Assembly: GCA_965250285.1 (NCBI GenBank)
Contig: OZ252299.1
Location: forward strand, 4,384,001-4,448,000
Length of the DNA stretch: 64,000 bases
Reading direction: 5' to 3'
Origin: Myxococcota bacterium
GTDB taxonomy: Bacteria; Myxococcota_A; UBA9160; UBA4427
Shown here: in pieces, positions 1 through 64,000 of the stretch
How positions within the stretch are numbered: position 1 is the stretch's first letter
How the letters are laid out: the number at the start of each line of letters is the position of its first letter
The notes under the pieces: model-generated
Database searches by the model: none
The model's input: the letters and a program-made list of their open reading frames with translations, nothing else
What the model was told of the DNA's origin: nothing
Program-made: the position numbers and the translations under genes

Positions 1-331
1 GCACTGGTGCGGCCCACGACGATCTAGCCCACCTGACCCGCTGGTCGTCGGCACCGACGCAGGCGCACGCCTTGATGTGCGTCGCGTCACGCGTGTGACC
101 CACTCATCCAAGCTGTGAACCGATTCGTTCGCACCGCGCGTTCAGCGGTGTCGTGTGTCATGAGACGGCCGACACACGCGCGCGACGACTTGGCGCGGAG
201 TGATCGGCCGGGTGATTGCAGTCACGGGCGATTCACCTGCCGAACCGATTCATGCCCCATCAACCCTCGAGCCTGCGCATCGGCTCGGGGAGCTCTCATG
301 AACGCGCCGCCGGGCGCGTTCACACCAGGGG

Positions 332-2092
332 ATGGATCTGATCATGGAGCGAAAACGTCGAAACGAACTGATCACGGTGATGACCGTCGGGCTCACCGCC
401 CTCACCACACCCGCGACGAGCGCGTTTGCGCAGAGCAAGACGAAGGAGGTATCGCCCGCGCGCCAGGTCGAGCGCCGCGACCGCGACTCACACCACGAAG
501 ACACGCGACGTGATCGCAAGTCCGACTTCCGCACGCTCGATGGCAGTGAGAACCACACCGGCGATCCCGCGATGAACGCCACCGACACCCCCCTGCTGCG
601 GGTGATGGGCGCCGACTACAGCGACGGGCTGTCGGCGATGTCGGGCATCGACCGTCCGAGCGCGCGCGTCGTGAGCAACGCCGTCTGCGATCAGTCGGAG
701 CTGATCGCCAACCCCTTCGGCACCAGCGACTTTCTCTGGCAGTGGGGGCAGTTCCTCGATCACGACATCGATCTGACCGAGGGCACCGATCCGCCCGAGC
801 CGGCGCCGATCCCGGTGCCGGCGGGTGATCCGTTCTTCGACCCACAGGGCACGGGCGCGGTGTTCATTCCCTTCAACCGCTCGATCCATGACCACGACGC
901 CGAGCCCGGAGACGTGCGCGAGCAGCTGAACGAGATCACGGGCTGGATCGACGCCTCGAACGTCTACGGCTCCGACGAAGAGCGGGCCGCGTTGCTCCGG
1001 ACGCTCGACGGCACGGGACGGCTGCGCGTCGGCCCGGGCGACCTGCTGCCCGATGACGAAGCCACGGGCGACAACGCCACAGGCGGCTCGGCTCAGATCA
1101 TGTTCATCGCCGGCGACATCCGCGCGAACGAGCAGGTCGGCCTCGCCGCCATGCACACCCTCTTCGTGCGTGAGCACAACCGCGTGGCCGACGAGCTGCG
1201 GCGCGCGAACCCGAAGGCGAGCGGCGATGAGATCTACGAACGTGCCCGCATCTGGGTGGGGGCCCTGATGCAGGCCATCACCTATCGCGAGTTCCTGCCC
1301 GCGCTGCTCGGTCGAGACGCTCTGCCCCGGTACGAGGGCTACGACCCCGACGTCGACGCGCGCATCGCGAACGCCTTCTCGACCGCGGCGTACCGCTTTG
1401 GCCACAGCGCGCTCTCGCCGACGCTGCTGCGCCTCGACGCGAATCTGCAGGAGATCCCCGAAGGCTCACTCGCGCTCCGCGATGCCTTCTTCAGCCCGGA
1501 TCGCATCCGCGACGAAGGCGGCATCGAGCCGATCCTGCGCGGGCTCTCACAGCAGGCGCACCAACGCATCGACCCGCTCGTGATCGACGACGTGCGCAAC
1601 TTCCTCTTCGGCCCGCCCGGCGCAGGCGGCTTCGACCTCCCGGCGCTGAACCTGCAGCGCGGCCGCGACCACGGCCTGCCGAGCTATGCGGAGGCACGCC
1701 GCAAGTACGGCCTGTCGCGCGCAAGAAGCTTCGCCGACGTGTCGAGCGATCCGGCCGTCCAGACGCGGCTCGCCGAGGCGTACGGGGACGTCGCGTCGAT
1801 CGATCTCTGGGTGGGCGGCCTCGCTGAAGATCCCGAACGTGGTAGCCAGCTCGGACCGCTCTTCACGCGCATCATCGCCGACCAGTTCGCCGCGCTGCGC
1901 GACGGCGATCGCTACTGGTACGAGCGCACGATGAGCGAAGAGGAGATCCGCGCCGTCAACGACACGCGGCTCGCCGACGTGATTCGCCGCAACACCACGA
2001 TCGGCAGCGAGCTGCCGAGAGACGTGTTCCGGGTCGGTGGCTCGGGCGGAGGATCGGAGCGAGACCGCGACGGTCGTCGGCGACGTCGCTAG
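332..2092 (+). CDS. Animal-type heme peroxidase (peroxidase-cyclooxygenase superfamily), probably secreted
   Basis: Motifs WGQFLDHD, DASNVYGS, GDIRANEQ, FVREHN, AYRFGHS, QRGRDHGLP; N-terminal signal-like segment ending AFAQ; start may be 344. Confidence 0.9.
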   Translation: MDLIMERKRRNELITVMTVGLTALTTPATSAFAQSKTKEVSPARQVERRDRDSHHEDTRRDRKSDFRTLDGSENHTGDPAMNATDTPLLRVMGADYSDGLSAMSGIDRPSARVVSNAVCDQSELIANPFGTSDFLWQWGQFLDHDIDLTEGTDPPEPAPIPVPAGDPFFDPQGTGAVFIPFNRSIHDHDAEPGDVREQLNEITGWIDASNVYGSDEERAALLRTLDGTGRLRVGPGDLLPDDEATGDNATGGSAQIMFIAGDIRANEQVGLAAMHTLFVREHNRVADELRRANPKASGDEIYERARIWVGALMQAITYREFLPALLGRDALPRYEGYDPDVDARIANAFSTAAYRFGHSALSPTLLRLDANLQEIPEGSLALRDAFFSPDRIRDEGGIEPILRGLSQQAHQRIDPLVIDDVRNFLFGPPGAGGFDLPALNLQRGRDHGLPSYAEARRKYGLSRARSFADVSSDPAVQTRLAEAYGDVASIDLWVGGLAEDPERGSQLGPLFTRIIADQFAALRDGDRYWYERTMSEEEIRAVNDTRLADVIRRNTTIGSELPRDVFRVGGSGGGSERDRDGRRRRR

Positions 2093-2157
2093 CCCGACGC
2101 TGCATCTGACGCGGGATCGTCGTCGCTGCGGCGACGGTCCCGCATCGCCTTGCAGCT

Positions 2158-2946
2158 TCAGGCATTGCGCACGGTCTGTCCGCCATCCACCAGGAGGTGG
2201 ACGCCGTTGATGTACGACGCCGCAGGCAGCACCAGACTCAGCGTGGCGTGGGCGACCTCTTCGGGCTCGCCGTAGCGCTCGAGCGGCACGCGCCGTCGCG
2301 CGAACTTCGCCTTCGCGTCGTCGGGGATCGGCGCGGTCATCCCCGTCTTGATCGGCCCCGGGCAGATGCAGTTGACCGTGATGCCACGCGTCGCGAGCTC
2401 GACGGCGAGCGAACGCGTCAGGCCGATCACGCCGTGCTTCGTCACGGTGTACGGACTCCCGAACTTCGTCGCGCCCACGCCTTCGGTCGACGCGATGTTC
2501 ACGATGCGGCCCGCGCCGTCGGCCTCGAGATGCGGCAGCGCCGACTGGATCACGTGAATCTGCCCCTCGAGGTTCACGGCCAGCGCGAGCTGCCACGCCG
2601 CGGCGTGGCCCTCGTGGTCGATGGGTGCAAAGCTCGAGACGCCCGCGTTGTTCACCACGATGCCGAGACCGCCGAAACGCTCGACGATCTCGCCGACCAC
2701 TCGAGCCACCGCGGCGGCGTCCCCCACATCGAGCACCCAGCCGGCCGCGCTCCCGCCGGCCCCTTCGATCTCGGCGACCACGGCTTCGACCCTGGCAGCG
2801 TCGACGTCGGTGACGGCGACGTGGGCCCCTTCGTCGGCGAACAGGTGGGCGGTCGCCCGACCCATCCCGCTCGCGGCACCCGTCACCAGCGCGACGCGGC
2901 CTTCGATCGAACGGGAGAGTCGGGTCAGTCGGCGCGCTTCGGTCAC
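2158..2946 (-). CDS. SDR family oxidoreductase
   Basis: TGAASGMG, NNAG, YxxxK (YTVTK), VNCICPG; GTG start chosen. Confidence 0.9.
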   Translation of the reverse strand: MTEARRLTRLSRSIEGRVALVTGAASGMGRATAHLFADEGAHVAVTDVDAARVEAVVAEIEGAGGSAAGWVLDVGDAAAVARVVGEIVERFGGLGIVVNNAGVSSFAPIDHEGHAAAWQLALAVNLEGQIHVIQSALPHLEADGAGRIVNIASTEGVGATKFGSPYTVTKHGVIGLTRSLAVELATRGITVNCICPGPIKTGMTAPIPDDAKAKFARRRVPLERYGEPEEVAHATLSLVLPAASYINGVHLLVDGGQTVRNA

Positions 2947-3193
2947 TGTTGCCTCCGGGTCTCGGGGAGCGCGCACTGTAGCGTGCGCGCCCCGCTCACT
3001 CGTGGGCGGCTGCGCGCGCCCCGGCACGGGTCGCGGCGCGGCTCAGAGCGCGCTCACGGCAGGCCGCACCCCCACATCAGACTCCAGGGCGCTTCGAGTC
3101 AGCGAATCCCCCGCGGCGCCGAGGGGGCCGGGGGTGCATCGGCGCCGCCCTCCGTCACTCTCTCGTTTCATCTCGCGCTGGAGGTTCCACCCC

Positions 3194-4003
3194 GTGGTCT
3201 CGCACCTGCTCGGCCTGCCGGAGACGCCGCTCGTCACGTTCCTGACGCTGGTGGTGGGCGGGCTGTCGCTCTTCTTCATCCTCGGCGCGCTCTCCTACGC
3301 CTTTTTCTTCGTGGTGCGGCGAGACCGGTTCCACCCGCAGTACGAGGCCGATGGCCGCTCGGTGCGCAAGGCGATGAAGTGGTCGGCGATCTCGGTCATC
3401 GGCAACGCGATCCTCGTCGCGCCGTTCCACTATCTGCTCGCCCAGGGCTACGGCGGCATCTACTGGGACGTCGCCGAGCATGGCTGGGCCTGGATCTTCG
3501 GCTCGGTAGCGCTGATGCTCGTCTGGGGCGAGACGCTCATCTACTGGATCCACCGCGCCCTGCACGGCAACTTTCTCTTCCGCCGCCTGCATCACATCCA
3601 TCATCAGTGGCGCGAATCGACGCCGTGGGTGGGCGTCGCCTTCCATCCCCTCGACGCCTTCTTTCAAGGCCTGCCGCACCACGTCTTTGCGTTCGTCTTT
3701 CCCGTGCACGCGGGCGTCTACCTGCTGTCGGTGAGCCTCGTGTCAGTGTGGGCGGTTTCGATTCACGATCGCGTGTCGTTCGTCCGCTGGCCCTGGCTCA
3801 ACAACACCGGGCATCACACGCTCCACCACTGGTACTGCGACTACAACTTCGGCCAGTACACGACCTTCTGGGATCGCCTCTGCGGCACCCACAAGTCGCC
3901 GTTCTACGATTGCGAAGACGTGCCCGAGGGAGTGCTCGCGGAGACCTGGCGCGCGGCGCGCGCCGAATCGCCCGAGGTCGAAGCGCGGCAGGCCGCCGCC
4001 TAG
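3194..4003 (+). CDS. Sterol desaturase / fatty acid hydroxylase family membrane protein
   Basis: His boxes HRALH, HHIHH, HTLHH and NFGQYTTFWDRLCGT; GTG start after GGAGG. Confidence 0.88.
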   Translation: MVSHLLGLPETPLVTFLTLVVGGLSLFFILGALSYAFFFVVRRDRFHPQYEADGRSVRKAMKWSAISVIGNAILVAPFHYLLAQGYGGIYWDVAEHGWAWIFGSVALMLVWGETLIYWIHRALHGNFLFRRLHHIHHQWRESTPWVGVAFHPLDAFFQGLPHHVFAFVFPVHAGVYLLSVSLVSVWAVSIHDRVSFVRWPWLNNTGHHTLHHWYCDYNFGQYTTFWDRLCGTHKSPFYDCEDVPEGVLAETWRAARAESPEVEARQAAA

Positions 4004-4024
4004 CCGGCGCGAGCGCGACGCCGC

Positions 4025-4720
4025 CTACTCGCCCGCCAGTACTTCGATGCGATTGCCGTCGGGGTCGGTCAGGATACGCGCTGTCTCGCCGCGTCGGAGC
4101 ACGCGCAGCACGACCGCATCGATCCCGATCTGCCCCTCGCGCGGCGCGTCGAGCGCGGCGGTGTCACCGCGGGGCTGCCAGAGCTTGAGCGTCGAGCCTC
4201 CGGCGTCGAAGCCATGGCGCGTCACCCCTTTCGAGATCTCGGCGGGCGGCTGCGCCTTCAGGCCGAGCTCTCGCTCGTAGAAGGCGCAAGACGCCTCGGC
4301 GTCGCGCACGGTGAGCCCGACCTGGATCGGCCGAGGCGGTGGCGGAGCGCCCAGGCCGATCAGCTCGAGGGTGTTGCCGTCGGGGTCGCGGGCGAAGCGA
4401 ATCGCGAGTCGCCCGGGCAGATCGACCCCCGGCGCAACCCGTCGCCCCAGCGCCTCGAGGCGCGCACACACGGCATCGAGGTCTTCGACGAGCAGCGCGA
4501 CGACGCGCAGGCCGATCGCGTCATAGATGCCCTTGGGCGATGACCGCTCCGCCTCGCTGGCGCGCCGGAAGGCGAGCCTCTGTGCACCGAGCGACACGGC
4601 GGCCTCGGCGCGCCACGGCGTCGCATCGGCCACTCGCCCGGCCCCGAAGTTCTCCTGGTAGAACGCCGCCAGCCCCGCCGGGTCGGCTGTGGCGAGCACC
4701 AGATCGAGTCCTTCGGTCAC
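4025..4720 (-). CDS. Two-domain VOC/glyoxalase family protein
   Basis: Two FY...DPDGNxxE modules (RDPDGNTLE, TDPDGNRIE). Confidence 0.8.
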   Translation of the reverse strand: MTEGLDLVLATADPAGLAAFYQENFGAGRVADATPWRAEAAVSLGAQRLAFRRASEAERSSPKGIYDAIGLRVVALLVEDLDAVCARLEALGRRVAPGVDLPGRLAIRFARDPDGNTLELIGLGAPPPPRPIQVGLTVRDAEASCAFYERELGLKAQPPAEISKGVTRHGFDAGGSTLKLWQPRGDTAALDAPREGQIGIDAVVLRVLRRGETARILTDPDGNRIEVLAGE

Positions 4721-4894
4721 CTTGATTCTCCCTTGGTGTGAGTCTAGGCGAGCCAACCGGGGCGTGGCCCTCGTGATCGACGGGCCCGGCCCGAGCCGCG
4801 AGTGGCGTGGCTGCCGCGATCGGCGCGGGTTAGCCTCGCCGGTCCGCCCGGGCACGCCCGGCGGCCCCGGATCACCCTGCCAGGAGACGCGCCC

Positions 4895-6583
4895 ATGTCC
4901 GAGCCCCAGATGTCCTTCGAAGAAGCCTGCGCCGAGCTGACCGGCGAAGGCGGTCGTTTCGAGATCAGCGAGGCCGAGATTCGCGGGGAGACCTACCGGG
5001 TGTTCAAGGCGACGCCGCCGCACCTGCGCATCGCCTATCAGCTCGCGAAGTCGCGCGGCGACGCCGAGTTCCTGATCTACGAAGACGAGCGCTACTCGTT
5101 CGCCGACGTCGTCGGCCAGGCCGAAGAGCTCGCCGCCGCCCTGGTGAATACCCACGGCGTCCAGAAGGGCGACCGCGTCGCGATCGCGATGCGCAACTAC
5201 CCCGAGTGGATCATCGCCTTCACGGCGATCACGAGTGTGGGGGCCGTCGCGGTCTGCATGAATGCGTGGTGGACCACCGACGAGATGCAGTACGGCCTCG
5301 AGGATTCGGGGGCGAAGCTGCTGATCGCCGATCAGGAGCGCCTCGACCGCGCGAAGGGGTTGCTCGAAGGGCTGGATGCCCGCTGCATCGCCGTACGCTG
5401 CGAGGGTGAGCTGCCGCCGCGGACGATCGCCTGGGCAGATGCGCGCGAGCCGGGTGCGAGCTTTCCCGACATCGACATCGACCCCGATGACGACGCAACG
5501 ATCCTCTACACGTCGGGCACGACGGGCAACCCGAAGGGCGCCGTCTCGACCCACCGTGCGATCTTCTCGGCGCTGCTCTCGTACGCGTGCCGCTCGGCGA
5601 CGCAACAGATGATGTACCCGCCGAAGGAGGAGAGCCCGTACCCGACGTGCTTCATCCTCTGCGTGCCGCTCTTCCACGTGACGGGGCTGATCCCGGTCAT
5701 GATGAGCTGCTACCTCGGCGGCTTCAAGCTCGTGATCATGTACAAGTGGGTGCCCGAGCGCGCGCTCGAGCTCGTCGAACGTGAGCGCATCACGCAGTTC
5801 GTCGGTGTGCCGACGATGTCATGGGACATGCTCGAGTCGCCCGACTTCGAGAAGTACGACACGTCGAGCCTGGCCTCGATTGGTGGCGGCGGCGCGCCCG
5901 CACCGCCCGAGCTCGTGTCGCGCATCGACAAGAACTTCAAGCGAGGTGCGCCCGGCATCGGCTACGGCATGACCGAGACCTGCGCCTACGGCCCGCAGAA
6001 CAGCGGCGCCGACTATCTGCGCAAGCCCCGCAGTGCGGGTCGCACGGTGCCGACCATGCAGGTGAAGGTCGCCGACGAGGCCGGCAACGAGTTGCCCCGG
6101 GGCGAGGTCGGCGAAATCATGTTCAAGGGCCCCAACCTGATTCGCGGCTACTGGAACAAGCCCGAGGCGACGGCCGACACGTTCCTCGACGGCTGGCTCA
6201 AGAGTGGCGACCTCGGGCGCATGGACGAAGAGGGTTTCATCTTCGTCGAAGATCGCGCCAAGGACATGGTGTTGCGCGCCGGCGAGAACATCTACTCGGC
6301 CGAGGTCGAGGCGGTGATCTACGAGTTCGAGGGCGTGTACGAGGCGGCCGTGTTCGGCCTGCCCCACGAGCGGCTGGGCGAAGAGCTCGCCGTGGCGATC
6401 GTGCCGAAGCAAGGCGTCACCATCGACGTCGATGCGCTGAAGGCGCACATCGGCGCGCACCTCGCCGCGTTCAAGGTGCCCAGCTACGTCGAGTTCCACG
6501 ACGAGCAGCTGCCGCGCAACGCGTCGGGAAAGATCCTCAAGCGATCGCTGCGCGACGCGATCGTCGAGCAGCGCGGCAGCTGA
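4895..6583 (+). CDS. Class I adenylate-forming enzyme (acyl-CoA ligase)
   Basis: YTSGTTGNPKG, GYGMTET, SGDLG, LPRNASGKILK. Confidence 0.92.
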   Translation: MSEPQMSFEEACAELTGEGGRFEISEAEIRGETYRVFKATPPHLRIAYQLAKSRGDAEFLIYEDERYSFADVVGQAEELAAALVNTHGVQKGDRVAIAMRNYPEWIIAFTAITSVGAVAVCMNAWWTTDEMQYGLEDSGAKLLIADQERLDRAKGLLEGLDARCIAVRCEGELPPRTIAWADAREPGASFPDIDIDPDDDATILYTSGTTGNPKGAVSTHRAIFSALLSYACRSATQQMMYPPKEESPYPTCFILCVPLFHVTGLIPVMMSCYLGGFKLVIMYKWVPERALELVERERITQFVGVPTMSWDMLESPDFEKYDTSSLASIGGGGAPAPPELVSRIDKNFKRGAPGIGYGMTETCAYGPQNSGADYLRKPRSAGRTVPTMQVKVADEAGNELPRGEVGEIMFKGPNLIRGYWNKPEATADTFLDGWLKSGDLGRMDEEGFIFVEDRAKDMVLRAGENIYSAEVEAVIYEFEGVYEAAVFGLPHERLGEELAVAIVPKQGVTIDVDALKAHIGAHLAAFKVPSYVEFHDEQLPRNASGKILKRSLRDAIVEQRGS

Positions 6584-6637
6584 GAGGCCGCTACGCGGCG
6601 GCCGATGTGCCGCGCTACGCGGCGGCTGAGAGCCCCG

Positions 6638-7540
6638 CTACGCGCTGGCACCGTCGAGCTCGTCGCGAAACGACTCGAGCGCGGCGATCGTCTCGGCGGG
6701 ACCGACGAAGCCGCCCGGCCGACCGCCGACGAAGGCGGCCGCGGTGTCCATCGCACGCAGACTGACGTGGGTGCCACCGGCCTCTCGCCAGAAGGCGAGG
6801 TCGGCTGCCCGTTCGTCGGGTGTGTGCGAAGCGTCGATGACCGCTTCGAGGCCGAAGTCCTCTCCGACCGCGCGACCGTGCGATTCGAGACGCACCCTCA
6901 GGTCGTCGAGCATGCGTGCGCAGCGGCGCGGCGGCGCGCCGAAGACGAAGCCGTCGCCGAGGCGCGCGGCCCGCTCGAACGCGGCGGCGACGAAGCCGCC
7001 GAACCAGATCGGCAGGCCGGCGCGGGCGCGCGGCAGCAGCCCCGCGCGGTCGACCCGGTGAAAACGACCCTCGAAGTCGACCAGTCGTTCGCCAAAGAGC
7101 GCGCGCAGCAGCTCGACCTGCTCGGTCAGACGCGCGCCGCGCGTGGCGTAGTCGGTGCCGAGCGACGTGTACTCGACGTGGTTCCAGCCGCTGCCGACGG
7201 CGAGCCGCACGCGACCTCTCGACAGCAGGTCGACCTCGGCGACCTGCTTCGCGACGAGCGCCGTCTGGCGCTGGGGCAGGATCAGCACCCCCGTGGCGAG
7301 CTCGATGCGCTCGGTGCACGCGGCCATGAACGCCATCGTGGTGAGCGGCTCGTGAAAGGCGTCGTCTTCGGTGTAGGGGCCGGCGAGCGGCGGGTCTCGC
7401 CTCTCGTGGGACGCCGCCAACACGTGGTCGAAGAGCACGACGTGGTCGTAGCCGAGCCCCTCGGCCGCCTGCACCCAGTCACGCACGGCCGCAGGGTCGT
7501 CGCCGATCTCGGTCGTCGGAAAGATCGCCCCGATCTTCAT
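6638..7540 (-). CDS. LLM class (putatively F420-dependent) oxidoreductase
   Basis: AEGLGYDHVVLFDHV, LILPQRQTALVAKQVAEVDLLSRGR. Confidence 0.88.
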   Translation of the reverse strand: MKIGAIFPTTEIGDDPAAVRDWVQAAEGLGYDHVVLFDHVLAASHERRDPPLAGPYTEDDAFHEPLTTMAFMAACTERIELATGVLILPQRQTALVAKQVAEVDLLSRGRVRLAVGSGWNHVEYTSLGTDYATRGARLTEQVELLRALFGERLVDFEGRFHRVDRAGLLPRARAGLPIWFGGFVAAAFERAARLGDGFVFGAPPRRCARMLDDLRVRLESHGRAVGEDFGLEAVIDASHTPDERAADLAFWREAGGTHVSLRAMDTAAAFVGGRPGGFVGPAETIAALESFRDELDGASA

Positions 7541-7568
7541 GCGCGATGTCCGGGGGGTCGGCCGAAGG

Positions 7569-8555
7569 TCACTCCCCGTCGCCCCCATCGCGCGCGCCCG
7601 GTCCGAGCTGCCCGCGCATCTGGGCCTCCATCGCCTGGATCCCCGGCCCCGCGAACTGTTCGCGCAGCGCGTCGAGCTTCTCGTACCCCGAAGCGGCCTC
7701 GGCGTCCCACTCGTCGGCGAAGCGCCCGCTTTCGATGTCGTCGGTGAGTCGTCTCATGATCGGAGCGAAGTCGAGGGCGTCGTACTCGCCCCGCCTCGAG
7801 AGCTGGCCATACTGGCTCGCCGGCGAATGGAAGCCGAGCTGTCCGGTGAAGCCGACTTCGCGCAAGAGTCGATAATTGCGCTCGACCTCCCCCGACATGA
7901 ACAGCTCGGTGAGGATCGCCTCCATCGGGATGCCAGCCCCGAGCATCGTGAGCACGAAGCTCTGGTTCACGTGAGCGAGCGCGGGCGAGAGCACCTGCTC
8001 GACGGCCAGGTCGAGCACCGCCTCCTGCTTCGGCGTCAGCTCGATCGCGCCCTCGCGCAGGCCACCGATCCCCTTCGCGACACTCAGCGTGCGTGCCAGC
8101 GCCTGCCCCGTGGCATCGCGGTGGACGCCGACGGCGGTGATGAAGCCGGCGCCCTCTTCGTAGCATCGGCGCACCTCGGGCCCGAGCATGCGCGGCGCCA
8201 CCATGCCGAGATCACCCGGCGGCAGCCAGCGATCGAAGCCGAACGCGTAGCCGCTGGCCACGATCGTGAGCGCGTCTTCGGCGCGCTCGATGGGCAGCTG
8301 CGGGATCGCGTCGTCGGGCACGAGCACACAGGCGATCTTCGACGCGCTCGCGTCTTCGAGATCACCCGTCTCGAACCCGTCGCGCTCGGCCTCGGCGCGC
8401 GTCTCGTCGGCGCGCACACACACCCGCACGCGGGCGCCCGAATCGCGGAGGTTGAGGGCCCAGCTGCGACCCTGATTGCCGTAGCCGACCACGGCGAGCG
8501 GCTCTTCACGAATCGGCGCGAGGTCGGCGTCGGCGTCGTGATGGATCGTCGTCAT
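7569..8555 (-). CDS. Ketol-acid reductoisomerase-like protein (divergent IlvC)
   Basis: VVGYGNQGRSWALNLRDSG, LVPD, EAVLDLAVEQ, HSPASQYG, IESGRFADEW. Confidence 0.8.
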   Translation of the reverse strand: MTTIHHDADADLAPIREEPLAVVGYGNQGRSWALNLRDSGARVRVCVRADETRAEAERDGFETGDLEDASASKIACVLVPDDAIPQLPIERAEDALTIVASGYAFGFDRWLPPGDLGMVAPRMLGPEVRRCYEEGAGFITAVGVHRDATGQALARTLSVAKGIGGLREGAIELTPKQEAVLDLAVEQVLSPALAHVNQSFVLTMLGAGIPMEAILTELFMSGEVERNYRLLREVGFTGQLGFHSPASQYGQLSRRGEYDALDFAPIMRRLTDDIESGRFADEWDAEAASGYEKLDALREQFAGPGIQAMEAQMRGQLGPGARDGGDGE

Positions 8556-8648
8556 CGAAATTCTCCCTGCACGCGCACGCAGCGGTGTCGGATTGGTGCC
8601 GGTTCACCCATTCAAGCACACTGGTCTCGTTCGAGTTCGGAGATTCGA

Positions 8649-10331
8649 TTGCAGGATCGGAAAGACGCGCGCATCGCTCTACCGAGCCCCGCCCGTCGCA
8701 GCTTCCTGAAGCAGAGCCTCGGGCTCGGCATGGGCGTGGGTACGGCTGCACTCGCCGGGCCCCTTGCCGGCTGCACCGGCGCGGAAGCCGAAGCGCCACC
8801 GGCCGGCGCCGACGGGTGGGATGCGGGCGAGGTCGCGCATCTGCTGCCGACCGCGAGCGACCGCCGCGTTCGACTGAAGGCCTCGTTCAGACGGCCCCAG
8901 CCCGACACCCCGCTGTTGGTCGTGGGCGACCAGCGCGTCCCCGGTGAGCGCACCGACTCGGCCGGCCGATTCTTCACATTCGACGTGGGCCGGCTGTCGC
9001 CGGCCACCGTCCATCGCCTGCAGCTCGTGCGCAGCGACGGGTCGCCGCTCTGCGAAGACTGGCCGCTGCGCACCTTTCCGACACCCGACGCCTCCCCCGA
9101 TCGGTTCCGGCTGCTGGCCTTCACGTGTGCCGGCGGGCCCGACGATCTGTACTCATTCGGCTCGCTCTTCAACGCGTATCTGCCGATCGCAGCGCGGCAG
9201 CGGCTCTTCGCCCGCGCGCTTTCGTACGCCCCCGACGCGATGATGGCCAATGGCGATCACGTCTACTGGGACATGAAGAGCCGCTTCGGCTGGGCGATGG
9301 GCCAGTCGCCGATCGCGTGGTGGCAGGCGGGCTTCTTCGATCGCGACGCGCCGATCGCTGGACACCCGAACGAGCAGGTGCTCGTCCGCGCCTTCGAGCG
9401 CCAGATCGCAGGCCTCTACGGCGTCGCGTTTCGATCGACGCCTGCGTTCTTCTTGCAGGACGATCACGACTACGGCGAGAACGACGAGGCCAGCGATGCG
9501 CTGCGCACCTTCCCCGCCGATCCGTTCATGGTCGACCTCGCGCGCACGACCCAGCGTCTGTTCTACCCCGAGCTGCTCGCGGGCGAGGGGCTGCCGCGGG
9601 CCTGGCAGAGCAGCGATGGCCTCGCCGAGAGCTTCGGCACCCTGCGCTACGGCCGACTCTTCGAAGCGCTGCTCTACGACTGTCGGCGCGCCCTTCGCAA
9701 CGCGGCCGATCCGGCCACCGGTCATGCCGACTCGGGTTTCGTACCGCCCGACATCGAGGCATGGCTCGTCGCGCGCAGCCGCGGCTCGGATGCAGCGCAC
9801 CTCGTGCACATGCCGTCGACCCCCGTGCTCTGGACGGCCGGCAAGTGGGGGGAGTGGTATCCCGATGCCAAGGACGAAGCGGGCGCATTGCGGGCCGATG
9901 GGGCGAAGCCCTACTGGCCGCAGGGTTGGAACGATCAGCACGATCGTCTGCTGGCCGCGCTCGCCTCGCGCACCGACCGCACGCCGGTCTTCGCGAGCGG
10001 CGATCTGCATGCGATCGCATCGGGACGCATTCACGCGAGCCGCGAGCTGAACCTCGACGCAAACCCCGTGGTGAGCTTGCTCGTCGGCCCGATCGGCACT
10101 GGTGCCCTCGGCTGGCCTTCGAAGTTCCGAGCCCAGCGCCCGAAGCCTTCGGGCACGCTGACCGCAGAGGAGTGGACGAAGCCGATCGAGGAGAACGGCT
10201 TCAGCCTGCTCGACTTCACGCCCGACGCGATGACCGTCTCGATGTTCCGCTGGCGTCCCGAGCAGGGACTCGACGCCATCGATTCGCTCGAGCCGTTCGA
10301 GGTGCGCCGGCTGCCGCGACCCGGCGCCTAG
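8649..10331 (+). CDS. Tat-exported PhoD-like metallophosphoesterase, possibly a lipoprotein
   Basis: RRSFLK twin-arginine motif, LAGC lipobox-like; metal motifs NGDHVYWD, QDDHD, SGDLH; start uncertain (TTG). Confidence 0.7.
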   Translation: MQDRKDARIALPSPARRSFLKQSLGLGMGVGTAALAGPLAGCTGAEAEAPPAGADGWDAGEVAHLLPTASDRRVRLKASFRRPQPDTPLLVVGDQRVPGERTDSAGRFFTFDVGRLSPATVHRLQLVRSDGSPLCEDWPLRTFPTPDASPDRFRLLAFTCAGGPDDLYSFGSLFNAYLPIAARQRLFARALSYAPDAMMANGDHVYWDMKSRFGWAMGQSPIAWWQAGFFDRDAPIAGHPNEQVLVRAFERQIAGLYGVAFRSTPAFFLQDDHDYGENDEASDALRTFPADPFMVDLARTTQRLFYPELLAGEGLPRAWQSSDGLAESFGTLRYGRLFEALLYDCRRALRNAADPATGHADSGFVPPDIEAWLVARSRGSDAAHLVHMPSTPVLWTAGKWGEWYPDAKDEAGALRADGAKPYWPQGWNDQHDRLLAALASRTDRTPVFASGDLHAIASGRIHASRELNLDANPVVSLLVGPIGTGALGWPSKFRAQRPKPSGTLTAEEWTKPIEENGFSLLDFTPDAMTVSMFRWRPEQGLDAIDSLEPFEVRRLPRPGA

Positions 10332-10349
10332 GCGCGGCCCGCGCCCGGC

Positions 10350-11042
10350 TCAGTCGTCGATCCGAACGGGCGGGTCGGTGTAGCTGCTGCGCGCGGCGAT
10401 CACGTCGTCGGGCGTCTCGACCACCGCCTTGTACATCGCCTCGGGATAGCCGCGCATCCACGGCTTCTCTGGGTCGAACGCCGGCTGCGCGACCGCGCCG
10501 CCCTGCGACTCGAACGGCGCGGGCTCGCGGTAGCGCGCGAGCTCGTCGCTCGAGATGCCTGCGAGGTCGACCACCTCGGGGTCGATCCACGCCCGAGCGT
10601 CGATCGGCTCTGCCGACACGGCGACCTCGAGCGAGAGGTCTTCGGGGCCCGCAAAGTACATCGACTTGCACATCCCATGATCGATCGGCCCGATGACGGT
10701 CACGCCGCGCGAGCGGATCCGGTCGCGCAGTGCGAGCTGCTCTTCTTCGGTGTCGACGTTGAATGCGACGTGCTGCATGGCGCCGCCCGCGACCGGCTCG
10801 CCCGCGTTGCCCGAATGGGTCACGCCGAGCTCGCGCTCGATCGAAGCAACCCCCGGCGTGAAGACGAAGGCCACCGAACAGTGGTCGTTCAGCTTCATGA
10901 AGCCATGCCAGGCGCCCTCGACCCCGTGCATCCAGTAGAGCGCGACGAGCTCCATCCCGAGGACGTCGCTGAAGAACTCGATCTGCCGCTTCATGTCGGC
11001 GGTGGCGATCGCCAGATGGTGGACACCGTTGGTCAGCCCCAT
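10350..11042 (-). CDS. VOC family protein
   Basis: GVHHLAIAT, MQHVAFNV, DHGMCKSMYFAGPE. Confidence 0.85.
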   Translation of the reverse strand: MGLTNGVHHLAIATADMKRQIEFFSDVLGMELVALYWMHGVEGAWHGFMKLNDHCSVAFVFTPGVASIERELGVTHSGNAGEPVAGGAMQHVAFNVDTEEEQLALRDRIRSRGVTVIGPIDHGMCKSMYFAGPEDLSLEVAVSAEPIDARAWIDPEVVDLAGISSDELARYREPAPFESQGGAVAQPAFDPEKPWMRGYPEAMYKAVVETPDDVIAARSSYTDPPVRIDD

Positions 11043-11215
11043 GGTGGCTCCTTCGCTCGAAGGGCGGCGCTCGAACGCCGCCGGTCCTCGGGAGGCTGCC
11101 ATACGCACGCGACGCTTGCCCCCGCGATCCCTCTGCGCGCAGAGTCGAAGGCGTCTACGCTCATTTCGAGCGCGGGCGGCAGGCCGCCGGCCTCTCGCCG
11201 GGGAGCTGACACGCC

Positions 11216-13429
11216 ATGTCGATGCGTCGCTTGCTGCTCGCACTCAGCCTCGGGGCGGCGCTCGGGCTGGTCGTGCTCTACGCGGCGGGCAGCGGCCGTT
11301 TCGGCTCGCCCGTCGTGGGTGGGCTGCCCGCCGCCGAGCGCGTCGATCGCGGGCAGGTCGAAGCCCGCGCGGCGCGCGACCGCGCCGCCGCTCGCGAGAT
11401 CGGCGCCCCGGCCCAGAAGCAGATCCTCTTCGGCGACCTCCACGTGCACTCGGGCTTCTCGCTCGATGCCCTGGCGGCCGGCGTGCTCGCCGGCAACGAG
11501 CCGTACACCGTCGCCGATGCCTGCGACTTCGCGCGCTACTGCTCGGCCCTCGACTTCTGGTCGATCAACGATCACGCGATGAACCTCACCCCGCGGCGCT
11601 GGAGCGAGACGATCGACGCCGTGCGTGCGTGTGACGCGCGCAGCGCAGGCCCTGGCCCGCTCGATCTCGTGTCGTTTCTCGGCTGGGAGTGGACGCAAAT
11701 GGGCACGCGACCCGAGAACCACTACGGCCACAAGAATGTGGTGCTGCGCGACCTCGACGACGCGCACATCCCCACACGCCCGATCGCGGCCGATTCACCG
11801 AGCGGCAATCCGTTCGACCTGCCGCCGCCGCTGGCCCTCGGCGCCCTGGCCGCGACGCGCGGCTTCGAGCAGGTCGTGCTCGACGCGCCCGCTTCGTTTC
11901 GCGAGATGGCCGACGTCGAGCGCTGCCCCGACGGCGTCGCGGTGCGCGCGCTCCCCGATGACTGTCGAGAGTGGGCGGCGACTCCGGCCGAGCTCTTCGC
12001 CAAGCTCGATGATTGGGGGTTCGCGTCGATCGTGATCCCGCACGGCACGACCTGGGGCAACTACACGCCGCCGGGTTCGAGCTTCAGCCGGCAGCTCAGC
12101 GGCGATCAGCACGACCCCGAGCGCCAAAGACTGGTCGAGATCTTCTCGGGCCATGGCAACGCCGAACCCGATCGCCCGTGGCGCGCGGCGGTCTTCGAAG
12201 ACGTCGAAGGGGTGACGGATCCGGTCTGCCCCGAGCCGGGCGACGGCTACGTGCCGTCGTGCTGGCAGGCCGGTGAGATCGTCCGCAAGCGATGTCTTGC
12301 AGAGGGAGCGGACGAAGCCGAATGCGAGTCGCGCGCCGTCGAGGCGCGGCGGCTCTTCCTCGAGGCACCCGGCGGCACCGGCCATCTCGCCGTCGGAGGC
12401 TACGACCCAGCCGAGTGGGGCGACGCGGGGCAGTGCCGTGACTGCTTCCTCGCTGCTTTCAATCACCGTCCGGGATCCTCGGTGCAGGCGATGCTCTCGG
12501 CCCGCGAGCCCGACACCGGCGCTCGCTTTCGCTTCGGTGTCATCGGCTCGAGCGACACCCACACGTCGCGCGCCGGCTCGGGCTACAAAGAAACGGCTCG
12601 CGTCGACATGACCGACGCGAGCCTGGCCACCGCGACGCTCGCGCTGCTCTCGCGCGGGGCCGGCCCGGCGCGGGCCGAGACCGTCGAGCTCGAAGGCGTC
12701 GGCCCGGCCGAGCGGGCCGAGGTCGAGCGCATGGCCTCCTTCTTCTACACGGGCGGTCTCGCTGCGGTGCACGCGAGCGATCGCAGCCGCGGCGCGATCT
12801 GGGAGGCGCTCGAGCGGCGCGAGGTGTACGGCACCAGCGGTCCGCGCATCCTGCTCTGGTTCGATCTCATCGACGCGACCGATGCGGTCATCGTCCCGAT
12901 GGGCGGCCAGGTCGCGACGCACGAGACGCCGCGCTTCCGCGTGCGCGCCGTCGGGTCGTTCGAGCAGGCGCCGGGCTGTCCCGACCACGCCGTGCGCGGT
13001 CTGGGCCCGGATTCACTCGACCGGCTCTGCCGCGGGGAGTGCGCGAACCCGACCGAGACCCGACGTCCGATCACCCGCATCGAAGTCGTGCGCATCGAAC
13101 CGAAGGCCGGCCCGGGCAACGCGCTGAGCGCATTGATCGAAGACCCGTGGCGGGTGCTCGAGTGCGACGCTGCGGCGCCGGGATGCGCCGTCGAATTCGA
13201 GGACGCGAGCTATGCGACCGGAGCGCGCGACGTCGTCTACTACGTCCGGGCGATCGAAGCACCGAAGCCCACGATCAATGCCGGGGGGCTGCGGTGCGTG
13301 GTCGGCGACGACGGCGCCTGCGTCGAAGCGAACCCCTGCGTCGGCGTCCCCGAAGAAGACGACTGCCTCGTCGCCGCCGAGCCGCGCGCCTGGTCGTCGC
13401 CGATCTTCGTCGACTGGGCGCGGCGCTGA
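11216..13429 (+). CDS. DUF3604 domain (PHP-like metallohydrolase) protein
   Basis: FGDLHVHSGFSLDA, GSSDTH, YGTSGPRI, YYVRAIE, RAWSSPIF; N-terminal TM segment. Confidence 0.82.
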   Translation: MSMRRLLLALSLGAALGLVVLYAAGSGRFGSPVVGGLPAAERVDRGQVEARAARDRAAAREIGAPAQKQILFGDLHVHSGFSLDALAAGVLAGNEPYTVADACDFARYCSALDFWSINDHAMNLTPRRWSETIDAVRACDARSAGPGPLDLVSFLGWEWTQMGTRPENHYGHKNVVLRDLDDAHIPTRPIAADSPSGNPFDLPPPLALGALAATRGFEQVVLDAPASFREMADVERCPDGVAVRALPDDCREWAATPAELFAKLDDWGFASIVIPHGTTWGNYTPPGSSFSRQLSGDQHDPERQRLVEIFSGHGNAEPDRPWRAAVFEDVEGVTDPVCPEPGDGYVPSCWQAGEIVRKRCLAEGADEAECESRAVEARRLFLEAPGGTGHLAVGGYDPAEWGDAGQCRDCFLAAFNHRPGSSVQAMLSAREPDTGARFRFGVIGSSDTHTSRAGSGYKETARVDMTDASLATATLALLSRGAGPARAETVELEGVGPAERAEVERMASFFYTGGLAAVHASDRSRGAIWEALERREVYGTSGPRILLWFDLIDATDAVIVPMGGQVATHETPRFRVRAVGSFEQAPGCPDHAVRGLGPDSLDRLCRGECANPTETRRPITRIEVVRIEPKAGPGNALSALIEDPWRVLECDAAAPGCAVEFEDASYATGARDVVYYVRAIEAPKPTINAGGLRCVVGDDGACVEANPCVGVPEEDDCLVAAEPRAWSSPIFVDWARR

Positions 13430-13531
13430 CCTGAAGCACGCCGGAAGCGAATTCGTGGGCGGGCCTCTTCGCATATGCGAAGCTGCCCACACACGAGGTC
13501 ACCTCAGCCCATCGCCACAGGAGCCTTCCTG

Positions 13532-14728
13532 ATGCAGCAAACGCCCCAGATTCAGGATTGGGTCATCGACGTCGACACCCACGTCACCGAGCCTGGCGAC
13601 GTGTGGACCAGCCGACTGCCGAAGCGGTTTCAGGACCGCGCACCGCACATCGTCCGCAACCCCGAGACACAGATGGATGCGTGGCAGATCGGTGGCCAGG
13701 ACACGTTCCTGCCCGTCGGGTTCACGGCCGTGGCAGGCTGGCCCGAGCCCTTCCCTGCTGCGCCGAAGAACATGGACGAGGTGCCCGCCGCATCGTACGA
13801 CGCGAGCGCCCGCCTCGAGTACATGGATCGAGTGGGGATCTGGGCCATGGCGCTCTACCCGAACGTCGGGGGCTTCGGCAGCCAGGCGTTCCTCAAGCTC
13901 GGCGACCCCGAGCTGATGCTCGCGTGCGTGCAGGCCTACAACGATTTTCTGATCGACTGGATCGCGCCCGATCCGCGTCGCTTCATCCCCGTGATGGCGA
14001 CACCCTTCTGGGACGTCGAGGCCTCGGTCAAGGAGATCGAGCGCTGCGCCAAGCTGGGCCACAAGGCCGTGCTCTTCAGCGGCGAGCCCCAGGCCCACGA
14101 CATGCCGATCCTCGGCAACCCGCACTGGGATCCCCTGTGGTCGGCCGCCCAGGCCTGCGATCTACCGATCAGCTTTCACATCGGCACGGGCAACTTCGAT
14201 GACGGGTTCACGCCCGAGCGCTTCGAGATGATGGGTGCGGGCTGCATGAACGGCTTCGCCGCGATCTCGCTCTTCCTCGACAACGGCAAGCAGCTGACCG
14301 ACCTGCTCTTCTCGGGCGTGTTGCCGCGCTTCCCCGACCTCAAGTTCGTCTCGGTCGAGTCGGGCATCGGCTTCATCCCGTTCATCCTCGAAGCCGCCGA
14401 CTACACGTTCGAGTACGGCAAGGTGCGACAGACCAACCCCGAGTTCGAGCTCAAGCCCAGCGAGTACTTCCAGCGCCAGGTCTACGGGTGCTACATCTTC
14501 GAAGAGCATGCACCGCGTGAGCTGCTCGACACCATCGGCGCCGACAACGTGATGTTCGAGACCGACTATCCCCACCCGGTCTGCCTCTACGGCAACGTCC
14601 GCGAGAAGATCGACGCCGCCCTCGGCGACTCGAGCGACGAGGTGCGGCGAAAGGTGCTCTGGGAGAACGCGGCGAAGCTCTACAAGGTCGATGCACCCGA
14701 CGTCGCGCCGCCCGTGCCGGCCGGCTGA
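13532..14728 (+). CDS. Amidohydrolase_2 family protein
   Basis: IDVDTHVTEP, FHIG, VESGIG, FETDYPH. Confidence 0.9.
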   Translation: MQQTPQIQDWVIDVDTHVTEPGDVWTSRLPKRFQDRAPHIVRNPETQMDAWQIGGQDTFLPVGFTAVAGWPEPFPAAPKNMDEVPAASYDASARLEYMDRVGIWAMALYPNVGGFGSQAFLKLGDPELMLACVQAYNDFLIDWIAPDPRRFIPVMATPFWDVEASVKEIERCAKLGHKAVLFSGEPQAHDMPILGNPHWDPLWSAAQACDLPISFHIGTGNFDDGFTPERFEMMGAGCMNGFAAISLFLDNGKQLTDLLFSGVLPRFPDLKFVSVESGIGFIPFILEAADYTFEYGKVRQTNPEFELKPSEYFQRQVYGCYIFEEHAPRELLDTIGADNVMFETDYPHPVCLYGNVREKIDAALGDSSDEVRRKVLWENAAKLYKVDAPDVAPPVPAG

Positions 14729-14769
14729 CGAGGCGACGCGCGCATCATGGCACTTCGGCCGCTCTCTTC

Positions 14770-15633
14770 GTGGAGACCCCATCGATGATCGAGATCAGCC
14801 CCACGCAGCCCTTCGGTGCCGTGATCGAGGGCATCGACCTGACGCGCCCGATCTCGGCGGCGGACGTCGACGCGATCCGTTCGGCCTTCGCCGAGCATCA
14901 CGTGCTGGTCTTTCCCGACCAGCCGATGGATGACGACGACCTCGAACGCTTCTCGCTGTACATGGGGGATCTCGGCGAGGATCCGTGGTTCCCGCCCATC
15001 GAGGGCCGCAAGTACATCGCCGAGCTGTGTCGCGCAGCCGACGAGACGTCGCCGATCTTCGCCGAAGGCTGGCACTCCGACTGGAGCTTCCTCGAGAAGC
15101 CGCCGATGGCGACGTGCCTGCTCGGGCTCGAGATTCCGCCTGAAGGGGGCGACACGCTCTTCGCCGATCAGCACCTGGCGTACGCATCGCTCCCCGACGA
15201 CCTCCGAGCCCAGGTCGATGCGCTCACGGCGAAGCACACGACCAACGGCATCTACGGTGCAGGCGGCATCTACGACGGCGGGCGCGACGAAGAGCAGTCG
15301 CGCACGATGAAGATCGTGCAGTCGGACGCCCCCGCGATGACCGGCGAGCATCCCTTCGTGCGCATGCACGAAGAGAACGGGCAGCCCGCCCTGTTCTCGA
15401 CCCTCGGCTACGTGCAGGGCTTCGTCGGCGTCGAGCCCGCAGAGGCATTCGCGCTGCTGAAGGAGATCCAGCGGTACCAGACGGCCGAAGAGGTCACGCT
15501 GCGCCACCGCTGGGCGCCGAACATGCTCGTCATGTGGGACAACCGCAGCGTCCTGCACCGCGCGACGGGCGGCTACGACGGCTACGCGCGCGTTCTGCAT
15601 CGCACGACCGTGATGGCGCGCGCGGCCGAGTAG
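14770..15633 (+). CDS. TauD/TfdA family Fe(II)/2-oxoglutarate dioxygenase
   Basis: WHSD (HxD), GGDTLFA, WDNRSVLHRA. Confidence 0.9.
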   Translation: METPSMIEISPTQPFGAVIEGIDLTRPISAADVDAIRSAFAEHHVLVFPDQPMDDDDLERFSLYMGDLGEDPWFPPIEGRKYIAELCRAADETSPIFAEGWHSDWSFLEKPPMATCLLGLEIPPEGGDTLFADQHLAYASLPDDLRAQVDALTAKHTTNGIYGAGGIYDGGRDEEQSRTMKIVQSDAPAMTGEHPFVRMHEENGQPALFSTLGYVQGFVGVEPAEAFALLKEIQRYQTAEEVTLRHRWAPNMLVMWDNRSVLHRATGGYDGYARVLHRTTVMARAAE

Positions 15634-15740
15634 CGCCCGAAGAGCGTTCTCCGCACCCCACCGCGACCACCACCCCACACGGCCGAGCTGGCCCGCGCGG
15701 CCAGCTCGGTCGTGTGGCGGCGCGTCCTCGATGGCATATT

Positions 15741-15759
15741 ATTGCATACGATGTGCTAT
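15741..15759. promoter_or_regulatory. AT-rich imperfect inverted repeat, candidate TetR operator
   Basis: ATTGCAT-ACGAT-GTGCTAT in an unusually AT-rich patch about 40 nt upstream of an operon containing a TetR gene. Confidence 0.4.
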
Positions 15760-15799
15760 ATGTTCGGTTCCCGGTCGTTCGAACCCAGCGAGGATCCCC

Positions 15800-16885
15800 A
15801 TGCCCCCCTCCGATCGCCCCTACGTCTTTCATGCCTTCGAGGTGTCGTACTTCTCGGCCAAGGTCCGCTCGGCCCTGCGCTACAAGCAGCTCTGGGTCGA
15901 CGAAGTGCACGCCGACTATCCGCTGATCCAGGAACGCACGGGCCACGCCTTCATCCCGATGGTGATCACGCCTGACGACGAAGCCTGGCAGGATTCGACG
16001 GACATCTACGACAAGCTCGAGGCGCGTCACCCCGAACCGCCGCTCTTTCCCGCCACCCCCGTCCAGCGCATCGCAGCACACCTGATCGAGATCTACGTCG
16101 ACGAGTTCGCGCTGATTCCGGCCATGCACTATCGCTGGGGCAGCGAGCTCGGCGAAGCGTCGGCGCGCGCACGCTTCATCGCGATGGTCGGCAATGAAGA
16201 GTTCGGCACCCAGGCCGCGAAGCGAATGGCCGGCGCGCGGATCATGCTCGGCGCGACCGATGACACCGCCGAACCGATCGAAGCGCACACGACCGACCTG
16301 CTCGCGGCATTGTCGACCCACTTCCAGGCCCATCGCTACCTGCTGGGTGAACGCATGTCATTCGCCGACTGCGCGCTGATGGGCCCGATCGACGGGCACT
16401 TCTTCACCGATCTGGTGTCGCGCAAGCTCCTGCTCGAAACGGCTCGGCCCGTCGTCGGCTGGATCGAGCGTTGCAATCACCCGAATCGCCCGCCGCAGGG
16501 GGAATGGCTCGGCGACGACGCGCTCGCCCCGACACTGCGCGAGGCACTCTCGGTGATGGGCGGCGACGCGGTACCGACGGTGCTCGAGGGCCTCGACGTC
16601 TTCGAGCGCTGGGCCGATACGGGTGCAAGCGGTGGCGAGCCGCTGCCCCGTGCCGTCGGCACGATCGAAAGCCAGCTGCGGGGCGTGCCGCTCACTCGCT
16701 TTGCCGGCAGCTACGCTCCCTTCCTCGTCCAGCGTGTGCTCGACGACTACGGGGCGCTCGACGCGAGCGGCCGAAAGCAGGTCGACGAAGCCCTCGCCGG
16801 CACGGGCTGGGAGCCGCTGCTCGCGCACGAGCCGCGCCATCGCGTGATCAAGCGCAACTTCGACCTCTACCTCGACGACGCGTGA
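15800..16885 (+). CDS. Glutathione S-transferase-like protein
   Basis: SYFSAKVRSALRYK, IPMV, QDST, RYLLGERMSFADCALMG. Confidence 0.82.
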   Translation: MPPSDRPYVFHAFEVSYFSAKVRSALRYKQLWVDEVHADYPLIQERTGHAFIPMVITPDDEAWQDSTDIYDKLEARHPEPPLFPATPVQRIAAHLIEIYVDEFALIPAMHYRWGSELGEASARARFIAMVGNEEFGTQAAKRMAGARIMLGATDDTAEPIEAHTTDLLAALSTHFQAHRYLLGERMSFADCALMGPIDGHFFTDLVSRKLLLETARPVVGWIERCNHPNRPPQGEWLGDDALAPTLREALSVMGGDAVPTVLEGLDVFERWADTGASGGEPLPRAVGTIESQLRGVPLTRFAGSYAPFLVQRVLDDYGALDASGRKQVDEALAGTGWEPLLAHEPRHRVIKRNFDLYLDDA

Positions 16886-16908
16886 CGCCCCCGCTTCAGG
16901 AGAACCCC

Positions 16909-18000
16909 ATGGCCCATCCCAACGGTCTCGACTTCCTCGTGAACAAGAAAGAGTGGAGCCAGCACCGCTTCGAAGAGCCCGCGGCGCCCGCGGTCGGCGA
17001 CGGTCAGGTGCTGTTTCGCATCGACCGCTTCGCGCTGACGGCCAACAACATCTCGTACGCGCTCTCGGGCGACATGATCGGCTACTGGCGCTTCTTCCTC
17101 GCCCCCGAAGGCTGGGGCCGCATCCCGGTCATGGGCTTCGCGGACGTCATCGAATCGAGTCACCCCGAAGTCGAGGTCGGCACACGCTGCTTCGGCTTCT
17201 ATCCGATGTCGCGCTACCTCGTGATCGAGCCGAGCTCGGTGAGCGCGGGCAGCATCGTCGATGGGGCGGCCCACCGAGACGGCATCGCCCCGGTCTACAA
17301 CACCTACAACCCGGCGAGCGGCGATGCCCTCTACCAGCCCGATCACGAAGACGCCCTGATGCTGATGCGTGGTCTCTTCATGACCTCGTTCCTGGCCGAC
17401 GACTTCGTGACCGACCGCGGCTTCGGCGAAGAGGCCGTATTGATCTCGAGCGCCTCGAGCAAGACGTCGATCGCACTCGGCCACTGCGTTTCGTCCGCCG
17501 GCCGGGCGCAGGCCGTCGGGCTCACGTCGAATCGCAACCTCGAGTTCGTGCGCAAGCTCGGCTGCTATGACGAGGTGCTGACGTACGACGACGTGAAGTC
17601 GCTCGACGCGAACCGGCCGACCGTGTTCGTCGACATGGCCGGCAACGCCGCCGTGCGCCGCGCGATCCACGAGCACCTCGGCGACCAGCTGAAGCACTCG
17701 TGCACCATCGGCGCCACGCACTGGGACGCGACCGGAGGCGACGAAGATCTGCCCGGGCCGAAGCCCGAATTCTTCTTTGCGCCGGGCCAGATCCAGAAGC
17801 GATCGGCCGAGTGGGGCCCGGCCGAGCTGCAGCGACGGCTCGGGGCCGCATGGGAGGGCTTCCGCAGCTTCAGCGAGGGCTGGCTCGAGGTGAAGCGCGG
17901 CCACGGACGCGACGATCTCGTCCGCGTCTACGAAGACACCCTCGCGGGCCGAGCCGAGCCGCAGCACGGCCACGTGCTCTCGCTCTGGGATGCGGCGTGA
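16909..18000 (+). CDS. DUF2855 family protein
   Basis: FALTANNISYA, YWRFF, SSASSKTS, GATHW, FFAP. Confidence 0.8.
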   Translation: MAHPNGLDFLVNKKEWSQHRFEEPAAPAVGDGQVLFRIDRFALTANNISYALSGDMIGYWRFFLAPEGWGRIPVMGFADVIESSHPEVEVGTRCFGFYPMSRYLVIEPSSVSAGSIVDGAAHRDGIAPVYNTYNPASGDALYQPDHEDALMLMRGLFMTSFLADDFVTDRGFGEEAVLISSASSKTSIALGHCVSSAGRAQAVGLTSNRNLEFVRKLGCYDEVLTYDDVKSLDANRPTVFVDMAGNAAVRRAIHEHLGDQLKHSCTIGATHWDATGGDEDLPGPKPEFFFAPGQIQKRSAEWGPAELQRRLGAAWEGFRSFSEGWLEVKRGHGRDDLVRVYEDTLAGRAEPQHGHVLSLWDAA

Positions 18001-18608
18001 CACGCTCGGCCGCGAAGACGTCGGTCGAGACCGACGGGCGACGCCTGCGCTCGGAGCGCAGTCGCGAAGCGATCGCCGAGGCGCTCTTCGAGCTGATCGG
18101 CGAAGGCCACGCCGTCCCGACCGCACAGCAGGTCGCCGAGCGCGCGGGGGTCGGGATTCGCACGGTGTTTCGGCTCTTCAACGACATGGAGGAGCTGTAC
18201 GCCACGCTCGACGCGCGGCTGATCGCCGAGGTCGAACCGACCCTGCGCGACGCACCGCCCGAAGGTGAGCCGCTGCGACAACGCGCCGCCTCGCTGGTGC
18301 AGGATCGAACCAGCCTCTACGAACGCATCGCCCCCTACAAGCGAGCGTCGACCTCGAAACGCGGCCAATCGCCCTTCCTCATGAAGCAGCACCGCAAGCT
18401 CGTGTGCACCCTGCGCGATCGGCTGCTGCGCTGGCTGCCCGAGCTGCGCGAGGCGCCGGCCGACCTGCGAGACGCCCTCGAGCAGGTCACCTCGTTCGAA
18501 GCCTGGGACCGCCTGCGCATCGATCAGGGCCTGTCTCGCCCCCGTACCCGCGCGGCCATGGAGCGCGCCGTGATGGCCCTGGTCGACGAGCTGGAGAGAT
18601 CGACATGA
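17997..18608 (+). CDS. TetR/AcrR family transcriptional regulator
   Basis: DGRRLRSERSREAI, VAERAGVGIRTVFRLF HTH; GTGA overlap with upstream stop. Confidence 0.88.
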   Translation: MTRSAAKTSVETDGRRLRSERSREAIAEALFELIGEGHAVPTAQQVAERAGVGIRTVFRLFNDMEELYATLDARLIAEVEPTLRDAPPEGEPLRQRAASLVQDRTSLYERIAPYKRASTSKRGQSPFLMKQHRKLVCTLRDRLLRWLPELREAPADLRDALEQVTSFEAWDRLRIDQGLSRPRTRAAMERAVMALVDELERST

Positions 18609-19510
18609 AGGTGCTTCGCACGCCCGACCAACGCTTCGAAGGGCTCGAGGGCTACGACTTCGAGCCGCACTACACCACGATCGAGGATGCGGACGGAACC
18701 CCGATCCGCATTCACCACATCGACGAGGGCCCGCGCGACGGCGCGCCCGTGCTGCTGATGCACGGCAACCCGACCTGGGCGTACCTCTATCGAAACTTCG
18801 TCCCGCGGCTCGCGGCCGCGGGGCATCGCGTGATCGCCGTCGACCTCGTCGGCTGCGGGCGCTCGGACAAGCCGGCCGAGCGCGCCGACTACACCCAGGC
18901 CCGCCACGTCGACTGGCTCACGCAGTGGCTCACCGCGCTGGATCTGAACGACACGACCCTCTTCTGCCAGGACTGGGGCGGCACGCTGGGTCTCCACCTC
19001 GTCGCTCACCATCCCGAGCGCTTCGCCCGGGTCGTCGCCGCCAACACGGGGCTGCCGCTCGGCGAGGGCGAGAGCGCGTTCATGAAGATGTGGGTCGGCA
19101 TGATGCGCGAGGCCGAGCAGTTCCCGTTCCAGCAGATGCTGCCGACCGGCATGACGCACGAGCTCACGCCCGGCGAGTTCGATGCGTACCTTGCGCCCTT
19201 CCCCGATCCCTCGTACGAAGCGGCCCTCTGCATCTTTCCGATGCTGATCGCCGTGCAGCCCGACAACCCGGGCGTGCCGGGCAACCGCGAGGCATGGGCC
19301 CGGCTCGGCACCTTCGAGAAGCCCTTTCTCACGCTCTTCGGAGCAAAGGATCCCGTCACCCAGGGCGGTGAGAAGGCGCTCATCGCCCACGTCCCCGGCG
19401 CCGCGGGCCAGCCTCATCACGTGTTTCCCGACGCCAGTCATTTCATTCAAGAAGACGTTCCCGACGAGCTCGTCGACCGCATGCTCGACTTCATCGGTTC
19501 GACGAGCTGA
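18605..19510 (+). CDS. Haloalkane dehalogenase
   Basis: LRTPD, HGNPTWAYLY, nucleophile motif QDWGG, HFIQED. Confidence 0.9.
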   Translation: MKVLRTPDQRFEGLEGYDFEPHYTTIEDADGTPIRIHHIDEGPRDGAPVLLMHGNPTWAYLYRNFVPRLAAAGHRVIAVDLVGCGRSDKPAERADYTQARHVDWLTQWLTALDLNDTTLFCQDWGGTLGLHLVAHHPERFARVVAANTGLPLGEGESAFMKMWVGMMREAEQFPFQQMLPTGMTHELTPGEFDAYLAPFPDPSYEAALCIFPMLIAVQPDNPGVPGNREAWARLGTFEKPFLTLFGAKDPVTQGGEKALIAHVPGAAGQPHHVFPDASHFIQEDVPDELVDRMLDFIGSTS

Positions 19511-19571
19511 GTCGGCTCGCATCCCCAAGCGAGGCGTACGCTTTGCCCCCGTCCACCAGAGAGGAAGCCCC

Positions 19572-20180
19572 ATGCTCGTCGTTCACTTCGCACCCAACTC
19601 ACGCGCCGGTCGCATCATCTGGCTGCTCGAAGAGCTCGGCCTCGAGTACGAGGTCAACAAGATGGCCTTCCACCCGAAAGACCTGAAGTCGGACGCGCAT
19701 CGCGCGCGACACCCGCTCGGCCGCATCCCCGTGCTCGACGACGGCGACGTCTCGATCTACGAGTCGGGCGCCATCATCGAGTACGTCATGGCCCGGTACG
19801 GCGACGGCGGCCTCAAGCCCGCCGTCGACGCGAAGGAGTTCCCCGAGTACCTGCAGTGGTTCCACTACTGCGAGGGGATGGTAATGCCGCCGATCAACAC
19901 GATCATGGTGCACTCGGTGCTGCTCCCGCCCGAGCGCCGCGACGCCACCGTGCTCGCGCAGGCGCAGAAGCTGCTCGGCCGCGCCGTCGCGCCCGTCGAC
20001 GAGGCGCTGGCCGGGCGCGACTACCTCGTCGGCGACTTCACCGCCGCCGACATCATGCTCGGTCACTCGCTCTTCATGTCGAATCGGCTGGGCCAGGTGT
20101 CGGACGAGATGGCCAACCTCAAGGCCTACGTCGGCCGCATCGAGGCGCGGCCCGCCTTCCAGAAGGCGATCACGATGTAG
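19572..20180 (+). CDS. Glutathione S-transferase
   Basis: SRAGRIIWLLEELG, HPLGRIPVL, ESGAI, FTAADIM. Confidence 0.9.
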   Translation: MLVVHFAPNSRAGRIIWLLEELGLEYEVNKMAFHPKDLKSDAHRARHPLGRIPVLDDGDVSIYESGAIIEYVMARYGDGGLKPAVDAKEFPEYLQWFHYCEGMVMPPINTIMVHSVLLPPERRDATVLAQAQKLLGRAVAPVDEALAGRDYLVGDFTAADIMLGHSLFMSNRLGQVSDEMANLKAYVGRIEARPAFQKAITM

Positions 20181-20182
20181 TC

Positions 20183-20206
20183 GGGCCGCCCGGTTCGGGG
20201 CGGCCC
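20183..20206 (+). terminator. GC-rich hairpin right after the GST stop codon
   Basis: GGGCCGCCC-GGTTCG-GGGCGGCCC; no U tract. Confidence 0.4.
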
Positions 20207-20237
20207 CGAGGAGTGCACGCGTGTCGAGCCGACGCCC

Positions 20238-20924
20238 ATGACGAAGTGGCTGCTTCGCATCGCGCTCGCCCTGGTGGTGTTCTTTGCCTGGGCGTTCTGG
20301 CTGATCTTTCTCTCGTCGCGTCCACCGAACACGACCGACCCGGCCACCTTGGCGGGCGATGGCAGCGCGCTCGACTACTGCGCCCTCCCCGTGCTCGACG
20401 GCCAAGGCAAGCGCGCGAGCGAGATCCCGAAAGGCAACACGCCGGGCTGCAGCTACACACACTTCCCGCTGCCGATCCTCGCCGAGTGCACCGAGCCGCT
20501 CGCCTTCGGGGCGAGCGACATCCGCGGCCTGTGGGTCGGCGTCGAGGGGCGGCACACGGGCCACGTCGAGCGGATCGAACAGTGCGGGGCGCGCACGGTC
20601 GTGACGTCTTCGGGCATCATCCACGACGCCGGACCGAACAGCACGCTCGGCGAGACGACGAACGATACTGAAGGCGGTGTGCTCTTCATGGTCGGTGAAC
20701 GCGAGTACTGCCCGCGCACATCGGCCAGCATGGTCTGGAACGACGGCGTGCTCGACTTCCACGTCTTCGGCTGGGGGCCGGTGGTCGTGCAGCGCTATCT
20801 CGAAGGCGAGCAGCTCGTGTGGGCGTACGCGGACGGCAGCGTCACGCGCATGGATCGGATCTGCACGCTGCCCGAGAGCGCGCGCGTGCCCGCGTCGCGC
20901 GGGCGCCGGGTGCAGATCTTCTGA
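20238..20924 (+). CDS. Hypothetical membrane-anchored, Cys-containing protein
   Basis: N-terminal TM helix, several Cys, coding-like GC3 bias. Confidence 0.65.
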   Translation: MTKWLLRIALALVVFFAWAFWLIFLSSRPPNTTDPATLAGDGSALDYCALPVLDGQGKRASEIPKGNTPGCSYTHFPLPILAECTEPLAFGASDIRGLWVGVEGRHTGHVERIEQCGARTVVTSSGIIHDAGPNSTLGETTNDTEGGVLFMVGEREYCPRTSASMVWNDGVLDFHVFGWGPVVVQRYLEGEQLVWAYADGSVTRMDRICTLPESARVPASRGRRVQIF

Positions 20925-20984
20925 CGCGGTCCGCCGACGCGCTTCTGCGTCGGCGGACCGCGAGAGATGATCCAGCGACGCCGC

Positions 20985-21695
20985 TCAGTCCCAGAAGTTC
21001 CACCACGACTTCTCGGCTTCGGCCTGGGCTTCGTCGGCGCGGTCGGCCGCGACGTCGATGCCCTCTTGCGCCGAGTCTTCGGCGGCGTCGGCCTGGGCGC
21101 GGGCCTGGGCTTCGGCGTCGTCGATCTCGGTACGGGCCTGGGCTTCGGCGTCGTCGATCTCGGTACGGGCCTGGTCTTCGGCGTCGTCCATCTTCGCGCG
21201 GGCCTGGGCCTCGGCGTCGTCCATCTCGGAGCGAGCCTGGGCCTCGGCGTCGTCCATCGCCGTGCGGGCCTGGGCCTCGGCGTCATCGGCCGCGGTGCGG
21301 GCCTGGGCCTCGGCGTCGTCGGCTGCGGTGCGGGCCTGGGCCTCGGCGTCGTCGGCTGCGGTGCGGGCCTGGGCCTCGGCGTCATCGGCCGCGGCGCGGG
21401 CGCTCGACTCGGCGTCGGCCGCGGCAGCGTTTGCGCTCGCCTTCGCGTCGGCGGCGGCGTCGCGCGCCGATGCCTCCATGTCGTTGGCCGCCTGAGTGGC
21501 GTCGGCCTGGGCGTCGGCCTGGGCGTCGGCGGCTGCGCTCTCGGCCGCTTGCTGGTGATCGGCCGCCTTCTGTGAGGCTGCGTCGGCGTGCGCCTTGCCC
21601 ATCGACTGGGCGGCGCCGTGCATGTCGGCGAGCGCCGAACCCGCGATGAGCAGGAATGAGGCGATGACGATGAGCGCGAGTCGGGATCGGTTCAC
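20985..21695 (-). CDS. Secreted Ala/Asp-rich 11-mer repeat protein (LEA/apolipoprotein-like)
   Basis: Signal peptide ending ALA, nine DDAE[AD]QARxxx repeats, C-terminal KSWWNFWD; GTG start after GGAGG. Confidence 0.75.
   Translation of the reverse strand: MNRSRLALIVIASFLLIAGSALADMHGAAQSMGKAHADAASQKAADHQQAAESAAADAQADAQADATQAANDMEASARDAAADAKASANAAAADAESSARAAADDAEAQARTAADDAEAQARTAADDAEAQARTAADDAEAQARTAMDDAEAQARSEMDDAEAQARAKMDDAEDQARTEIDDAEAQARTEIDDAEAQARAQADAAEDSAQEGIDVAADRADEAQAEAEKSWWNFWD
21090..21386 (-). repeat. 33-bp coding tandem repeat, about 9 copies
   Basis: gggcctgggc(c/t)tcggcgtc recurs with a 33-nt period. Confidence 0.9.
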
Positions 21696-22009
21696 TTTCT
21701 TCCTCCAGGGCCTCGTGGCCAAACCCCCACTTCGCGGGGGAGATGAAACTCGTTTCGAATCGGCCCCGAACACTACCGAAGCGCCGGGCGCGAAACGTGA
21801 CGAATCTACACTTTTCTGCGAAACCACCGGGTTTCGCGAGCTCGACATGAGCGGGCGGCCTTCTGCTCGATCACCACCGCGTAGGCCCGACGAAACCGAC
21901 TTGCCTCGCGCTGCCCAGTGGTGGGATGGTGGGATTCGAGTTGACAGCCGGCGGTCGTCGCCGCGAGGCCGCGGCGAGGCAGACGAGCTGAGGACCGAGG
22001 GAGAAGACC

Positions 22010-23944
22010 ATGTGTGGGATCGTCGGGGGAATGCTGCCTGCGGGCCGGGTCGACGAAGGCCGGCTCGAGCGCGCGCTCGAGGTGCTGCACCACCGCGGCC
22101 CCGATGACCGCGGCCGATGGATCTCGCCCGATGGCCGCTGGTTCCTCGGGCATACGCGCCTCTCGATCATCGGCCTCGAGAACGGCGATCAGCCGATGCG
22201 TGACCCCTCCGGCCGTGTGCACATGGTCGTGAACGGCGAGTTCTACGGCTACCGGGCGATCCGTGAAGAGCTGCGGTCGGCGGGCTACGCCTTCTCGACC
22301 GATTCGGATAGCGAGATCGCGCTGCATCTCTATCACCGCGACGGCACGAACCTCGCCCAGCACCTGCGCGGCGAGTACGCCGTGCTCATCGCCGACCATG
22401 CGAACGACGCGATGATCGCGATCCGCGACCGCTTCGGCATCAAGCCCCTCTTCTACGCCCTGCACGAAGGCGGCGTCATCTTCGCCTCCGAGATCAAGGC
22501 GCTGCTCGCGCTCGGCGTCCCGGCGCGCTGGAATCGCGAAGCGGTGCTGCAGGAGTCGTATCTCGTCCGTCCGCACTCACGCACGCTCTTCGACGGCATC
22601 TACACCGTTCCGCCCGGCCACTACGCGATCGCGCAGCGCGGTGAGGTGTCGACCTTCCCCTACTGGGATCTCGATTTTCCGACCGCCGGCGAGCTCGCCC
22701 GAGACGATCGCAGCGACGAAGAGGTGGTCGCCGGCTTTCGCGAGGCGCTCGCCGACGCCGTGCGCGAGCGGCTCGTCGCCGATGTCGAGGTCGCGTCGTA
22801 TCTGAGCGGCGGCATCGACTCGTGCGCCGTGCTCGGCCTCGCGCAATCGATGAGCGAGCGGCCGATTCGCGCGTTCACGCTCGCATTCGACGACGCGCGC
22901 TTCGACGAGAGCGCGCTCGCCGAAGAGCAGGCTCGGCTCTGCGGATCGACCTACCACCCGATCCCGGTGACGAGGGAGGCGCTGGCCGACGCGTACTCGG
23001 ACGCCGTCTGGCACGCCGAGACCCCCTTCGTGAACGGCCACGGCGTCGCGAAGTTTCTCTTGAGTCAGGCGGTGCGCGACGCAGGCATCAAGGTCGTCTT
23101 CACCGGCGAGGGCGCCGACGAGATGCTCGGGGGCTACGCCCCCTTCCGTCGCGACGTGCTGCTCTACAACAGCGAAAAGCAGGATCCCGAGATCGTGCAG
23201 AAGCTGCTGGCCGAGATGCGAGCCAGCAATCAGGCGGTGCCCTCACTCGTCGGCAACGAAGCCGAGCCGGCCGCGATCCTCGATCTCGTTCGTCGCCAGC
23301 TGGGCTTCGTGCCCTCGTGGATCGAGATCTTCTCGCAGCTCGGCGAGCAGACGCGCGCGCTGTTCTCGAAAGAGATGCGTGAGATCGCCGCGGCGATCAA
23401 TCCCTACGCAATGTGTCTGGCGCGCCTGCCGGTCGCGTCGAAGATGCTCGGGCGCGATCCGCTGAACCAGGGCCTGTACTCGTGGTCTCGGGTGCACCTG
23501 CCGAACTTCATCTTGACGTTCCTGAGCGACCGGATGGAGATGGCGCACTCGATCGAGGGCCGGGTGCCCTTCCTCGACACGCGCGTGGCCGAATACTGCA
23601 CGGGCGTGCCCATTCACATGAAGATCAACGGCATGCGCGAGAAGCACGTGCTGCGCGAAGCGACCCGCGACGTCATCATCGACGCCGTCTACAACCGCGA
23701 GAAGCACCCCTTCACGTCACCGCCCGCGCGCGTCTCGACCGACGATCCGCTCTATGCGCTCTACGCCGACGTATTCGGCTCGAAGTCGCTCGAGGATCAG
23801 CCGATCTTCGACCCCGCCGCCGTTCGAAGAGCCTTCGACGAGTACGCGCACCTGCCCGAGGTCGAGCAGGTGATGATGGACGGCCTCTTCAACCGCGTGC
23901 TCAGCCTGACCCTGATGCATGAGCGGTTCGGGATGTCGGGCTGA
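22010..23944 (+). CDS. asnB: Asparagine synthase (glutamine-hydrolysing) family
   Basis: MCGI Ntn start, HTRLSII, NGEFY, RDRFGIKPL, LSGGIDS, GEGADE, DRMEMAHSIEGRVPFLD. Confidence 0.9.
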   Translation: MCGIVGGMLPAGRVDEGRLERALEVLHHRGPDDRGRWISPDGRWFLGHTRLSIIGLENGDQPMRDPSGRVHMVVNGEFYGYRAIREELRSAGYAFSTDSDSEIALHLYHRDGTNLAQHLRGEYAVLIADHANDAMIAIRDRFGIKPLFYALHEGGVIFASEIKALLALGVPARWNREAVLQESYLVRPHSRTLFDGIYTVPPGHYAIAQRGEVSTFPYWDLDFPTAGELARDDRSDEEVVAGFREALADAVRERLVADVEVASYLSGGIDSCAVLGLAQSMSERPIRAFTLAFDDARFDESALAEEQARLCGSTYHPIPVTREALADAYSDAVWHAETPFVNGHGVAKFLLSQAVRDAGIKVVFTGEGADEMLGGYAPFRRDVLLYNSEKQDPEIVQKLLAEMRASNQAVPSLVGNEAEPAAILDLVRRQLGFVPSWIEIFSQLGEQTRALFSKEMREIAAAINPYAMCLARLPVASKMLGRDPLNQGLYSWSRVHLPNFILTFLSDRMEMAHSIEGRVPFLDTRVAEYCTGVPIHMKINGMREKHVLREATRDVIIDAVYNREKHPFTSPPARVSTDDPLYALYADVFGSKSLEDQPIFDPAAVRRAFDEYAHLPEVEQVMMDGLFNRVLSLTLMHERFGMSG

Positions 23945-24134
23945 ACGCAGAGGCCGGATACGCACCGAGCCGCCCGCCACGGCCCCGCGGTGCGTTCGCC
24001 TCAGCGCGCAAGTAGCTGCCTGCACAACGAAATCGGGTATCCGGCAGTCCACGCGCAGCCGGGGCGTGCAGACGTCCCGGCCTTCGAGTACTCGCCCGCG
24101 CAGCGCGCTGGCTGAGGTGCAAAGCCCCCGACAT

Positions 24135-24164
24135 TTGCGAAGCCGGGGGGTTCGGGCGTACTCT
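24135..24164 (+). promoter_or_regulatory. Candidate sigma70-type promoter for the leader-ECF-tadBC operon
   Basis: TTGCGA-N18-TACTCT about 50 nt upstream of ATG 24216. Confidence 0.35.
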
Positions 24165-24215
24165 CGACCTGTCGACCTCCCGCCGCTCCGGATCAGCCGG
24201 GGCCGAGTTCCTCCC

Positions 24216-24569
24216 ATGCAATCTCCGATCCGTGCCCTGCTCGTCGCTGGTTTCGTCGCCCTCGTGGCGATCGCCGCGATCAGTGCGCCCGCGATGTCGG
24301 CGCTGCATCTGCTCGAACACGCGGCGGTCGACGCGCCGGCCGGCGGTCTCGATGGCGCGCCCGATGCACCGCTCGGCGATGCCGAGCCCGAGTCGAGTTG
24401 CGATCTCTGCACGGCGCTCGCTCATGGCCGCACAGCGATCGACGCAACGGCACCGGCCCTGTGCCTCGACGAGACGCTCGGCGAGCGTCTCGCTCCGCGC
24501 CCCGCTGATCCGCTCTGCGCCGCAGTGCCGGTCGAATCCGCATCGCCGCGCGCTCCGCCCGTCCGCTGA
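24216..24569 (+). CDS. DUF2946/CruR-like leader protein (CxxC + RAPP arrest motif)
   Basis: Hydrophobic N-terminus, LHLLEH, CDLC, C-terminal SPRAPPVR*. Confidence 0.75.
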   Translation: MQSPIRALLVAGFVALVAIAAISAPAMSALHLLEHAAVDAPAGGLDGAPDAPLGDAEPESSCDLCTALAHGRTAIDATAPALCLDETLGERLAPRPADPLCAAVPVESASPRAPPVR

Positions 24570-24669
24570 CTCTCGACCCATCCCCGCCACCCGGTGAAAG
24601 CCTGGCCGCGCCGTGCGCGCCCACTCGACCGTGTGGCCCTTCGAGACTCAGCTCTACGGGACCGTTCTC

Positions 24670-25230
24670 ATGCGAAACATCAAGCCTGCCGGAGCCCCCG
24701 CTCCGGGGCGCCGCCAGTGGCACGACACCTACGACATCTTCGAAGCGCAGATCCGACCGCTGCTGCCCACCGTGCGCGCGACCGCGCGTCGCATCCTCGG
24801 CGATGACGACGCGGCCGCCGACGCGGTGCAAGAGGCGCTGATCTCGCTGTGGCAGGCCGGCCCCGTGCCCGATCACCTGCGCCGCTGGCTGCTGCGCACC
24901 GTGGTGCACCGCAGCCTGCACGCACGCCGCACCAATCACCGCCGAGCACACTGGGAAGACAAGGGCGGCGAAGCCGTGCTTTCGTGCACGCTGTGCGATC
25001 CCGAGCGACAGCTCGAGGTGCGCGAGCTGCTCGACGTGCTCGAGGCTTCGCTCGACGGCCTTTCACCCGATCAGCGCCAGGTGATCGAGCTGCGCGACAT
25101 CGATGGGCTCGAATACCGTGAGATCGCCGCGCGGCTCGACGTGCCCGTGGGCACCGTTCGATCGCGACTCAACCGCGCGCGTGCGCGGGTGCGCGAGTCG
25201 GCGGACCGCTTGATGGCCGACATCCGATGA
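24670..25230 (+). CDS. ECF sigma-70 factor
   Basis: sigma2 AADAVQEALISLW...WLLRTV; sigma4 LSPDQRQVIELRDIDGLEYREIAARLDVPVGTVRSRLNRAR; linker CTLC. Confidence 0.92.
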   Translation: MRNIKPAGAPAPGRRQWHDTYDIFEAQIRPLLPTVRATARRILGDDDAAADAVQEALISLWQAGPVPDHLRRWLLRTVVHRSLHARRTNHRRAHWEDKGGEAVLSCTLCDPERQLEVRELLDVLEASLDGLSPDQRQVIELRDIDGLEYREIAARLDVPVGTVRSRLNRARARVRESADRLMADIR

Positions 25231-25291
25231 ATCTCTCCGCTGCATCGTCGCACCGCCCGGTCGTCGCGCGTGCAGCCCGTCGCCTCGCTCG

Positions 25292-26161
25292 ATGACGTCG
25301 ATTGCGAGCCTCGGAGCGCTGTTGCTCGCGACGTCGACGCTGACCGGGCTCTGGCTGACCCGACGCGAGCTGATTCGGCGCCGCACGCGCGCGCGCCTCG
25401 CCGAGGCGACCGACCCGGCCGAAGAGGGCGCCCTCGCACGCACGCCCTCGGCCCGGCCCGTATCCGACCTACCTACGGTCTGGCCCAGTGCCTGCACGGC
25501 CGTCCTCACATTCGCGCTCTGCTCGATCGGCGCCGGCTGGACGACGGCCATCTCGAGCGGCATCGGCGCCGTCGCCGGCACGCTCTGCTTCGTGATGCTC
25601 GCCTCGCTGGCCCAGAGCCGAGCGCTTCAGCTCGAAGAGGGCCTGGCCGAGGTCGTATCGCTCGCGAGCTCGGCGCTGCGCGCCGGGGCGAGCCCGGTCG
25701 ATGCCCTCGAGCGCGCCGCCCGGGCCGTGCGGGGGCCGGCCAGCCCCATCCTGCTCGACCTGTCGGGGCGGGTGCGCCTCGGCGACGACGCCACGACGGC
25801 CCTCGAGGCCATGGTCGAGCGCGTGCCGCTCGAGTCGTATCGCCTCTTCGCCGTGGCCCTGTCGGTGCAGTGGCGCGCCGGCGGCAGCCTCGAGCGATCG
25901 CTGAGCGTCGTCGGCCGCGCGGTGCGCGACCGGGTCGAGCTCGAGCGCCGCATCCAGACGCAGTCTGCGCCAACGACGGCTTCGATCTTCGCCTTCGTCG
26001 CGGCGACGGCGGGCATCGCCTACCTCATGTGGCAGAACGATCCGGTCAACATGGAGTACTTCCTCGTCTCGTCGATGGGCAGCAACCTGGTCGGCGGCGC
26101 CATCTGGCTGCAGGCGATCGGGACGTTCTGGATCTGGCACATGTCGCAGGTGCGGACATGA
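25292..26161 (+). CDS. tadB: TadB-like type II secretion system F family protein
   Basis: SALRAGAS, VQWRAGGSL, TM helices; neighbours a TadC-like gene. Confidence 0.8.
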   Translation: MTSIASLGALLLATSTLTGLWLTRRELIRRRTRARLAEATDPAEEGALARTPSARPVSDLPTVWPSACTAVLTFALCSIGAGWTTAISSGIGAVAGTLCFVMLASLAQSRALQLEEGLAEVVSLASSALRAGASPVDALERAARAVRGPASPILLDLSGRVRLGDDATTALEAMVERVPLESYRLFAVALSVQWRAGGSLERSLSVVGRAVRDRVELERRIQTQSAPTTASIFAFVAATAGIAYLMWQNDPVNMEYFLVSSMGSNLVGGAIWLQAIGTFWIWHMSQVRT

Positions 26162-26236
26162 GGGCGTCGGCGCTCAGTCGAATCTTCGGGGCGCAGCCGC
26201 TTTGCCGCCCCGCCCGAAGTGGGCGGGCCTGACGCG

Positions 26237-27133
26237 ATGTCGATCCTCACACTCGTCGCGCTGATCTCGATCGCCGCCCTGCTCGCGGGAGCCGCGACGC
26301 TCTTCTCGCTCCACTGGCGCTCGCGGGCCCGCGAACGTCTCTGGCACGAAGAAGAAGAGGCGCCGCACCGCGAGACGCAGGGCTGGCTCGCACGCTGGCT
26401 CGCCCTCGCCGGATATCGGCGCCCCGAGGCGCCCGGGGTGTTCGTTGCGATCTGCCTCGCGTGCCTGGCCGGGGGCGTGGCCGTGGCGAGCCTGCTGGGC
26501 CAGAGCCCCGTGCTACTCGGCTCGGCCGCTCAGATCGCGGGCATTCCGGTCGTCGGTCTCACGCTCGCGCGCGCGGTCATGTTGCTGCCGTGGATCGCGG
26601 CGCTCTTCACGATGGCGCTGCCGGCGCTGCTCGTGCGTGCACAGCGAGATCGACGCGTCGTGGCCATCGAGCAGGATCTGCCGATGCTGCTCGAGCTGCT
26701 CGCGACCCTGGCCGAGAGCGGGCTCAGCTTCGATGCGTCGCTCGACCGCGTGATCGACTCACAGCCGACCGAGCGGCCGCTGATCACTGAGCTTCGCCTC
26801 TACGCGCTCGAGGTGCGCGCGGGTGGCGCCCGCAGCGAGAGCCTCGAACGGCTCGCAGACCGCATCGAGGTGCGGTCGGTGACGAGCGCGGTCTCGGCGC
26901 TGGTGCAGGCCGAGGAGGTTGGGTCGGGGCTGTCCGAGGTGCTGCGGCCGCTGGCCGACGACCTGCGCCTGCGGCGCCGCGAACGTGCGCTCGCGCGCGC
27001 CGAGGCGCTGCCCGAGAAGCTCGTGTTTCCCCTGGTGCTGGGCTTCCTGCCGGGGCTCATGGTGTGGACCCTGGGGCCCTCACTCTTTCAGCTGATGAAC
27101 ACCGTCGACGCGATCATGCGCGGGCCGCGCTGA
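26237..27133 (+). CDS. tadC: TadC-like type II secretion system F family protein
   Basis: IEQDLPMLLELL, ESGLSFDASL, LVQAEEVG, AEALPEKLVFPLVLGFLPG. Confidence 0.82.
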   Translation: MSILTLVALISIAALLAGAATLFSLHWRSRARERLWHEEEEAPHRETQGWLARWLALAGYRRPEAPGVFVAICLACLAGGVAVASLLGQSPVLLGSAAQIAGIPVVGLTLARAVMLLPWIAALFTMALPALLVRAQRDRRVVAIEQDLPMLLELLATLAESGLSFDASLDRVIDSQPTERPLITELRLYALEVRAGGARSESLERLADRIEVRSVTSAVSALVQAEEVGSGLSEVLRPLADDLRLRRRERALARAEALPEKLVFPLVLGFLPGLMVWTLGPSLFQLMNTVDAIMRGPR

Positions 27134-27226
27134 CGCGTTCGACGCGTCGCCACTCGAGCGACCGCGCGACGACCCGCAGCCTCGACCAAGCGTGACCCGA
27201 GCAACGGGGTCGGCCGGCGCCCTCGA

Positions 27227-28357
27227 TCAGGCGCGGCTCTTCTGCGCGCGTCGGCGACGCAGCGCGACCAGCACACCCAAGCCGCTCACGAAGAGCGCGG
27301 TGGCGCCCGGCTCCGGGGCCTCCGAGACGCCCATCGCGCCCTGCGCGTCGCACTCGGGATCTCGCTCGGCGTAGAGTCCGGCCGAGCCGAACGTGTCCCC
27401 GCGATAGTCGATCAGACCGTCGCCGTCGTTGTCGATGCCGTCGTCGCACTCGTAGGTCGTCGACTTCTCCGAGTCGTCCTCGGGGCTGTCGCAGCCCGGG
27501 TCGCCGCCGGCATAGTCGATCAAACCGTCGCGGTCGTTGTCGATGCCATCGTCGCAGAGCGAGAACACCATCTGTTCGTCGACGTACTGGCGCGCCACGT
27601 CTTCGGCGCCGACCGGGATCGACACGGTGCCCCACACCAGATGGATCGGCGATCCCTCTGCGAAGCCCGACATCGTGAGATCGACCTTCATCAGGTAGAC
27701 GCCGAGCGACGGGAGCCCGCCGCCTGCGCGGCGCAGCTCGAAGTCGACATGGTCGTGCAGGCTGCCGTTTCCGTTCGTGTCGTCGATCACGAGGCCCGGG
27801 ATCTCGCTCGTGCCGCCATCGGCGATGGCCTGGGTGCCGAGCTCGTCGAAGCGGATGATCTCGTCGAGCGGCACCGGCGTCCATTCGACGTCGTTCACGT
27901 CGAGACCGTTGAGATCGTCGTCGATCGCATCCCAGTACAGAACGTTGCGCGCCGGCCCCCCGCCCGTCGGCACCTCGGTGAGAAAGTCGACGTTCAGATC
28001 GCGGTTGCCGGGCAGGGGCGAGAGCAGCGGCTGTTCACTGCAGGGGCTCGGCACCGTCGAGAAGCCGGGATCGTCGGTCGAGTAGCTGCCGTCGAGGCGC
28101 TGGTCGAACGCGTAGACGGGGAATCGGTTGGCGACCGGAAACGTGTCGAAGTCGCGCGCGCCGACCGCGAGCTGCGAGTATTCGAGCGTCTGCGACGCGT
28201 CGAAGGTCTGCGTTGCGCAGTCCTCGCCGGTGATCATCAACCGAGCGACGAGAACGTCGCAGTGCGACCCCGTGCAGGCGGCCTGCGCGTGCGCCGAGGT
28301 CGCGGCGGTCAGAGCCATCATGGCGATGAGAAGGATGGACGAGGCGCGGACGATCAT
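27227..28357 (-). CDS. PEP-CTERM surface protein with His motifs and two CxDGIDNDxDGLIDY repeats
   Basis: Signal peptide ending AHA; SHCDVLV, DDPGF, LYWD, LHDHVDF; C-terminal APEP-TM-RRRR. Confidence 0.82.
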   Translation of the reverse strand: MIVRASSILLIAMMALTAATSAHAQAACTGSHCDVLVARLMITGEDCATQTFDASQTLEYSQLAVGARDFDTFPVANRFPVYAFDQRLDGSYSTDDPGFSTVPSPCSEQPLLSPLPGNRDLNVDFLTEVPTGGGPARNVLYWDAIDDDLNGLDVNDVEWTPVPLDEIIRFDELGTQAIADGGTSEIPGLVIDDTNGNGSLHDHVDFELRRAGGGLPSLGVYLMKVDLTMSGFAEGSPIHLVWGTVSIPVGAEDVARQYVDEQMVFSLCDDGIDNDRDGLIDYAGGDPGCDSPEDDSEKSTTYECDDGIDNDGDGLIDYRGDTFGSAGLYAERDPECDAQGAMGVSEAPEPGATALFVSGLGVLVALRRRRAQKSRA

Positions 28358-28410
28358 GTTCAGACTTCCTTGCGGGGTTCTCGGGACATTCAGGGTCCCC
28401 GAAAATGACG

Positions 28411-28445
28411 AGGCGCGGGGAGCGACTGCTTCGCTCCCCGCGCCT
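28411..28445 (-). terminator. Rho-independent terminator-like hairpin between the two PEP-CTERM genes
   Basis: Perfect 15-bp stem AGGCGCGGGGAGCGA / TCGCTCCCCGCGCCT with 5-nt loop; followed by cgtcatttt on the minus strand. Confidence 0.7.
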
Positions 28446-28468
28446 GGTCTTTCACGCGACAGGCTCGC

Positions 28469-29317
28469 TCAGGCGTTGACTGCACCGCGGCGCCGAGCAC
28501 CCAGGCCGATCAGGCCGAGGCCCACCAGCAGCGCGGTCGTCGGCTCGGGCACGAGGGCGGCGATGCTCTCGACCGCTGCCTCGTGGGCTTCTTCATCCTC
28601 GACGCCGAAGTCGAAGACGTTGCCCCAGACGTCCGAGCTCTCGAGGCCTTCGATGTTCGTCTGACCGAAGATCGCGTAGAAGCCGATCGTCGGGTCATCC
28701 GTGCCACCGTCACCGTTCAGCAGGTAGTCGGGGTGCGTGTCGAAGAAACCGATGCCGCTCGTCGGATCGAGCTCGACGCTCGTCAGCACGCTGGTGCCGT
28801 CGAGAATGCCGCCGCTGCCACCGTTGCCGATGATGTCGAAGTACTCACCGTTCGGCACCGCGCTCCACGACACCGCGCCGGTGCCATCCCAGAAGAGGAT
28901 GCTCGCACCCGCCACCGGCGAGTTGGGCGCCAGCACGAAGTCGACGCTGTGCTCGGCGTTGCTCGGCAGAATCGTGCCGAAGGGCAGGGCCGCCTGGCCG
29001 CCATCGGGGATCGCAAAGAACCCCGGCTCGTCGGCTACACCGACGATCGGCGTGCCCATGGTCGCTTCCAGCTCCGACTCGAAGGCCATCTCGGTCGTGC
29101 CATTCGGATCACATCCGGGCTCGCCGACGCCGCTGAAGCAGTCGACGTCGATGCCACCGATCTGCACCTTGCCACCGTCCTGGAAGACCAGGACGTCGTT
29201 GTGGCCCTCTTCTTCTTCGTCGGCCCAGGCGCCCGTCGCCACCACAAGCGCCGCGCTCGTGAATGCGACCAGCGACACCAGGCTCGACGCTCGCAATCTC
29301 TTGAGAACCCTCTGCAT
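28469..29317 (-). CDS. PEP-CTERM surface protein with His motifs (paralog of 27227-28357)
   Basis: Signal peptide ending AWA; GHNDVLV, DEPGF, LFWDG, DTHPDY; C-terminal VPEPTTALLVGLGLIGLGARRR. Confidence 0.88.
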   Translation of the reverse strand: MQRVLKRLRASSLVSLVAFTSAALVVATGAWADEEEEGHNDVLVFQDGGKVQIGGIDVDCFSGVGEPGCDPNGTTEMAFESELEATMGTPIVGVADEPGFFAIPDGGQAALPFGTILPSNAEHSVDFVLAPNSPVAGASILFWDGTGAVSWSAVPNGEYFDIIGNGGSGGILDGTSVLTSVELDPTSGIGFFDTHPDYLLNGDGGTDDPTIGFYAIFGQTNIEGLESSDVWGNVFDFGVEDEEAHEAAVESIAALVPEPTTALLVGLGLIGLGARRRGAVNA

Positions 29318-29439
29318 TTTCCTGCTCTTTCCCTGTTTTTTCACCGCATGAACATCCCACGCGACGCCCCGGACCGACCGGGCGCACCGCGCCTTCAAAC
29401 GAACCTGTCCCAGGGGTTCGTGCCGCATTCCCGACCGGG

Positions 29440-29485
29440 CGAGGTCGTCTCCCAATGGGGGACGAGGTCGTCTCCCAATGGGGGA
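29440..29485. repeat. Perfect 2x23-bp tandem repeat with palindromic core, in a divergent promoter region
   Basis: CGAGGTCGTCTCCCAATGGGGGA x2. Confidence 0.9.
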
Positions 29486-29599
29486 TGTGCCGCACCCCCA
29501 CCCCGGGTTCCCGCCATGGCTCGACTTTCTGGGTGCCACGGTCTGCGGTCGGTTGGCTCGCGGTGCGGGGTCGGAACGTTCCCGACGGCTGTCACGCCG

Positions 29600-29629
29600 T
29601 TGCCAAACTCGACTCGGTTCGGATAGCCT
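29600..29629 (+). promoter_or_regulatory. Candidate sigma70-type promoter for the second leader-tad operon
   Basis: TTGCCA-N18-TAGCCT about 46 nt upstream of ATG 29676. Confidence 0.35.
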
Positions 29630-29675
29630 TCCTCGAATGCGCTCCCACTGGCAGGCCCCGCTGGGCACCCGTGCA

Positions 29676-29996
29676 ATGCGTCGACGCCCATCGCGTCGAG
29701 CGGTGCTCGCTTGCCTGCTCGCCCTGCTCTGCATCGCGGCCGAAGTCGCCCACGCGCTTCATGAATCGCCGTCGGGGTCGTGCACCGAAGCCGGCGGAGA
29801 TGTCGCGGTCAGCGCGCCCTGCGGCGTCTGCGAGTGGGTCGCGTCGCATCCGAGCGCCGGCGTCGTCTCACTCGACCTGCTCGCGGTCGCTCTGCCGCTC
29901 GCGGCGGCAGACCGGGTGCACCCGCCGCGCTTCGACGCGCGACCGGCCGTCGGCACTGAGCCGGCCGCACCGAGGGCCCCGCCCCACACCGCCTGA
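29676..29996 (+). CDS. Second DUF2946/CruR-like leader protein (CxxC + RAPP)
   Basis: Basic then hydrophobic N-terminus, AHALHE, CGVC, C-terminal APRAPPHTA*. Confidence 0.75.
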   Translation: MRRRPSRRAVLACLLALLCIAAEVAHALHESPSGSCTEAGGDVAVSAPCGVCEWVASHPSAGVVSLDLLAVALPLAAADRVHPPRFDARPAVGTEPAAPRAPPHTA

Positions 29997-30260
29997 GCCG
30001 GTCCTATACGACCGGCGCCGATCGTCGTGGCCCGGCCGCGATGGGTCTCGAGTGCGCGCGGCGTGCTCGGTCTCACGCTGCGCGCCACGAAGGCCTCGAG
30101 TCGCGTCTCTCTCAATTCACTTCGGCGCGACTCCCTGAAAATCCCCCCCGCCGACGCGCTTCTCACGCGTCGGATCGAATCGTCGAGCCCGCCTGAGTCG
30201 TAGGACCCGTCCCGGGTCCGGCCCGCCCGTGCATTCGAGTCGATCGAGAAGGGTGACCCC

Positions 30261-32201
30261 ATGGGTCGTCACACACTGCGCCTGTTGTGCGCGAGCCTGA
30301 TCGTCGTGGCCATCGCCGGCGTCGGCCACACACAGCCGCGCACCGCCACCCGCGACGTGCTGCTCGGCATGCACGAGCGCATCGTGCTGAGCAGCGACGT
30401 TCAGCGCATCTCAGTCGGCAGCCCGCGCGTGCTGAGCGTCGAGGTGCTGAGCAGCCGCGAGCTGCTCGCGCTCGGCCAGGCCATCGGCCGCACGAACCTG
30501 ATCGTCTGGTACGCCGACGGCCGCACCGAAGACTTCCAGTTCGCCGTCGTGCGCGACCTGTCGCTGCTGCGACAGATCCTGCGCGACATCTACCCGACGC
30601 TGCGCGCCTCGTCGGCCCCCGACCGCGACGCGATCATTCTGCGCGGGTCGGTGCCCGACATCCGCTACTCGCGACTCGCCGAGAGCGCCGCGGCCGGCTA
30701 CCTGCAGGCGGGCGTTTCGGGTCGCCGCAGCGGCGCTCAGCCCGTTCTCCCGACCGCCGAGGCGTCGGTCGCGAGCGCGGAGAGCGCCGACGGCGCGGTC
30801 GAGATCGCCGAGACCGTGATCGAGCGCGCCTCGTCGCTGCTCGGCGTCGAAGGCGGCCGGGGCCGCGCGCAGATCATCAATCTGATCCAGGTGGGCGAGC
30901 TGCCGGCGACGCTCGAAGAGCGCGTGCGGGCAGCGATTCTGCCGATCGGCGGCGCCGACGTGACCGTGCGCCGCATCGTGCGCGGTCAGATGCGCAACGA
31001 CGCCATCGACACCCTCGTGCTCGAAGGCGAGGTCGACGGGCAGGTCGAGCTCTCGCGCATCCTGATCGCGACCTCGACCGTCGTCACCGGTCGCGGCGAC
31101 CGCCAGATCGACGTGCTCGCCAACGAAGCGGGCGCCCTCAGCAACTTCGGCGGCGGCGGGGGCGGCGGCGGGGGCGGCGGAGGCGGTGGCTTCGGCGGCG
31201 GTGGAGGCGGCGGGGGCGGCAACATCGGCAGCTCGGGCCTGCGCGTGAACGCGATTCGCTCGAACATTGCCCGGGCGAAGGCGCTCTCGACCGCCGGCGG
31301 CCGGGTGCTCGCGTTCATTCACGTGCGCGATATCCCCCAGGTGCGCGTCCAGGTGCGCGTGTTCGAGGTCAACCGCACCCGGCTCAAAGACTGGCTGCCC
31401 GAGGTCAATGCCGTGAAGGTCGACCAGGGCCAGAGCGTGCAGCCGCCGCTGATCCCGCCCACACCGGGCGGCGGCGGAGGCGTTTCGCCCGACTACAACG
31501 GCACCAGCTATCAGATGGCGACGCGCATTCTTCAGGGCGCGGCCTCGAGCCAGTGGCAGGTCGTCGCCAGCGATTTCGCGATCGACATCTTCATGGCGAT
31601 CCTCGAGAGCGAGGGCGTCGCGCGCAGCCTCGCGCGTCCGACGCTCACGGTGCTCTCGGGCGAATCGGCCACGTTCAACGTCGGCGGCGCCATCCCGATC
31701 AACCGGACGCTCACGACCGCCGCCGGCAATCAGAGCTTCAGCGACGTGTTCTTTCAGGATTTCGGCATCTCGCTCGGCGTTCGGCCGCTCGTCGGCGAGG
31801 ACGACGTGATCACGATGGACGTGAACCCCGACATCTCGTTCCCCGACGCCGCCCTCACCGCGGCGCTGAACATCGGCACGAGCGACGGCAGCAGTACCGC
31901 GGCCTTCGAGACCCGCACGCTGAGCACCAGCGCGCGCGTCGCCGACGGCGAGGTGCTCGCGATCGGCGGCCTGATCCAGCAAGAGAAGTCGATCGACTCT
32001 TCGTACACGCCGGTGGCCCACCAGATCCCGGGGGTGGGGTGGTTCGGCAAGAGCATCAGCCGCGATCAGGACGAGACCGAGGTGGTGATCCTCGTGAGCC
32101 CCACGATCGTGCGCGACCCGATCAACGGTGTCGGCTTGTGGGCCTATCCCGACCCGATGGAGCTGATGCCGCCGCCGCTCGATGAACCCGAGGCTTCGTG
32201 A
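30261..32201 (+). CDS. rcpA: Tad secretin RcpA/CpaC
   Basis: N-terminal GRTNLIVW pilus-assembly domain; QVRVQVRVFEV, LARPTLTVLSGESATFNVGG, FGISLGVRP, IGGL, ETEVVILVSPTIV. Confidence 0.88.
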   Translation: MGRHTLRLLCASLIVVAIAGVGHTQPRTATRDVLLGMHERIVLSSDVQRISVGSPRVLSVEVLSSRELLALGQAIGRTNLIVWYADGRTEDFQFAVVRDLSLLRQILRDIYPTLRASSAPDRDAIILRGSVPDIRYSRLAESAAAGYLQAGVSGRRSGAQPVLPTAEASVASAESADGAVEIAETVIERASSLLGVEGGRGRAQIINLIQVGELPATLEERVRAAILPIGGADVTVRRIVRGQMRNDAIDTLVLEGEVDGQVELSRILIATSTVVTGRGDRQIDVLANEAGALSNFGGGGGGGGGGGGGGFGGGGGGGGGNIGSSGLRVNAIRSNIARAKALSTAGGRVLAFIHVRDIPQVRVQVRVFEVNRTRLKDWLPEVNAVKVDQGQSVQPPLIPPTPGGGGGVSPDYNGTSYQMATRILQGAASSQWQVVASDFAIDIFMAILESEGVARSLARPTLTVLSGESATFNVGGAIPINRTLTTAAGNQSFSDVFFQDFGISLGVRPLVGEDDVITMDVNPDISFPDAALTAALNIGTSDGSSTAAFETRTLSTSARVADGEVLAIGGLIQQEKSIDSSYTPVAHQIPGVGWFGKSISRDQDETEVVILVSPTIVRDPINGVGLWAYPDPMELMPPPLDEPEAS

Positions 32202-32392
32202 TGTACTCTCGGGAACCGAACCTCGAGGACAGGCACTGTGTGATCGGGGAGGTCCGCAGCGTCAGAGGATGCGGCAGAAAGCACACAGTCGTGGCCGATT
32301 CGTCTCAAGGAGTCGCCACGTCGCGACATGAACAACGAACGCCTCAACCGCCCAGTTCTCTGGGCGCAAGTTCATTGGTGAAGGAGTGAACC

Positions 32393-32797
32393 ATGCGAAT
32401 GCGAACCAAGCTTCAGCGGCGACGCCAGGGCGGTGCCGCTCTGGCCGAGTACGGATTGATCGTGGCCGGTGTCACGATGGTCAGCCTGGTGGCGGTGTCG
32501 GTCTTCGGCTCGAAGGTCGGCGGCCTGATCGGCACGTCGGCGACGTTGCTGCCCGGCGCGTACACCGATCAGAACGCGCCCGTGCAGGTCGGTCAGCTGA
32601 TCGAGACCCGAACGGTCGACTCGAACCAGGACGGCGTGAAGGAGATCGTCGTCGACGCATCTCGGATCGCCGACGACGGCGGCGCGCTGCCGGGCAACGA
32701 GCCCACCGTACCGCGGCTCGGTCAGTCGATGGGGTTCGACGCGCACGACACGTCGCACCTCTATCAGCTGGGTGATCAGGACAACATGTTCCACTGA
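32393..32797 (+). CDS. Flp-type pilin with extended C-terminal domain
   Basis: Basic leader, G|AALAEYGL (E+5, Y+6), hydrophobic helix; AAGGAG RBS. Confidence 0.8.
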   Translation: MRMRTKLQRRRQGGAALAEYGLIVAGVTMVSLVAVSVFGSKVGGLIGTSATLLPGAYTDQNAPVQVGQLIETRTVDSNQDGVKEIVVDASRIADDGGALPGNEPTVPRLGQSMGFDAHDTSHLYQLGDQDNMFH

Positions 32798-32856
32798 GCC
32801 GAAGGCCTGGGGGCGCAAGCCCAACTGGCCGTGGACTCGGGAAATGTTGAGGTCGA

Positions 32857-33855
32857 ATGCAGACTCCCGATTCAAAGTCGAGGCGCCGCGAACGCGGCGG
32901 CGTGCTCGTTGAGTTCAGCGTCGCCGTCATGGCGCTCTGGCTCATCGTGGCGGCGACCCTCGACTTCGGCCGCGCCTTCGCCGCATCGCATGTCCTGCAG
33001 AGCGCAGCGCGCACCGCGACGCGCGCGCTCGCTCTGCAGGAAGTGGCGTGGAATGCAGATTTCAAGACGGCGCTGGGCAGCGTCTACGACGAGCGGTACC
33101 TCGTCCAGGACGCCGACTGTCTCGAGAACGTGGCGCGTGGCAACAACCGCAGCCTCGCCGAAGAGCTCGACGCTCAGCTGCAAGAGCAGGGGCTGATCCT
33201 CAACCGGATGCTGCAGCCGCTGATGATCTTCGAGGTCGTCTCGGTCGACGGCCCGGCGCAGCGCCTGATTCGGTATCCGGGCGCGCTGCTTCGAAACGGG
33301 TTGCCGCAACGCAACGAAAACCGGCCCTGCTCGACGCGATTCACGGTTGGGGTGCCGGTCGTCGACGACACCCTGCGTGAAGTCCGATTCCACGCGGTCG
33401 TCGAGGAACTCGATCCGGGGGCGTTCGGGCTGAGCGAGGAAGACCCGCCTGAGGACAACCGCGTCCTGCCGGGCACGGTCACGATGCGACTGCACTACCC
33501 CTTCCAGGCGGTCGGCCTGTCGGCGTGGCGGATCATCGGCGGCACGAACCGGCCGGTCGAACTAGGCGAGACGGATGGCTACGCGATCGAAGACCTGGAC
33601 AAAGTTGGCGCCTCGATGATCGATGCCCTCGATGACGTGGACGCCGACGGATCGTCGCGCGCCTACGCGGTGAACGAGGCGGGCGCCACGATCCCGGTCT
33701 ACGCGGGCCGAATGGGTCTCGGCGTGCAGGGACTGCTGAACAAGCAGGTGCGACCGTTCCGGCGCGTGATCACGGCCCAGGCCATCATGCCGCGCGAAGT
33801 CGTATCGACCCCGATCCCAGAGGCGTCGAGCGGCGGTCAGGAGTCGAGCCCGTGA
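32857..33855 (+). CDS. TadE-like pseudopilin
   Basis: RRRERG|GVLVEF, LDFGRAF, SAARTATRA. Confidence 0.78.
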   Translation: MQTPDSKSRRRERGGVLVEFSVAVMALWLIVAATLDFGRAFAASHVLQSAARTATRALALQEVAWNADFKTALGSVYDERYLVQDADCLENVARGNNRSLAEELDAQLQEQGLILNRMLQPLMIFEVVSVDGPAQRLIRYPGALLRNGLPQRNENRPCSTRFTVGVPVVDDTLREVRFHAVVEELDPGAFGLSEEDPPEDNRVLPGTVTMRLHYPFQAVGLSAWRIIGGTNRPVELGETDGYAIEDLDKVGASMIDALDDVDADGSSRAYAVNEAGATIPVYAGRMGLGVQGLLNKQVRPFRRVITAQAIMPREVVSTPIPEASSGGQESSP

Positions 33856-34793
33856 GCCGGCGAAACGCAAGAAGAAGGCGTCGGCTGAACGTCTCGACCC
33901 TGCTGCTGCCGACCGTGCTGGTCGTGATGGCGGTGGGCGGTCTGGCCCTGGTGGCGTCGTCGCTCGGCTGGCTCGGCGGTTCGGACGATCGACCGCGCGG
34001 CCGACCGCCCGGCACCATCGCGGTGCCCGTCGTCGCCGTACCGATCTCGACCTATACCCGGGTGCGCCTCGAGCACCTGATCGACCCGCGCACCGGCGAT
34101 CTGCGCGCGGTGTATCTGCCCGAGAGTTCGCTGCTGCCCGAGACGATCATCGACGCGAAAGAGCTGATCGGTCGCGTCGTCGCCACCGACAAGAAGGTGG
34201 GCCAGCTCTTCGGCCAATCCGACTTCTTTCCGCCCGGCACCCGCGAAGGCATCGTCGCCGGCATTCCGCCGGGCAAGCGCGCGCTGCGCATCGACGCGCG
34301 CAAGGTCTCGGGCATCGTCGGCCTCGGCCGAGGCGATCGCTTCGATCTCGTCGCGACGCTCGACTACACGCGCACGGCCGGCAACCGGCTGCAGGTCGAA
34401 GGCGCGCCGTCGGGCGGCCTCGGCAGCCTCGGCTCGCGCATGGGCACGTCGATCGTCGTCGAAGACGGCGCGGTGGTTCAGCCGCTCGAGACGCGCGCTG
34501 TGCCCGGCCAGCAGGCCCAGCTCGTCGAAGAGATGGTGATCGCGGTGGCGCCCGACGAGGTCGAGTCGCTGACCCGGGCCCTGCACTCGGGCGCCCGCAT
34601 CGACTGCGTGCCGCGCTCGGGGCGCCCCGTCGACGTCTCGGCCGGCCCGCCCGCCGAGTCTTCACCGCGCCGCTCGGGCGGGCTCAACGTGGTCGAGACG
34701 ATCACGGGCGGGCAGCGCCGCGTGCTCGCCGTGCCCTCGGGCTCCGACTTCGGCACACCCGAAGTCGCCGACGCCGACCCGCGAGGCCGCTAG
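33852..34793 (+). CDS. CpaB/RcpC-like SAF domain protein
   Basis: TM anchor, ELIGRVV, IPPGKRALRI, GDRFDLVA. Confidence 0.8.
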   Translation: MSRRNARRRRRLNVSTLLLPTVLVVMAVGGLALVASSLGWLGGSDDRPRGRPPGTIAVPVVAVPISTYTRVRLEHLIDPRTGDLRAVYLPESSLLPETIIDAKELIGRVVATDKKVGQLFGQSDFFPPGTREGIVAGIPPGKRALRIDARKVSGIVGLGRGDRFDLVATLDYTRTAGNRLQVEGAPSGGLGSLGSRMGTSIVVEDGAVVQPLETRAVPGQQAQLVEEMVIAVAPDEVESLTRALHSGARIDCVPRSGRPVDVSAGPPAESSPRRSGGLNVVETITGGQRRVLAVPSGSDFGTPEVADADPRGR

Positions 34794-34795
34794 CG

Positions 34796-36043
34796 ATGCT
34801 GCCGCTCGTCGCCGTTCTGGCGTTCGCCCTGCTCTCGATGGGCGCCCTCGCCGTCGACCTCGGCGCGGCCGCCGCCCAGCAGAATCGACTGCAGAGCGCG
34901 GCGGAGGCCATGGCGATGGGCGCGCACCATCAGGAGCGCCGCTTACGGCTCGCGTTGTTGCGTGACGAAGACGACGTGAACGAGAACGGGAACGCCACCG
35001 CAGCGAGCATCAACTGCGACGATTTCTCGTTGACCGGATGCAGCGAAGAGATCGACCTCGCCGCAGATGCCTACGGCGAGCGCCTGGCCGACCTGATCCT
35101 CAACAGCGAGACTGTGGCCGCCGACCGAAACCCCACGGTCAACCTCGGCCCGGGTGCGGCGCTCGCGGACGTCGAGTCGATCGGGTCGGGCGCCGCCGAA
35201 GGAAGCGAGCTGGTCGGGGCGCTTCCGGAAGGCGTCGAAGACTGCGCCGATGGGTGTTGGGGCGCTCTCGTCCGACAGGCAATGCCGCTGCTCTTCGGTC
35301 AGGCGTCGATGCTCGGCTTCTCCGAAGGCGAATCGCTGCGCGACCTGCAGGCGGCCCGTGAGGACGGACAGGGGTTCGTGGGCGATGGCACGCCGGTCGC
35401 CGGTTCGCTGCGCACGCGCGGGATCCCGATCCGCGCCATCTCGGCCGTCGACGTCATGCCCGTCGTCGCCATCGGGCGGGCTCACGACGCGTCTGCCGAG
35501 GAAAGCGACCTTTTCCGCCCCATCGGACGAGCGCCCTTCACCCTCGAGTTCGAAGCGTGGGCCGACGGCACGTTCGAGCCCGGCAGCAGCCAGATTCTCA
35601 CCGTCGAGGGCCTATCGCTTCTTCCCGCCACGGCGGACGCCGACAGCGGCCAGGCCGAGGCGCCTGCGGTGGGGCGCATCATCGTGGGCGCAGACCAGGG
35701 GCTGCGGGCCGGCGAAACGATGACGACTCAACCCGGGGTTGTGGCCGAATCGCTGCCGGGCGTCGATCCCGAGTGGATGTACGTCCCGTTGACGATGCCC
35801 ACCGGCCAAGACGACGCACTTCCCATGGTCGTCGGCTTCGGACTGGTGCGGGCCCAGTCGGCCGCGGACGGTGAAACGCTCACCGTCGAGCGAAGCCCCT
35901 CCCACGTGCAGTTTGCGCTCGGCAATGCGAGCGCGTCCGCCCGCTCGCTCTCGAGGTCGAGCGACATCGGCGCCCTCCTCAGCATGCACGCGCAAGATGA
36001 CCGCATCCGATCGCAGGTGCTGCAGGCGGCGGTCCCGCGATGA
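34796..36043 (+). CDS. TadG-like protein
   Basis: GALAVDLG...LQSAAEAMAMGA Tad N-terminal signature. Confidence 0.72.
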   Translation: MLPLVAVLAFALLSMGALAVDLGAAAAQQNRLQSAAEAMAMGAHHQERRLRLALLRDEDDVNENGNATAASINCDDFSLTGCSEEIDLAADAYGERLADLILNSETVAADRNPTVNLGPGAALADVESIGSGAAEGSELVGALPEGVEDCADGCWGALVRQAMPLLFGQASMLGFSEGESLRDLQAAREDGQGFVGDGTPVAGSLRTRGIPIRAISAVDVMPVVAIGRAHDASAEESDLFRPIGRAPFTLEFEAWADGTFEPGSSQILTVEGLSLLPATADADSGQAEAPAVGRIIVGADQGLRAGETMTTQPGVVAESLPGVDPEWMYVPLTMPTGQDDALPMVVGFGLVRAQSAADGETLTVERSPSHVQFALGNASASARSLSRSSDIGALLSMHAQDDRIRSQVLQAAVPR

Positions 36044-37296
36044 CGACCGCGAACGACGCAGACGCGGCGCGCACGCTCCACGTGCTTGTCGTCGGGCCCG
36101 AGACCGAGCTCGGGGACGAGCTGCGCGAGGCGCTGCGGGCGACCACCGATACTCGGGTGTCGTTGCGCCAGAGCTTCGACTACGCCGAGGCGGGCGACGC
36201 CGTGCGTTCGCGCCAACCCGATCTCGTCTGCGTCGAACTCGGCGCCGATGCCGACGCGCTGCGCGGCTTCGTGGCGTCGGTGCGCGCGATGGCCCCCGAC
36301 CTGCCCTTCGTCGGCGTACAGGCGCGCAGCAGCGACGGCGACGCCGCGGGCCGCGACGTGCTGGTGGAGGCGCTGCGCACCGGGTTCGTGGATGTCATCG
36401 AGCGGCCCGTCTCGAGCGCCGATCTACGCCGTGTCTGGCCAAAGGTCGTGGCCGCCTCGCGCGATCTGCACGCCCAGGGCCACGTCGTCGCCTTCCACAG
36501 CACCAAGGGCGGCGTCGGCAAGTCGACGCTCTCGGTCAACGTCGCGGCCGGGCTCGCGCGCAACCGCCCCGACCGCGTGCTGCTGATCGACGCCTCGCTG
36601 CAGCTCGGCGTCTGTGCCGCGGCGCTCGACCTGTCGCCGCGCACGACGCTGGCCGATGCCGCGCGCGAGCGCGACCGTCTCGACGAGACGCTGCTGCGCG
36701 AGTTCAGCGCGCGGCACGAGTGCGGGCTGCGCGTGCTCGCATCGCCCTACAACCCGATCGATGCCGCCGACGTCGACGACGAGTCGCTCGCGCGCATCAT
36801 CGCGATCGGTCGGCGCGCGTTCGACTTCGTCATCGTCGACACGCTGCCGACCGTCGACGGCACGATGCTCACGATCCTCGACCTCGCCGACCGCATCTTC
36901 CTCGTCAATCAGGGCACCGTGCCCGACGTGATCGGCGCGGCGCGCCTGCTCGAGACACTCGACGAGCTCGGCATCGGCGAGGATCGCCGGTCGGTCGTGC
37001 TCAACCACAACCTGCCGCGCTTCACCGGCGCGCTGACCGCCGACGAGGTCGGCGACCGGCTCGGGCAGGACGTCGACTACGAGATCCCCCACGATAAGAA
37101 GGTGCTCACGGCGCTGAACCTCGGTGAGCCGCGGGTGCTGAAGGCCAACCGACGCTTCGGCTGGGGCCGCGCGATGCGCGAGCTGATCGAAGACGTCGAC
37201 GAGCTCAGCGACACCGAGCCGACCGCGGGCGCCGGGGGCAGCGAAGACGTCCGCGAGCTCGAGCCCGAGTGGAAGATCGCCGAGGTGAAGGCGTGA
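36040..37296 (+). CDS. CpaE/TadZ (receiver-like domain + MinD-like ATPase)
   Basis: STKGGVGKST, LLIDASLQLG, FDFVIVD. Confidence 0.88.
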   Translation: MTTANDADAARTLHVLVVGPETELGDELREALRATTDTRVSLRQSFDYAEAGDAVRSRQPDLVCVELGADADALRGFVASVRAMAPDLPFVGVQARSSDGDAAGRDVLVEALRTGFVDVIERPVSSADLRRVWPKVVAASRDLHAQGHVVAFHSTKGGVGKSTLSVNVAAGLARNRPDRVLLIDASLQLGVCAAALDLSPRTTLADAARERDRLDETLLREFSARHECGLRVLASPYNPIDAADVDDESLARIIAIGRRAFDFVIVDTLPTVDGTMLTILDLADRIFLVNQGTVPDVIGAARLLETLDELGIGEDRRSVVLNHNLPRFTGALTADEVGDRLGQDVDYEIPHDKKVLTALNLGEPRVLKANRRFGWGRAMRELIEDVDELSDTEPTAGAGGSEDVRELEPEWKIAEVKA

Positions 37297-38693
37297 GCGT
37301 GGCCAGCAAGCACGAAGATCTGCGTCGGCGGCTGCGCGGCACCCGAACCGACGAGATCCGCGGCTGGAAGCGCGCGCAGGCCACCACGCCGAACGAGGCC
37401 GAGCCGGCCCCCCAGAGCAACGCGCGATCGATCGATCTCAAGGGCGAGCTGCAGGCGCGCCTGCTCGACGAGATCTCGAGGCGCGGCCTGCTCGGTGCCG
37501 ACGACAGCGAGATCGTCGAGGCGGTCAAGGATTTCGTCGAGCCGATCCTCGAAGAAGAAGATCTGCCGCTCAACGCGGCCGAGCGCGGCCGCCTCGTCGA
37601 CGAGCTGATCGAAGAGACGCTCGGGGTGGGGCCTCTGGCGCCGCTCATGGCCGACCCGGCCGTGACCGACGTGCTGGTCAACGGGCCCCACGACGTCTAC
37701 ATCGAGCGCTTCGGGCGCATCGAAGAGACCTCGGTCGGGTTTCGGGACGAGGCGCATCTCCTGCGCGTGATCGAACGCATCGCGGCCCGCGTCGGTCGCC
37801 GCATCGACGCGGCGTCACCCATGGCCGACCTGCGCCTGCCCGACGGCAGCCGCGTCAACGCGACGATCCCGCCAGCCACGCCCGACGGGCCGACGCTCTC
37901 GATTCGCCGCTTCGGGCGCCGCCGCCTGCGCGCGCGCGAGCTGCAGAAGCTCGGGTCGTTCTCGGAGACGATCGGGGCGTTCCTGTCGACGGCGGTGCGC
38001 TACCGGTCGAACGTCTTGATTTCGGGCGGCACGGGCGCGGGCAAGTCGACGCTGCTCGGTGCACTCGCCGAGTCGATCCCCGCCAGCGAACGCGTCGTGA
38101 CGATCGAGGACACCCTCGAGCTGATCCTCGACCAGAAGAATCTCGTGCGCCTCGAGGCCCGACCCGCGAACATCGAGGGGCGCGGTCTGATCACGGCGCG
38201 AGACCTGGTCGTGAACAGTCTGCGCATGCGCCCCGATCGCGTCATCGTGGGCGAAGTGCGCGGGGGTGAAGCGCTCGACATGCTCCAGGCCATGAACACG
38301 GGCCACGACGGCAGCCTCAGCACGGTGCACGCCAACTCGCCCCGCGATGCGCTCTCGCGCGTCGAGACGATGGTGCTGATGGCGGGCGTCGATCTGCCGT
38401 CGCGCGCGATCCGCGAGCAGATCGTGTCGGCGCTCGATCTGGTGGTGCACGTCGAGCGCTACGAAGACGGCGTGCGGCGCATCTCGAGCGTCGCCGAGCT
38501 GACGGGGCTCGAGGGCGAGACGGTGCTGATGCAGGAGATCTTCCGCTTCGAGCGCCGCGGACTCGAGCCCGGCCGCGTCGTCGGTGAGTACGTCGCGACC
38601 GGCATCGCCCCGCGCTGCGTGCAGGACTTCCGGGCGCGGGGGGCCGACATTCCCACCGCCTGGTTCCAGCCCACCGGGACGCGGCCTCGATGA
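37293..38693 (+). CDS. tadA: CpaF/TadA pilus assembly ATPase
   Basis: GGTGAGKST, TIEDTLEL, LRMRPDRVIVGEVRG, AMNTGHDGSLSTVHAN. Confidence 0.95.
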   Translation: MSVASKHEDLRRRLRGTRTDEIRGWKRAQATTPNEAEPAPQSNARSIDLKGELQARLLDEISRRGLLGADDSEIVEAVKDFVEPILEEEDLPLNAAERGRLVDELIEETLGVGPLAPLMADPAVTDVLVNGPHDVYIERFGRIEETSVGFRDEAHLLRVIERIAARVGRRIDAASPMADLRLPDGSRVNATIPPATPDGPTLSIRRFGRRRLRARELQKLGSFSETIGAFLSTAVRYRSNVLISGGTGAGKSTLLGALAESIPASERVVTIEDTLELILDQKNLVRLEARPANIEGRGLITARDLVVNSLRMRPDRVIVGEVRGGEALDMLQAMNTGHDGSLSTVHANSPRDALSRVETMVLMAGVDLPSRAIREQIVSALDLVVHVERYEDGVRRISSVAELTGLEGETVLMQEIFRFERRGLEPGRVVGEYVATGIAPRCVQDFRARGADIPTAWFQPTGTRPR

Positions 38694-39412
38694 AACGCCG
38701 CCAGCTCTTTCACTCGATCGCGGCGCTGGGCGTCGCGTTCGTCGCTGTGTTCGCCTCTGCGTGCGCCACCGACGATCCGCTCGGCCCCGGCTTGAAGGAC
38801 CCGACGGTTCGCCTCGACGACCTCTTGAACGAGTGGTGGGCGCCGCGCGAAGAGGGCGGCACCTGTGCGTCGGGCGGAGGCAAGTACCCGTACGTCGACT
38901 GTGGCCGCGTGCAGGCCGAGATCGAGCGACTGGTGCTCGAGTTTCCGAACCACCCCGACGTGTTGCTCGCGAACGCGGTGATCGCCTTCGAGACACGTCA
39001 GCCCGAGAAGGCGCTCGACTATCTCGACTCACTCATGGAGCTCGAACACATCGAGCCGGGCGTCACGGTGCTGCGGAGCCGCATCGCGATCGACCAGGGC
39101 AACCTGCCGTACGCACGGCGCCTGCTCGAGGCTCAGGCGCACATGGCGCCCGATGCACCGGACATCCGAGAGGCGCTCGCGGCGGTGCACTATCTCTCAG
39201 GCGAATATGATGCGTCGCATCGCGAGCTGATCATCGCCGAGCGGCTCGGCGCACCGGCCTGGCGCATCGCCTTCAACCGCGGCCTGATCGAAGAGGCTCA
39301 GGAGAACTTCGGCGCGGCGATGGAGCAGTACCGCCTGGCTCTCGACGAGAACCCCGAGTACGAGCCCGCGCGCTCGAGACTGCGAGGCCTCGAGAGCACG
39401 CGTGGTCTTTGA
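38690..39412 (+). CDS. TPR lipoprotein (TadD/pilotin-like)
   Basis: Lipobox ASAC, TPR-like helices, last gene of the tad operon. Confidence 0.72.
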   Translation: MKRRQLFHSIAALGVAFVAVFASACATDDPLGPGLKDPTVRLDDLLNEWWAPREEGGTCASGGGKYPYVDCGRVQAEIERLVLEFPNHPDVLLANAVIAFETRQPEKALDYLDSLMELEHIEPGVTVLRSRIAIDQGNLPYARRLLEAQAHMAPDAPDIREALAAVHYLSGEYDASHRELIIAERLGAPAWRIAFNRGLIEEAQENFGAAMEQYRLALDENPEYEPARSRLRGLESTRGL

Positions 39413-39444
39413 GCCGCCGCGGCGCGGCTGCGCCGCAGCCTGAC

Positions 39445-39792
39445 TCAGGCGCCGGCGCTCACCGCACCGTGATGATCACAGTGGCCGCCGTGAGGATGGT
39501 GCAGGTGGCCGTCGACGAGGTAGTCGATGTGATCGCCGTGCGGGACGGCCTCGTGGCCGCAGCCGGGGCCATGCGTGTGCGCCCCGTCGTGACCTGCGCA
39601 GGTGTGATCGGGCGTGCAGTCGGCCGGATTGTCGGCGCTCACCGAGAGCGAGTGCTCGTCGACATGACCGTCGTGCGGATGATGCAGGTGGCCGTCATGC
39701 AGATAGTCGACGTGGCCATCGTGCTGCACCGTCGTGTGGCCGCAGTCGGGGCCGTGGGTGTGCGGATGGTTGGCGTGCTGCTGGCATCGCAT
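39445..39792 (-). CDS. Small His-rich putative metal-binding protein
   Basis: 115 aa with about 28 His; two copies of HTHGPxCGHxxVxHxxHxDYLxDGHLHHPH; GAGGAG RBS. Confidence 0.85.
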   Translation of the reverse strand: MRCQQHANHPHTHGPDCGHTTVQHDGHVDYLHDGHLHHPHDGHVDEHSLSVSADNPADCTPDHTCAGHDGAHTHGPGCGHEAVPHGDHIDYLVDGHLHHPHGGHCDHHGAVSAGA

Positions 39793-40062
39793 GAGCGGGT
39801 CTCCTCGATCGAATTCCGGGGACGCAGTGACCAGTGTAGCGTCGTCTCCGGCATCGACGCGCCCCGATCCACCGCGTACGACTCGTTCTCGACCGAACGC
39901 GACCGTGTGTTGAGTGGGGCCCGACACGCTCAGGCGAGCCTCGGCCGCCCGTGGCGTTGAAACGCACACACCCTAGTATCTGAATACGCGTTCGGTCCCA
40001 TCGACCGCCGCGCGACCGAGTGCCGGGACGCCGGTCGCCCTGCCCCTTCGAGGAGAGGTCGC

Positions 40063-41187
40063 ATGTCACGCGTCGAAGAGACGATCCCCGCGGCGTTGCA
40101 GCCCGCGGTCGATGCATCACTGGCCTGGTTCAACGCGCAAGAGAGTGAGCGCTTCGAGGTGACCGGCATCGTCGACGCCGCCGATGCGGGCGAAGTCTCG
40201 GGCGAGCAGCGGCTGCGTTTGATCCTCTGCGGAGGCGATCGCTGTGAGCAGCGCTCGTTTCGCGCGGTGCCCGAAGGCGACGCCTTCGCAATCTCGTTCC
40301 TCGACGAGCCGGCGCCGGGTGCAGACGCGCCCGAACCGCGGCTCGACCCGCCGCCCGGTGCCCGCCGCGGTTGGCTCGATGGCGTGCTCGGCCGACACGC
40401 ATTCACCGTGCTCGTCTTCTACCGGGGCTTCTGGTGACCGCCCTGTCGCTCCGAGTTGCGGGGCTACGTGAAGGCAGGGGTCGCCGATCGGGTTCGAGCG
40501 GCCGGCGGCGAGATCTACGCGATCTCGAGTGAGCCACAGTCGCTCTCTGGCCGCGCCGCCACCGAGTGGGGGCTCGACTTCGAGTGCGTCGGCGATCCGC
40601 ACCACGAGATCGCCGACGCGTGCCGCGAGCGCGGCCTCGTCGATCTGTTCGTGAACCAGGAGACCGAGTTTCTCGAACGCAGCGTCGCCGCCGGCGGGGC
40701 CGACTTTGCGCCCACGCATCCGAAGGGCTTCTTCCAGCCGGGCGTGCTCGTGCTGCGAAGCGATGGACGGGTGCTGTATCGGTGGCGCGGTGTTCCGACG
40801 CACAACAACATGGGCGGGGCCACCGAGCGCCCGACGGCCGAGTATGTCTGGTCGAACGTCGAAGCGGCCCTGGCGCAGGGCGAGGCGGTTGCCGACGCCG
40901 ATCTCGACACCGAGCCGCAGCTCGATTCGCGCGGCCTTCCGTGGATCGTGTTCTCGAGCCTGTTGATCGCCAACGGCTGGTTCCTCCGCGGGCGGGGCTT
41001 TCGCGGCCCTCAGCAGATCATGCAGGCCGGCCTTCGGCTCGTTGGCTTCGTCGCAGCGTGGCTCGCTGCCTTCATCTGGCTCCCGACCCTGCCGGTCGCG
41101 GTCGCACTGGCGGGCTGGGTCGTCTACATCACGCCGAAGGTGCGCTGGCTCGGGCGCCAGTTTCAGGACGTGCGCGGATCGCTCTGA
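40063..41187 (+). CDS. Putative selenocysteine-containing AhpC/TSA (peroxiredoxin-like) membrane protein
   Basis: In-frame TGA at 40435-40437 in FYRGFW-U-PPC; frame continues into ORF 40456-41187; SECIS-like hairpin downstream. Confidence 0.8.
40444..40468 (+). promoter_or_regulatory. Candidate bacterial SECIS element
   Basis: Stem GCTCCG/CGGGGC (40448-40464) starting 11 nt after the UGA; loop AGTTG contains GU. Confidence 0.55.
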
Positions 41188-41404
41188 CGGCGCCGATGCG
41201 GCGCGGCCCGAAACCCGGACAGAACGTCGCCCGGCTCTCAATGGCCACCCGCGTTCCCGCACACTTCGCGGCGATCCCGTCCAGATTCTGATTCGCGACC
41301 TCTCGGGCGATCCCGGTGTCCAAGAGACACCCCCGCGCCTGGAGAACACCGTGCCGGATCGACCGTGCCATCCTCTGCGCCGCCGCAGCTCGAGCCGTGG
41401 CTCG

Positions 41405-42628
41405 ATGCTCCTCCCCTTCTCGATCGCGCTGATCGCGCTCGCGCTCGGCGCCTGCGCTTCGAAGCCACCCCCGCGCGAGTACGTGTTCGGATGGCCGGAC
41501 TTCCCGCACGCCGACGTCACGCCGCGCGGCGGCACGAGCCTGGGCGCCCCCGTCACGCTGCGCACCGAGCCCACGAAAGCGTGGCTGGCGCTGCAGGCGA
41601 AGGATCTCTCGCCCGAAGAACGCGATCAGGCCGCGATTCGCGCGCTCGCCGGCGACTACCGCGTCTCGTTCGACTTTCTCGAGACGGTGATCTTCGACGA
41701 CAATCTCGAGCCAGACCAGCCCTATCGGTCGTGGGGCACCGAGAAGGTCTACGTGCTCGAAGACCGACCGGGCTTCATCTCGCTGCAGCACGTGATGGTG
41801 ATGTTCATGATCGACGACGACGACAACGTCGTTGGTCCGTTCGTGCAAAAGCACTGGCGGCAGGATTGGCAGTACGAGCCCGAACGCATGCACGTCTACG
41901 AAGGGTTCGATCAGTGGACGTGGCGTGCCGTGCCCGAGGCGAATCGCCGCGGCGCCTGGAGCCAGACCGTCTATCAGGTCGACGATGCGCCCCGCTACAC
42001 GCTGCTCGGGCGCTGGACCCACGCCCCCGACTTCTCGACCTGGCAGAGCGAAGACGATTGGCGTCCGCTGCCGCGGCGCGAGTCGACCGTGCGCGACGAC
42101 TATCAGGTGCTCGCCGGCCCCAATCGCATCACCGTGCTGCCGACGGGATGGATCCACGAGCAGGACAATCTGAAGCGGGTCATCGAAGCCCCGGGTGACG
42201 ACGCGGGCCCGGTCATCGCACGCGCGAGAGAGATCGGGCTGGCTCGATACGAGGAGCTCGACGACTTCGACTTCGAGGCGGGCGATGCGTACTGGGAGCG
42301 CACGGGCGACGCGTGGGCCGAGGTCCGCGCCGGATGGCAGGCCCGCATCGATGCGTCGCCGACCCACACGATCGCGGCCAACTGCCAGGAGACACCGGTC
42401 TTCGTCTCGCTCTTTCTGCTGACCGACCCCGAGATGCGAGCCGCGCACGAGGCGGCGATGGCCGAGGCAGCCGCCGCCGAGGGCGACGAGGCCGCGACCG
42501 AACCGAGCGAGCCACCCGACTTCGACGACGCATTGGCCGAAGTGCTCGACTGCGTCGTGAAGCCGGTGGCCGGCTCGGCCGGTGATCAGCCGAGCGTGCC
42601 TACTTCCACTCGCCCGAGTCGGTATTGA
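41405..42628 (+). CDS. DUF6607-like lipoprotein
   Basis: Lipobox LGAC; YRVSFDFLET, ISLQHV, KHWRQDWQYEP, QVDDAPRY, WRPLPRRE, GWIHEQDN. Confidence 0.72.
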   Translation: MLLPFSIALIALALGACASKPPPREYVFGWPDFPHADVTPRGGTSLGAPVTLRTEPTKAWLALQAKDLSPEERDQAAIRALAGDYRVSFDFLETVIFDDNLEPDQPYRSWGTEKVYVLEDRPGFISLQHVMVMFMIDDDDNVVGPFVQKHWRQDWQYEPERMHVYEGFDQWTWRAVPEANRRGAWSQTVYQVDDAPRYTLLGRWTHAPDFSTWQSEDDWRPLPRRESTVRDDYQVLAGPNRITVLPTGWIHEQDNLKRVIEAPGDDAGPVIARAREIGLARYEELDDFDFEAGDAYWERTGDAWAEVRAGWQARIDASPTHTIAANCQETPVFVSLFLLTDPEMRAAHEAAMAEAAAAEGDEAATEPSEPPDFDDALAEVLDCVVKPVAGSAGDQPSVPTSTRPSRY

Positions 42629-43424
42629 GGCTGAGCACCTTGGTGGTGCCCATCGGGCTCAGCGCCACGGCGTAGTAGCGGCCCTCGTTGTGCAGGTAGA
42701 ACGTGCCTGCACCGCTGCCCATGTCGCCGAGGTTGCACGCGGCGTCGAACGAGACGGGCATGCCCTCGGGCCGGAACATCACCCAGCTCGACGGATTGCC
42801 CGACGGGTCGCTGAAGCTCGAGCCGTTCGAGGTGCTGCCGGTGATCGAAGGATCGGGAGCGGGTGCGGCAACGAGCCCGCCGCCGCCGTCATCGCTGTCG
42901 TCGTCATCGTCGTCGCCACTCACGCCGCCGAGCGGCGCGCCTGCGACACCGCCCTGCGCGGCGCCGGGCGTCGCGCCCACCACGAGCGGGCCGAGATCGA
43001 CGAGGGGCATCGGGTAGCCGGACGGCAGGTCGGCGACCTTGTCCATCTTCGACGCCTTTTCTTCGGGCACCGTGATCATCGACTCACCCGCGTCGATGCG
43101 GCAGTTCTGGTCGGCCGAGCCGGGCGCACCGTCGTTCACGATGGCGATCGAGACAGGATCGCCATTGGCATCGACCAACGGATTGCCCTCGGCGTCCTGG
43201 AACACGAAGAGGAGCTGCACGTCGCCGGTGCGGATCGCCTCGCCGCGCGCCATCTCCATCGCGCCGTCGAGCGCGAGCGCGGTGTCGCGCAGCTCGCCCG
43301 CCTCGCGTGCACTGTTGAGCCGCGGAACGGCGATCACCACCGCGACGGCCAGAACGGCCATCGTGATGCCGACCTCGGTGAGGGAGTAACCGACGCGACG
43401 CCGGTCGAATCGTGAAATGGACAT
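42600..43424 (-). CDS. GspH/FimT-like prepilin (N-methylation domain)
   Basis: RRRVG|YSLTEVGITMAVLAV, ARGEAIR, MFRPEG, ALSPMG. Confidence 0.78.
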   Translation of the reverse strand: MSISRFDRRRVGYSLTEVGITMAVLAVAVVIAVPRLNSAREAGELRDTALALDGAMEMARGEAIRTGDVQLLFVFQDAEGNPLVDANGDPVSIAIVNDGAPGSADQNCRIDAGESMITVPEEKASKMDKVADLPSGYPMPLVDLGPLVVGATPGAAQGGVAGAPLGGVSGDDDDDDSDDGGGGLVAAPAPDPSITGSTSNGSSFSDPSGNPSSWVMFRPEGMPVSFDAACNLGDMGSGAGTFYLHNEGRYYAVALSPMGTTKVLSLNTDSGEWK

Positions 43425-43805
43425 ATCGAGACACCTCATGGACCGCGAACCGACAGGCGGGTCGTGATCGGTTGCAACTCCTCGGCGCCGAGCGCTCCCC
43501 TCGACTGGCTCGGTGCGCGCGACTTTGCGCTCGCCCAGGAGTTCGTGCCCTCAGAGCGTGAGCAGGGACACAGAAACTCGTTTTTTCGTATCGGCTCACC
43601 GGGCGGGATCCTGAGGATTCTTGAGGCCTTTCTGCCCCGACACTCTATGGTGACGTTTCGCCCGAACTCGAAATCGAATGGCCTAGACAGCGATTGAGCG
43701 AGCAGCTGCGGGCGCATGCGCGCGCAACGCGGGCGCAGCTCGACTCGCCGCGCCATGCCACGCCGTGCGCACGCTGGAGCATTCCAGCTCAGGCGGAGTG
43801 GCCGC

Positions 43806-46220
43806 TCAGAGTCCCTCGGGCCGCGTGCCGATGACGCCCATCTCTTCGAGCTCGGCCAGGCGCTCGTCCGACACACCGAGCAGGCCGCCGAGCACGCGCT
43901 CGTTGTGCTGGCCCAGTGACGGGGCCGGCGTGCGGATCCAGTGTTCGATGTCGGCGTAGCGGCACGGCAGAGAAGGCAGGGGCATCGGCCCGACGACCGG
44001 GTGGTCGGGCGTCTCGAAGTAGCGCCGGGCCACGAGCTGCGGGTTCGTCTCGAGGAGTCGGCACGGGTTGGCCACCGCCGAGGCGGTGATGCCCGCCGCG
44101 CGCAGGGTTTCGACGAGCGCCTCGCGATCCTGGCGGGCGCACCAAGCGATGAGGTGACGATCGATCTCGTCGTGTGCAGCGCGCCGACCGTCGAGCGTGT
44201 CGAGCCCGGGATCCATCGCCCAAGCAGGCTCACCCAGCAGCGCGCGCAGGGCCCGCCACTGCGCATCGGTCGCGACCGACAGCGCAAGCCGCTCGACGAC
44301 GAGGGGCTCCTTCTCGGCGCACGCGTACAGCCCCTGCGGTGCCGCGAGGCCCGACCGGTTGCCGTCTCGCTGCATCAGTCGCCTGTGCGCGCTCCACTCG
44401 ACGACCTGCTCGGCCGCCACATTGAGCGCGCTCTCGACCATCGTGCTCTCGACATGATGCCCGGTGCCTTCGGCGCGCGCCGAACAGAGCGCGACCAGAA
44501 AGGCGACCGTCGCATGCATCCCTGCGATCGGATCACACGGGCCACGCGGGATCCGCGGCTGATCGTCGGCATGGCCAGTCACCCAGGCCATGCCCGACAT
44601 CTGCTCCATCGTCTGGGCGAAGCCCGTGTGGTCGCGCCACGGACCCGACAGACCGAAAGCGGGCATGCGCATCATCACGGCCTTCGGATTGATCTCGCGC
44701 ACGCGGTCCCAGGTGAGGCCGAAGTTCTCGATGACCCGCGGCGTAAAGTTCTCGACGACCGCATCACATTCGCCCACCAGCTGCTCGAGCAGCTCGAGCC
44801 CTTCCTTCGTGGTCAGATCGAGCGTGATGTCGAGCTTGTTCGTGTTGGCCTGCAGGAAGTGCGGGCCGGCGTCCCACCACTGCGGATAGTGCGACGCCAT
44901 CATGCCGCCGATCATGCGCAGGCCGTCGGGTCGGCTGATCGACTCGACGCGGATCACCTCGGCGCCGAACGTGGCCAGCACGTGGGTCGCAAACGGGCCG
45001 GCCCACCACGCCGTGAGGTCGAGGATGCGAAGCCCCTCGAGCGGCAGCCGCCCCTCCCCGCCGAGACCCCGCAGCGCATCGACCCGAGGCGACGTGAATG
45101 CGATGGGCGCGGGCTCGGCCTCGAGCGCCGGGGCGGGCCTGGGCTTTGGCGGCTCGACGCCGTCGATGCAATAGGGCCGCCGGGGCTGCACGAAGCGTCC
45201 TGCTGCGTCGGGCACGAAGACGCCCCGATCGACGAGCTGCTCGTGCTGCTGCACCGTCTCACCGTTGCACACGGGCGCGACCGGAATGCGCAGGAGTGAC
45301 GCCAGCTCGATCACCTCGGCGATCGTCTTGTCGCGAAGCCAGGCGCCCATGATCTCGGTCCACTCTTCGAAGCGCATCAAGCGACCGGCGAACTGCGCGA
45401 GCTGCTCGTCTTCCTGCAGATCGGTGCGTTCGATCATGAGCAGGAAGTCGGAGAACTGCTGCCGCGAGTTGGTGCAGAAGCCGACGTAGCCGTCGGCGGT
45501 GGGCTCGATCGAAGGCGTCTCGACGGTCGGCGCGAGGAAGGCGTGCTCGGGATCGGCGGTGCTGCCGTTCATCAGCCGGTTCATGGTCTCGGAGAAGTTG
45601 GTGAAGATGAGGTTCGAGGTTTCGAGCATCGAGACATCGACGTGCTCTCCCTTCCCCGTCGCCCGAGCCTGCAGCACCGCGGGCAGCGCGGCGACGGCCG
45701 CGAACGCGCCCGCGGCCCACTCACCGATGCGTCCACCCGCCTGGAAGGGCTCGCCTCCCATCAGCCCGCGCATGCCGATCGAACCGCTCTCGGCCTGCAA
45801 CGTGAACTCGGTCGCGCTGCGATCCTTCCATGGGCCAGTGAGGCCGTAGGGCGTGATCGACACGATGACGAGCGAAGGATGCTGCGCGCGCAGCGCCGCG
45901 ACGTCGAGGCGCTCGCCGGCGTCGCCCTCGAGGCCGTGGGCTTCGATCAGCAGATCGGCCTCGGCGATGAGGGCCCCGACGCGAGGGTCGCTCGTGGTGC
46001 CGACGACCGAGCGCTTGCCCGCGTGGAGATAGTCGAAGAGCGCCGCCGGCTCGGTGCCCGGCTTTCCAAGCTCGGTCGAGCGCCTGCGCAGCGGGTCGCC
46101 CCCCTGCGGCTCGACCTTGATGACCTCGGCCCCGCCGTCGACGAGCAGCTTCGAGCAATACCCGCCGGCGATCTGCGTAGATAGATCGAGCACGCGGAGA
46201 CCCGCGAAACCCTGCGACAT
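43806..46220 (-). CDS. Fused double-domain CaiB/BaiF CoA-transferase
   Basis: Two copies of GLR[VI]LDL...GAEVI[KR]VE; VENFTP; APSLGQHN. Confidence 0.9.
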   Translation of the reverse strand: MSQGFAGLRVLDLSTQIAGGYCSKLLVDGGAEVIKVEPQGGDPLRRRSTELGKPGTEPAALFDYLHAGKRSVVGTTSDPRVGALIAEADLLIEAHGLEGDAGERLDVAALRAQHPSLVIVSITPYGLTGPWKDRSATEFTLQAESGSIGMRGLMGGEPFQAGGRIGEWAAGAFAAVAALPAVLQARATGKGEHVDVSMLETSNLIFTNFSETMNRLMNGSTADPEHAFLAPTVETPSIEPTADGYVGFCTNSRQQFSDFLLMIERTDLQEDEQLAQFAGRLMRFEEWTEIMGAWLRDKTIAEVIELASLLRIPVAPVCNGETVQQHEQLVDRGVFVPDAAGRFVQPRRPYCIDGVEPPKPRPAPALEAEPAPIAFTSPRVDALRGLGGEGRLPLEGLRILDLTAWWAGPFATHVLATFGAEVIRVESISRPDGLRMIGGMMASHYPQWWDAGPHFLQANTNKLDITLDLTTKEGLELLEQLVGECDAVVENFTPRVIENFGLTWDRVREINPKAVMMRMPAFGLSGPWRDHTGFAQTMEQMSGMAWVTGHADDQPRIPRGPCDPIAGMHATVAFLVALCSARAEGTGHHVESTMVESALNVAAEQVVEWSAHRRLMQRDGNRSGLAAPQGLYACAEKEPLVVERLALSVATDAQWRALRALLGEPAWAMDPGLDTLDGRRAAHDEIDRHLIAWCARQDREALVETLRAAGITASAVANPCRLLETNPQLVARRYFETPDHPVVGPMPLPSLPCRYADIEHWIRTPAPSLGQHNERVLGGLLGVSDERLAELEEMGVIGTRPEGL

Positions 46221-46314
46221 GGAGGCGCACTCCTCTGGCTGCGGCGCCGCGCCCCGCTCGATCGGCCGGACCCACACCCGCCTCGGGAGACTCGCTCAGC
46301 CGACGCGCTGAATC

Positions 46315-46343
46315 TTGCCAAAAACTGAAAATTGGTTCAAGAT
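46315..46343 (+). promoter_or_regulatory. Candidate leaderless promoter with overlapping TetR operator
   Basis: TTGCCA-N17-CAAGAT, 6 nt before ATG 46350; palindrome TGAA-N6-TTCA at 46326-46339. Confidence 0.5.
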
Positions 46344-46349
46344 TCAATC

Positions 46350-46997
46350 ATGCCGACGAACCCGAACCCGCCGCGTCCCGAAGCCGCCTCGCCCCGGGCG
46401 CCCTATGCGAAATCTCGCGACACCCGGGCCCGGATCCTCACGGCGGCGCTCGCCGAGGCCAGCGAGTCGGGTTTTCACAAGACCTCGGTCGCGCGGATTG
46501 CCGCCCGCGCGGGCGTGGCCGTCGGCAACCTCCACTACCACTTCGGGTCGCGCGAGGGCCTGCTGCGTGAGCTGATGGGCTCGCTCGTCGCCGACCTGCT
46601 GTCGCGCCTGCACGAAGTGGAGGCCAGCGACGAGGCCGACTTCTTCGAGCGCCAGCGGGCGAACCTGCTCGCCTATCTCGACTACCTGCGCGCCAACCCG
46701 GCCCACATCCGGCTCGCCGACGAGATCAAGCTCCACGCGCCCGAGCTCTATCGACGTGCCGTGTCGAGCTGGGTGGAGCGACTCGAGGTGCGTATCCGCG
46801 ATGGCATCGACCGCGGCGCGCTGCGCCCGATGAGCGAGGCCGAGGTCACGGCCCAGGCGCACTTCCTGCTGGGTGCTCGGCAGTTTCTCGAGCAGATGAT
46901 CGAGACCGAGCCCGGCGGCGCCGGGCTCGGCGACGAAGCGGTCGTCGACGCCTACCTGACGCTCATCCGCGATGGATTGATTCGACGCGACGCCTGA
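46350..46997 (+). CDS. TetR/AcrR family transcriptional regulator
   Basis: IAARAGVAVGNLHYHFGSREGL HTH. Confidence 0.9.
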   Translation: MPTNPNPPRPEAASPRAPYAKSRDTRARILTAALAEASESGFHKTSVARIAARAGVAVGNLHYHFGSREGLLRELMGSLVADLLSRLHEVEASDEADFFERQRANLLAYLDYLRANPAHIRLADEIKLHAPELYRRAVSSWVERLEVRIRDGIDRGALRPMSEAEVTAQAHFLLGARQFLEQMIETEPGGAGLGDEAVVDAYLTLIRDGLIRRDA

Positions 46998-47068
46998 GGC
47001 GGATCGTCGGCGAAACCGAAGCCGCTCACTCACCCACGCGCGAAACGCGACGCGAAGAGAGACCCACG

Positions 47069-48313
47069 TTGGAAACCGCCGACTTCGACCTCGCCGACCT
47101 CGAGCTGACCCACAACGGCTTCCCCCACGCCCTCTTTGCGCGCATGCGGCGCGAGACGCCCATCGTCTGGCATCCGAACACCGGCGCCTACTTCAACGAA
47201 GACGACGCCGGCTTCTGGATCCTGTCGAAGTACGAGGACGTCCAACGCGCGAACCGTGACCCCGAGCTCTTCAGCGCGGTCGACGGGCCGCAGCTCGCCG
47301 ACAGTCCCGAGATCGCCGGGGCCATGATGGTGTCGATGGATGGCCCTGCGCATCGTCGCCAGCGCAAGCTCATCAGCGCCGGTTTCACACCGCGCATGGT
47401 CGGACGCCTCGAGGAGCAGGCGCGCGGCTGGGCAATCGAGATCATCGAACGGGCCCTCGAGCGCGGCACCTGCAACTTCGTGCACGACATCGCCTATCAG
47501 CTGCCGATGCACATGATCGCCGACATCATCGGCATCCCCGTCGCAGACCGGGCCCAGCTCTTCGACCTGACGATGGAGTTCCTGTTCGCGGGCGACGTCT
47601 CGGACGACGAGAACCCCGGGCGCCACACTGAGGTGCGGGTCGAGCTGTTCCAGTACGCGCACGAGCTCGGGCAGGCGAAGCGAAAGAAGCCGCAGGACGA
47701 CATCTGGACCATCCTCTCGAACGTCGAGGTCGAGACCGACGAGGGCGAGCGCTCGAAGCTCAGCCAGATCGAGCTCGACATGTTCTTTCTGCTGCTCACG
47801 CTGGCCGGCAGCGAGACGACGCGCAACGCCATCTCGGCCGGCCTGCTCGCGCTGCTCGCTCACCCCGACCAGCTCGACCTGCTGCGCACCCATCCCGAGA
47901 TTCGGCCGACTGCGGTCGAAGAGATCCTCCGCTGGTCCTCGCCCGTCTCGTACTTCGCGCGGCGCGCGACCCGCGACACCGAGATCCGCGGCCAACAGAT
48001 CGCGAAGGGCGACCGCATCACGCTCTGGTACCCGTCGGCGAACCGCGATGCCGATGCCTTCGACGAGCCCGATCGCTTCGACATCACGCGCAAGCCGAAC
48101 CATCACGTGGCCTTCGGCGGCGGCGGCGCGCACTTCTGTCTCGGGGCCAACCTCGCGCGGCGTGAGATCTCGATCCTGTTCGAAGAGCTGCTGGCGCGCG
48201 TGAGCGAGATCGAGCTGATCGGCGACCCGACGTATACGCCGCTCGGGCTCCACAACCCGATCCTCGTCGCGGCCACCGACATCCCCGTGCGACTCGCGCC
48301 AAGCGGCGCGTAG
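47069..48313 (+). CDS. Cytochrome P450 (CYP124/125/142-like)
   Basis: AGSETT, EEILRW (ExxR), FGGGGAHFCLG. Confidence 0.92.
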   Translation: METADFDLADLELTHNGFPHALFARMRRETPIVWHPNTGAYFNEDDAGFWILSKYEDVQRANRDPELFSAVDGPQLADSPEIAGAMMVSMDGPAHRRQRKLISAGFTPRMVGRLEEQARGWAIEIIERALERGTCNFVHDIAYQLPMHMIADIIGIPVADRAQLFDLTMEFLFAGDVSDDENPGRHTEVRVELFQYAHELGQAKRKKPQDDIWTILSNVEVETDEGERSKLSQIELDMFFLLLTLAGSETTRNAISAGLLALLAHPDQLDLLRTHPEIRPTAVEEILRWSSPVSYFARRATRDTEIRGQQIAKGDRITLWYPSANRDADAFDEPDRFDITRKPNHHVAFGGGGAHFCLGANLARREISILFEELLARVSEIELIGDPTYTPLGLHNPILVAATDIPVRLAPSGA

Positions 48314-48815
48314 ACCCCGGCGGGCTCGCCCGACCTTCTCACCTTCACTGAATCGCGATCGAACACTCGATCGATGGGCGCCCTCGCGCCGCCTCGAAGC
48401 GTGCCGTTGCGTGCTCGACCCGGCGCGGGTCGCGTCGCATTCGCGTGGAATGTGTCGCCTTCGATCGAGAAGCGTCTTTGCGTGGCGCAACGACATGGCG
48501 CCGACGAGATCGAGGTCTTCGCCATGCCAACGCGAAGCTGCATCCGGTCGTTGCTCGTGCAGCCCACGGTTGCGAATCGAGGCGGGGTTCGCGGCGCGAA
48601 CGAGTCAAACCAGGTTCAACTCGACCTCGCTCATGCGCGTGCATCGCCGCGATGCAGTGCAGCGATCTGTACACGCCAGATCGATGGGAAATCGCCGATC
48701 CCGCACCTATACAAACGCACGCGCCAGGGGGCGTCGAAGTCGCATTCCGGCGACGCGCAGCAAGGCGGCAGGGGTGTCGATTGCACGCGATCGCGCGACT
48801 TCGGAACGAACGTCA

Positions 48816-49115
48816 ATGCTGAAGGGGAACCAAGTGGAAAGCGACAAGTACTTCTCGATCTACATGTTCACGATCATCGGCGGCCTGGCTGCCGTCCTCG
48901 CCGCGTCGATCCAGGCGGGCTACACGACGCTCCCGTCGCCGCTCGTCTTCATCGAGCACGTCGCGATGAGCTTGACCGTCCGAGCCGGCTACAAGAGCCT
49001 CGGCTGGGACTGGGGCCCGTGGACGTTCGGCCTGCGCAAGCGCACCGAATCGGTGGTGGCGACCGCGGCCGAAGTGGCCGACCTCGGCAGCAACGACGAG
49101 ATCGCCGCGGCCTGA
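48816..49115 (+). CDS. Small hypothetical membrane protein
   Basis: Hydrophobic segment, coding-like codon bias; start could be GTG 48834. Confidence 0.5.
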   Translation: MLKGNQVESDKYFSIYMFTIIGGLAAVLAASIQAGYTTLPSPLVFIEHVAMSLTVRAGYKSLGWDWGPWTFGLRKRTESVVATAAEVADLGSNDEIAAA

Positions 49116-49184
49116 GCGACCGCACCGGTCTGTGCCCCCTCGGGCCGCCGCTTCGTGCGGCGATCCGAGGGCGGCCAGCGAGGC

Positions 49185-50126
49185 CTAGCGGGCCACCGTG
49201 GCCCGCTGCATCAGCGCAGCCACCATCGAGGACGCCGCGAGGTGGCCCATATGGGCGGCGGTGTTGATGTTCTGGTGGCCCACGTAGAGCAGGTCACCCG
49301 CCGCATAGAGCCCTTCGCGACTTGTTCGGTAGGCCGCGTCGACGACGACGGAACCGTCGGCATCGATGGCCAGTCCGAGCTCGTCCACCACGTCGCAATG
49401 ACGCTGACGGGGCCACAGCACCATCGCCTCGCGCGAGACGGTCGAGCCATCTTCGAGCTCGACCCCACTGAGCGCGTCGCCCTGCCCGACGAATCGGCGC
49501 ACGCGGCGATGCTCGATGCCGATCCCGTGCTCGACGAGCTCCTTCGCACGGGCGGCCGAGAGCTCGACCTCCGGATCGATGAAGAGCGTGACGTCGTCGG
49601 TCCAAGCCCGGTAGATCTCGGCCGCCTCGAGCATCTCGGCACGGTGGACGAAGATGCCCCACGACTTGCCACGCAGCTCGTACCCGTGACAGAAGGGGCA
49701 GTTGATGATCGTCGAGCCCCAGAACGAGGACAGGCCCGGCACATCGGGGAGCAGGTCGACCATCCCGCACGCAAGGAGCACGACTGCAGCCCTCGTCGTC
49801 GAGCCCCGCTGCGTCTCGATCGTGAACCCGGTGCGGATGTCGCCGTCGATGCGTTCGACGCGCTCGTCGACGAAGCGGGCGTGCGAGTAGGCCTCGATCT
49901 CTCGACGGCCGAGCCCGCGCAGATCCGCGGGCATCACGCCACCGCGACCGAGCACGCCCCCGATGCCGGCCGAGTCACGATTTCGATAGGTGAAGGGCGC
50001 ATCGAACACCACCGTCTCGCGAAGCGCGCGAGACAGGTTCAGTGCGGCCGCCAGGCCCGCCGGGCCGGCTCCAATCACGGCCGCTTCACACACCTCGGGT
50101 TCGATCCGATCCGTCTCCACCCGCAT
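49185..50126 (-). CDS. Thioredoxin reductase-like NAD(P)/FAD oxidoreductase
   Basis: IGAGPAG, CPFCHGYE, GLYAAGD. Confidence 0.88.
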   Translation of the reverse strand: MRVETDRIEPEVCEAAVIGAGPAGLAAALNLSRALRETVVFDAPFTYRNRDSAGIGGVLGRGGVMPADLRGLGRREIEAYSHARFVDERVERIDGDIRTGFTIETQRGSTTRAAVVLLACGMVDLLPDVPGLSSFWGSTIINCPFCHGYELRGKSWGIFVHRAEMLEAAEIYRAWTDDVTLFIDPEVELSAARAKELVEHGIGIEHRRVRRFVGQGDALSGVELEDGSTVSREAMVLWPRQRHCDVVDELGLAIDADGSVVVDAAYRTSREGLYAAGDLLYVGHQNINTAAHMGHLAASSMVAALMQRATVAR

Positions 50127-50250
50127 TGCCCCCGCTCTCGAGAAGCCGCTCCAAAGAAATGACAGCCTACCCGACGCTCCGCGAGAGGCGCTCGGGCCGA
50201 ATCGAGCGGTGGAGACCGCCGGTGCCCGGCACCGCGTTCGCAGACTGACT

Positions 50251-50721
50251 TCAGAAGACCTGCGTCGACGTTCGCGTCGTCGTATGGCCGACCCGGTTGG
50301 CGCGGGCGTCGGCGGATGCATCTGCGCGGCAGCCCCGGACGTTGCGCACATGCGCCGCGATCAGGAGCGCCGCCGAAACGAGCGTCACGACCCGCTCCCC
50401 CTGCTCGGCGTGATCGCCCATGAGGGTGTGTGCAGCCATCGCGCCCAGGGTCAGTCCGAGTAGGCCCAGCACGCCCAGCACCAGAACCCAGCGATCGCGA
50501 TGCCGACGGCACCCCAGACCGAACGCGAGCGTCGAGGCCGGAACGACCAGCCACAACATCGCTCGGTGAAACGACTCGTCGCTCCCCACCCAGGCCGGCA
50601 GGGCCGCACCGGCGACGAGCAGGAGCGGCGTCGCCACACAATGAATCGCGCACGCAGCCGAACCCAGAATGCCGATTCCGTCCGCAACGGAACGGGCGCG
50701 CGATGATCGACTGAAGGGCAT
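50251..50721 (-). CDS. MerC domain membrane protein
   Basis: ADGIGILGSAACAIHCVATP, GCRRH, AAHVRN. Confidence 0.8.
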   Translation of the reverse strand: MPFSRSSRARSVADGIGILGSAACAIHCVATPLLLVAGAALPAWVGSDESFHRAMLWLVVPASTLAFGLGCRRHRDRWVLVLGVLGLLGLTLGAMAAHTLMGDHAEQGERVVTLVSAALLIAAHVRNVRGCRADASADARANRVGHTTTRTSTQVF

Positions 50722-51092
50722 GGCGCCTCGGGTCGCGCGCTCGCGCGTTTCGTCGCCGCCCCAACACGGAGCGGCCCGGATCGACCATGCAGCAAGTGCC
50801 GCTCACAGCCCATCGGTTCCCGACCGGCGAACATCGATCGACTCGATTCGACACCGGGGAACCGGCCGGGCCCCGACGGCACTCTCTCGGAAGGGGCGGG
50901 GGGTTTCGCGTCGGGGGCGGCCACGCGTCGCCACGCCGAGAGAGCGTCGGCACTCCGTGGGCGGCAGCGATCGAGCCGCTTCTCGTACGGAGCCACCCGA
51001 CGCGGTCGACACTGAACTCATCTGCAATGAACTCGGTCCGTCGCCTGCGACCGGCGGGCCGTCGACACGACGCGAGAGAGGCAACGACGCTC

Positions 51093-52193
51093 ATGCGACC
51101 CGAGCTCGACCGGCCGCGCGACCGTGAACCGACACGGGGTGCGTCCCTTGGCGTTCATCTGCTCTCGGGGCTGCCCACCGAGTCGGTCTCACGTGGGTTC
51201 GAGCTGGCCGGCGAGGCAATGCCGGTCTTCTCTCTCGATTCGCTCGTCGACGTCGAGATCGGCGCCGCTGCCCGGATCGGCGTCGTCCTGCCGCCCTTCG
51301 TCGAGCCGTCCCTCGTCGTCGAGAGCTGGGAGGAATGTGACTTCCTCCCCCACCGATTCGGGTGCCCGGCCCACATCGAGGCCGTCTGGACCTTCGTCGA
51401 CATCGATCGCGTCGATCACCAGCTGGCTTCGTCGAGCGCGCTGTCGACGATCGGCTGGGGCCAGAGCGAAGAGGACGGACGATCCATCGCAGACATCCTG
51501 GTCGGCCAGATCGAATCGGCCACCCGCCTCGCCCTCGTCGGCGATACCCGGGTGACCGAATCGCTGACCCGTGCGCTCGGCGCGCTCAACCCGACCGCGA
51601 AGCGCTTCGAAGTCGGCCCATCGTCGGACGCAGCGATCAGACACATCGCCGCGGCCCTCTGCTCGGCCCCCGCCCGCGCGGCGAGGCCGCTGCGATCGGC
51701 GCGTGTCGTCCCGCCCTGGCTCGAGGCGCTGAATGCAGAACGCGACCCCGCGGCCACGACGAGCCTCTTCGTCTATCGCCGCCCTCGCCCCTTCGACGCC
51801 GAGCGGTTCGGCGCCTGGATGCAGAGCGCGCCGGACGAACTGCTTCGCGGCAAGGGCCGCGTCTGGATCGAGAGCGACGCGATGCGCAGCTATGGCTACT
51901 CGTGCGCCGGATCGGTTCACCGCCTGTTCCCGGGTCCGCGCTGGTGGGCGAGTCTCCCGAACGGGACGTGGCCGACCTGCGACGCAGCGCGCCGCCGTCT
52001 GCTCGCGCGGTGGGATCCTCGTATCGGCGACCGCCGGCAGGATCTCGTGTTCATCGGCGTCGACCTCGACGTCGACGGCCTCTGCGCTGAACTCGATGCG
52101 TGCCTCACCGCCGACAGCGCCGCCGACCGTCTACGAACCGAAACCGGTCACGACGACGCGTCGTCCACCGATCGAGCAACGAGGCTCCACTGA
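51093..52193 (+). CDS. Degenerate COG0523/CobW-like protein (CobW_C domain, no Walker A)
   Basis: DILVGQIE, LNPTA, FVYRRPRPFD, LLRGKG, GDRRQDLVFIG; start uncertain. Confidence 0.7.
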   Translation: MRPELDRPRDREPTRGASLGVHLLSGLPTESVSRGFELAGEAMPVFSLDSLVDVEIGAAARIGVVLPPFVEPSLVVESWEECDFLPHRFGCPAHIEAVWTFVDIDRVDHQLASSSALSTIGWGQSEEDGRSIADILVGQIESATRLALVGDTRVTESLTRALGALNPTAKRFEVGPSSDAAIRHIAAALCSAPARAARPLRSARVVPPWLEALNAERDPAATTSLFVYRRPRPFDAERFGAWMQSAPDELLRGKGRVWIESDAMRSYGYSCAGSVHRLFPGPRWWASLPNGTWPTCDAARRRLLARWDPRIGDRRQDLVFIGVDLDVDGLCAELDACLTADSAADRLRTETGHDDASSTDRATRLH

Positions 52194-53512
52194 TGCTCGA
52201 CTGGCTCATCGTCGGAGGCGGACCACACGGCGTCCATGCCGCCATTCGCCTGATCGCAGAGGCCAAGGTCGACGCGAGCTCGATTCGGATCCTCGACGAC
52301 GAGCCCGAGCTGCTCGCGCGATGGCGACGGACGACGCGCAACACCGGCATGCGCTATCTGCGCTCGCCCGGCGTCCACCACCTCGACGTAGCGCCGAGCT
52401 CGCTGATGCAGTTCGCGCGCCGTCGCGGACGCCGGATCGAGCGCCCGTTCACCCGCCCGTACGACCGCCCTTCGCTCGAGCTGTTCGATCGTCACTGCGA
52501 CGACGTCCTGTCGCAGTACAAGCTCGCCGAGCTGCACGTTCAGGGCCGCGCGACGGGCATGGAGCTGACCGAGACCGGCACCCGTGTGACGATCGATGGC
52601 GCCGAGTCGAAGATCGAAGCGAAGCACATCGTGCTGGCGCTCGGCGCCCCGCGAGAACCGATGTGGCCCGACTGGGCACTCGAGGCACGCAGTCGCGAGG
52701 ACGACGACCGAGTTCGACACGTGTTCGACCCGGGATTCGACCTCTCGGTCGAGCCGGGCGACACGCGCGTCGCGGTCGTCGGCGCCGGCATCACCGGCGC
52801 GCAGACGTCATTGCGCTTCGCGGCGGCCGGGCATCGCGTCACGCTGATCTCGCGCCACGACCTGCGCATCAGCCAATTCGACAGCGACCCGGGATGGCAG
52901 GGCCCGAAGTTCATGACCGGGTACGCTCGCGTGACCGATCTCGAAGAGCGCCGCGCGATCATCGGTTCGGCACGTCAGCGCGGCTCGGTCCCGCCCGAAG
53001 TGAAATCGGCCGTGAAGATGGCGTGCAAGGCGGGCCAGATCGACCTGGTCGTCGCCGACGTGCAGGGGCTCGAAGCCCGAGACCATGGGCTGCAGCTCGA
53101 TCTGGGCGAGCGATCGTGCGATGTCGATCGCGTCTTGCTGGCAACGGGCTTTCCGGGCCATCGGCCGGGGGGCGAGTGGCTCGATGCGTGCATCGAAGCG
53201 TTCGAGCTGCCCTGTAGTCCATGCGGCTACCCGGTCGTCGATCGCTGGCTGCGCTGGCACCCGAACGTATTCGTGACCGGGCCCCTCGCCGAGCTCGAGC
53301 TCGGCCCCGTGGCCCGCAACATCTCGGGCGCGCGACGGGCCGCCGATCGCATCGTGGACTTCGCCGCTTCGATGCTCGGCACGAACCCGGATTACGTCGG
53401 TGCGGACGTCCCGCTGAACGCCGTCTACGCCATGCCGTCGATCCCGAACGCGTCGGAGGACGGCGAGGCGACGCCGCGCCTCGAGCGCGCCGAGGCCACG
53501 CGCGGCCGGTGA
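52193..53512 (+). CDS. FAD/NAD(P)-binding protein
   Basis: IVGGGPHG, LRSPGVHHLD, VVGAGITG, LATGF, GPLAELELGPVARNISGAR; TGATG coupling to upstream gene. Confidence 0.85.
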   Translation: MLDWLIVGGGPHGVHAAIRLIAEAKVDASSIRILDDEPELLARWRRTTRNTGMRYLRSPGVHHLDVAPSSLMQFARRRGRRIERPFTRPYDRPSLELFDRHCDDVLSQYKLAELHVQGRATGMELTETGTRVTIDGAESKIEAKHIVLALGAPREPMWPDWALEARSREDDDRVRHVFDPGFDLSVEPGDTRVAVVGAGITGAQTSLRFAAAGHRVTLISRHDLRISQFDSDPGWQGPKFMTGYARVTDLEERRAIIGSARQRGSVPPEVKSAVKMACKAGQIDLVVADVQGLEARDHGLQLDLGERSCDVDRVLLATGFPGHRPGGEWLDACIEAFELPCSPCGYPVVDRWLRWHPNVFVTGPLAELELGPVARNISGARRAADRIVDFAASMLGTNPDYVGADVPLNAVYAMPSIPNASEDGEATPRLERAEATRGR

Positions 53513-53567
53513 CGACCCCCGATGCGGGGCGTGCGCATCGGCGCGCGGCCGCCGTGGAGCGTGAGGC

Positions 53568-54260
53568 ATGAGCGACATTCGCGAGCTGTTCGCAGACAAC
53601 GAATTCGTGCGGGGCTACCTCGATCATGGTCCGCCCGCCTTCACGCCCGGCCATGCCGGTGTGCTTCAGATGGCCGCCGTGCTGCTTCGCGAGCATGCCC
53701 CCGCAGATGCCCACGTGCTCGTGGCCGGGGCCGGAGGCGGCCTCGAGACGCGGACCATCGCCGAACTCGAGCCGCACTTTCGCTTCACGGGCTTCGACCC
53801 CGCGCCCCAGATGCTCGCCCTCGCGCGCGAGGTGCTCGGCGAATCGCTGCTCGAGCGTGTGGAGCTGGTCGAGGGCACCGTCGACGCCGCCCCGGCCGGC
53901 CCCTTCGACGCAGGAACGTGCGTCCTCGTGATCGGTCTGCTGCCCGATGACGGTGCCAAGCTGAACCTGCTACGCGCGATGCATCGACGGCTCAAGCCCG
54001 GCGCGCCGTTCATTCTCGTCGATCAGTGCCTCGACCGGGCGAGTCCGGGCTTCGCCCAGCGCCTCGATCGGTACGCCGCCTACGCGCTGGCCTCGGGCGT
54101 CGGTCCGGACGTCGTCGAGAAGGCGCGCGAGGCGATGACGCAGAACCCGGGTCTCGTCGCGCCCGAACGCGACGAAGCGCTGCTCGACGAGGCCGGCTTC
54201 CAAGGGCGCGAGGTGTTCTACGTCGGGATGTCGTGGCGGGGCTGGCTCGCGCTCGCTTGA
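53568..54260 (+). CDS. Class I SAM-dependent methyltransferase
   Basis: VLVAGAGGG, GFDP, RLKPGAPFIL. Confidence 0.85.
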   Translation: MSDIRELFADNEFVRGYLDHGPPAFTPGHAGVLQMAAVLLREHAPADAHVLVAGAGGGLETRTIAELEPHFRFTGFDPAPQMLALAREVLGESLLERVELVEGTVDAAPAGPFDAGTCVLVIGLLPDDGAKLNLLRAMHRRLKPGAPFILVDQCLDRASPGFAQRLDRYAAYALASGVGPDVVEKAREAMTQNPGLVAPERDEALLDEAGFQGREVFYVGMSWRGWLALA

Positions 54261-54559
54261 CGAGCGCACGCTCCGGGGCCACAGAGCGACCTGCGCGAAA
54301 CCGAACGCGCCTTCATGATTGGCTCTGGCCGACTCCCGCACCCGCCTGCGTGGCCGATCGCGCCTGATTGCGGCGACGGAGGCGCCCGACGCGCGATGGC
54401 CGCCTCGGGATCGAACGGACACCGGTGAATCCGACCCACCCGGCCCGCGCGGGCCTCGGTATGCTTGGTCTCCGTCACGCTCAGACGGGTGCGCGGGGTC
54501 AAGTCACGCGGGTGATGGCCGAATCAGGTGTACCCCCCGACCCGTCGAACCCGAGGCCC

Positions 54560-55465
54560 ATGCGCATGCGGCTCCGCTCGCTGCTCTGTGTCGTCACGCT
54601 GCTGGGGCTCGCCGCCTCGCCGAGCGCCGCGGACGAGTCCACCGCGCCTGAAGAGAAGACCGATGCAGCCGCGCCCGCTGGGCGCCCCGCGCGCATCGAA
54701 GCGCCCGAGCTCACCCCCAAGCTGGCCGCTCGCCTCGCGCAGAACCCGCTCTCGAACATTCTCGCGATGCCGATCGTCGACGACATCTCGTTTCGCTCGG
54801 GGGAGGACAACGATCAGGTCGCCAACACCCTCGAGCTGCGACCGATCCTGGCCTTCCCGGTGCGGCGCTGGCGCATCGTGACGCGCTGGGCGATCCCGAT
54901 CTCACGCATCCCCGACGTCTCCGACCCCGACCGCTCGGCCCACGGCCTCGGTGACATCGACATGACGACCTGGGTCGTCCCCCCGCAGTCGGGCGACTGG
55001 ACCTTCGGGCTCGGCTTGGCCAAGGGATTCGCCACTGCGACCGATCCGCTGCTCTCACGCGGCGGCTGGAGCCTCGGCCCCGCGGCCATCGCCGTCTTCG
55101 AGCGAGGTCGCTGGACGGCGAGCATGCAGCTCGGATACGAGTACTCGTGGACCGACGATTCGCAGTTCTACTTTCAGCAGCTGCTCGCGGCCTATGAGCT
55201 CGGGGGCGGCTGGGCGCTGATTACCGACCCGCTCATCGTCGGCGCGATCGACAACCCGTCGGGCAGCTGGTGGAGCGTGCCCATCGGGGGCGGCATCCAG
55301 AAGGCGTGGACCGTCGGTCGCGTCGGTCTCGTCGGCTCGGTGCAGGCCTACTACAACGCCGTCCGGCCCGACTTCCAGGGCGCCGCCACGCTGCAGCTCG
55401 AGCTGACCATCTTGATGCAGGGCATCCAGCCGCGCGACTGGATCCCAAACGTCAAGCTGCCGTAG
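54560..55465 (+). CDS. Putative outer-membrane beta-barrel protein
   Basis: Signal peptide, AQNPLSN, GLGDI, WSLGPAA, VPIGGG; alternating beta pattern. Confidence 0.65.
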   Translation: MRMRLRSLLCVVTLLGLAASPSAADESTAPEEKTDAAAPAGRPARIEAPELTPKLAARLAQNPLSNILAMPIVDDISFRSGEDNDQVANTLELRPILAFPVRRWRIVTRWAIPISRIPDVSDPDRSAHGLGDIDMTTWVVPPQSGDWTFGLGLAKGFATATDPLLSRGGWSLGPAAIAVFERGRWTASMQLGYEYSWTDDSQFYFQQLLAAYELGGGWALITDPLIVGAIDNPSGSWWSVPIGGGIQKAWTVGRVGLVGSVQAYYNAVRPDFQGAATLQLELTILMQGIQPRDWIPNVKLP

Positions 55466-55529
55466 TCGCGTCGTGCGACCGGGGCCAGGCGAGACGCGAC
55501 CGGCCGAGCCGTCGCTGCCTCTGCTGCAC

Positions 55530-57245
55530 CTACGTCGCGTCGGCGATGTCGAGGTCTTCTCGCAGCTGACGCTTCAGGAACTTGCCACTCGCGTTGCGAG
55601 GCAGCGATTCGCGCAGCAGCCAGATGTACCGCGGGATCTTGTACTTCGCGAGGGTGCCGGCGCAGTGCGCGCGCAGCGCTTCGCCCGTGACCTCGGCCCC
55701 GTCGGCCACGACGACCGCGGCGGCGACCTCTTCGCCCAGGCGGTCGTCGTCGACGCCGAACACGGCGCACTCGGCGACCGCGTCGTGCTCGAAGAGCGCC
55801 GACTCGACCTCGGCGCAGTACACGTTCTCGCCGCCGCGCAGCACCATGTCCTTGGCGCGGTCGACGATGAAGACGAAGCCGTCTTCGTCGATGCGCGCGA
55901 CGTCCCCCGTGCGCAGCCAGCCGTCGGCGTCGATGGCCTCGGCCGTCGCCTCGGGTCGATTCAGGTAGCCGCGAATGACCTGGGCGCCCTTCACGCAGAG
56001 TTCCCCGATCTCGCCTTGCGCCACGGCCTTGCCGTCCTCATCGATGCATTTCGCCTCGAACGTCGGCATCACCGGTCCGGCGCTCGCGGGCTTGTCGACG
56101 AAGAAGTCGGCGCTGTTCGCCGTGATGATCCCACACGTCTCGGTCATGCCGTAGCCGGTGTTCGGCCGCGCCGTCTTCACCTTCTCGTCGATGCTCCCGA
56201 CGAGGTCGGGCTGAAGCGGTGCGCCCCCGCCGCCGAGGCTCTTGAGCGTCGACGTATCGGTCTTCGCAAAGTCGGGGTGCGCGATCAGCTCCCGGCTCAT
56301 CACCGGCACACCCGACAGATTGGTGATCTTCTCGTTCTCGATGATCTGCAGGGCCTCACCCGCGTCCCACTTGTACATGTGGACGAGCTTGCCCCCCGAC
56401 ATCGTGCACGCGTGAGCGACACAGTTGTTGGCGGTGACGTGGAACAGAGGCGTGCAGAGCAGAAACGAGAGCGAGCTCGGCGCCGGCCCCGCATCCTTCG
56501 CGGGCGGCGCAGCCCCGGCCGCACGGGCCTTCGCGCTGGCCGCGGCCTGGCAGAGATTGATGAACGCGAGGCTGAAGACGTTGTTGACGCAGCCGCGATG
56601 CGTGAGCTGCGCCCCCTTCGGCTTGCCCGTCGTGCCCGAGGTGTAGAAGATGCAGGCGTCTTCGTCCGTATCGATCTGCACGTCGGGGAGCGTGCCGCCC
56701 GACCCCTTGACGTCCTCCCAACGCACGACGTTCGCCGCGTCGCCCTTCAGGCGAACACCGACCACGGTGCACTCGGGCACCGCGTCACGATGGGGCCCGA
56801 ACGTATCGAGACGTTCCTGATCGCAGATCAGCACCTTGGGCGCGGCATCCTTCATGCCGTACTCCATCTCGGAGCCGGTCCACCATGCGTTCATGCCCAC
56901 CGACGCTGCGCCGATCGAGACCGTCGCCCAGTAGGCGAGCATCCACTCGGGGTAGTTGCGCATCGCGATGGCCACGCGGTCGCCGGGCGCGACGCCCTGC
57001 TCGACGAGCCACGCCGCGACCGCGCCGACCTCGGCGTGCGCGTCGGCATAGGTCCAGCGCTCGTCCGCGTAGACCAGGTAGTCCTTGTCGGCGTGGGCCG
57101 CGCTCGCCAGCCAGATGTCGCGCAGCGAGTTCGGGACGGAGGCGAACGCATTCATCTCGACGCCGCGGACGTTCACCCGCGCCACCTCGAAGGGCGCCCC
57201 GGGGCCCGTCATCTCTTCCCACGTCTCCTTCAGCTGCGCATACAT
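55530..57245 (-). CDS. Class I adenylate-forming enzyme (paralog of 4895-6583)
   Basis: YTSGTTGKPKG, GYGMTET, TGDV, LPRNASGKFLK. Confidence 0.92.
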   Translation of the reverse strand: MYAQLKETWEEMTGPGAPFEVARVNVRGVEMNAFASVPNSLRDIWLASAAHADKDYLVYADERWTYADAHAEVGAVAAWLVEQGVAPGDRVAIAMRNYPEWMLAYWATVSIGAASVGMNAWWTGSEMEYGMKDAAPKVLICDQERLDTFGPHRDAVPECTVVGVRLKGDAANVVRWEDVKGSGGTLPDVQIDTDEDACIFYTSGTTGKPKGAQLTHRGCVNNVFSLAFINLCQAAASAKARAAGAAPPAKDAGPAPSSLSFLLCTPLFHVTANNCVAHACTMSGGKLVHMYKWDAGEALQIIENEKITNLSGVPVMSRELIAHPDFAKTDTSTLKSLGGGGAPLQPDLVGSIDEKVKTARPNTGYGMTETCGIITANSADFFVDKPASAGPVMPTFEAKCIDEDGKAVAQGEIGELCVKGAQVIRGYLNRPEATAEAIDADGWLRTGDVARIDEDGFVFIVDRAKDMVLRGGENVYCAEVESALFEHDAVAECAVFGVDDDRLGEEVAAAVVVADGAEVTGEALRAHCAGTLAKYKIPRYIWLLRESLPRNASGKFLKRQLREDLDIADAT

Positions 57246-57470
57246 CGTCTCTGTCTCCCTGAGTCGCCACACGAGAAATCGAAGCCCTGGATCATTCCAC
57301 GGCCTCGGGTTCGTGCCTAGAGCGATCTCGTGTGTGACGTCAGGAAGCGGGCCGGCGCCGCGATCGGTGAGCGGCGCCCACCCGGATCTGGACAAGGGGT
57401 GGACCTCGGGTCCCCGAGGGTCCGCGTTTCGCCGGCCGGCGTTCGGGTCGATCCGCGCGGGCGGCCGCGC

Positions 57471-58100
57471 TCAGTCCCCCGACACCCGCCAGGCCATGAC
57501 GGCGTTGCAGCCGCTGCCCGACGAGAGCACGAGGTTGTCGCGAAACAGCTCGCCGGTGGTGCCGGCGCAGGCGCTCTCGAACTGCCGGACCCAGCAGGCC
57601 TGGTCGGGATCCCAGTCGATGCGGATGTCCTCGGACGCGAGCGGACCACTCCCGCCGCCGTCGTCCTCGAAGAGATCGACCTGGACCAGCACGCTCTGCT
57701 CGCCGGTCGCCGGGACCTCGCCCTCGACCCAGACGTCGAAGATCTCGATGAGCGCGCCGTCGCTGAGCGTGTACCGCACGTCGAGGACCTCATCGAGCAC
57801 CGTGATCGTCTGGCTCGCGCCCTCGACGATGCGGTAGAGGATCAGCGAGATGTCGAAGTCGCCGGGGTTGGCGCCCGAGTCGCAGTCTGCGATGACGTTG
57901 ATGGCCGTCACCTCGGCGCTGATCGGACGGCCCTGCCCTGCTTCGTCGCCGCAGCCCACGGCGGCGACCGTGACGGCCGCGGCTGCAAGGAGCAGCGGCG
58001 CGAGGCGCGAGCGTCCGCGTCGCGGCGGGCGGGCACCGGGTCGGTGGGTTCGATGCGATGCGGTGCACGGGTCGTCGAGCAGCGGGTGTGTGTTTTCCAT
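57471..58100 (-). CDS. Hypothetical lipoprotein (tandem paralog A)
   Basis: MENTHP start, lipobox AVGC, DCD...GDF motif. Confidence 0.65.
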   Translation of the reverse strand: MENTHPLLDDPCTASHRTHRPGARPPRRGRSRLAPLLLAAAAVTVAAVGCGDEAGQGRPISAEVTAINVIADCDSGANPGDFDISLILYRIVEGASQTITVLDEVLDVRYTLSDGALIEIFDVWVEGEVPATGEQSVLVQVDLFEDDGGGSGPLASEDIRIDWDPDQACWVRQFESACAGTTGELFRDNLVLSSGSGCNAVMAWRVSGD

Positions 58101-58326
58101 GCCGCCAGAATCGACGGAATCGAGGCGCCTCGAAATCGGCCGATCGGCCCGTGCCGATCGGCACGGGTCGCGTTCATCCCGCCTCGGTGTGCGCGCGGTG
58201 CGGCGCAGCATCGGGGAGCGCGAACGGCGCCATCGCGCGTCGCGCCCTACGCGTGCGCCCGAAACGCGACGGGGGCGGCCCGATCCGGACCGCCCCCGCG
58301 AACACGCCGATCGACGTCGAAGCGTG

Positions 58327-58953
58327 TCAGCCGTCTCCGCGCACGTTGTCCGAGAGCTGCCACGAGAGACGTCCATCGCAGGTCGGGTCGCCCTCACCGA
58401 TGCGAAGCGTTCCCATGTCGAACAGAAACCCGGTCGTCGTGCACACAAGCGTCCCAGGCACTACCCAGCACTGCTCTTCGGGGTTCCAGGTCGCCTCGGC
58501 CGTGGTCGTGTTGTAGCCACTGTTCGTCGACCCATCGCTCTCGTAGAACTCGATGTCGGCAATGATGGAGATGAACTCGTCGGCGGGGAAGAAGCCCTCG
58601 ATCCAGATGTCGTCGAAGATCTCGGTGGTGTTCTGCTTCATCGGCACACGAACGTCGTCGATCGCGCCGACCAGCCGCTCCGAGCGGTCGGGCATCACCT
58701 CGCTGAGCGCGATGCTGACGTAGAACTCGCCGTCGCCACCGCTCGCAGACGGGTCGCAGTCCTGGAAGACCGTGAGCGAGGTCGCCTCGAGGCGCGCGCC
58801 GATCTGCGGGCCCTCGTCGTCGTCGGAGGCCTGCACGCAGCCCACCGAGACGGCGATCAGGAAGGCTGCGCCGAGCAGGCTTGCGACGCGCAGCGCGCGG
58901 GAGAGAGTGAAGGGAGAGGGGCCGGTGACGCGGATCGGGTGTGTGTTTTCCAT
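58327..58953 (-). CDS. Hypothetical lipoprotein (tandem paralog B)
   Basis: MENTHP start, lipobox SVGC, DCD...GEF motif. Confidence 0.65.
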   Translation of the reverse strand: MENTHPIRVTGPSPFTLSRALRVASLLGAAFLIAVSVGCVQASDDDEGPQIGARLEATSLTVFQDCDPSASGGDGEFYVSIALSEVMPDRSERLVGAIDDVRVPMKQNTTEIFDDIWIEGFFPADEFISIIADIEFYESDGSTNSGYNTTTAEATWNPEEQCWVVPGTLVCTTTGFLFDMGTLRIGEGDPTCDGRLSWQLSDNVRGDG

Positions 58954-59061
58954 GCCGACGATCTTCGTCGCATCTGCGCGATCGCGGCATGGGCCGGTCG
59001 GCGGGGGCCGATCGGCAGGGGTCGGGCCCCCTCGGGAGCCTCCGGCATCGACCGGCGGGCG

Positions 59062-59616
59062 TCAGGCGGTGCGGCCCCCTTTGCCGGCGTGGTCGCCCCG
59101 GATGCGAGGCCAGATCAGCAGGCCGGCACCCACGAAGACGACCGGCAAGAGGAGCACCCAGAAGAACTCCTCGACGAGCGCCGCGGCCGCCGAGGTCGCG
59201 ACCAGCAGCACACCGAGCACGGCGAGGCGCCAGTCGAAGTGCACGCCGGCGAGCAGCGTCGTCAGCCCGAGGATCAACAGCGTCACGAGCCCGGCGTCTT
59301 CACGGTTGAGCCGCCCCGTGCTCTGCAGCAGGTAGATCACGTACACCGCGACGAGCAGAGAGCCCCAATGGATGACCTGCCGACCGATGAGCACCGTCGA
59401 CGGACCGCTCTGCTGGCCCGTGCGCCGCAGGCCCACGGCGATACAGACCACCGCGAACGCGGGCACCATCCAGAGCCAGTAGGTCAGGCCGTAGTGGGCC
59501 GAAAAGTCGGAGATCGCCATACCGACCACCGACAAGAGCAGCAGGCCAGCAAGCGGCCACTCGTCTGCGCCGAGCCAGGGCCGACGCGCGGCGGGCTGGG
59601 GGGGTTCGTCTTCCAC
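59062..59616 (-). CDS. Hypothetical integral membrane protein
   Basis: About 6 hydrophobic segments; QVIHW, LAGVHFDWR. Confidence 0.7.
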   Translation of the reverse strand: MEDEPPQPAARRPWLGADEWPLAGLLLLSVVGMAISDFSAHYGLTYWLWMVPAFAVVCIAVGLRRTGQQSGPSTVLIGRQVIHWGSLLVAVYVIYLLQSTGRLNREDAGLVTLLILGLTTLLAGVHFDWRLAVLGVLLVATSAAAALVEEFFWVLLLPVVFVGAGLLIWPRIRGDHAGKGGRTA

Positions 59617-59788
59617 GCTGCGCCTCCATCGGTCGAATGAGGATCGCCGGCGCGAACGAATCCCTCCGCGCGACGCCGCCTATCCTATCGAGACTTGGGC
59701 AACGCAGCGAATACGTCGGGGCGCGACGCCGCGAGGCCGAACGAGCGCCCCATATGGGTGCCCTCGCGCCGCGTCGCGCGCCGTGGGC

Positions 59789-60289
59789 GATCGCGCCAGC
59801 CTGCTGACGCTCAGCGTGCCCGAGATGACCGTGCTCGTCTGTGGCCTGCGCGTGCTGAAAGCGAACACCGTTGGATCTCGGCGGCCTGCGCGTGCTGAAC
59901 GCGAACACCGTTGGATCTCGGCGGCCTGCGCGTGTTGAACGCGAACACCGTTGGATCTCGGCGGCCTGCGCGTGCTGAACGCGAACACCGTTGGATCGCC
60001 GCATGGGGTGTTCACCGACCGACCCGGTACGCTCGACAACGCGTTCTTCGTGAACCTGCTCGAGATGTCGACGCGCTGGTCGAGATCGACGGAGACCAAA
60101 GGCGTCCACGAGGGTCGAAACCGTACATCGAACGAGTTGACGTGGACGGCGACGCCGGTCGACCTGATCTTCGGCTCACACTCCGAACTGCGCGCGATCG
60201 CCGAAGTCTACGCAGCAGGCGATGGCGACCAGAAGTGCGTCGTCGCCTGGACACAAGCGATGAACCTCGATCGCTCCGACGTGAAGTGA
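59789..60289 (+). pseudogene. katG: C-terminal remnant of catalase-peroxidase
   Basis: [72 protein letters not shown]; no N-terminal part; internal TGA at 59936. Confidence 0.85.
59841..59997 (+). repeat. 40-bp tandem repeat, 4 copies, no spacers
   Basis: GCGGCCTGCGCGTGCTGAACGCGAACACCGTTGGATCTCG units at 59841, 59881, 59921, 59961. Confidence 0.95.
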
Positions 60290-60559
60290 CAGCGAGCACG
60301 TCATCTCGCCCCTCTCCGGGCCGCGGGCACCCCAACGGGGGTCGAGGCGGCCCGAAGCTCCGCCGGGGCGGCTGAGTTCGGCGCCCCTTCGATCCGATGC
60401 CCGCGCCCCACGCAGTCACCTGCGCCGACGAGATCCAGCGCCGCTCGAAAAAAGTGCTCTCCGCGCGCATCCGATCGCGCACCCCGTTCGAAGAGAAGTC
60501 TTGGGGATCGCAGTCGCGCGATGCCCCGACGACCAACCGAAGCACAGAGAGGGCGACGA

Positions 60560-60793
60560 ATGTTCGAGGTGAATGATCGCGTGCAGTTCTCGGAGGAGCT
60601 GCAGATCGACGGGTTCGATCGTGTTGCGAAGGGCGAGATGGGCTGGGTCGAAGCCGTCGGCGCGGACGGCGGTGTGTGGATCCAGCTCGACCAGGTCCAC
60701 CCGGCGCTCGCGTCGTGGCAAAACTGCGTCTACCTGCCCGCGCATTTCGAGCCTCGAGCGTTCATCGCGCGGATCGCATCACGCGCGGCGTGA
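60560..60793 (+). CDS. Small hypothetical protein (77 aa, beta-rich)
   Basis: AGAGAGG upstream; MFEVNDRVQF...KGEMGWV pattern. Confidence 0.55.
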   Translation: MFEVNDRVQFSEELQIDGFDRVAKGEMGWVEAVGADGGVWIQLDQVHPALASWQNCVYLPAHFEPRAFIARIASRAA

Positions 60794-61070
60794 GCATCGC
60801 CGAAGCCGAGCCGCAGCCCGGCTCCGCTCAGACACGGCCGTAGCGCGCGTGCGGGCTCGCGGCGTCGCCGCCCCCCGCTTCTGCGAGAGTCGATGCGTCG
60901 ACGGTGACCCATCGCGTCTGCAACTGGCTGACTGGGTCATTGACTCGCGCGCACCGACTCACCCAGAATGATGCTGACGTTGGCCCAACACCCATATGCA
61001 CCGACCGCGGCCAATCGAGAAGCAAGAAGCAAGACGCAGGGAGCACATCAGGAAGAAGGGGATTCACCGC

Positions 61071-62345
61071 ATGTGGGTTCGACGCGAATCCGCTGCCAGT
61101 CTTGCCTTCGGAGCGGCGCTCCTCTGCGTCGCATCGATCTGCATGGGCGCGCCCGCACGGGCGCAGTCGATCCCCGCCGCCACCCATCACATCGAATCGA
61201 ATGGGCGCGGCGGAACGACCCCCGACACGACGACCGGATGGTCGTTTCGCGTCACGCGCGAAGTCATCGTCACCGACCTCGGCTTCTTCGACATGCTCGA
61301 AGCGTCGAGCGGTTCGATCGGCGACGGTTTGCACGAACCGCACTCGGTCGGCATCTGGCACGAGAGCGGCACGCTGGTGGTCTCGGGCGTCGTGGCGGGT
61401 GGAACCGCAGCGCCCCTCGAAGCGGGCTTTCGATACGTGGCCGTCCCCGAGACGACGCTCGAGCCCGGCGAGATCTACGTCATCGGCTCGCATTGGCCCT
61501 CGACGTGCAATTTCACGATCGGCGGCAGCGGCGACTGCTCAGTGAGCTACGCGCAGGCCGGTGTGTTCACGCCGCCCAAGTTCACGTGGGACCCGGCCGT
61601 CTATCCGATCGAGCGTCGCTGGGGGGGCGTGGGCTTTGCGATGCCGCCCTCGTCGGGCCTCAACCCTGCGTTCGGCCCATCGTTCAAGTTCGAGCTCGGC
61701 GCCGCGCCTCCTCCCCCACCGCCCGCGCCTCCCGGAGAGGTCTCGATCGAAGATCCCGTCGGTGACGTCACGCTCTTCTCGGGCCCGCTCCCGCCCGGCA
61801 GCCCGAGCCCGCCCGAACTCGTGAGTGTGCGTGCGGGCTTCGATGCGACGCATCTCCACGTCGACGTCTCGTTCGCACCGGGCACGATGAACCCGGGTGG
61901 GACGGGGACCTTCTACCTGCTGGGCCTCGACCTCGATCTGAACGCACTCACAGGCGCTTCGTTCATCCCGGGCGCCGAGGCCATGCTCTTCTTCGCGAGC
62001 GACCTGCAGTCGGCAACGATCTGCGGCACGACGCTCGACCCGGCTGTCTGCACGACGTCGATCCCCGTCCAGCTCGGCGCCGACGACCTGAGCGTTTCCA
62101 TCCCGCTCGGTCCGGACGGGATCGACGACGACGGCGCTGCCCGCTTCGGGTTCGTGGCGGGCTACTTTCTCGACGGCATTCCGGTCTCCGAAGACGTCGC
62201 TTTCGGCGGCGTCAGTGGGAGCCTCGACCGGGTGTTCGCCGCCGTCTCGGGCAACCTGCTCGCAGCCCCGGTTCCGGCACTCGCGCCGCTCGGCGCCATC
62301 GGGCTCGCGCTGGCGCTCGTCGCCGCGGCGCGCCGCGAACTCTGA
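61071..62345 (+). CDS. Secreted two-domain surface protein (DUF4082-like N-domain) with IPTL/PEP-CTERM-like sorting tail
   Basis: Signal peptide ending ARA; TTGWSF, VTDLGFFD, HSVGIW, GFRY; poly-Pro linker; VPALAPLG-TM-RR. Confidence 0.65.
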   Translation: MWVRRESAASLAFGAALLCVASICMGAPARAQSIPAATHHIESNGRGGTTPDTTTGWSFRVTREVIVTDLGFFDMLEASSGSIGDGLHEPHSVGIWHESGTLVVSGVVAGGTAAPLEAGFRYVAVPETTLEPGEIYVIGSHWPSTCNFTIGGSGDCSVSYAQAGVFTPPKFTWDPAVYPIERRWGGVGFAMPPSSGLNPAFGPSFKFELGAAPPPPPPAPPGEVSIEDPVGDVTLFSGPLPPGSPSPPELVSVRAGFDATHLHVDVSFAPGTMNPGGTGTFYLLGLDLDLNALTGASFIPGAEAMLFFASDLQSATICGTTLDPAVCTTSIPVQLGADDLSVSIPLGPDGIDDDGAARFGFVAGYFLDGIPVSEDVAFGGVSGSLDRVFAAVSGNLLAAPVPALAPLGAIGLALALVAAARREL

Positions 62346-62385
62346 ACCAGCCCACATCGAAAACGACGAACCCAGGAGTCCCCAG

Positions 62386-62796
62386 ATGAAGGTCAGCGTC
62401 GACCAGTACTGCATCAACGTGAGCGATCTCGAGAAGAGCCTCGATTTCTACGAGAAGGCGATCGGCCTGAAGATCACCCACCGCATCGAAGAGAAAGAGT
62501 TTCGTGAGGTCGTGCTCGCCGGCGAGAGCGGCAACCGCATTCAGCTCGCCTGGCAGCGCAATCAGGAGGGGCCGATCGAGCACGGCAACGGCTTCTGGAA
62601 GCTCTACCTCGACACCGACGACTGCAAGGGGCTGTACCAGCGCTGCATCGATGCAGGCGCCGAGTCGGTGACTGCGCCGGTCCAGCTCGACGAGTGGCCG
62701 GTCACGGCCGCCTTCGTCAAGGATCCCGATGGCTACCTCGTCGAGATCCTCGAGCATCATGGCGAGGCGAAGGAGATCAGCGGCTCGGAGGCCTGA
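62386..62796 (+). CDS. VOC family protein (glyoxalase I-like)
   Basis: NVSDLEKSLDFY, AFVKDPDGYLVEI. Confidence 0.88.
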   Translation: MKVSVDQYCINVSDLEKSLDFYEKAIGLKITHRIEEKEFREVVLAGESGNRIQLAWQRNQEGPIEHGNGFWKLYLDTDDCKGLYQRCIDAGAESVTAPVQLDEWPVTAAFVKDPDGYLVEILEHHGEAKEISGSEA

Positions 62797-62987
62797 TCTG
62801 CACCAAGCGCGCACGCCAAGTGCGTCGATGGCCGCGGTCGAGCCCGTCGAGCGCCTCGACGCCGAAGCGAGACCAGCCAGAGAGTTGGTAGAGAAAGAAG
62901 AAGGCCGGGTGGACGCGCCCACCCGGCCTTTGTTCGACGCCCTGAGCGAAGCGCACGCGGAGCGACGCCCGACCCTTCATCGCCCGA

Positions 62988-63590
62988 TCAGAGCTGATCG
63001 GCCTCGGTCGAGAGGTAGCTCGCCACACCCTCAGGGCTCGCCGTCATCCCCTTCGAGCCCTGGTTCCAACCGGCGGGACACACCTCGCCGTGCTCTTCGT
63101 GGAACTGAAGCGCGTCGACCATGCGAAGCATCTCGTCGACGTTTCGCCCGAGCGGGAGATCGTTCACGACCTGGTGGCGCACGACGCCCTCCTTGTCGAT
63201 CAGGAACGAGCCGCGCAGGGCCACCCCGCCCGGCGTCTGTACGTCGTAGGCACGACAGATCTCGTGACGCGTGTCGGCCACGAGCGTATAGCCGACCGGG
63301 CCGATGCCCCCCTGGTCGACGGGCGTGTTGCGCCAGGCGTTGTGGGTGAACTGCGAGTCGATCGACACACCGATCACCTCGACGTCCTTCGACTTGAACG
63401 CATCCATGCGGTGGTCGAACGCGATCAGCTCACTCGGGCACACGAAGGTGAAGTCGAGGGGATAGAAGAAGAGGACCGCGTACCTGCCCTTCCGCGCCTC
63501 AGAGAAGGTCAGGCTGTCGACGATCGAGCCGTCCGCGAGGACGGCGGCTGCAGTGAAGTCCGGGGCGGGTTGCCCAACGAGTACGCTCAT
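62988..63590 (-). CDS. ahpC: Typical 2-Cys peroxiredoxin (AhpC/Prx1)
   Basis: FYPLDFTFVCPSE, GRNVDE, GEVCPAGW. Confidence 0.92.
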   Translation of the reverse strand: MSVLVGQPAPDFTAAAVLADGSIVDSLTFSEARKGRYAVLFFYPLDFTFVCPSELIAFDHRMDAFKSKDVEVIGVSIDSQFTHNAWRNTPVDQGGIGPVGYTLVADTRHEICRAYDVQTPGGVALRGSFLIDKEGVVRHQVVNDLPLGRNVDEMLRMVDALQFHEEHGEVCPAGWNQGSKGMTASPEGVASYLSTEADQL

Positions 63591-64000
63591 TTCGTGCTTT
63601 TCCTCCGCATTCTGCGCGCAGTGCATGCGGCAGAAACGATCGAGTGTCTTGCTCCTGGGGTTCGGATGCATGCGACGACGTTTCGGGTGCGTCCACCGAC
63701 GTCGACACCGGCCTGGCCTGGGAGGCGAGTGTGTCGCCAACGCGGCGCCACACCGGACAGGCTAGCGAACGAAGCGCCGGCGAGCCGACGTTCCGTCTCA
63801 TTGTGTCGTCGATGTGACGTCGTCGTGTGCGCGAGCATCGAACGTGGGCGAGTGAATTCTGTGCACATGCGCCACGAGTCGCACAGGCCGCCTTGTTCAC
63901 GCCATCGCAGAGTCAATCCACGAGACGTGACGAGCCCGATCGGTTCACGCCCCCTTCGGCCCGGTCATCTCCGACGGAATCACGAAGCGGTCGAAGTCTT

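Follow-up and report, generated by a model that had tools for sequence, protein, structure and literature searches.

Why should a small open reading frame with the layout of a metal-sensing ribosome-arrest peptide stand directly ahead of the secretin gene of a Tad (Flp) pilus system, and to what signal would it respond? To our knowledge, the metal-sensing arrest leaders known so far each control a single copper operon. The locus lies in a 64,000-nucleotide stretch of a Myxococcota genome (the window, to whose positions the coordinates below refer), and an earlier note on this DNA had described two such leaders: leader 2, ahead of the secretin gene rcpA, and leader 1, some 5 kb upstream. In the reading developed here, which we consider fairly likely, default arrest at both leaders would keep rcpA and an ECF sigma factor on during zinc limitation, zinc would release the arrest, and the sigma factor would extend this control to a regulon with two gates.

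Anatomy and family of the leaders

The two leaders and the region between leader 2 and rcpA comprise the following features.

24135-24569 (+): leader 1 with its promoter; ORF 24216-24569, CDLC-46-RAPP; PF11162 match at E 0.0087, under the cut-off
29600-29629 (+): sigma70-like promoter of leader 2, TTGCCA-N18-TAGCCT (pattern match; a relaxed form stands before other leaders)
29637-29996 (+): leader 2, a DUF2946/CruR-like RAPP arrest ORF, probably of 119 aa (leader HMM E 0.0016)
29679-29762 (+): basic N-region, hydrophobic helix, putative AHA signal cleavage site (judged by eye), and His39 and His42 of leader 2
29820-29831 (+): CGVC of leader 2 (Cys62/Cys65), a putative metal site together with His
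29973-29984 (+): RAPP arrest motif of leader 2, 3 residues ahead of the stop
29997-30260 (+): intergenic region of 264 nt, with a C-rich patch at about 30100-30200 and hairpins at 30098-30133 and 30151-30173 that have no U tails
30261-32201 (+): rcpA/CpaC secretin gene, directly behind leader 2 (PF00263 and PF13629)

The open reading frame originally drawn for leader 2, from ATG 29676 to TGA 29996 (106 aa), agrees in coordinates and translation with the window and encodes, in order, RRR, a hydrophobic segment, AHALHE, CGVC, 47 residues, RAPP, HTA and the stop codon, 264 nt before rcpA. Both the CxxC and His42 are invariant in an alignment of 15 leaders, and a predicted model of leader 2 contains a helix at residues 20-42 (low confidence, pTM 0.33). 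The start codon is a different matter: an in-frame ATG lies at 29637, 7 nt past the -10 hexamer TAGCCT. Starts 5-9 nt past a TAnnnT are found in 10 of 34 leaders, compared with 75 of 15,215 start codons (0.5%) in the same loci, and they include four of the six rcpA-type leaders, each of these starting 6-7 nt past the hexamer and being 118-119 aa long. Because such starts are enriched among leaders over this background, leader 2 probably begins at 29637 rather than 29676 and would be a 119-residue peptide made from a leaderless mRNA.

The earlier note had also drawn attention to a promoter-like element, TTGC(G/C)A-N18-TAxxCT, at a similar distance ahead of both leaders. The pattern indeed has just two matches in the window, at 24135-24164 (TTGCGA-N18-TACTCT) and 29600-29629. 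As a dedicated shared element it was rejected, since among 34 leaders the exact form is found only at these two; a relaxed form precedes 13 of the 34, compared with 5% in shuffles, so the element is better described as a generic sigma70-type promoter. A consensus promoter and terminator scan returned no promoter and no plus-strand terminator. The similar promoter-to-ORF distances (46 and 51 nt) are likely a coincidence, because leader 2 probably starts at 29637.

The two near-identical CxxC-to-RAPP spacings, 46 residues in leader 1 and 47 in leader 2, were confirmed. The leaders had been described as sharing little outside these motifs, and their similarity is weak, yet it runs over their full length (31% identity over 121 columns, E 2e-4). 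In the 6.2-Mb genome, a regular-expression scan for a hydrophobic segment, CxxC, 38-52 residues, a RAPP-like core and a stop codon gave four matches, of which two read as leaders (leaders 1 and 2) and two as noise. In addition, an HMM trained on 27 leaders of other genomes, with this genome excluded, was run over 47,612 ORF ends and ranked leader 1 first (E 6.6e-10) and leader 2 second, the third-ranked match being noise. Leaders 1 and 2 are the only convincing leaders of their type in this genome.

Across all loci read, 41 distinct leaders remained after filtering, two truncated copies of one leader (spacing 48) having been dropped as they had no hydrophobic segment. Their CxxC-to-RAPP spacing is 43 in one leader, 44 in four, 45 in five, 46 in 12, 47 in 18 and 48 in one, so that 35 of the 41 fall at 45-47, and wider spacing windows (25-80 and 30-70) over related loci returned no leader beyond 43-48. 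The arrest core is RAPP in 37, RGPP in three and RSPP in one, followed by a tail of 1-8 aa, and all 41 have at least two His ahead of the CxxC. The alignment of homologs that had been proposed as a check thus reveals a retained CxxC, a retained RAPP-type core and a constrained spacing. The constraint holds here, but it is not new: over 2000 DUF2946 proteins were reported to keep a 45-residue spacing to within 1-2 residues, and regulation to break when five residues (+5) were inserted (PMC9426467).

Leader 2 shows the traits of the DUF2946/CruR family, namely a basic and hydrophobic N-terminal helix, CxxC and RAPP close to the stop at a spacing of 47, and ESM Atlas features place it with a DUF2946 cluster (0.96). 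Pfam and NCBIfam searches with leader 2 gave no useful match, and PF11162 had no match at E<=1 to leader 2 or to the five other rcpA-type leaders; ECF-type leaders match it weakly, one of them above the cut-off (26.2 against 23.7). Because the PF11162 gathering score is not reached, leader 2 is classed here, on sequence traits, as DUF2946-like and not as a Pfam member. In Bordetella pertussis, CruR (Bp2923, DUF2946/PF11162) keeps its operon transcribed by arrest, and copper at the CxxC releases the ribosome so that Rho terminates transcription in the gap that follows (PMC9426467). CruR arrests at RAPP in vitro, and RAPP arrest is described as strong and not relieved by EF-P (PMC12992588). Conservation and this family precedent both back the view of leader 2 as an arrest peptide. 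Like CruR, it has an export signal and a CxxC followed after 45-47 residues by RAPP three residues before the stop. It is also the first gene of its operon, with its own promoter, a divergent neighbour, a long gap to the next gene and Rho encoded in the genome, and arrest is predicted to mean on and metal off. Unlike CruR, whose target is a TonB receptor, the leaders here precede a Tad secretin and an ECF sigma factor, carry an invariant His before the CxxC and sit in a zinc-type context; leader 2 also differs in having no PF11162 match and in its probably leaderless mRNA.

The spacing had further been taken to place the CxxC outside the membrane during arrest. This is plausible as a model, given that CutF of Rhodobacter capsulatus is a periplasmic sensor that depends on its signal peptide, but CruR does not need the signal (PMC9973294; PMC9426467).

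Gene order of leader, sigma factor and secretin

Leader 1 stands before an ECF sigma gene, tadB and tadC, and the Tad genes of the window are distributed around both leaders.

24670-25230 (+): ECF sigma factor with HRSLH...CxxC in the linker between regions 2 and 4 (linker CxxC in related orthologs)
25292-28357 (+): tadB and tadC, together with another exported protein that carries His and a PEP-type C-terminus
28469-29317 (-): PEP-CTERM surface protein, predicted to fold as a beta-sandwich, in which HxD, ExE and His are conserved
32393-39412 (+): flp pilin, tadE, cpaB, tadG, tadZ/cpaE, tadA and a tadD-like TPR lipoprotein
39445-39969 (-): small His-rich protein in which HxH and HxHGPxC repeats are numerous; no Pfam match; homologs near the module in three relatives (L106, L110 and L212)

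The Tad/Flp set in the window is complete for flp, rcpA, cpaB, tadZ, tadA, tadB, tadC, tadD, tadE and tadG; no prepilin peptidase was identified at the window locus, and one is present at four related loci (L040, L043, L109 and L110). When 225 genomes of the class were searched, 26 carried the rcpA type of the window, three of which were left out of the gene-order count as their locus is cut by contig ends. In all 23 assessable genomes rcpA lies behind a leader, directly in six (five with a spacing of 47, one with 48) and in 17 by way of the sigma gene, in the order leader-ECF-rcpA. Conversely, of the 26 genomes with the ECF gene, 25 are assessable, and in 24 of these a leader precedes it; the exception (G100) has an ECF site before the ECF gene and a divergent leader, so that the gene is not behind the leader. 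Two genomes (G205 and G213) have leader-ECF with ZigA next door and no such rcpA found. Because of these two, the leader-ECF pair appears to be the core of the module and Tad a member of it.

The exceptions on the side of rcpA are informative as well. One locus, seen twice (L078/L079), has rcpA with an ECF-type promoter in place of a leader, and a distant sister Tad locus (L081) has neither leader nor ECF gene; at the latter, minor pilins and a LytTR-like gene precede rcpA (L081:3100-6156). In a quick tree of rcpA, the genes directly behind a leader, six in all, group in a single clade (SH-aLRT 90) whose sister (L072) has the order ECF-rcpA. Since this sister is of the ECF-rcpA type, the ancestral order was probably leader-ECF-rcpA, and the two-leader layout probably arose once, when the operon was divided in one lineage and both parts retained a leader.

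Exchange between the two kinds of control recurs outside the pilus genes. In addition to rcpA, which is behind a leader in the window genome and behind an ECF site in L078/L079, an ArsP-SPFH-ZnuA operon follows a leader in two genomes (G199 and G005) and an ECF site in a third (G027), and G005 and G100 have a leader ahead of a DUF3299/ABC operon, the related ABC operon of G027 being headed by an ECF site. Because the same operons use a leader in one genome and an ECF site in another, gene order indicates that leader and ECF control report the same signal.

These arrangements bear on the possibility that the leader monitors secretion or the envelope, as a SecM/ApdP-like peptide or a CxxC redox sensor that ties secretin synthesis to export without any role for metal. 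RAPP peptides with N-terminal signals do track protein localization (PMC12992588; PMC10987492), and rcpA encodes an exported outer-membrane protein. On the other hand, the same leader type heads the sigma gene and metal-uptake operons, also where no such rcpA was found, and its His and CxxC are invariant at fixed spacing; the genes behind the leaders are rcpA, ECF or metal-uptake genes and not sec/yidC, as for SecM, ApdA and ApdP. We regard such a monitor as the least probable of the alternatives considered here.

The sigma factor itself carries a candidate metal site. Its linker motif HRSLH...CxxC is kept in 27 of 27 orthologs of related loci, and among the 150 best 50%-cluster representatives of its homologs an HRSLH-like motif is found in 61 and the linker CxxC in 39. 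The protein, for which no plasmid match was found, possibly belongs to an undescribed metal-binding ECF group, and the linker CxxC may serve as a second metal check. Like CorE/CorE2 (ECF44) of Myxococcus xanthus, as described in the available text of PMC6851896, it has a Cys motif between regions 2 and 4 and no adjacent anti-sigma gene was seen. In contrast to CorE/CorE2, whose motif is CxC, it has CxxC after HRSLH and no C-terminal Cys-rich domain, and it is predicted to act in limitation instead of excess. Because two distant ECF homologs carry a leader (signal, His, CxxC, 44 or 46 residues, RGPP) fused in frame at the N-terminus, the pairing of leader and ECF seems to extend to more distant relatives. 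As a separate observation, two database proteins (P0155 and P0293) have this ECF fused in frame to an Flp pilin or to the secretin and are either true fusions or gene-call artefacts.

The candidate regulon and its probable metal

Many ECF promoters have a GGAAC box at -35. An element of this kind, GGAACY-N14-GGCAC, is conserved upstream of the divergent PEP-CTERM genes, and we infer that it is read by the leader-linked ECF sigma factor. The window holds four such sites, compared with 0.31 expected, before the PEP-CTERM gene, flp, a MerC gene and a CobW_C gene.

29487-29511 (-): ECF-type promoter of the divergent PEP-CTERM gene (motif; relatives)
32212-32236 (+): ECF-type promoter before flp, with a weak matrix score of 12.8 (motif; relatives)
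49185-50820 (-): ECF-type promoter (50796-50820), MerC-family gene and pyridine-nucleotide-disulphide oxidoreductase gene
50858-54260 (+): ECF-type promoter (50858-50882), CobW_C (ZigA-like fragment) gene, FAD oxidoreductase gene and methyltransferase gene

In related loci an ECF site lies within 600 nt upstream of the PEP-CTERM gene in 22 of 23 cases, a count that is partly circular as the motif was discovered there, and before flp in 18 of 37, compared with 0 of 37 control windows inside rcpA. Immediately downstream of the PEP-CTERM gene's site, a direct repeat of about 22 nt (GACGAGGTCGTCTCCCAATGGGGG-like) occupies 29442-29484. When a matrix built solely from 55 sites of relatives was applied to the genome, it gave nine matches at a score of at least 18, compared with none in a scaled shuffle; one matrix position was relaxed (GGCAC to GGCRC) for later locus scans, after the first genome-scan result. 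Two of the nine look intragenic, and the other seven precede the PEP-CTERM gene, the MerC gene, the CobW_C gene, a CobW_C-SDR-Fe-ADH-ZigA operon, a CbiM-ABC-COG0523-WD40 operon, a LolA-like gene and an MFS/spermidine synthase gene. Strict-motif counts over whole genomes separate carriers from non-carriers modestly (46 against 17 control matches in 10 carriers; 10 against 6 in five non-carriers).

Relatives add ArsP-SPFH-ZnuA, DUF3299-ABC, DUF1826, NiCoT-like and Cys-poor DksA genes, which lie downstream of the motif or of a leader, or next to the locus; for example, one such DksA (G029) has a single Cys in its finger. The ZigA of the window genome scores 632.8 against NF038288 (cut-off 600), and of 28 genomes that have the ECF gene and/or rcpA, 15 encode ZigA, compared with 0 of 197 others, a difference whose independence is overstated by kinship although the carriers span six families. 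Two further regions are recorded as such: G029:C9:84000-108000 (L164 and L165) has about ten ECF-type sites before PEP-CTERM genes, COG0523 genes and NiCoT-like, DUF1826 and Cys-poor DksA genes, and near 4473549 of G000:C1 (L163:7549-8708) a PHGG-motif His protein and a DUF3299 gene diverge from the ZigA operon, and in this genome no leader and no plus-strand ECF site was found ahead of them. A further candidate, pyrC, is near regulon genes in three genomes (G027, G117 and G026); it was left uncounted, as no ECF site or paralogy was established.

The role of a zinc-limitation switch is normally held by the repressor Zur. The predicted targets here fall in the families of known Zur regulons (COG0523/ZigA, DUF1826, DksA paralogs, ZnuA and ZrgABCDE; PMC2770081, PMC9817125): COG0523, DUF1826, C4-less DksA and COG0523 with WD40 are listed as markers (PMC2770081), DUF3299 is ZrgE, induced 76-fold by zinc deficiency (PMC9817125), and ZigA is Zur-induced (PMC11672702). 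Unlike in Zur regulons, an arrest leader and an ECF sigma factor would exert positive control, and the only Fur-family gene of the genome is nearer to solved Fur (E 4e-23) than to Zur (3e-17). Among 26 carriers, 16 have one Fur-family copy, nine have two and one has none; single copies are also common in non-carriers.

Zinc is thus proposed from gene content, and other metals have to be weighed against it. Copper acquisition by a Tad/PEP-CTERM module under a CruR-like leader is suggested by the match of CxxC and spacing to CruR (PMC9426467), by the fact that the characterized family members sense copper, and by the best ESM Atlas match of the PEP-CTERM protein, an MbnP-like cluster (0.91). The confident model of this protein (pLDDT 90; 32 homologs found) retrieved only generic beta-sandwiches in fold searches (best Z 6.9), with no clear solved relative and no MbnP. 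Pfam found no SCO, PCuAC, CopC, YcnI, MbnH or OprC-type gene among 57 selected neighbour and target proteins, ZigA, ZnuA, DUF3299, DUF1826 and Cys-poor DksA being present instead, and the genes behind the leaders (Tad secretin, ECF sigma and zinc-type genes) are not those of copper homeostasis. Copper sensing therefore appears quite unlikely. Sensing of cobalt or nickel, or of a general shortage of divalent metals, would account for the genes downstream of the ECF motif that encode a CbiM-type ECF transporter and NiCoT/HupE-like proteins, which point to Co/Ni, and has a parallel in the His-rich DUF2946-like leaders that precede HupE/UreJ genes (PMC9973294). We hold it to be unlikely, given the zinc-specific markers: a ZigA equivalog above its cut-off, ZnuA, a ZrgE homolog and Cys-poor DksA.

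If zinc is the signal, the Tad genes would belong to a zinc-limitation response. Several features fit a Tad system that serves the export or display of metal-binding surface proteins. The Flp pilin (32393-32797) has a long C-terminal extension with a His-bearing tail, kept in five of seven aligned orthologs, and in the commoner layout of relatives tadB and tadC lie behind His-bearing PEP-CTERM genes and their ECF site. In the window, two exported His-bearing proteins with PEP-type C-termini are convergent (28469-29317 on the minus strand and 27227-28357 on the plus strand). In Synechocystis, pilus genes are affected by Zur (PMC12058595). The role of Tad under metal limitation is the weakest step of the proposal, and the pilus may instead serve adhesion. 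As a side observation on the window, an exported protein on the minus strand (20985-21848) has an Ala/Asp/Glu-rich 11-residue repeat (AEAQARTAADD-like).

Proposed control at the gap and across the regulon

The earlier note had taken the 264-nt gap to rcpA as a sign of control by termination, for example by Rho, rather than by simple opening of a ribosome-binding site. Exclusion favours termination. When the footprint of a stalled ribosome was held open in silico, with start codons chosen by script, accessibility of the rcpA RBS changed by more than 0.15 in none of six loci, so that CutF-type opening of an RBS hairpin is not predicted there; the gap has no intrinsic terminator that could be found, and the genome has a Rho gene. 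Against it, no conserved rut signal was seen: the gap sequence, including its C-rich patch, is not conserved. The gap folds no more strongly than shuffles (z -1.0) and contains no TAnnnT and no ECF site. A C>G bubble lies over RAPP in 34 of 34 leaders; as a rut site it was rejected and its excess discounted, because codons explain it (C/(C+G) at fourfold sites 0.567, compared with 0.54 in window genes). Rho termination in the gap is therefore put forward from exclusion and the CruR precedent. The leader-ECF loci differ in part: with start codons chosen by script, stalling was predicted to open the ECF RBS in six of 25 and to do the opposite in one, so control may be translational at those six.

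A sign opposite to the one proposed, as in CutF, would have metal induce the stall and the genes on in metal excess. CutF sets the precedent (PMC9973294; 10.1101/2025.02.05.636593), and CorE-type Cys-bearing ECFs are metal-activated (PMC6851896). Efflux-type genes also occur in or beside the gene set, with CDF genes at four loci or genomes (L039, L074, L086 and G141) and an OEP/CzcA-type RND pump in G005, and MerC is nearby. CutF and leader 2 do share the form of a small exported Cys-bearing DUF2946-like arrest leader for which periplasmic co-translational sensing is possible, but CutF, as described in the available text, has CxxxC and PPP, stalls with Cu and opens a nearby RBS hairpin, whereas leader 2 has CxxC, RAPP, a 264-nt gap and no predicted opening for rcpA. 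RAPP, unlike the PPP of CutF, is a strong default arrest refractory to EF-P (PMC12992588), and most predicted targets are uptake and zinc-sparing genes. The opposite sign is accordingly judged very unlikely.

In the favoured two-gate reading, the ribosome on leader 2 would stall at RAPP by default and keep rcpA expressed while zinc is scarce; zinc bound at the His/CxxC site of the leader would release the stall, and Rho would then end transcription in the gap. In parallel, leader 1 would gate the ECF sigma factor, whose predicted targets are the flp operon, the genes for His-bearing PEP-CTERM proteins and a set of genes for zinc limitation (ZigA and further COG0523 proteins, MerC, Fe-ADH and CbiM-type uptake). 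Since an ECF site precedes flp but is absent from the gap ahead of rcpA, the secretin is probably the main target of leader 2, which would act in concert with leader 1. A bolder version, in which the master switch for zinc starvation is no longer Zur but a metal sensor within a nascent chain, and Tad is a zinc-scavenging surface machine that displays or exports His-bearing PEP-CTERM proteins and its His-tailed pilin, and not an adhesion pilus, seems to us rather doubtful.

The leader type and its spacing were already known; what is new is the wiring to rcpA and to a sigma-driven zinc-type regulon. The literature search returned no report of a Tad secretin, or of a zinc-limitation regulon driven by a sigma factor, under the control of an arrest leader, although supplementary tables could list such loci. 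Individual elements have parallels. In PMC12992588, ECF sigma genes of Streptomyces lividans are preceded by RAPP/RGPP leaders, and at least nine rows of its supplement list His/CxxC-RAPP leaders before genes for a 'zinc-regulated TonB-dependent receptor'; an arrest leader ahead of a sigma gene and a zinc-linked downstream gene are thus shared with that work. The Streptomyces lividans leaders differ in being four-TM proteins of another family, and the available text of that paper links them to no regulon, pilus or secretin. In Caulobacter, a DUF2946 gene heads a Zur-activated efflux operon (PMC4176598).

If the proposal is correct, a ribosome-arrest peptide would stand atop a whole regulon by acting through a sigma factor. 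The 41 natural leaders and a defined promoter motif allow tests in reporter hosts of which metal is sensed, on which side of the membrane, and why 45-47 residues separate the metal site from the arrest core. In this way, these bacteria would have a zinc-limitation response that works without Zur, and the Tad system would gain a role in metal acquisition.

Follow-up and report, generated by a model that had tools for sequence, protein, structure and literature searches.

Gene structure and features of the locus

The window, by which we mean the whole 64,000-nucleotide stretch of DNA analyzed here, contains on its forward strand a reading frame that runs from an ATG at position 40063 to a TGA stop at 41185-41187 and holds a single internal TGA, at 40435-40437. 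When this codon is read as selenocysteine (Sec), the product has 374 residues and a U125-P-P-C128 redox motif in the context FYRGFW-U125-PP-C128. An ORF listing under translation table 11 cuts the gene in two, at 40063-40437 (124 residues) and 40456-41187 (243 residues); an earlier note on this DNA had joined these same-frame ORFs into a protein of 374 residues, and both the listing and the translation agree with it. A likely ribosome-binding site precedes the ATG (Table 1), no comparable site was seen directly upstream of TTG 40456 or GTG 40468, and homologs share the start register M-x-x-V-x-E-x-I-P with ATG 40063. The Pfam model AhpC-TSA (PF00578) matches residues 113-186 of the joined protein with 36.5 bits (cut-off 26) and matches neither half-ORF when these are searched singly. 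Scans at the locus found no promoter-like site and one terminator-like site, on the opposite strand and at chance level, and none of the public runs listed was an RNA run holding the stretch.

Table 1. Features of the selenoprotein gene, in positions of the window
Feature	Position	Strand	Basis
Whole gene, 374 residues, one in-frame UGA as Sec	40063..41187	+	Frame; codon and residue conservation
Likely ribosome-binding site GAGGAG	40050..40055	+	Sequence; 7 nt upstream of ATG 40063
N-domain, predicted cystatin/monellin-like alpha+beta fold, about residues 7-85	40081..40317	+	AlphaFold2 models; structural matches
Cys pair C56/C61 across a predicted beta-hairpin	40228..40245	+	Invariant in aligned rows
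Prx/Trx-fold core, about residues 96-277, with R121, U125, C128, C187, H219, Q225-P226	40348..40893	+	VIA; Foldseek; conservation
Sec codon UGA (U125 of U-P-P-C)	40435..40437	+	TGA in 44 of 49 copies, TGY in 5
bSECIS hairpin, 6-bp stem, loop AGUUG	40448..40464	+	Covariation; decay in Cys copies; codon constraints; model fit
C-terminal membrane anchor (predicted)	40936..41160	+	AlphaFold2 helices; Kyte-Doolittle; flanking basic residues

Conservation of the UGA codon

The search for other copies covered 185,579 species genomes; 243 related stretches passed confirmation, and the best 80 of them were kept. Among these 80, 48 loci (L020-L067) match the N-terminal part, and the other 32, which are core-only, were excluded from codon counts. 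Together with the window, this gives 49 copies, some of them partial or broken (L058, L064-L067). The codon at the U125 position is TGA in 44 of the 49 copies with this architecture and TGY, for Cys, in 5, so that the Cys-aligned homologs that the earlier note had proposed looking for do exist. Codon counts use DNA loci only, since "Cys" homologs in databases (e.g., P0059) are indistinguishable from proteins in which U has been written as C. The earlier note had also held that TGC or TGT in reads would point to a sequencing error or a recent mutation; contigs of the three public runs with the stretch show only TGA, these runs being from one study, possibly on the source sample, and not independent.

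The nearest homologs are found in Myxococcota bins. The genome itself and 40 relatives contain 19 near-full-length matches (3 in the genome itself and 16 in 13 relatives), a set that may overlap the 80 loci and in which all 19 have the in-frame TGA; in one of the 40 relatives the copy is split, and 26 lack a full copy. The two paralogs in the same genome, at G000:C1 2489981-2491078 (+) and 4543818-4544963 (+), have the same three parts, the TGA, and the same hairpin. They are 51% and 46% identical to the protein studied here, and the three copies sit in different branches of the tree. Damaged copies also occur: in L065, which has Cys, a stop follows the motif by 10 codons; a TGA copy at G034:C17 160971-162131 carries an extra TAG; and another copy, at G006:C104 33762-34894, is split in two frames.

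In protein collections, a profile of the N-domain matches 1545 clusters of short proteins. Among the 120 N-domain matches listed, 117 end at R-G-x-W, that is, they are cut at the UGA, and 116 are shorter than 260 residues.

The bSECIS hairpin and its imprint on the protein

The earlier note had described a hairpin with a GU-containing loop from 11 nt past the UGA, and the stem, in which 40448-40453 pairs with 40459-40464, does begin at +11. The loop AGUUG (40454-40458) lies 16 nt past the UGA, and the 17-nt hairpin has a folding energy of -8.3 kcal/mol. As given in the Fig 2 legend of PMC13188914, the bSECIS model has a loop of 3-9 nt with a G in loop positions 1-2, a stem of 4-16 bp, a spacing of 16-37 nt, and an MFE of -7.5 or lower. 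The hairpin satisfies this model with its 5-nt loop, G in second place, 6 bp, 16 nt, and -8.3 kcal/mol. Its stability is not significantly different from that of shuffles (z -0.28 to +0.48), and a loose SECIS-shape screen of this genome, which is 69% GC, passes 14,814 TGA sites; we therefore count only covariation as evidence for the hairpin.

Among 41 distinct TGA copies, 99.6% of stem cells pair, 30 cells are altered on both sides, and one stem position shows five pair types besides the commonest. This pairing was reached by 0 of 500 shuffles, in which kinship was ignored, and registers slid along the sequence pair at 31-57%. Pairing in the 5 Cys copies drops to 80%, mostly G-U.

In TGA copies, changes of stem pairs alter residues 130 and 134 jointly (L-G in 13 copies, S-G in 10, R-G in 11, S-S in 7, and A-G, F-S, and H-D in 1 each). 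Leu132 is encoded by TTG or TTA in 43 of 44 TGA copies versus 192 of 1409 other Leu codons, and Glu131 by GAG in 44 of 44 versus 571 of 1010 elsewhere, the background being counted from 42 TGA genes with placeable starts. Arg133 is fixed in all 44 TGA copies and is replaced by Leu in 5 of 5 Cys copies. Arg133 stays constant only as long as the SECIS is required, and residues 130 and 134 move in pairs.

Selenocysteine machinery and a likely Sec-to-Cys switch

Presence of selA, selB, selC, and selD in the genome had been suggested as a check in the earlier note, and all four were found: SelA (434 bits), SelB (317 bits), SelD (281 bits), and tRNA-Sec(UCA) (62.6 bits, anticodon TCA; called SeC by ARAGORN). 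SelA scores at least 314 bits in 39 of the 40 genomes that hold 43 TGA loci, the exception being a 2.3-Mb bin. A strong SelA is found in 0 of the 5 genomes with Cys copies, which are incomplete bins, one of them with matches of at most 36 bits. The only tRNA-Sec match above cut-off among these genomes, in G044, was rejected as a tRNA-Ser.

This contrast counts as one event and not five, because the Cys copies form a single clade. A quick IQ-TREE tree was built from 60 rows, omitting L036, whose genome contributes another copy, and all copies shorter than 330 residues or lacking a placed start. In it the Cys copies cluster together (SH-aLRT 99) inside Sec lineages, and their neighbor is a Sec copy of a Verrucomicrobiales bin that has SelA. 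When the Sec/Cys column was masked, in 38 rows with long outgroup branches, a topology that places all Sec copies together was rejected marginally (p-AU 0.041). The sequences point to a likely history of one Sec-to-Cys replacement, alongside spread into SelA-less genomes.

Given the alternation of TGA and Cys, the covarying hairpin, and the Sec machinery with its co-occurrence across genomes, we are highly confident that this is one gene whose UGA encodes Sec and whose product is a Sec-containing UxxC oxidoreductase, much as the earlier note had claimed when it read through the UGA.

Catalytic core and predicted membrane anchor

The full-length AlphaFold2 model, made from 48 rows, has a pLDDT of 92.6 and a pTM of 0.81. 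VIA matches its core to PrxQ/BCP, AhpE, 1-Cys Prx, and PRXL2B/PGFS with Z 14.3-12.4, the best match being to a Prx fold (Z 14.3, rmsd 2.7, 135 aligned), and ranks ResA/TlpA-type matches lower, at Z 9-11; the best PDB sequence matches are to ResA/TlpA-type oxidoreductases and are weak (E 0.05). Canonical peroxiredoxins (PrxQ/BCP, AhpE, AhpC, Prx6) are thus the closest solved folds (Z 13-14, rmsd 2.4-2.8, about 135 residues), but their PxxxT/SxxC motif and catalytic Arg are replaced here by R121, U125, and P226. In an hhalign comparison with the BCP-type peroxiredoxin of the same genome, a weak profile match (probability 48.5%, E 0.00018), R121 falls at the Pro, U125 at the Thr, C128 at the peroxidatic Cys, and P226 at the Arg. 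We take this Arg, before the sixth core strand, to be the catalytic one, and likewise presume the other catalytic roles in BCP.

With other residues in place of the catalytic Pro, Thr, and Arg, the protein is not a canonical peroxiredoxin, and this placement of R121, U125, C128, and P226 makes it a Trx-type UxxC enzyme. The label "peroxiredoxin-like" given in the earlier note therefore holds for the fold only. The earlier note had the UGA at the first redox Cys of FYRGxWCPxC; Sec stands at the first, Trx-type position, and the peroxidatic Cys of BCP aligns with C128. P226 is kept in 38 of 39 Sec rows. C187 is present in 39 of 39 Sec rows, but 3 of the 4 Cys rows have Ile there and some Sec reads of the GOS data lack it, which rules it out as an obligatory resolving residue.

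The C-terminal transmembrane helices that the earlier note had seen are also predicted here, as a short hydrophobic helix (294-304) followed by a helical hairpin (316-339 and 342-366). Kyte-Doolittle values in 19-residue windows are moderate, at 1.6-2.0 over residues 319-356 with a peak of 1.97, and homologs are alike in this. With no signal peptide and a C-terminal hydrophobic hairpin, the protein would keep its soluble domains on the cytoplasmic side. It is most likely a membrane-anchored, cytoplasm-facing thioredoxin-fold selenol/thiol oxidoreductase.

The N-terminal domain

An extra N-terminal domain of about 100 residues with the motif LCGGDRC had been part of the earlier description; the domain spans about residues 7-85, and LCGGDRC is residues 55-61. 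Its two cysteines, C56 and C61, are conserved without exception in the alignments (48 of 48 and 45 of 45 rows) and present in 120 of the 120 N-domain matches listed, with CX4C spacing in 34 of 45 and CX8C in 11 of 45.

Folded alone with AlphaFold2, the N-domain reaches a pLDDT of 79.9. Cystatins rank first in VIA (Z 8.3, rmsd 2.4, 71 aligned), a Z of about 8 being within the range that the tool gives for common arrangements, and 13 of the first 14 rows are cystatin-fold proteins or scaffolds by title; the assignment of these matches to the cystatin family is in part our presumption. Foldseek returned nothing at E<=0.001 (best E at least 0.047), and Pfam Cystatin gives weak matches to 3 of the 45 members (best E 0.019). 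On neither the N-domain nor the C-terminal domain does any Pfam or NCBIfam model score above its cut-off. In its predicted helix-over-sheet fold the N-domain may resemble the cystatin superfamily, but it differs in being fused to a selenoenzyme and in lacking the inhibitory motifs of that superfamily (see below); this would be a likeness of fold and not an established homology.

By profile search of protein clusters, the N-domain was seen only with the UxxC core, and in 17 longer proteins it has no other Pfam partner. In P0167, the N-domain is joined to the membrane part with the core missing, and in P0302 the UxxC segment is skipped; both are possibly assembly artifacts.

Relationship to known selenoproteins

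Prx-like selenoproteins with UxxC were described from the Sargasso Sea in 2005, and it is UxxC rather than TxxU that defines the Prx-like thiol:disulfide oxidoreductase selenoproteins in that account (PMC1088965). They also form a row in Table 1 of a 2026 catalogue, a table with no separate row for the three-part architecture (PMC13188914). Dataset S1 of the 2008 GOS study has 33 occurrences of the motif with U, and 14 of the 16 reads with the motif that were examined resemble the present subfamily, by eye from shared motifs and unaligned (PMC2398784). Under the heading "#Prx-like 1", some reads of the subfamily carry the N-domain (e.g., JCVI_READ_1056998) and some the membrane tail (e.g., JCVI_READ_1091140598399); these reads come before the heading "#Prx-like 2", and one more stands under a later heading (PMC2398784). 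The gene shares with Prx-like 1 the PF00578 match (36.5 bits against 26), UxxC instead of TxxU, and a bSECIS, but that is a broad bin, and the three-part architecture is absent from the four fusions in Fig. S1 of that study (PMC2398784). The earlier note had called the selenoprotein hidden, which is true for gene callers but not for the literature, where the family stands under "Prx-like 1" in the 2008 dataset.

In a search of mostly openly accessible literature, no description of the three-part architecture was found, nor any paper joining selenoprotein, selenocysteine, and Myxococcota. Neither the mechanism of recoding nor the class of enzyme is new; the present analysis adds a predicted cystatin-like domain with its dithiol, a covariation of residues that is driven by the SECIS, and what is likely a single switch from Sec to Cys.

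PRXL2B/PGFS (FAM213B) and SelL-related proteins have a Prx-like fold with CxxC or UxxC. PGFS (Z 12.4) reduces an endoperoxide via its CXXC and carries a conserved Arg four residues ahead of the first Cys (PMC12938796), a spacing that R121 and U125 also show. The two proteins are only 16% identical, and PGFS and the SelL-related proteins lack the N-domain and the C-terminal hairpin. The SelL-related model NF040769 matches residues 112-243 with 21.4 bits, below its cut-off of 120.

Among the closest core-only relatives (P0267, P0270, P0284, P0239, P0253, P0236, P0286) are CxxC proteins of probably eukaryotic origin in which the core is joined to RasGAP, RGS, DEP, kinase, or RCC1 domains; P0199 is from Paulinella. 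The core may serve here as a redox-sensing module in protist G-protein signaling.

Other genes in the window and the genome

Over 49 loci, with labels assigned by eye, no neighboring gene recurs beyond sulfatase-like genes in 10 and common catabolic enzymes in at most 6. Since neighbors are not conserved, gene context gives no operon or substrate clue. Upstream in the window, a run of genes at 30261-39412 (+) resembles by eye a Tad/Flp pilus cluster and ends in a TPR protein, the latter confirmed by Pfam; the others we take to be secretin, pilin, TadE-like, CpaB-like, CpaE-like, and CpaF-like ATPase genes. A divergent His-rich ORF at 39445-39969 (-) has repeated H-G-P-x-C-G-H and H-x-D-Y-L-x-D-G-H-L-H motifs, no Pfam or NCBIfam match, and no recurrence among related loci; it possibly encodes a small metal-binding protein. 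Downstream lie a DUF6607 protein (about 41380-42628, +) and a GspH-like pseudopilin (42600-43439, -), both unlinked to the selenoprotein in other loci, and a peroxiredoxin of the AhpC type, which has the standard P-x-x-x-T-x-x-C motif, is encoded at about 63174-63578 (-).

The genome looks selenoprotein-rich, as 8 of its 21 PF00578 matches carry an in-frame TGA at the UxxC site. Three of these are the paralogs already described, and the other five are in G000:C1 at 1311505(-), 2346227(-), 3873714(+), 2320460(-), and 3754623(-); two of the five have a long C-terminal extension, two have N-terminal hydrophobic helices, and one is fused to a part that resembles by eye a short-chain dehydrogenase. 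Three related C-F-Y-U-T (CxxU) sites with hairpins and a coding signal on both sides occur in G000:C1 near 3573817 (+), 5740006 (+), and 3186092 (-) and probably belong to AhpD-like selenoproteins. A dicodon-based screen of the genome for further selenoproteins gave 190 candidates; it is no census, since the gene at 40063-41187 is absent among the candidates listed.

Proposed function and alternative explanations

By the established SelB/bSECIS pathway, SelB carrying Sec-tRNA would bind the AGUUG loop and insert Sec, and without this insertion translation would halt to give the 124-residue fragment. The Sec125 selenolate would then attack the substrate, C128 would resolve the adduct, forming a selenenylsulfide, and re-reduction would come from thioredoxin or from further thiols of the protein itself (C187, C56/C61). 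By analogy to PRXL2B/PGFS, the substrate may be a hydrophobic peroxide at the membrane, to which we give somewhat less than an even chance; a peroxidase role is weakened by the absence of the Prx catalytic set. Membrane-protein disulfides are a tentative second candidate, and a substrate of any other kind appears rather unlikely.

The second of these candidates corresponds to an alternative that concerns the substrate step only. Here, the selenoprotein would be a protein-disulfide reductase or isomerase, with electrons passing between the UxxC core and the C56/C61 dithiol and from the dithiol on to a partner, much as in the N-domain of DsbD. The Cys pair never varies, although the loop between its members has either 4 or 8 residues. 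The N-domain, which is found solely with this core, lacks a signal peptide, and a purely structural disulfide would therefore be less expected. The core also retains a Trx-type Pro where Prx has Arg, and the best, though weak, PDB sequence matches are to ResA/TlpA-type proteins. However, the predicted N-domain fold is cystatin-like and not Ig-like as in DsbD-N, and structural neighbors of the core rank Prx-type (Z 12-14) over ResA/TlpA-type (Z 9-11). On balance, we hold this disulfide chemistry to be possible but hardly the leading expectation.

It is improbable that the N-domain is a cystatin-like protease inhibitor or protein-binding module that is redox-gated by the Sec core. Bacterial cystatins exist (PMC2784779), and both the cystatin-fold proteins that dominate the top structural rows and the few weak Pfam matches would be in keeping with such a role, but the cystatin inhibitory motifs QxVxG and PW (PMC2784779) are each found in 0 of 45 N-domains, the Z of about 8 is in the range of a common arrangement, and Foldseek gave no match at its threshold.

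That the UGA is a true stop, with two genes, a pseudogene, or a sequencing error at the locus, would agree with standard gene calls and with the separate halves in public collections, but is very hard to reconcile with the persistence of this TGA in 44 copies, spread over several phyla, at a catalytic Cys position of which intact Cys versions exist, with a hairpin that covaries, SelA that co-occurs, and contigs without a variant base, and with a stop that would part the first strand of the Trx fold from its active-site helix. Reading of the UGA as Trp, Cys, or Gly through code reassignment or leaky read-through is just as improbable: nothing specific speaks for it besides the Cys homologs, which show that Cys can serve there, but this gene and many homologs end in TGA, the sole UGA-reading tRNA identified is of the Sec type, and a SECIS-like constraint would be needless.

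Returning to the selenoprotein reading, the predicted cystatin-fold domain with its C56/C61 hairpin dithiol could conceivably be a built-in electron shuttle for the membrane-anchored UxxC core, giving a cytoplasm-facing relay within one chain, although we consider this rather unlikely. Equally speculatively, the proteins would then constitute a distinct selenoenzyme family, widespread in marine bacteria and nearly always annotated as two hypothetical proteins. If the N-domain is a redox relay, it would be a new partner domain for thioredoxin-fold chemistry. The genes also make a clear textbook example of how a signal in the RNA can shape the sequence of a protein. Mainly, however, the finding is a fix of annotation, which corrects a systematic misannotation: the N-domain profile matches 1545 clusters, and 117 of the 120 matches listed are cut at the UGA.
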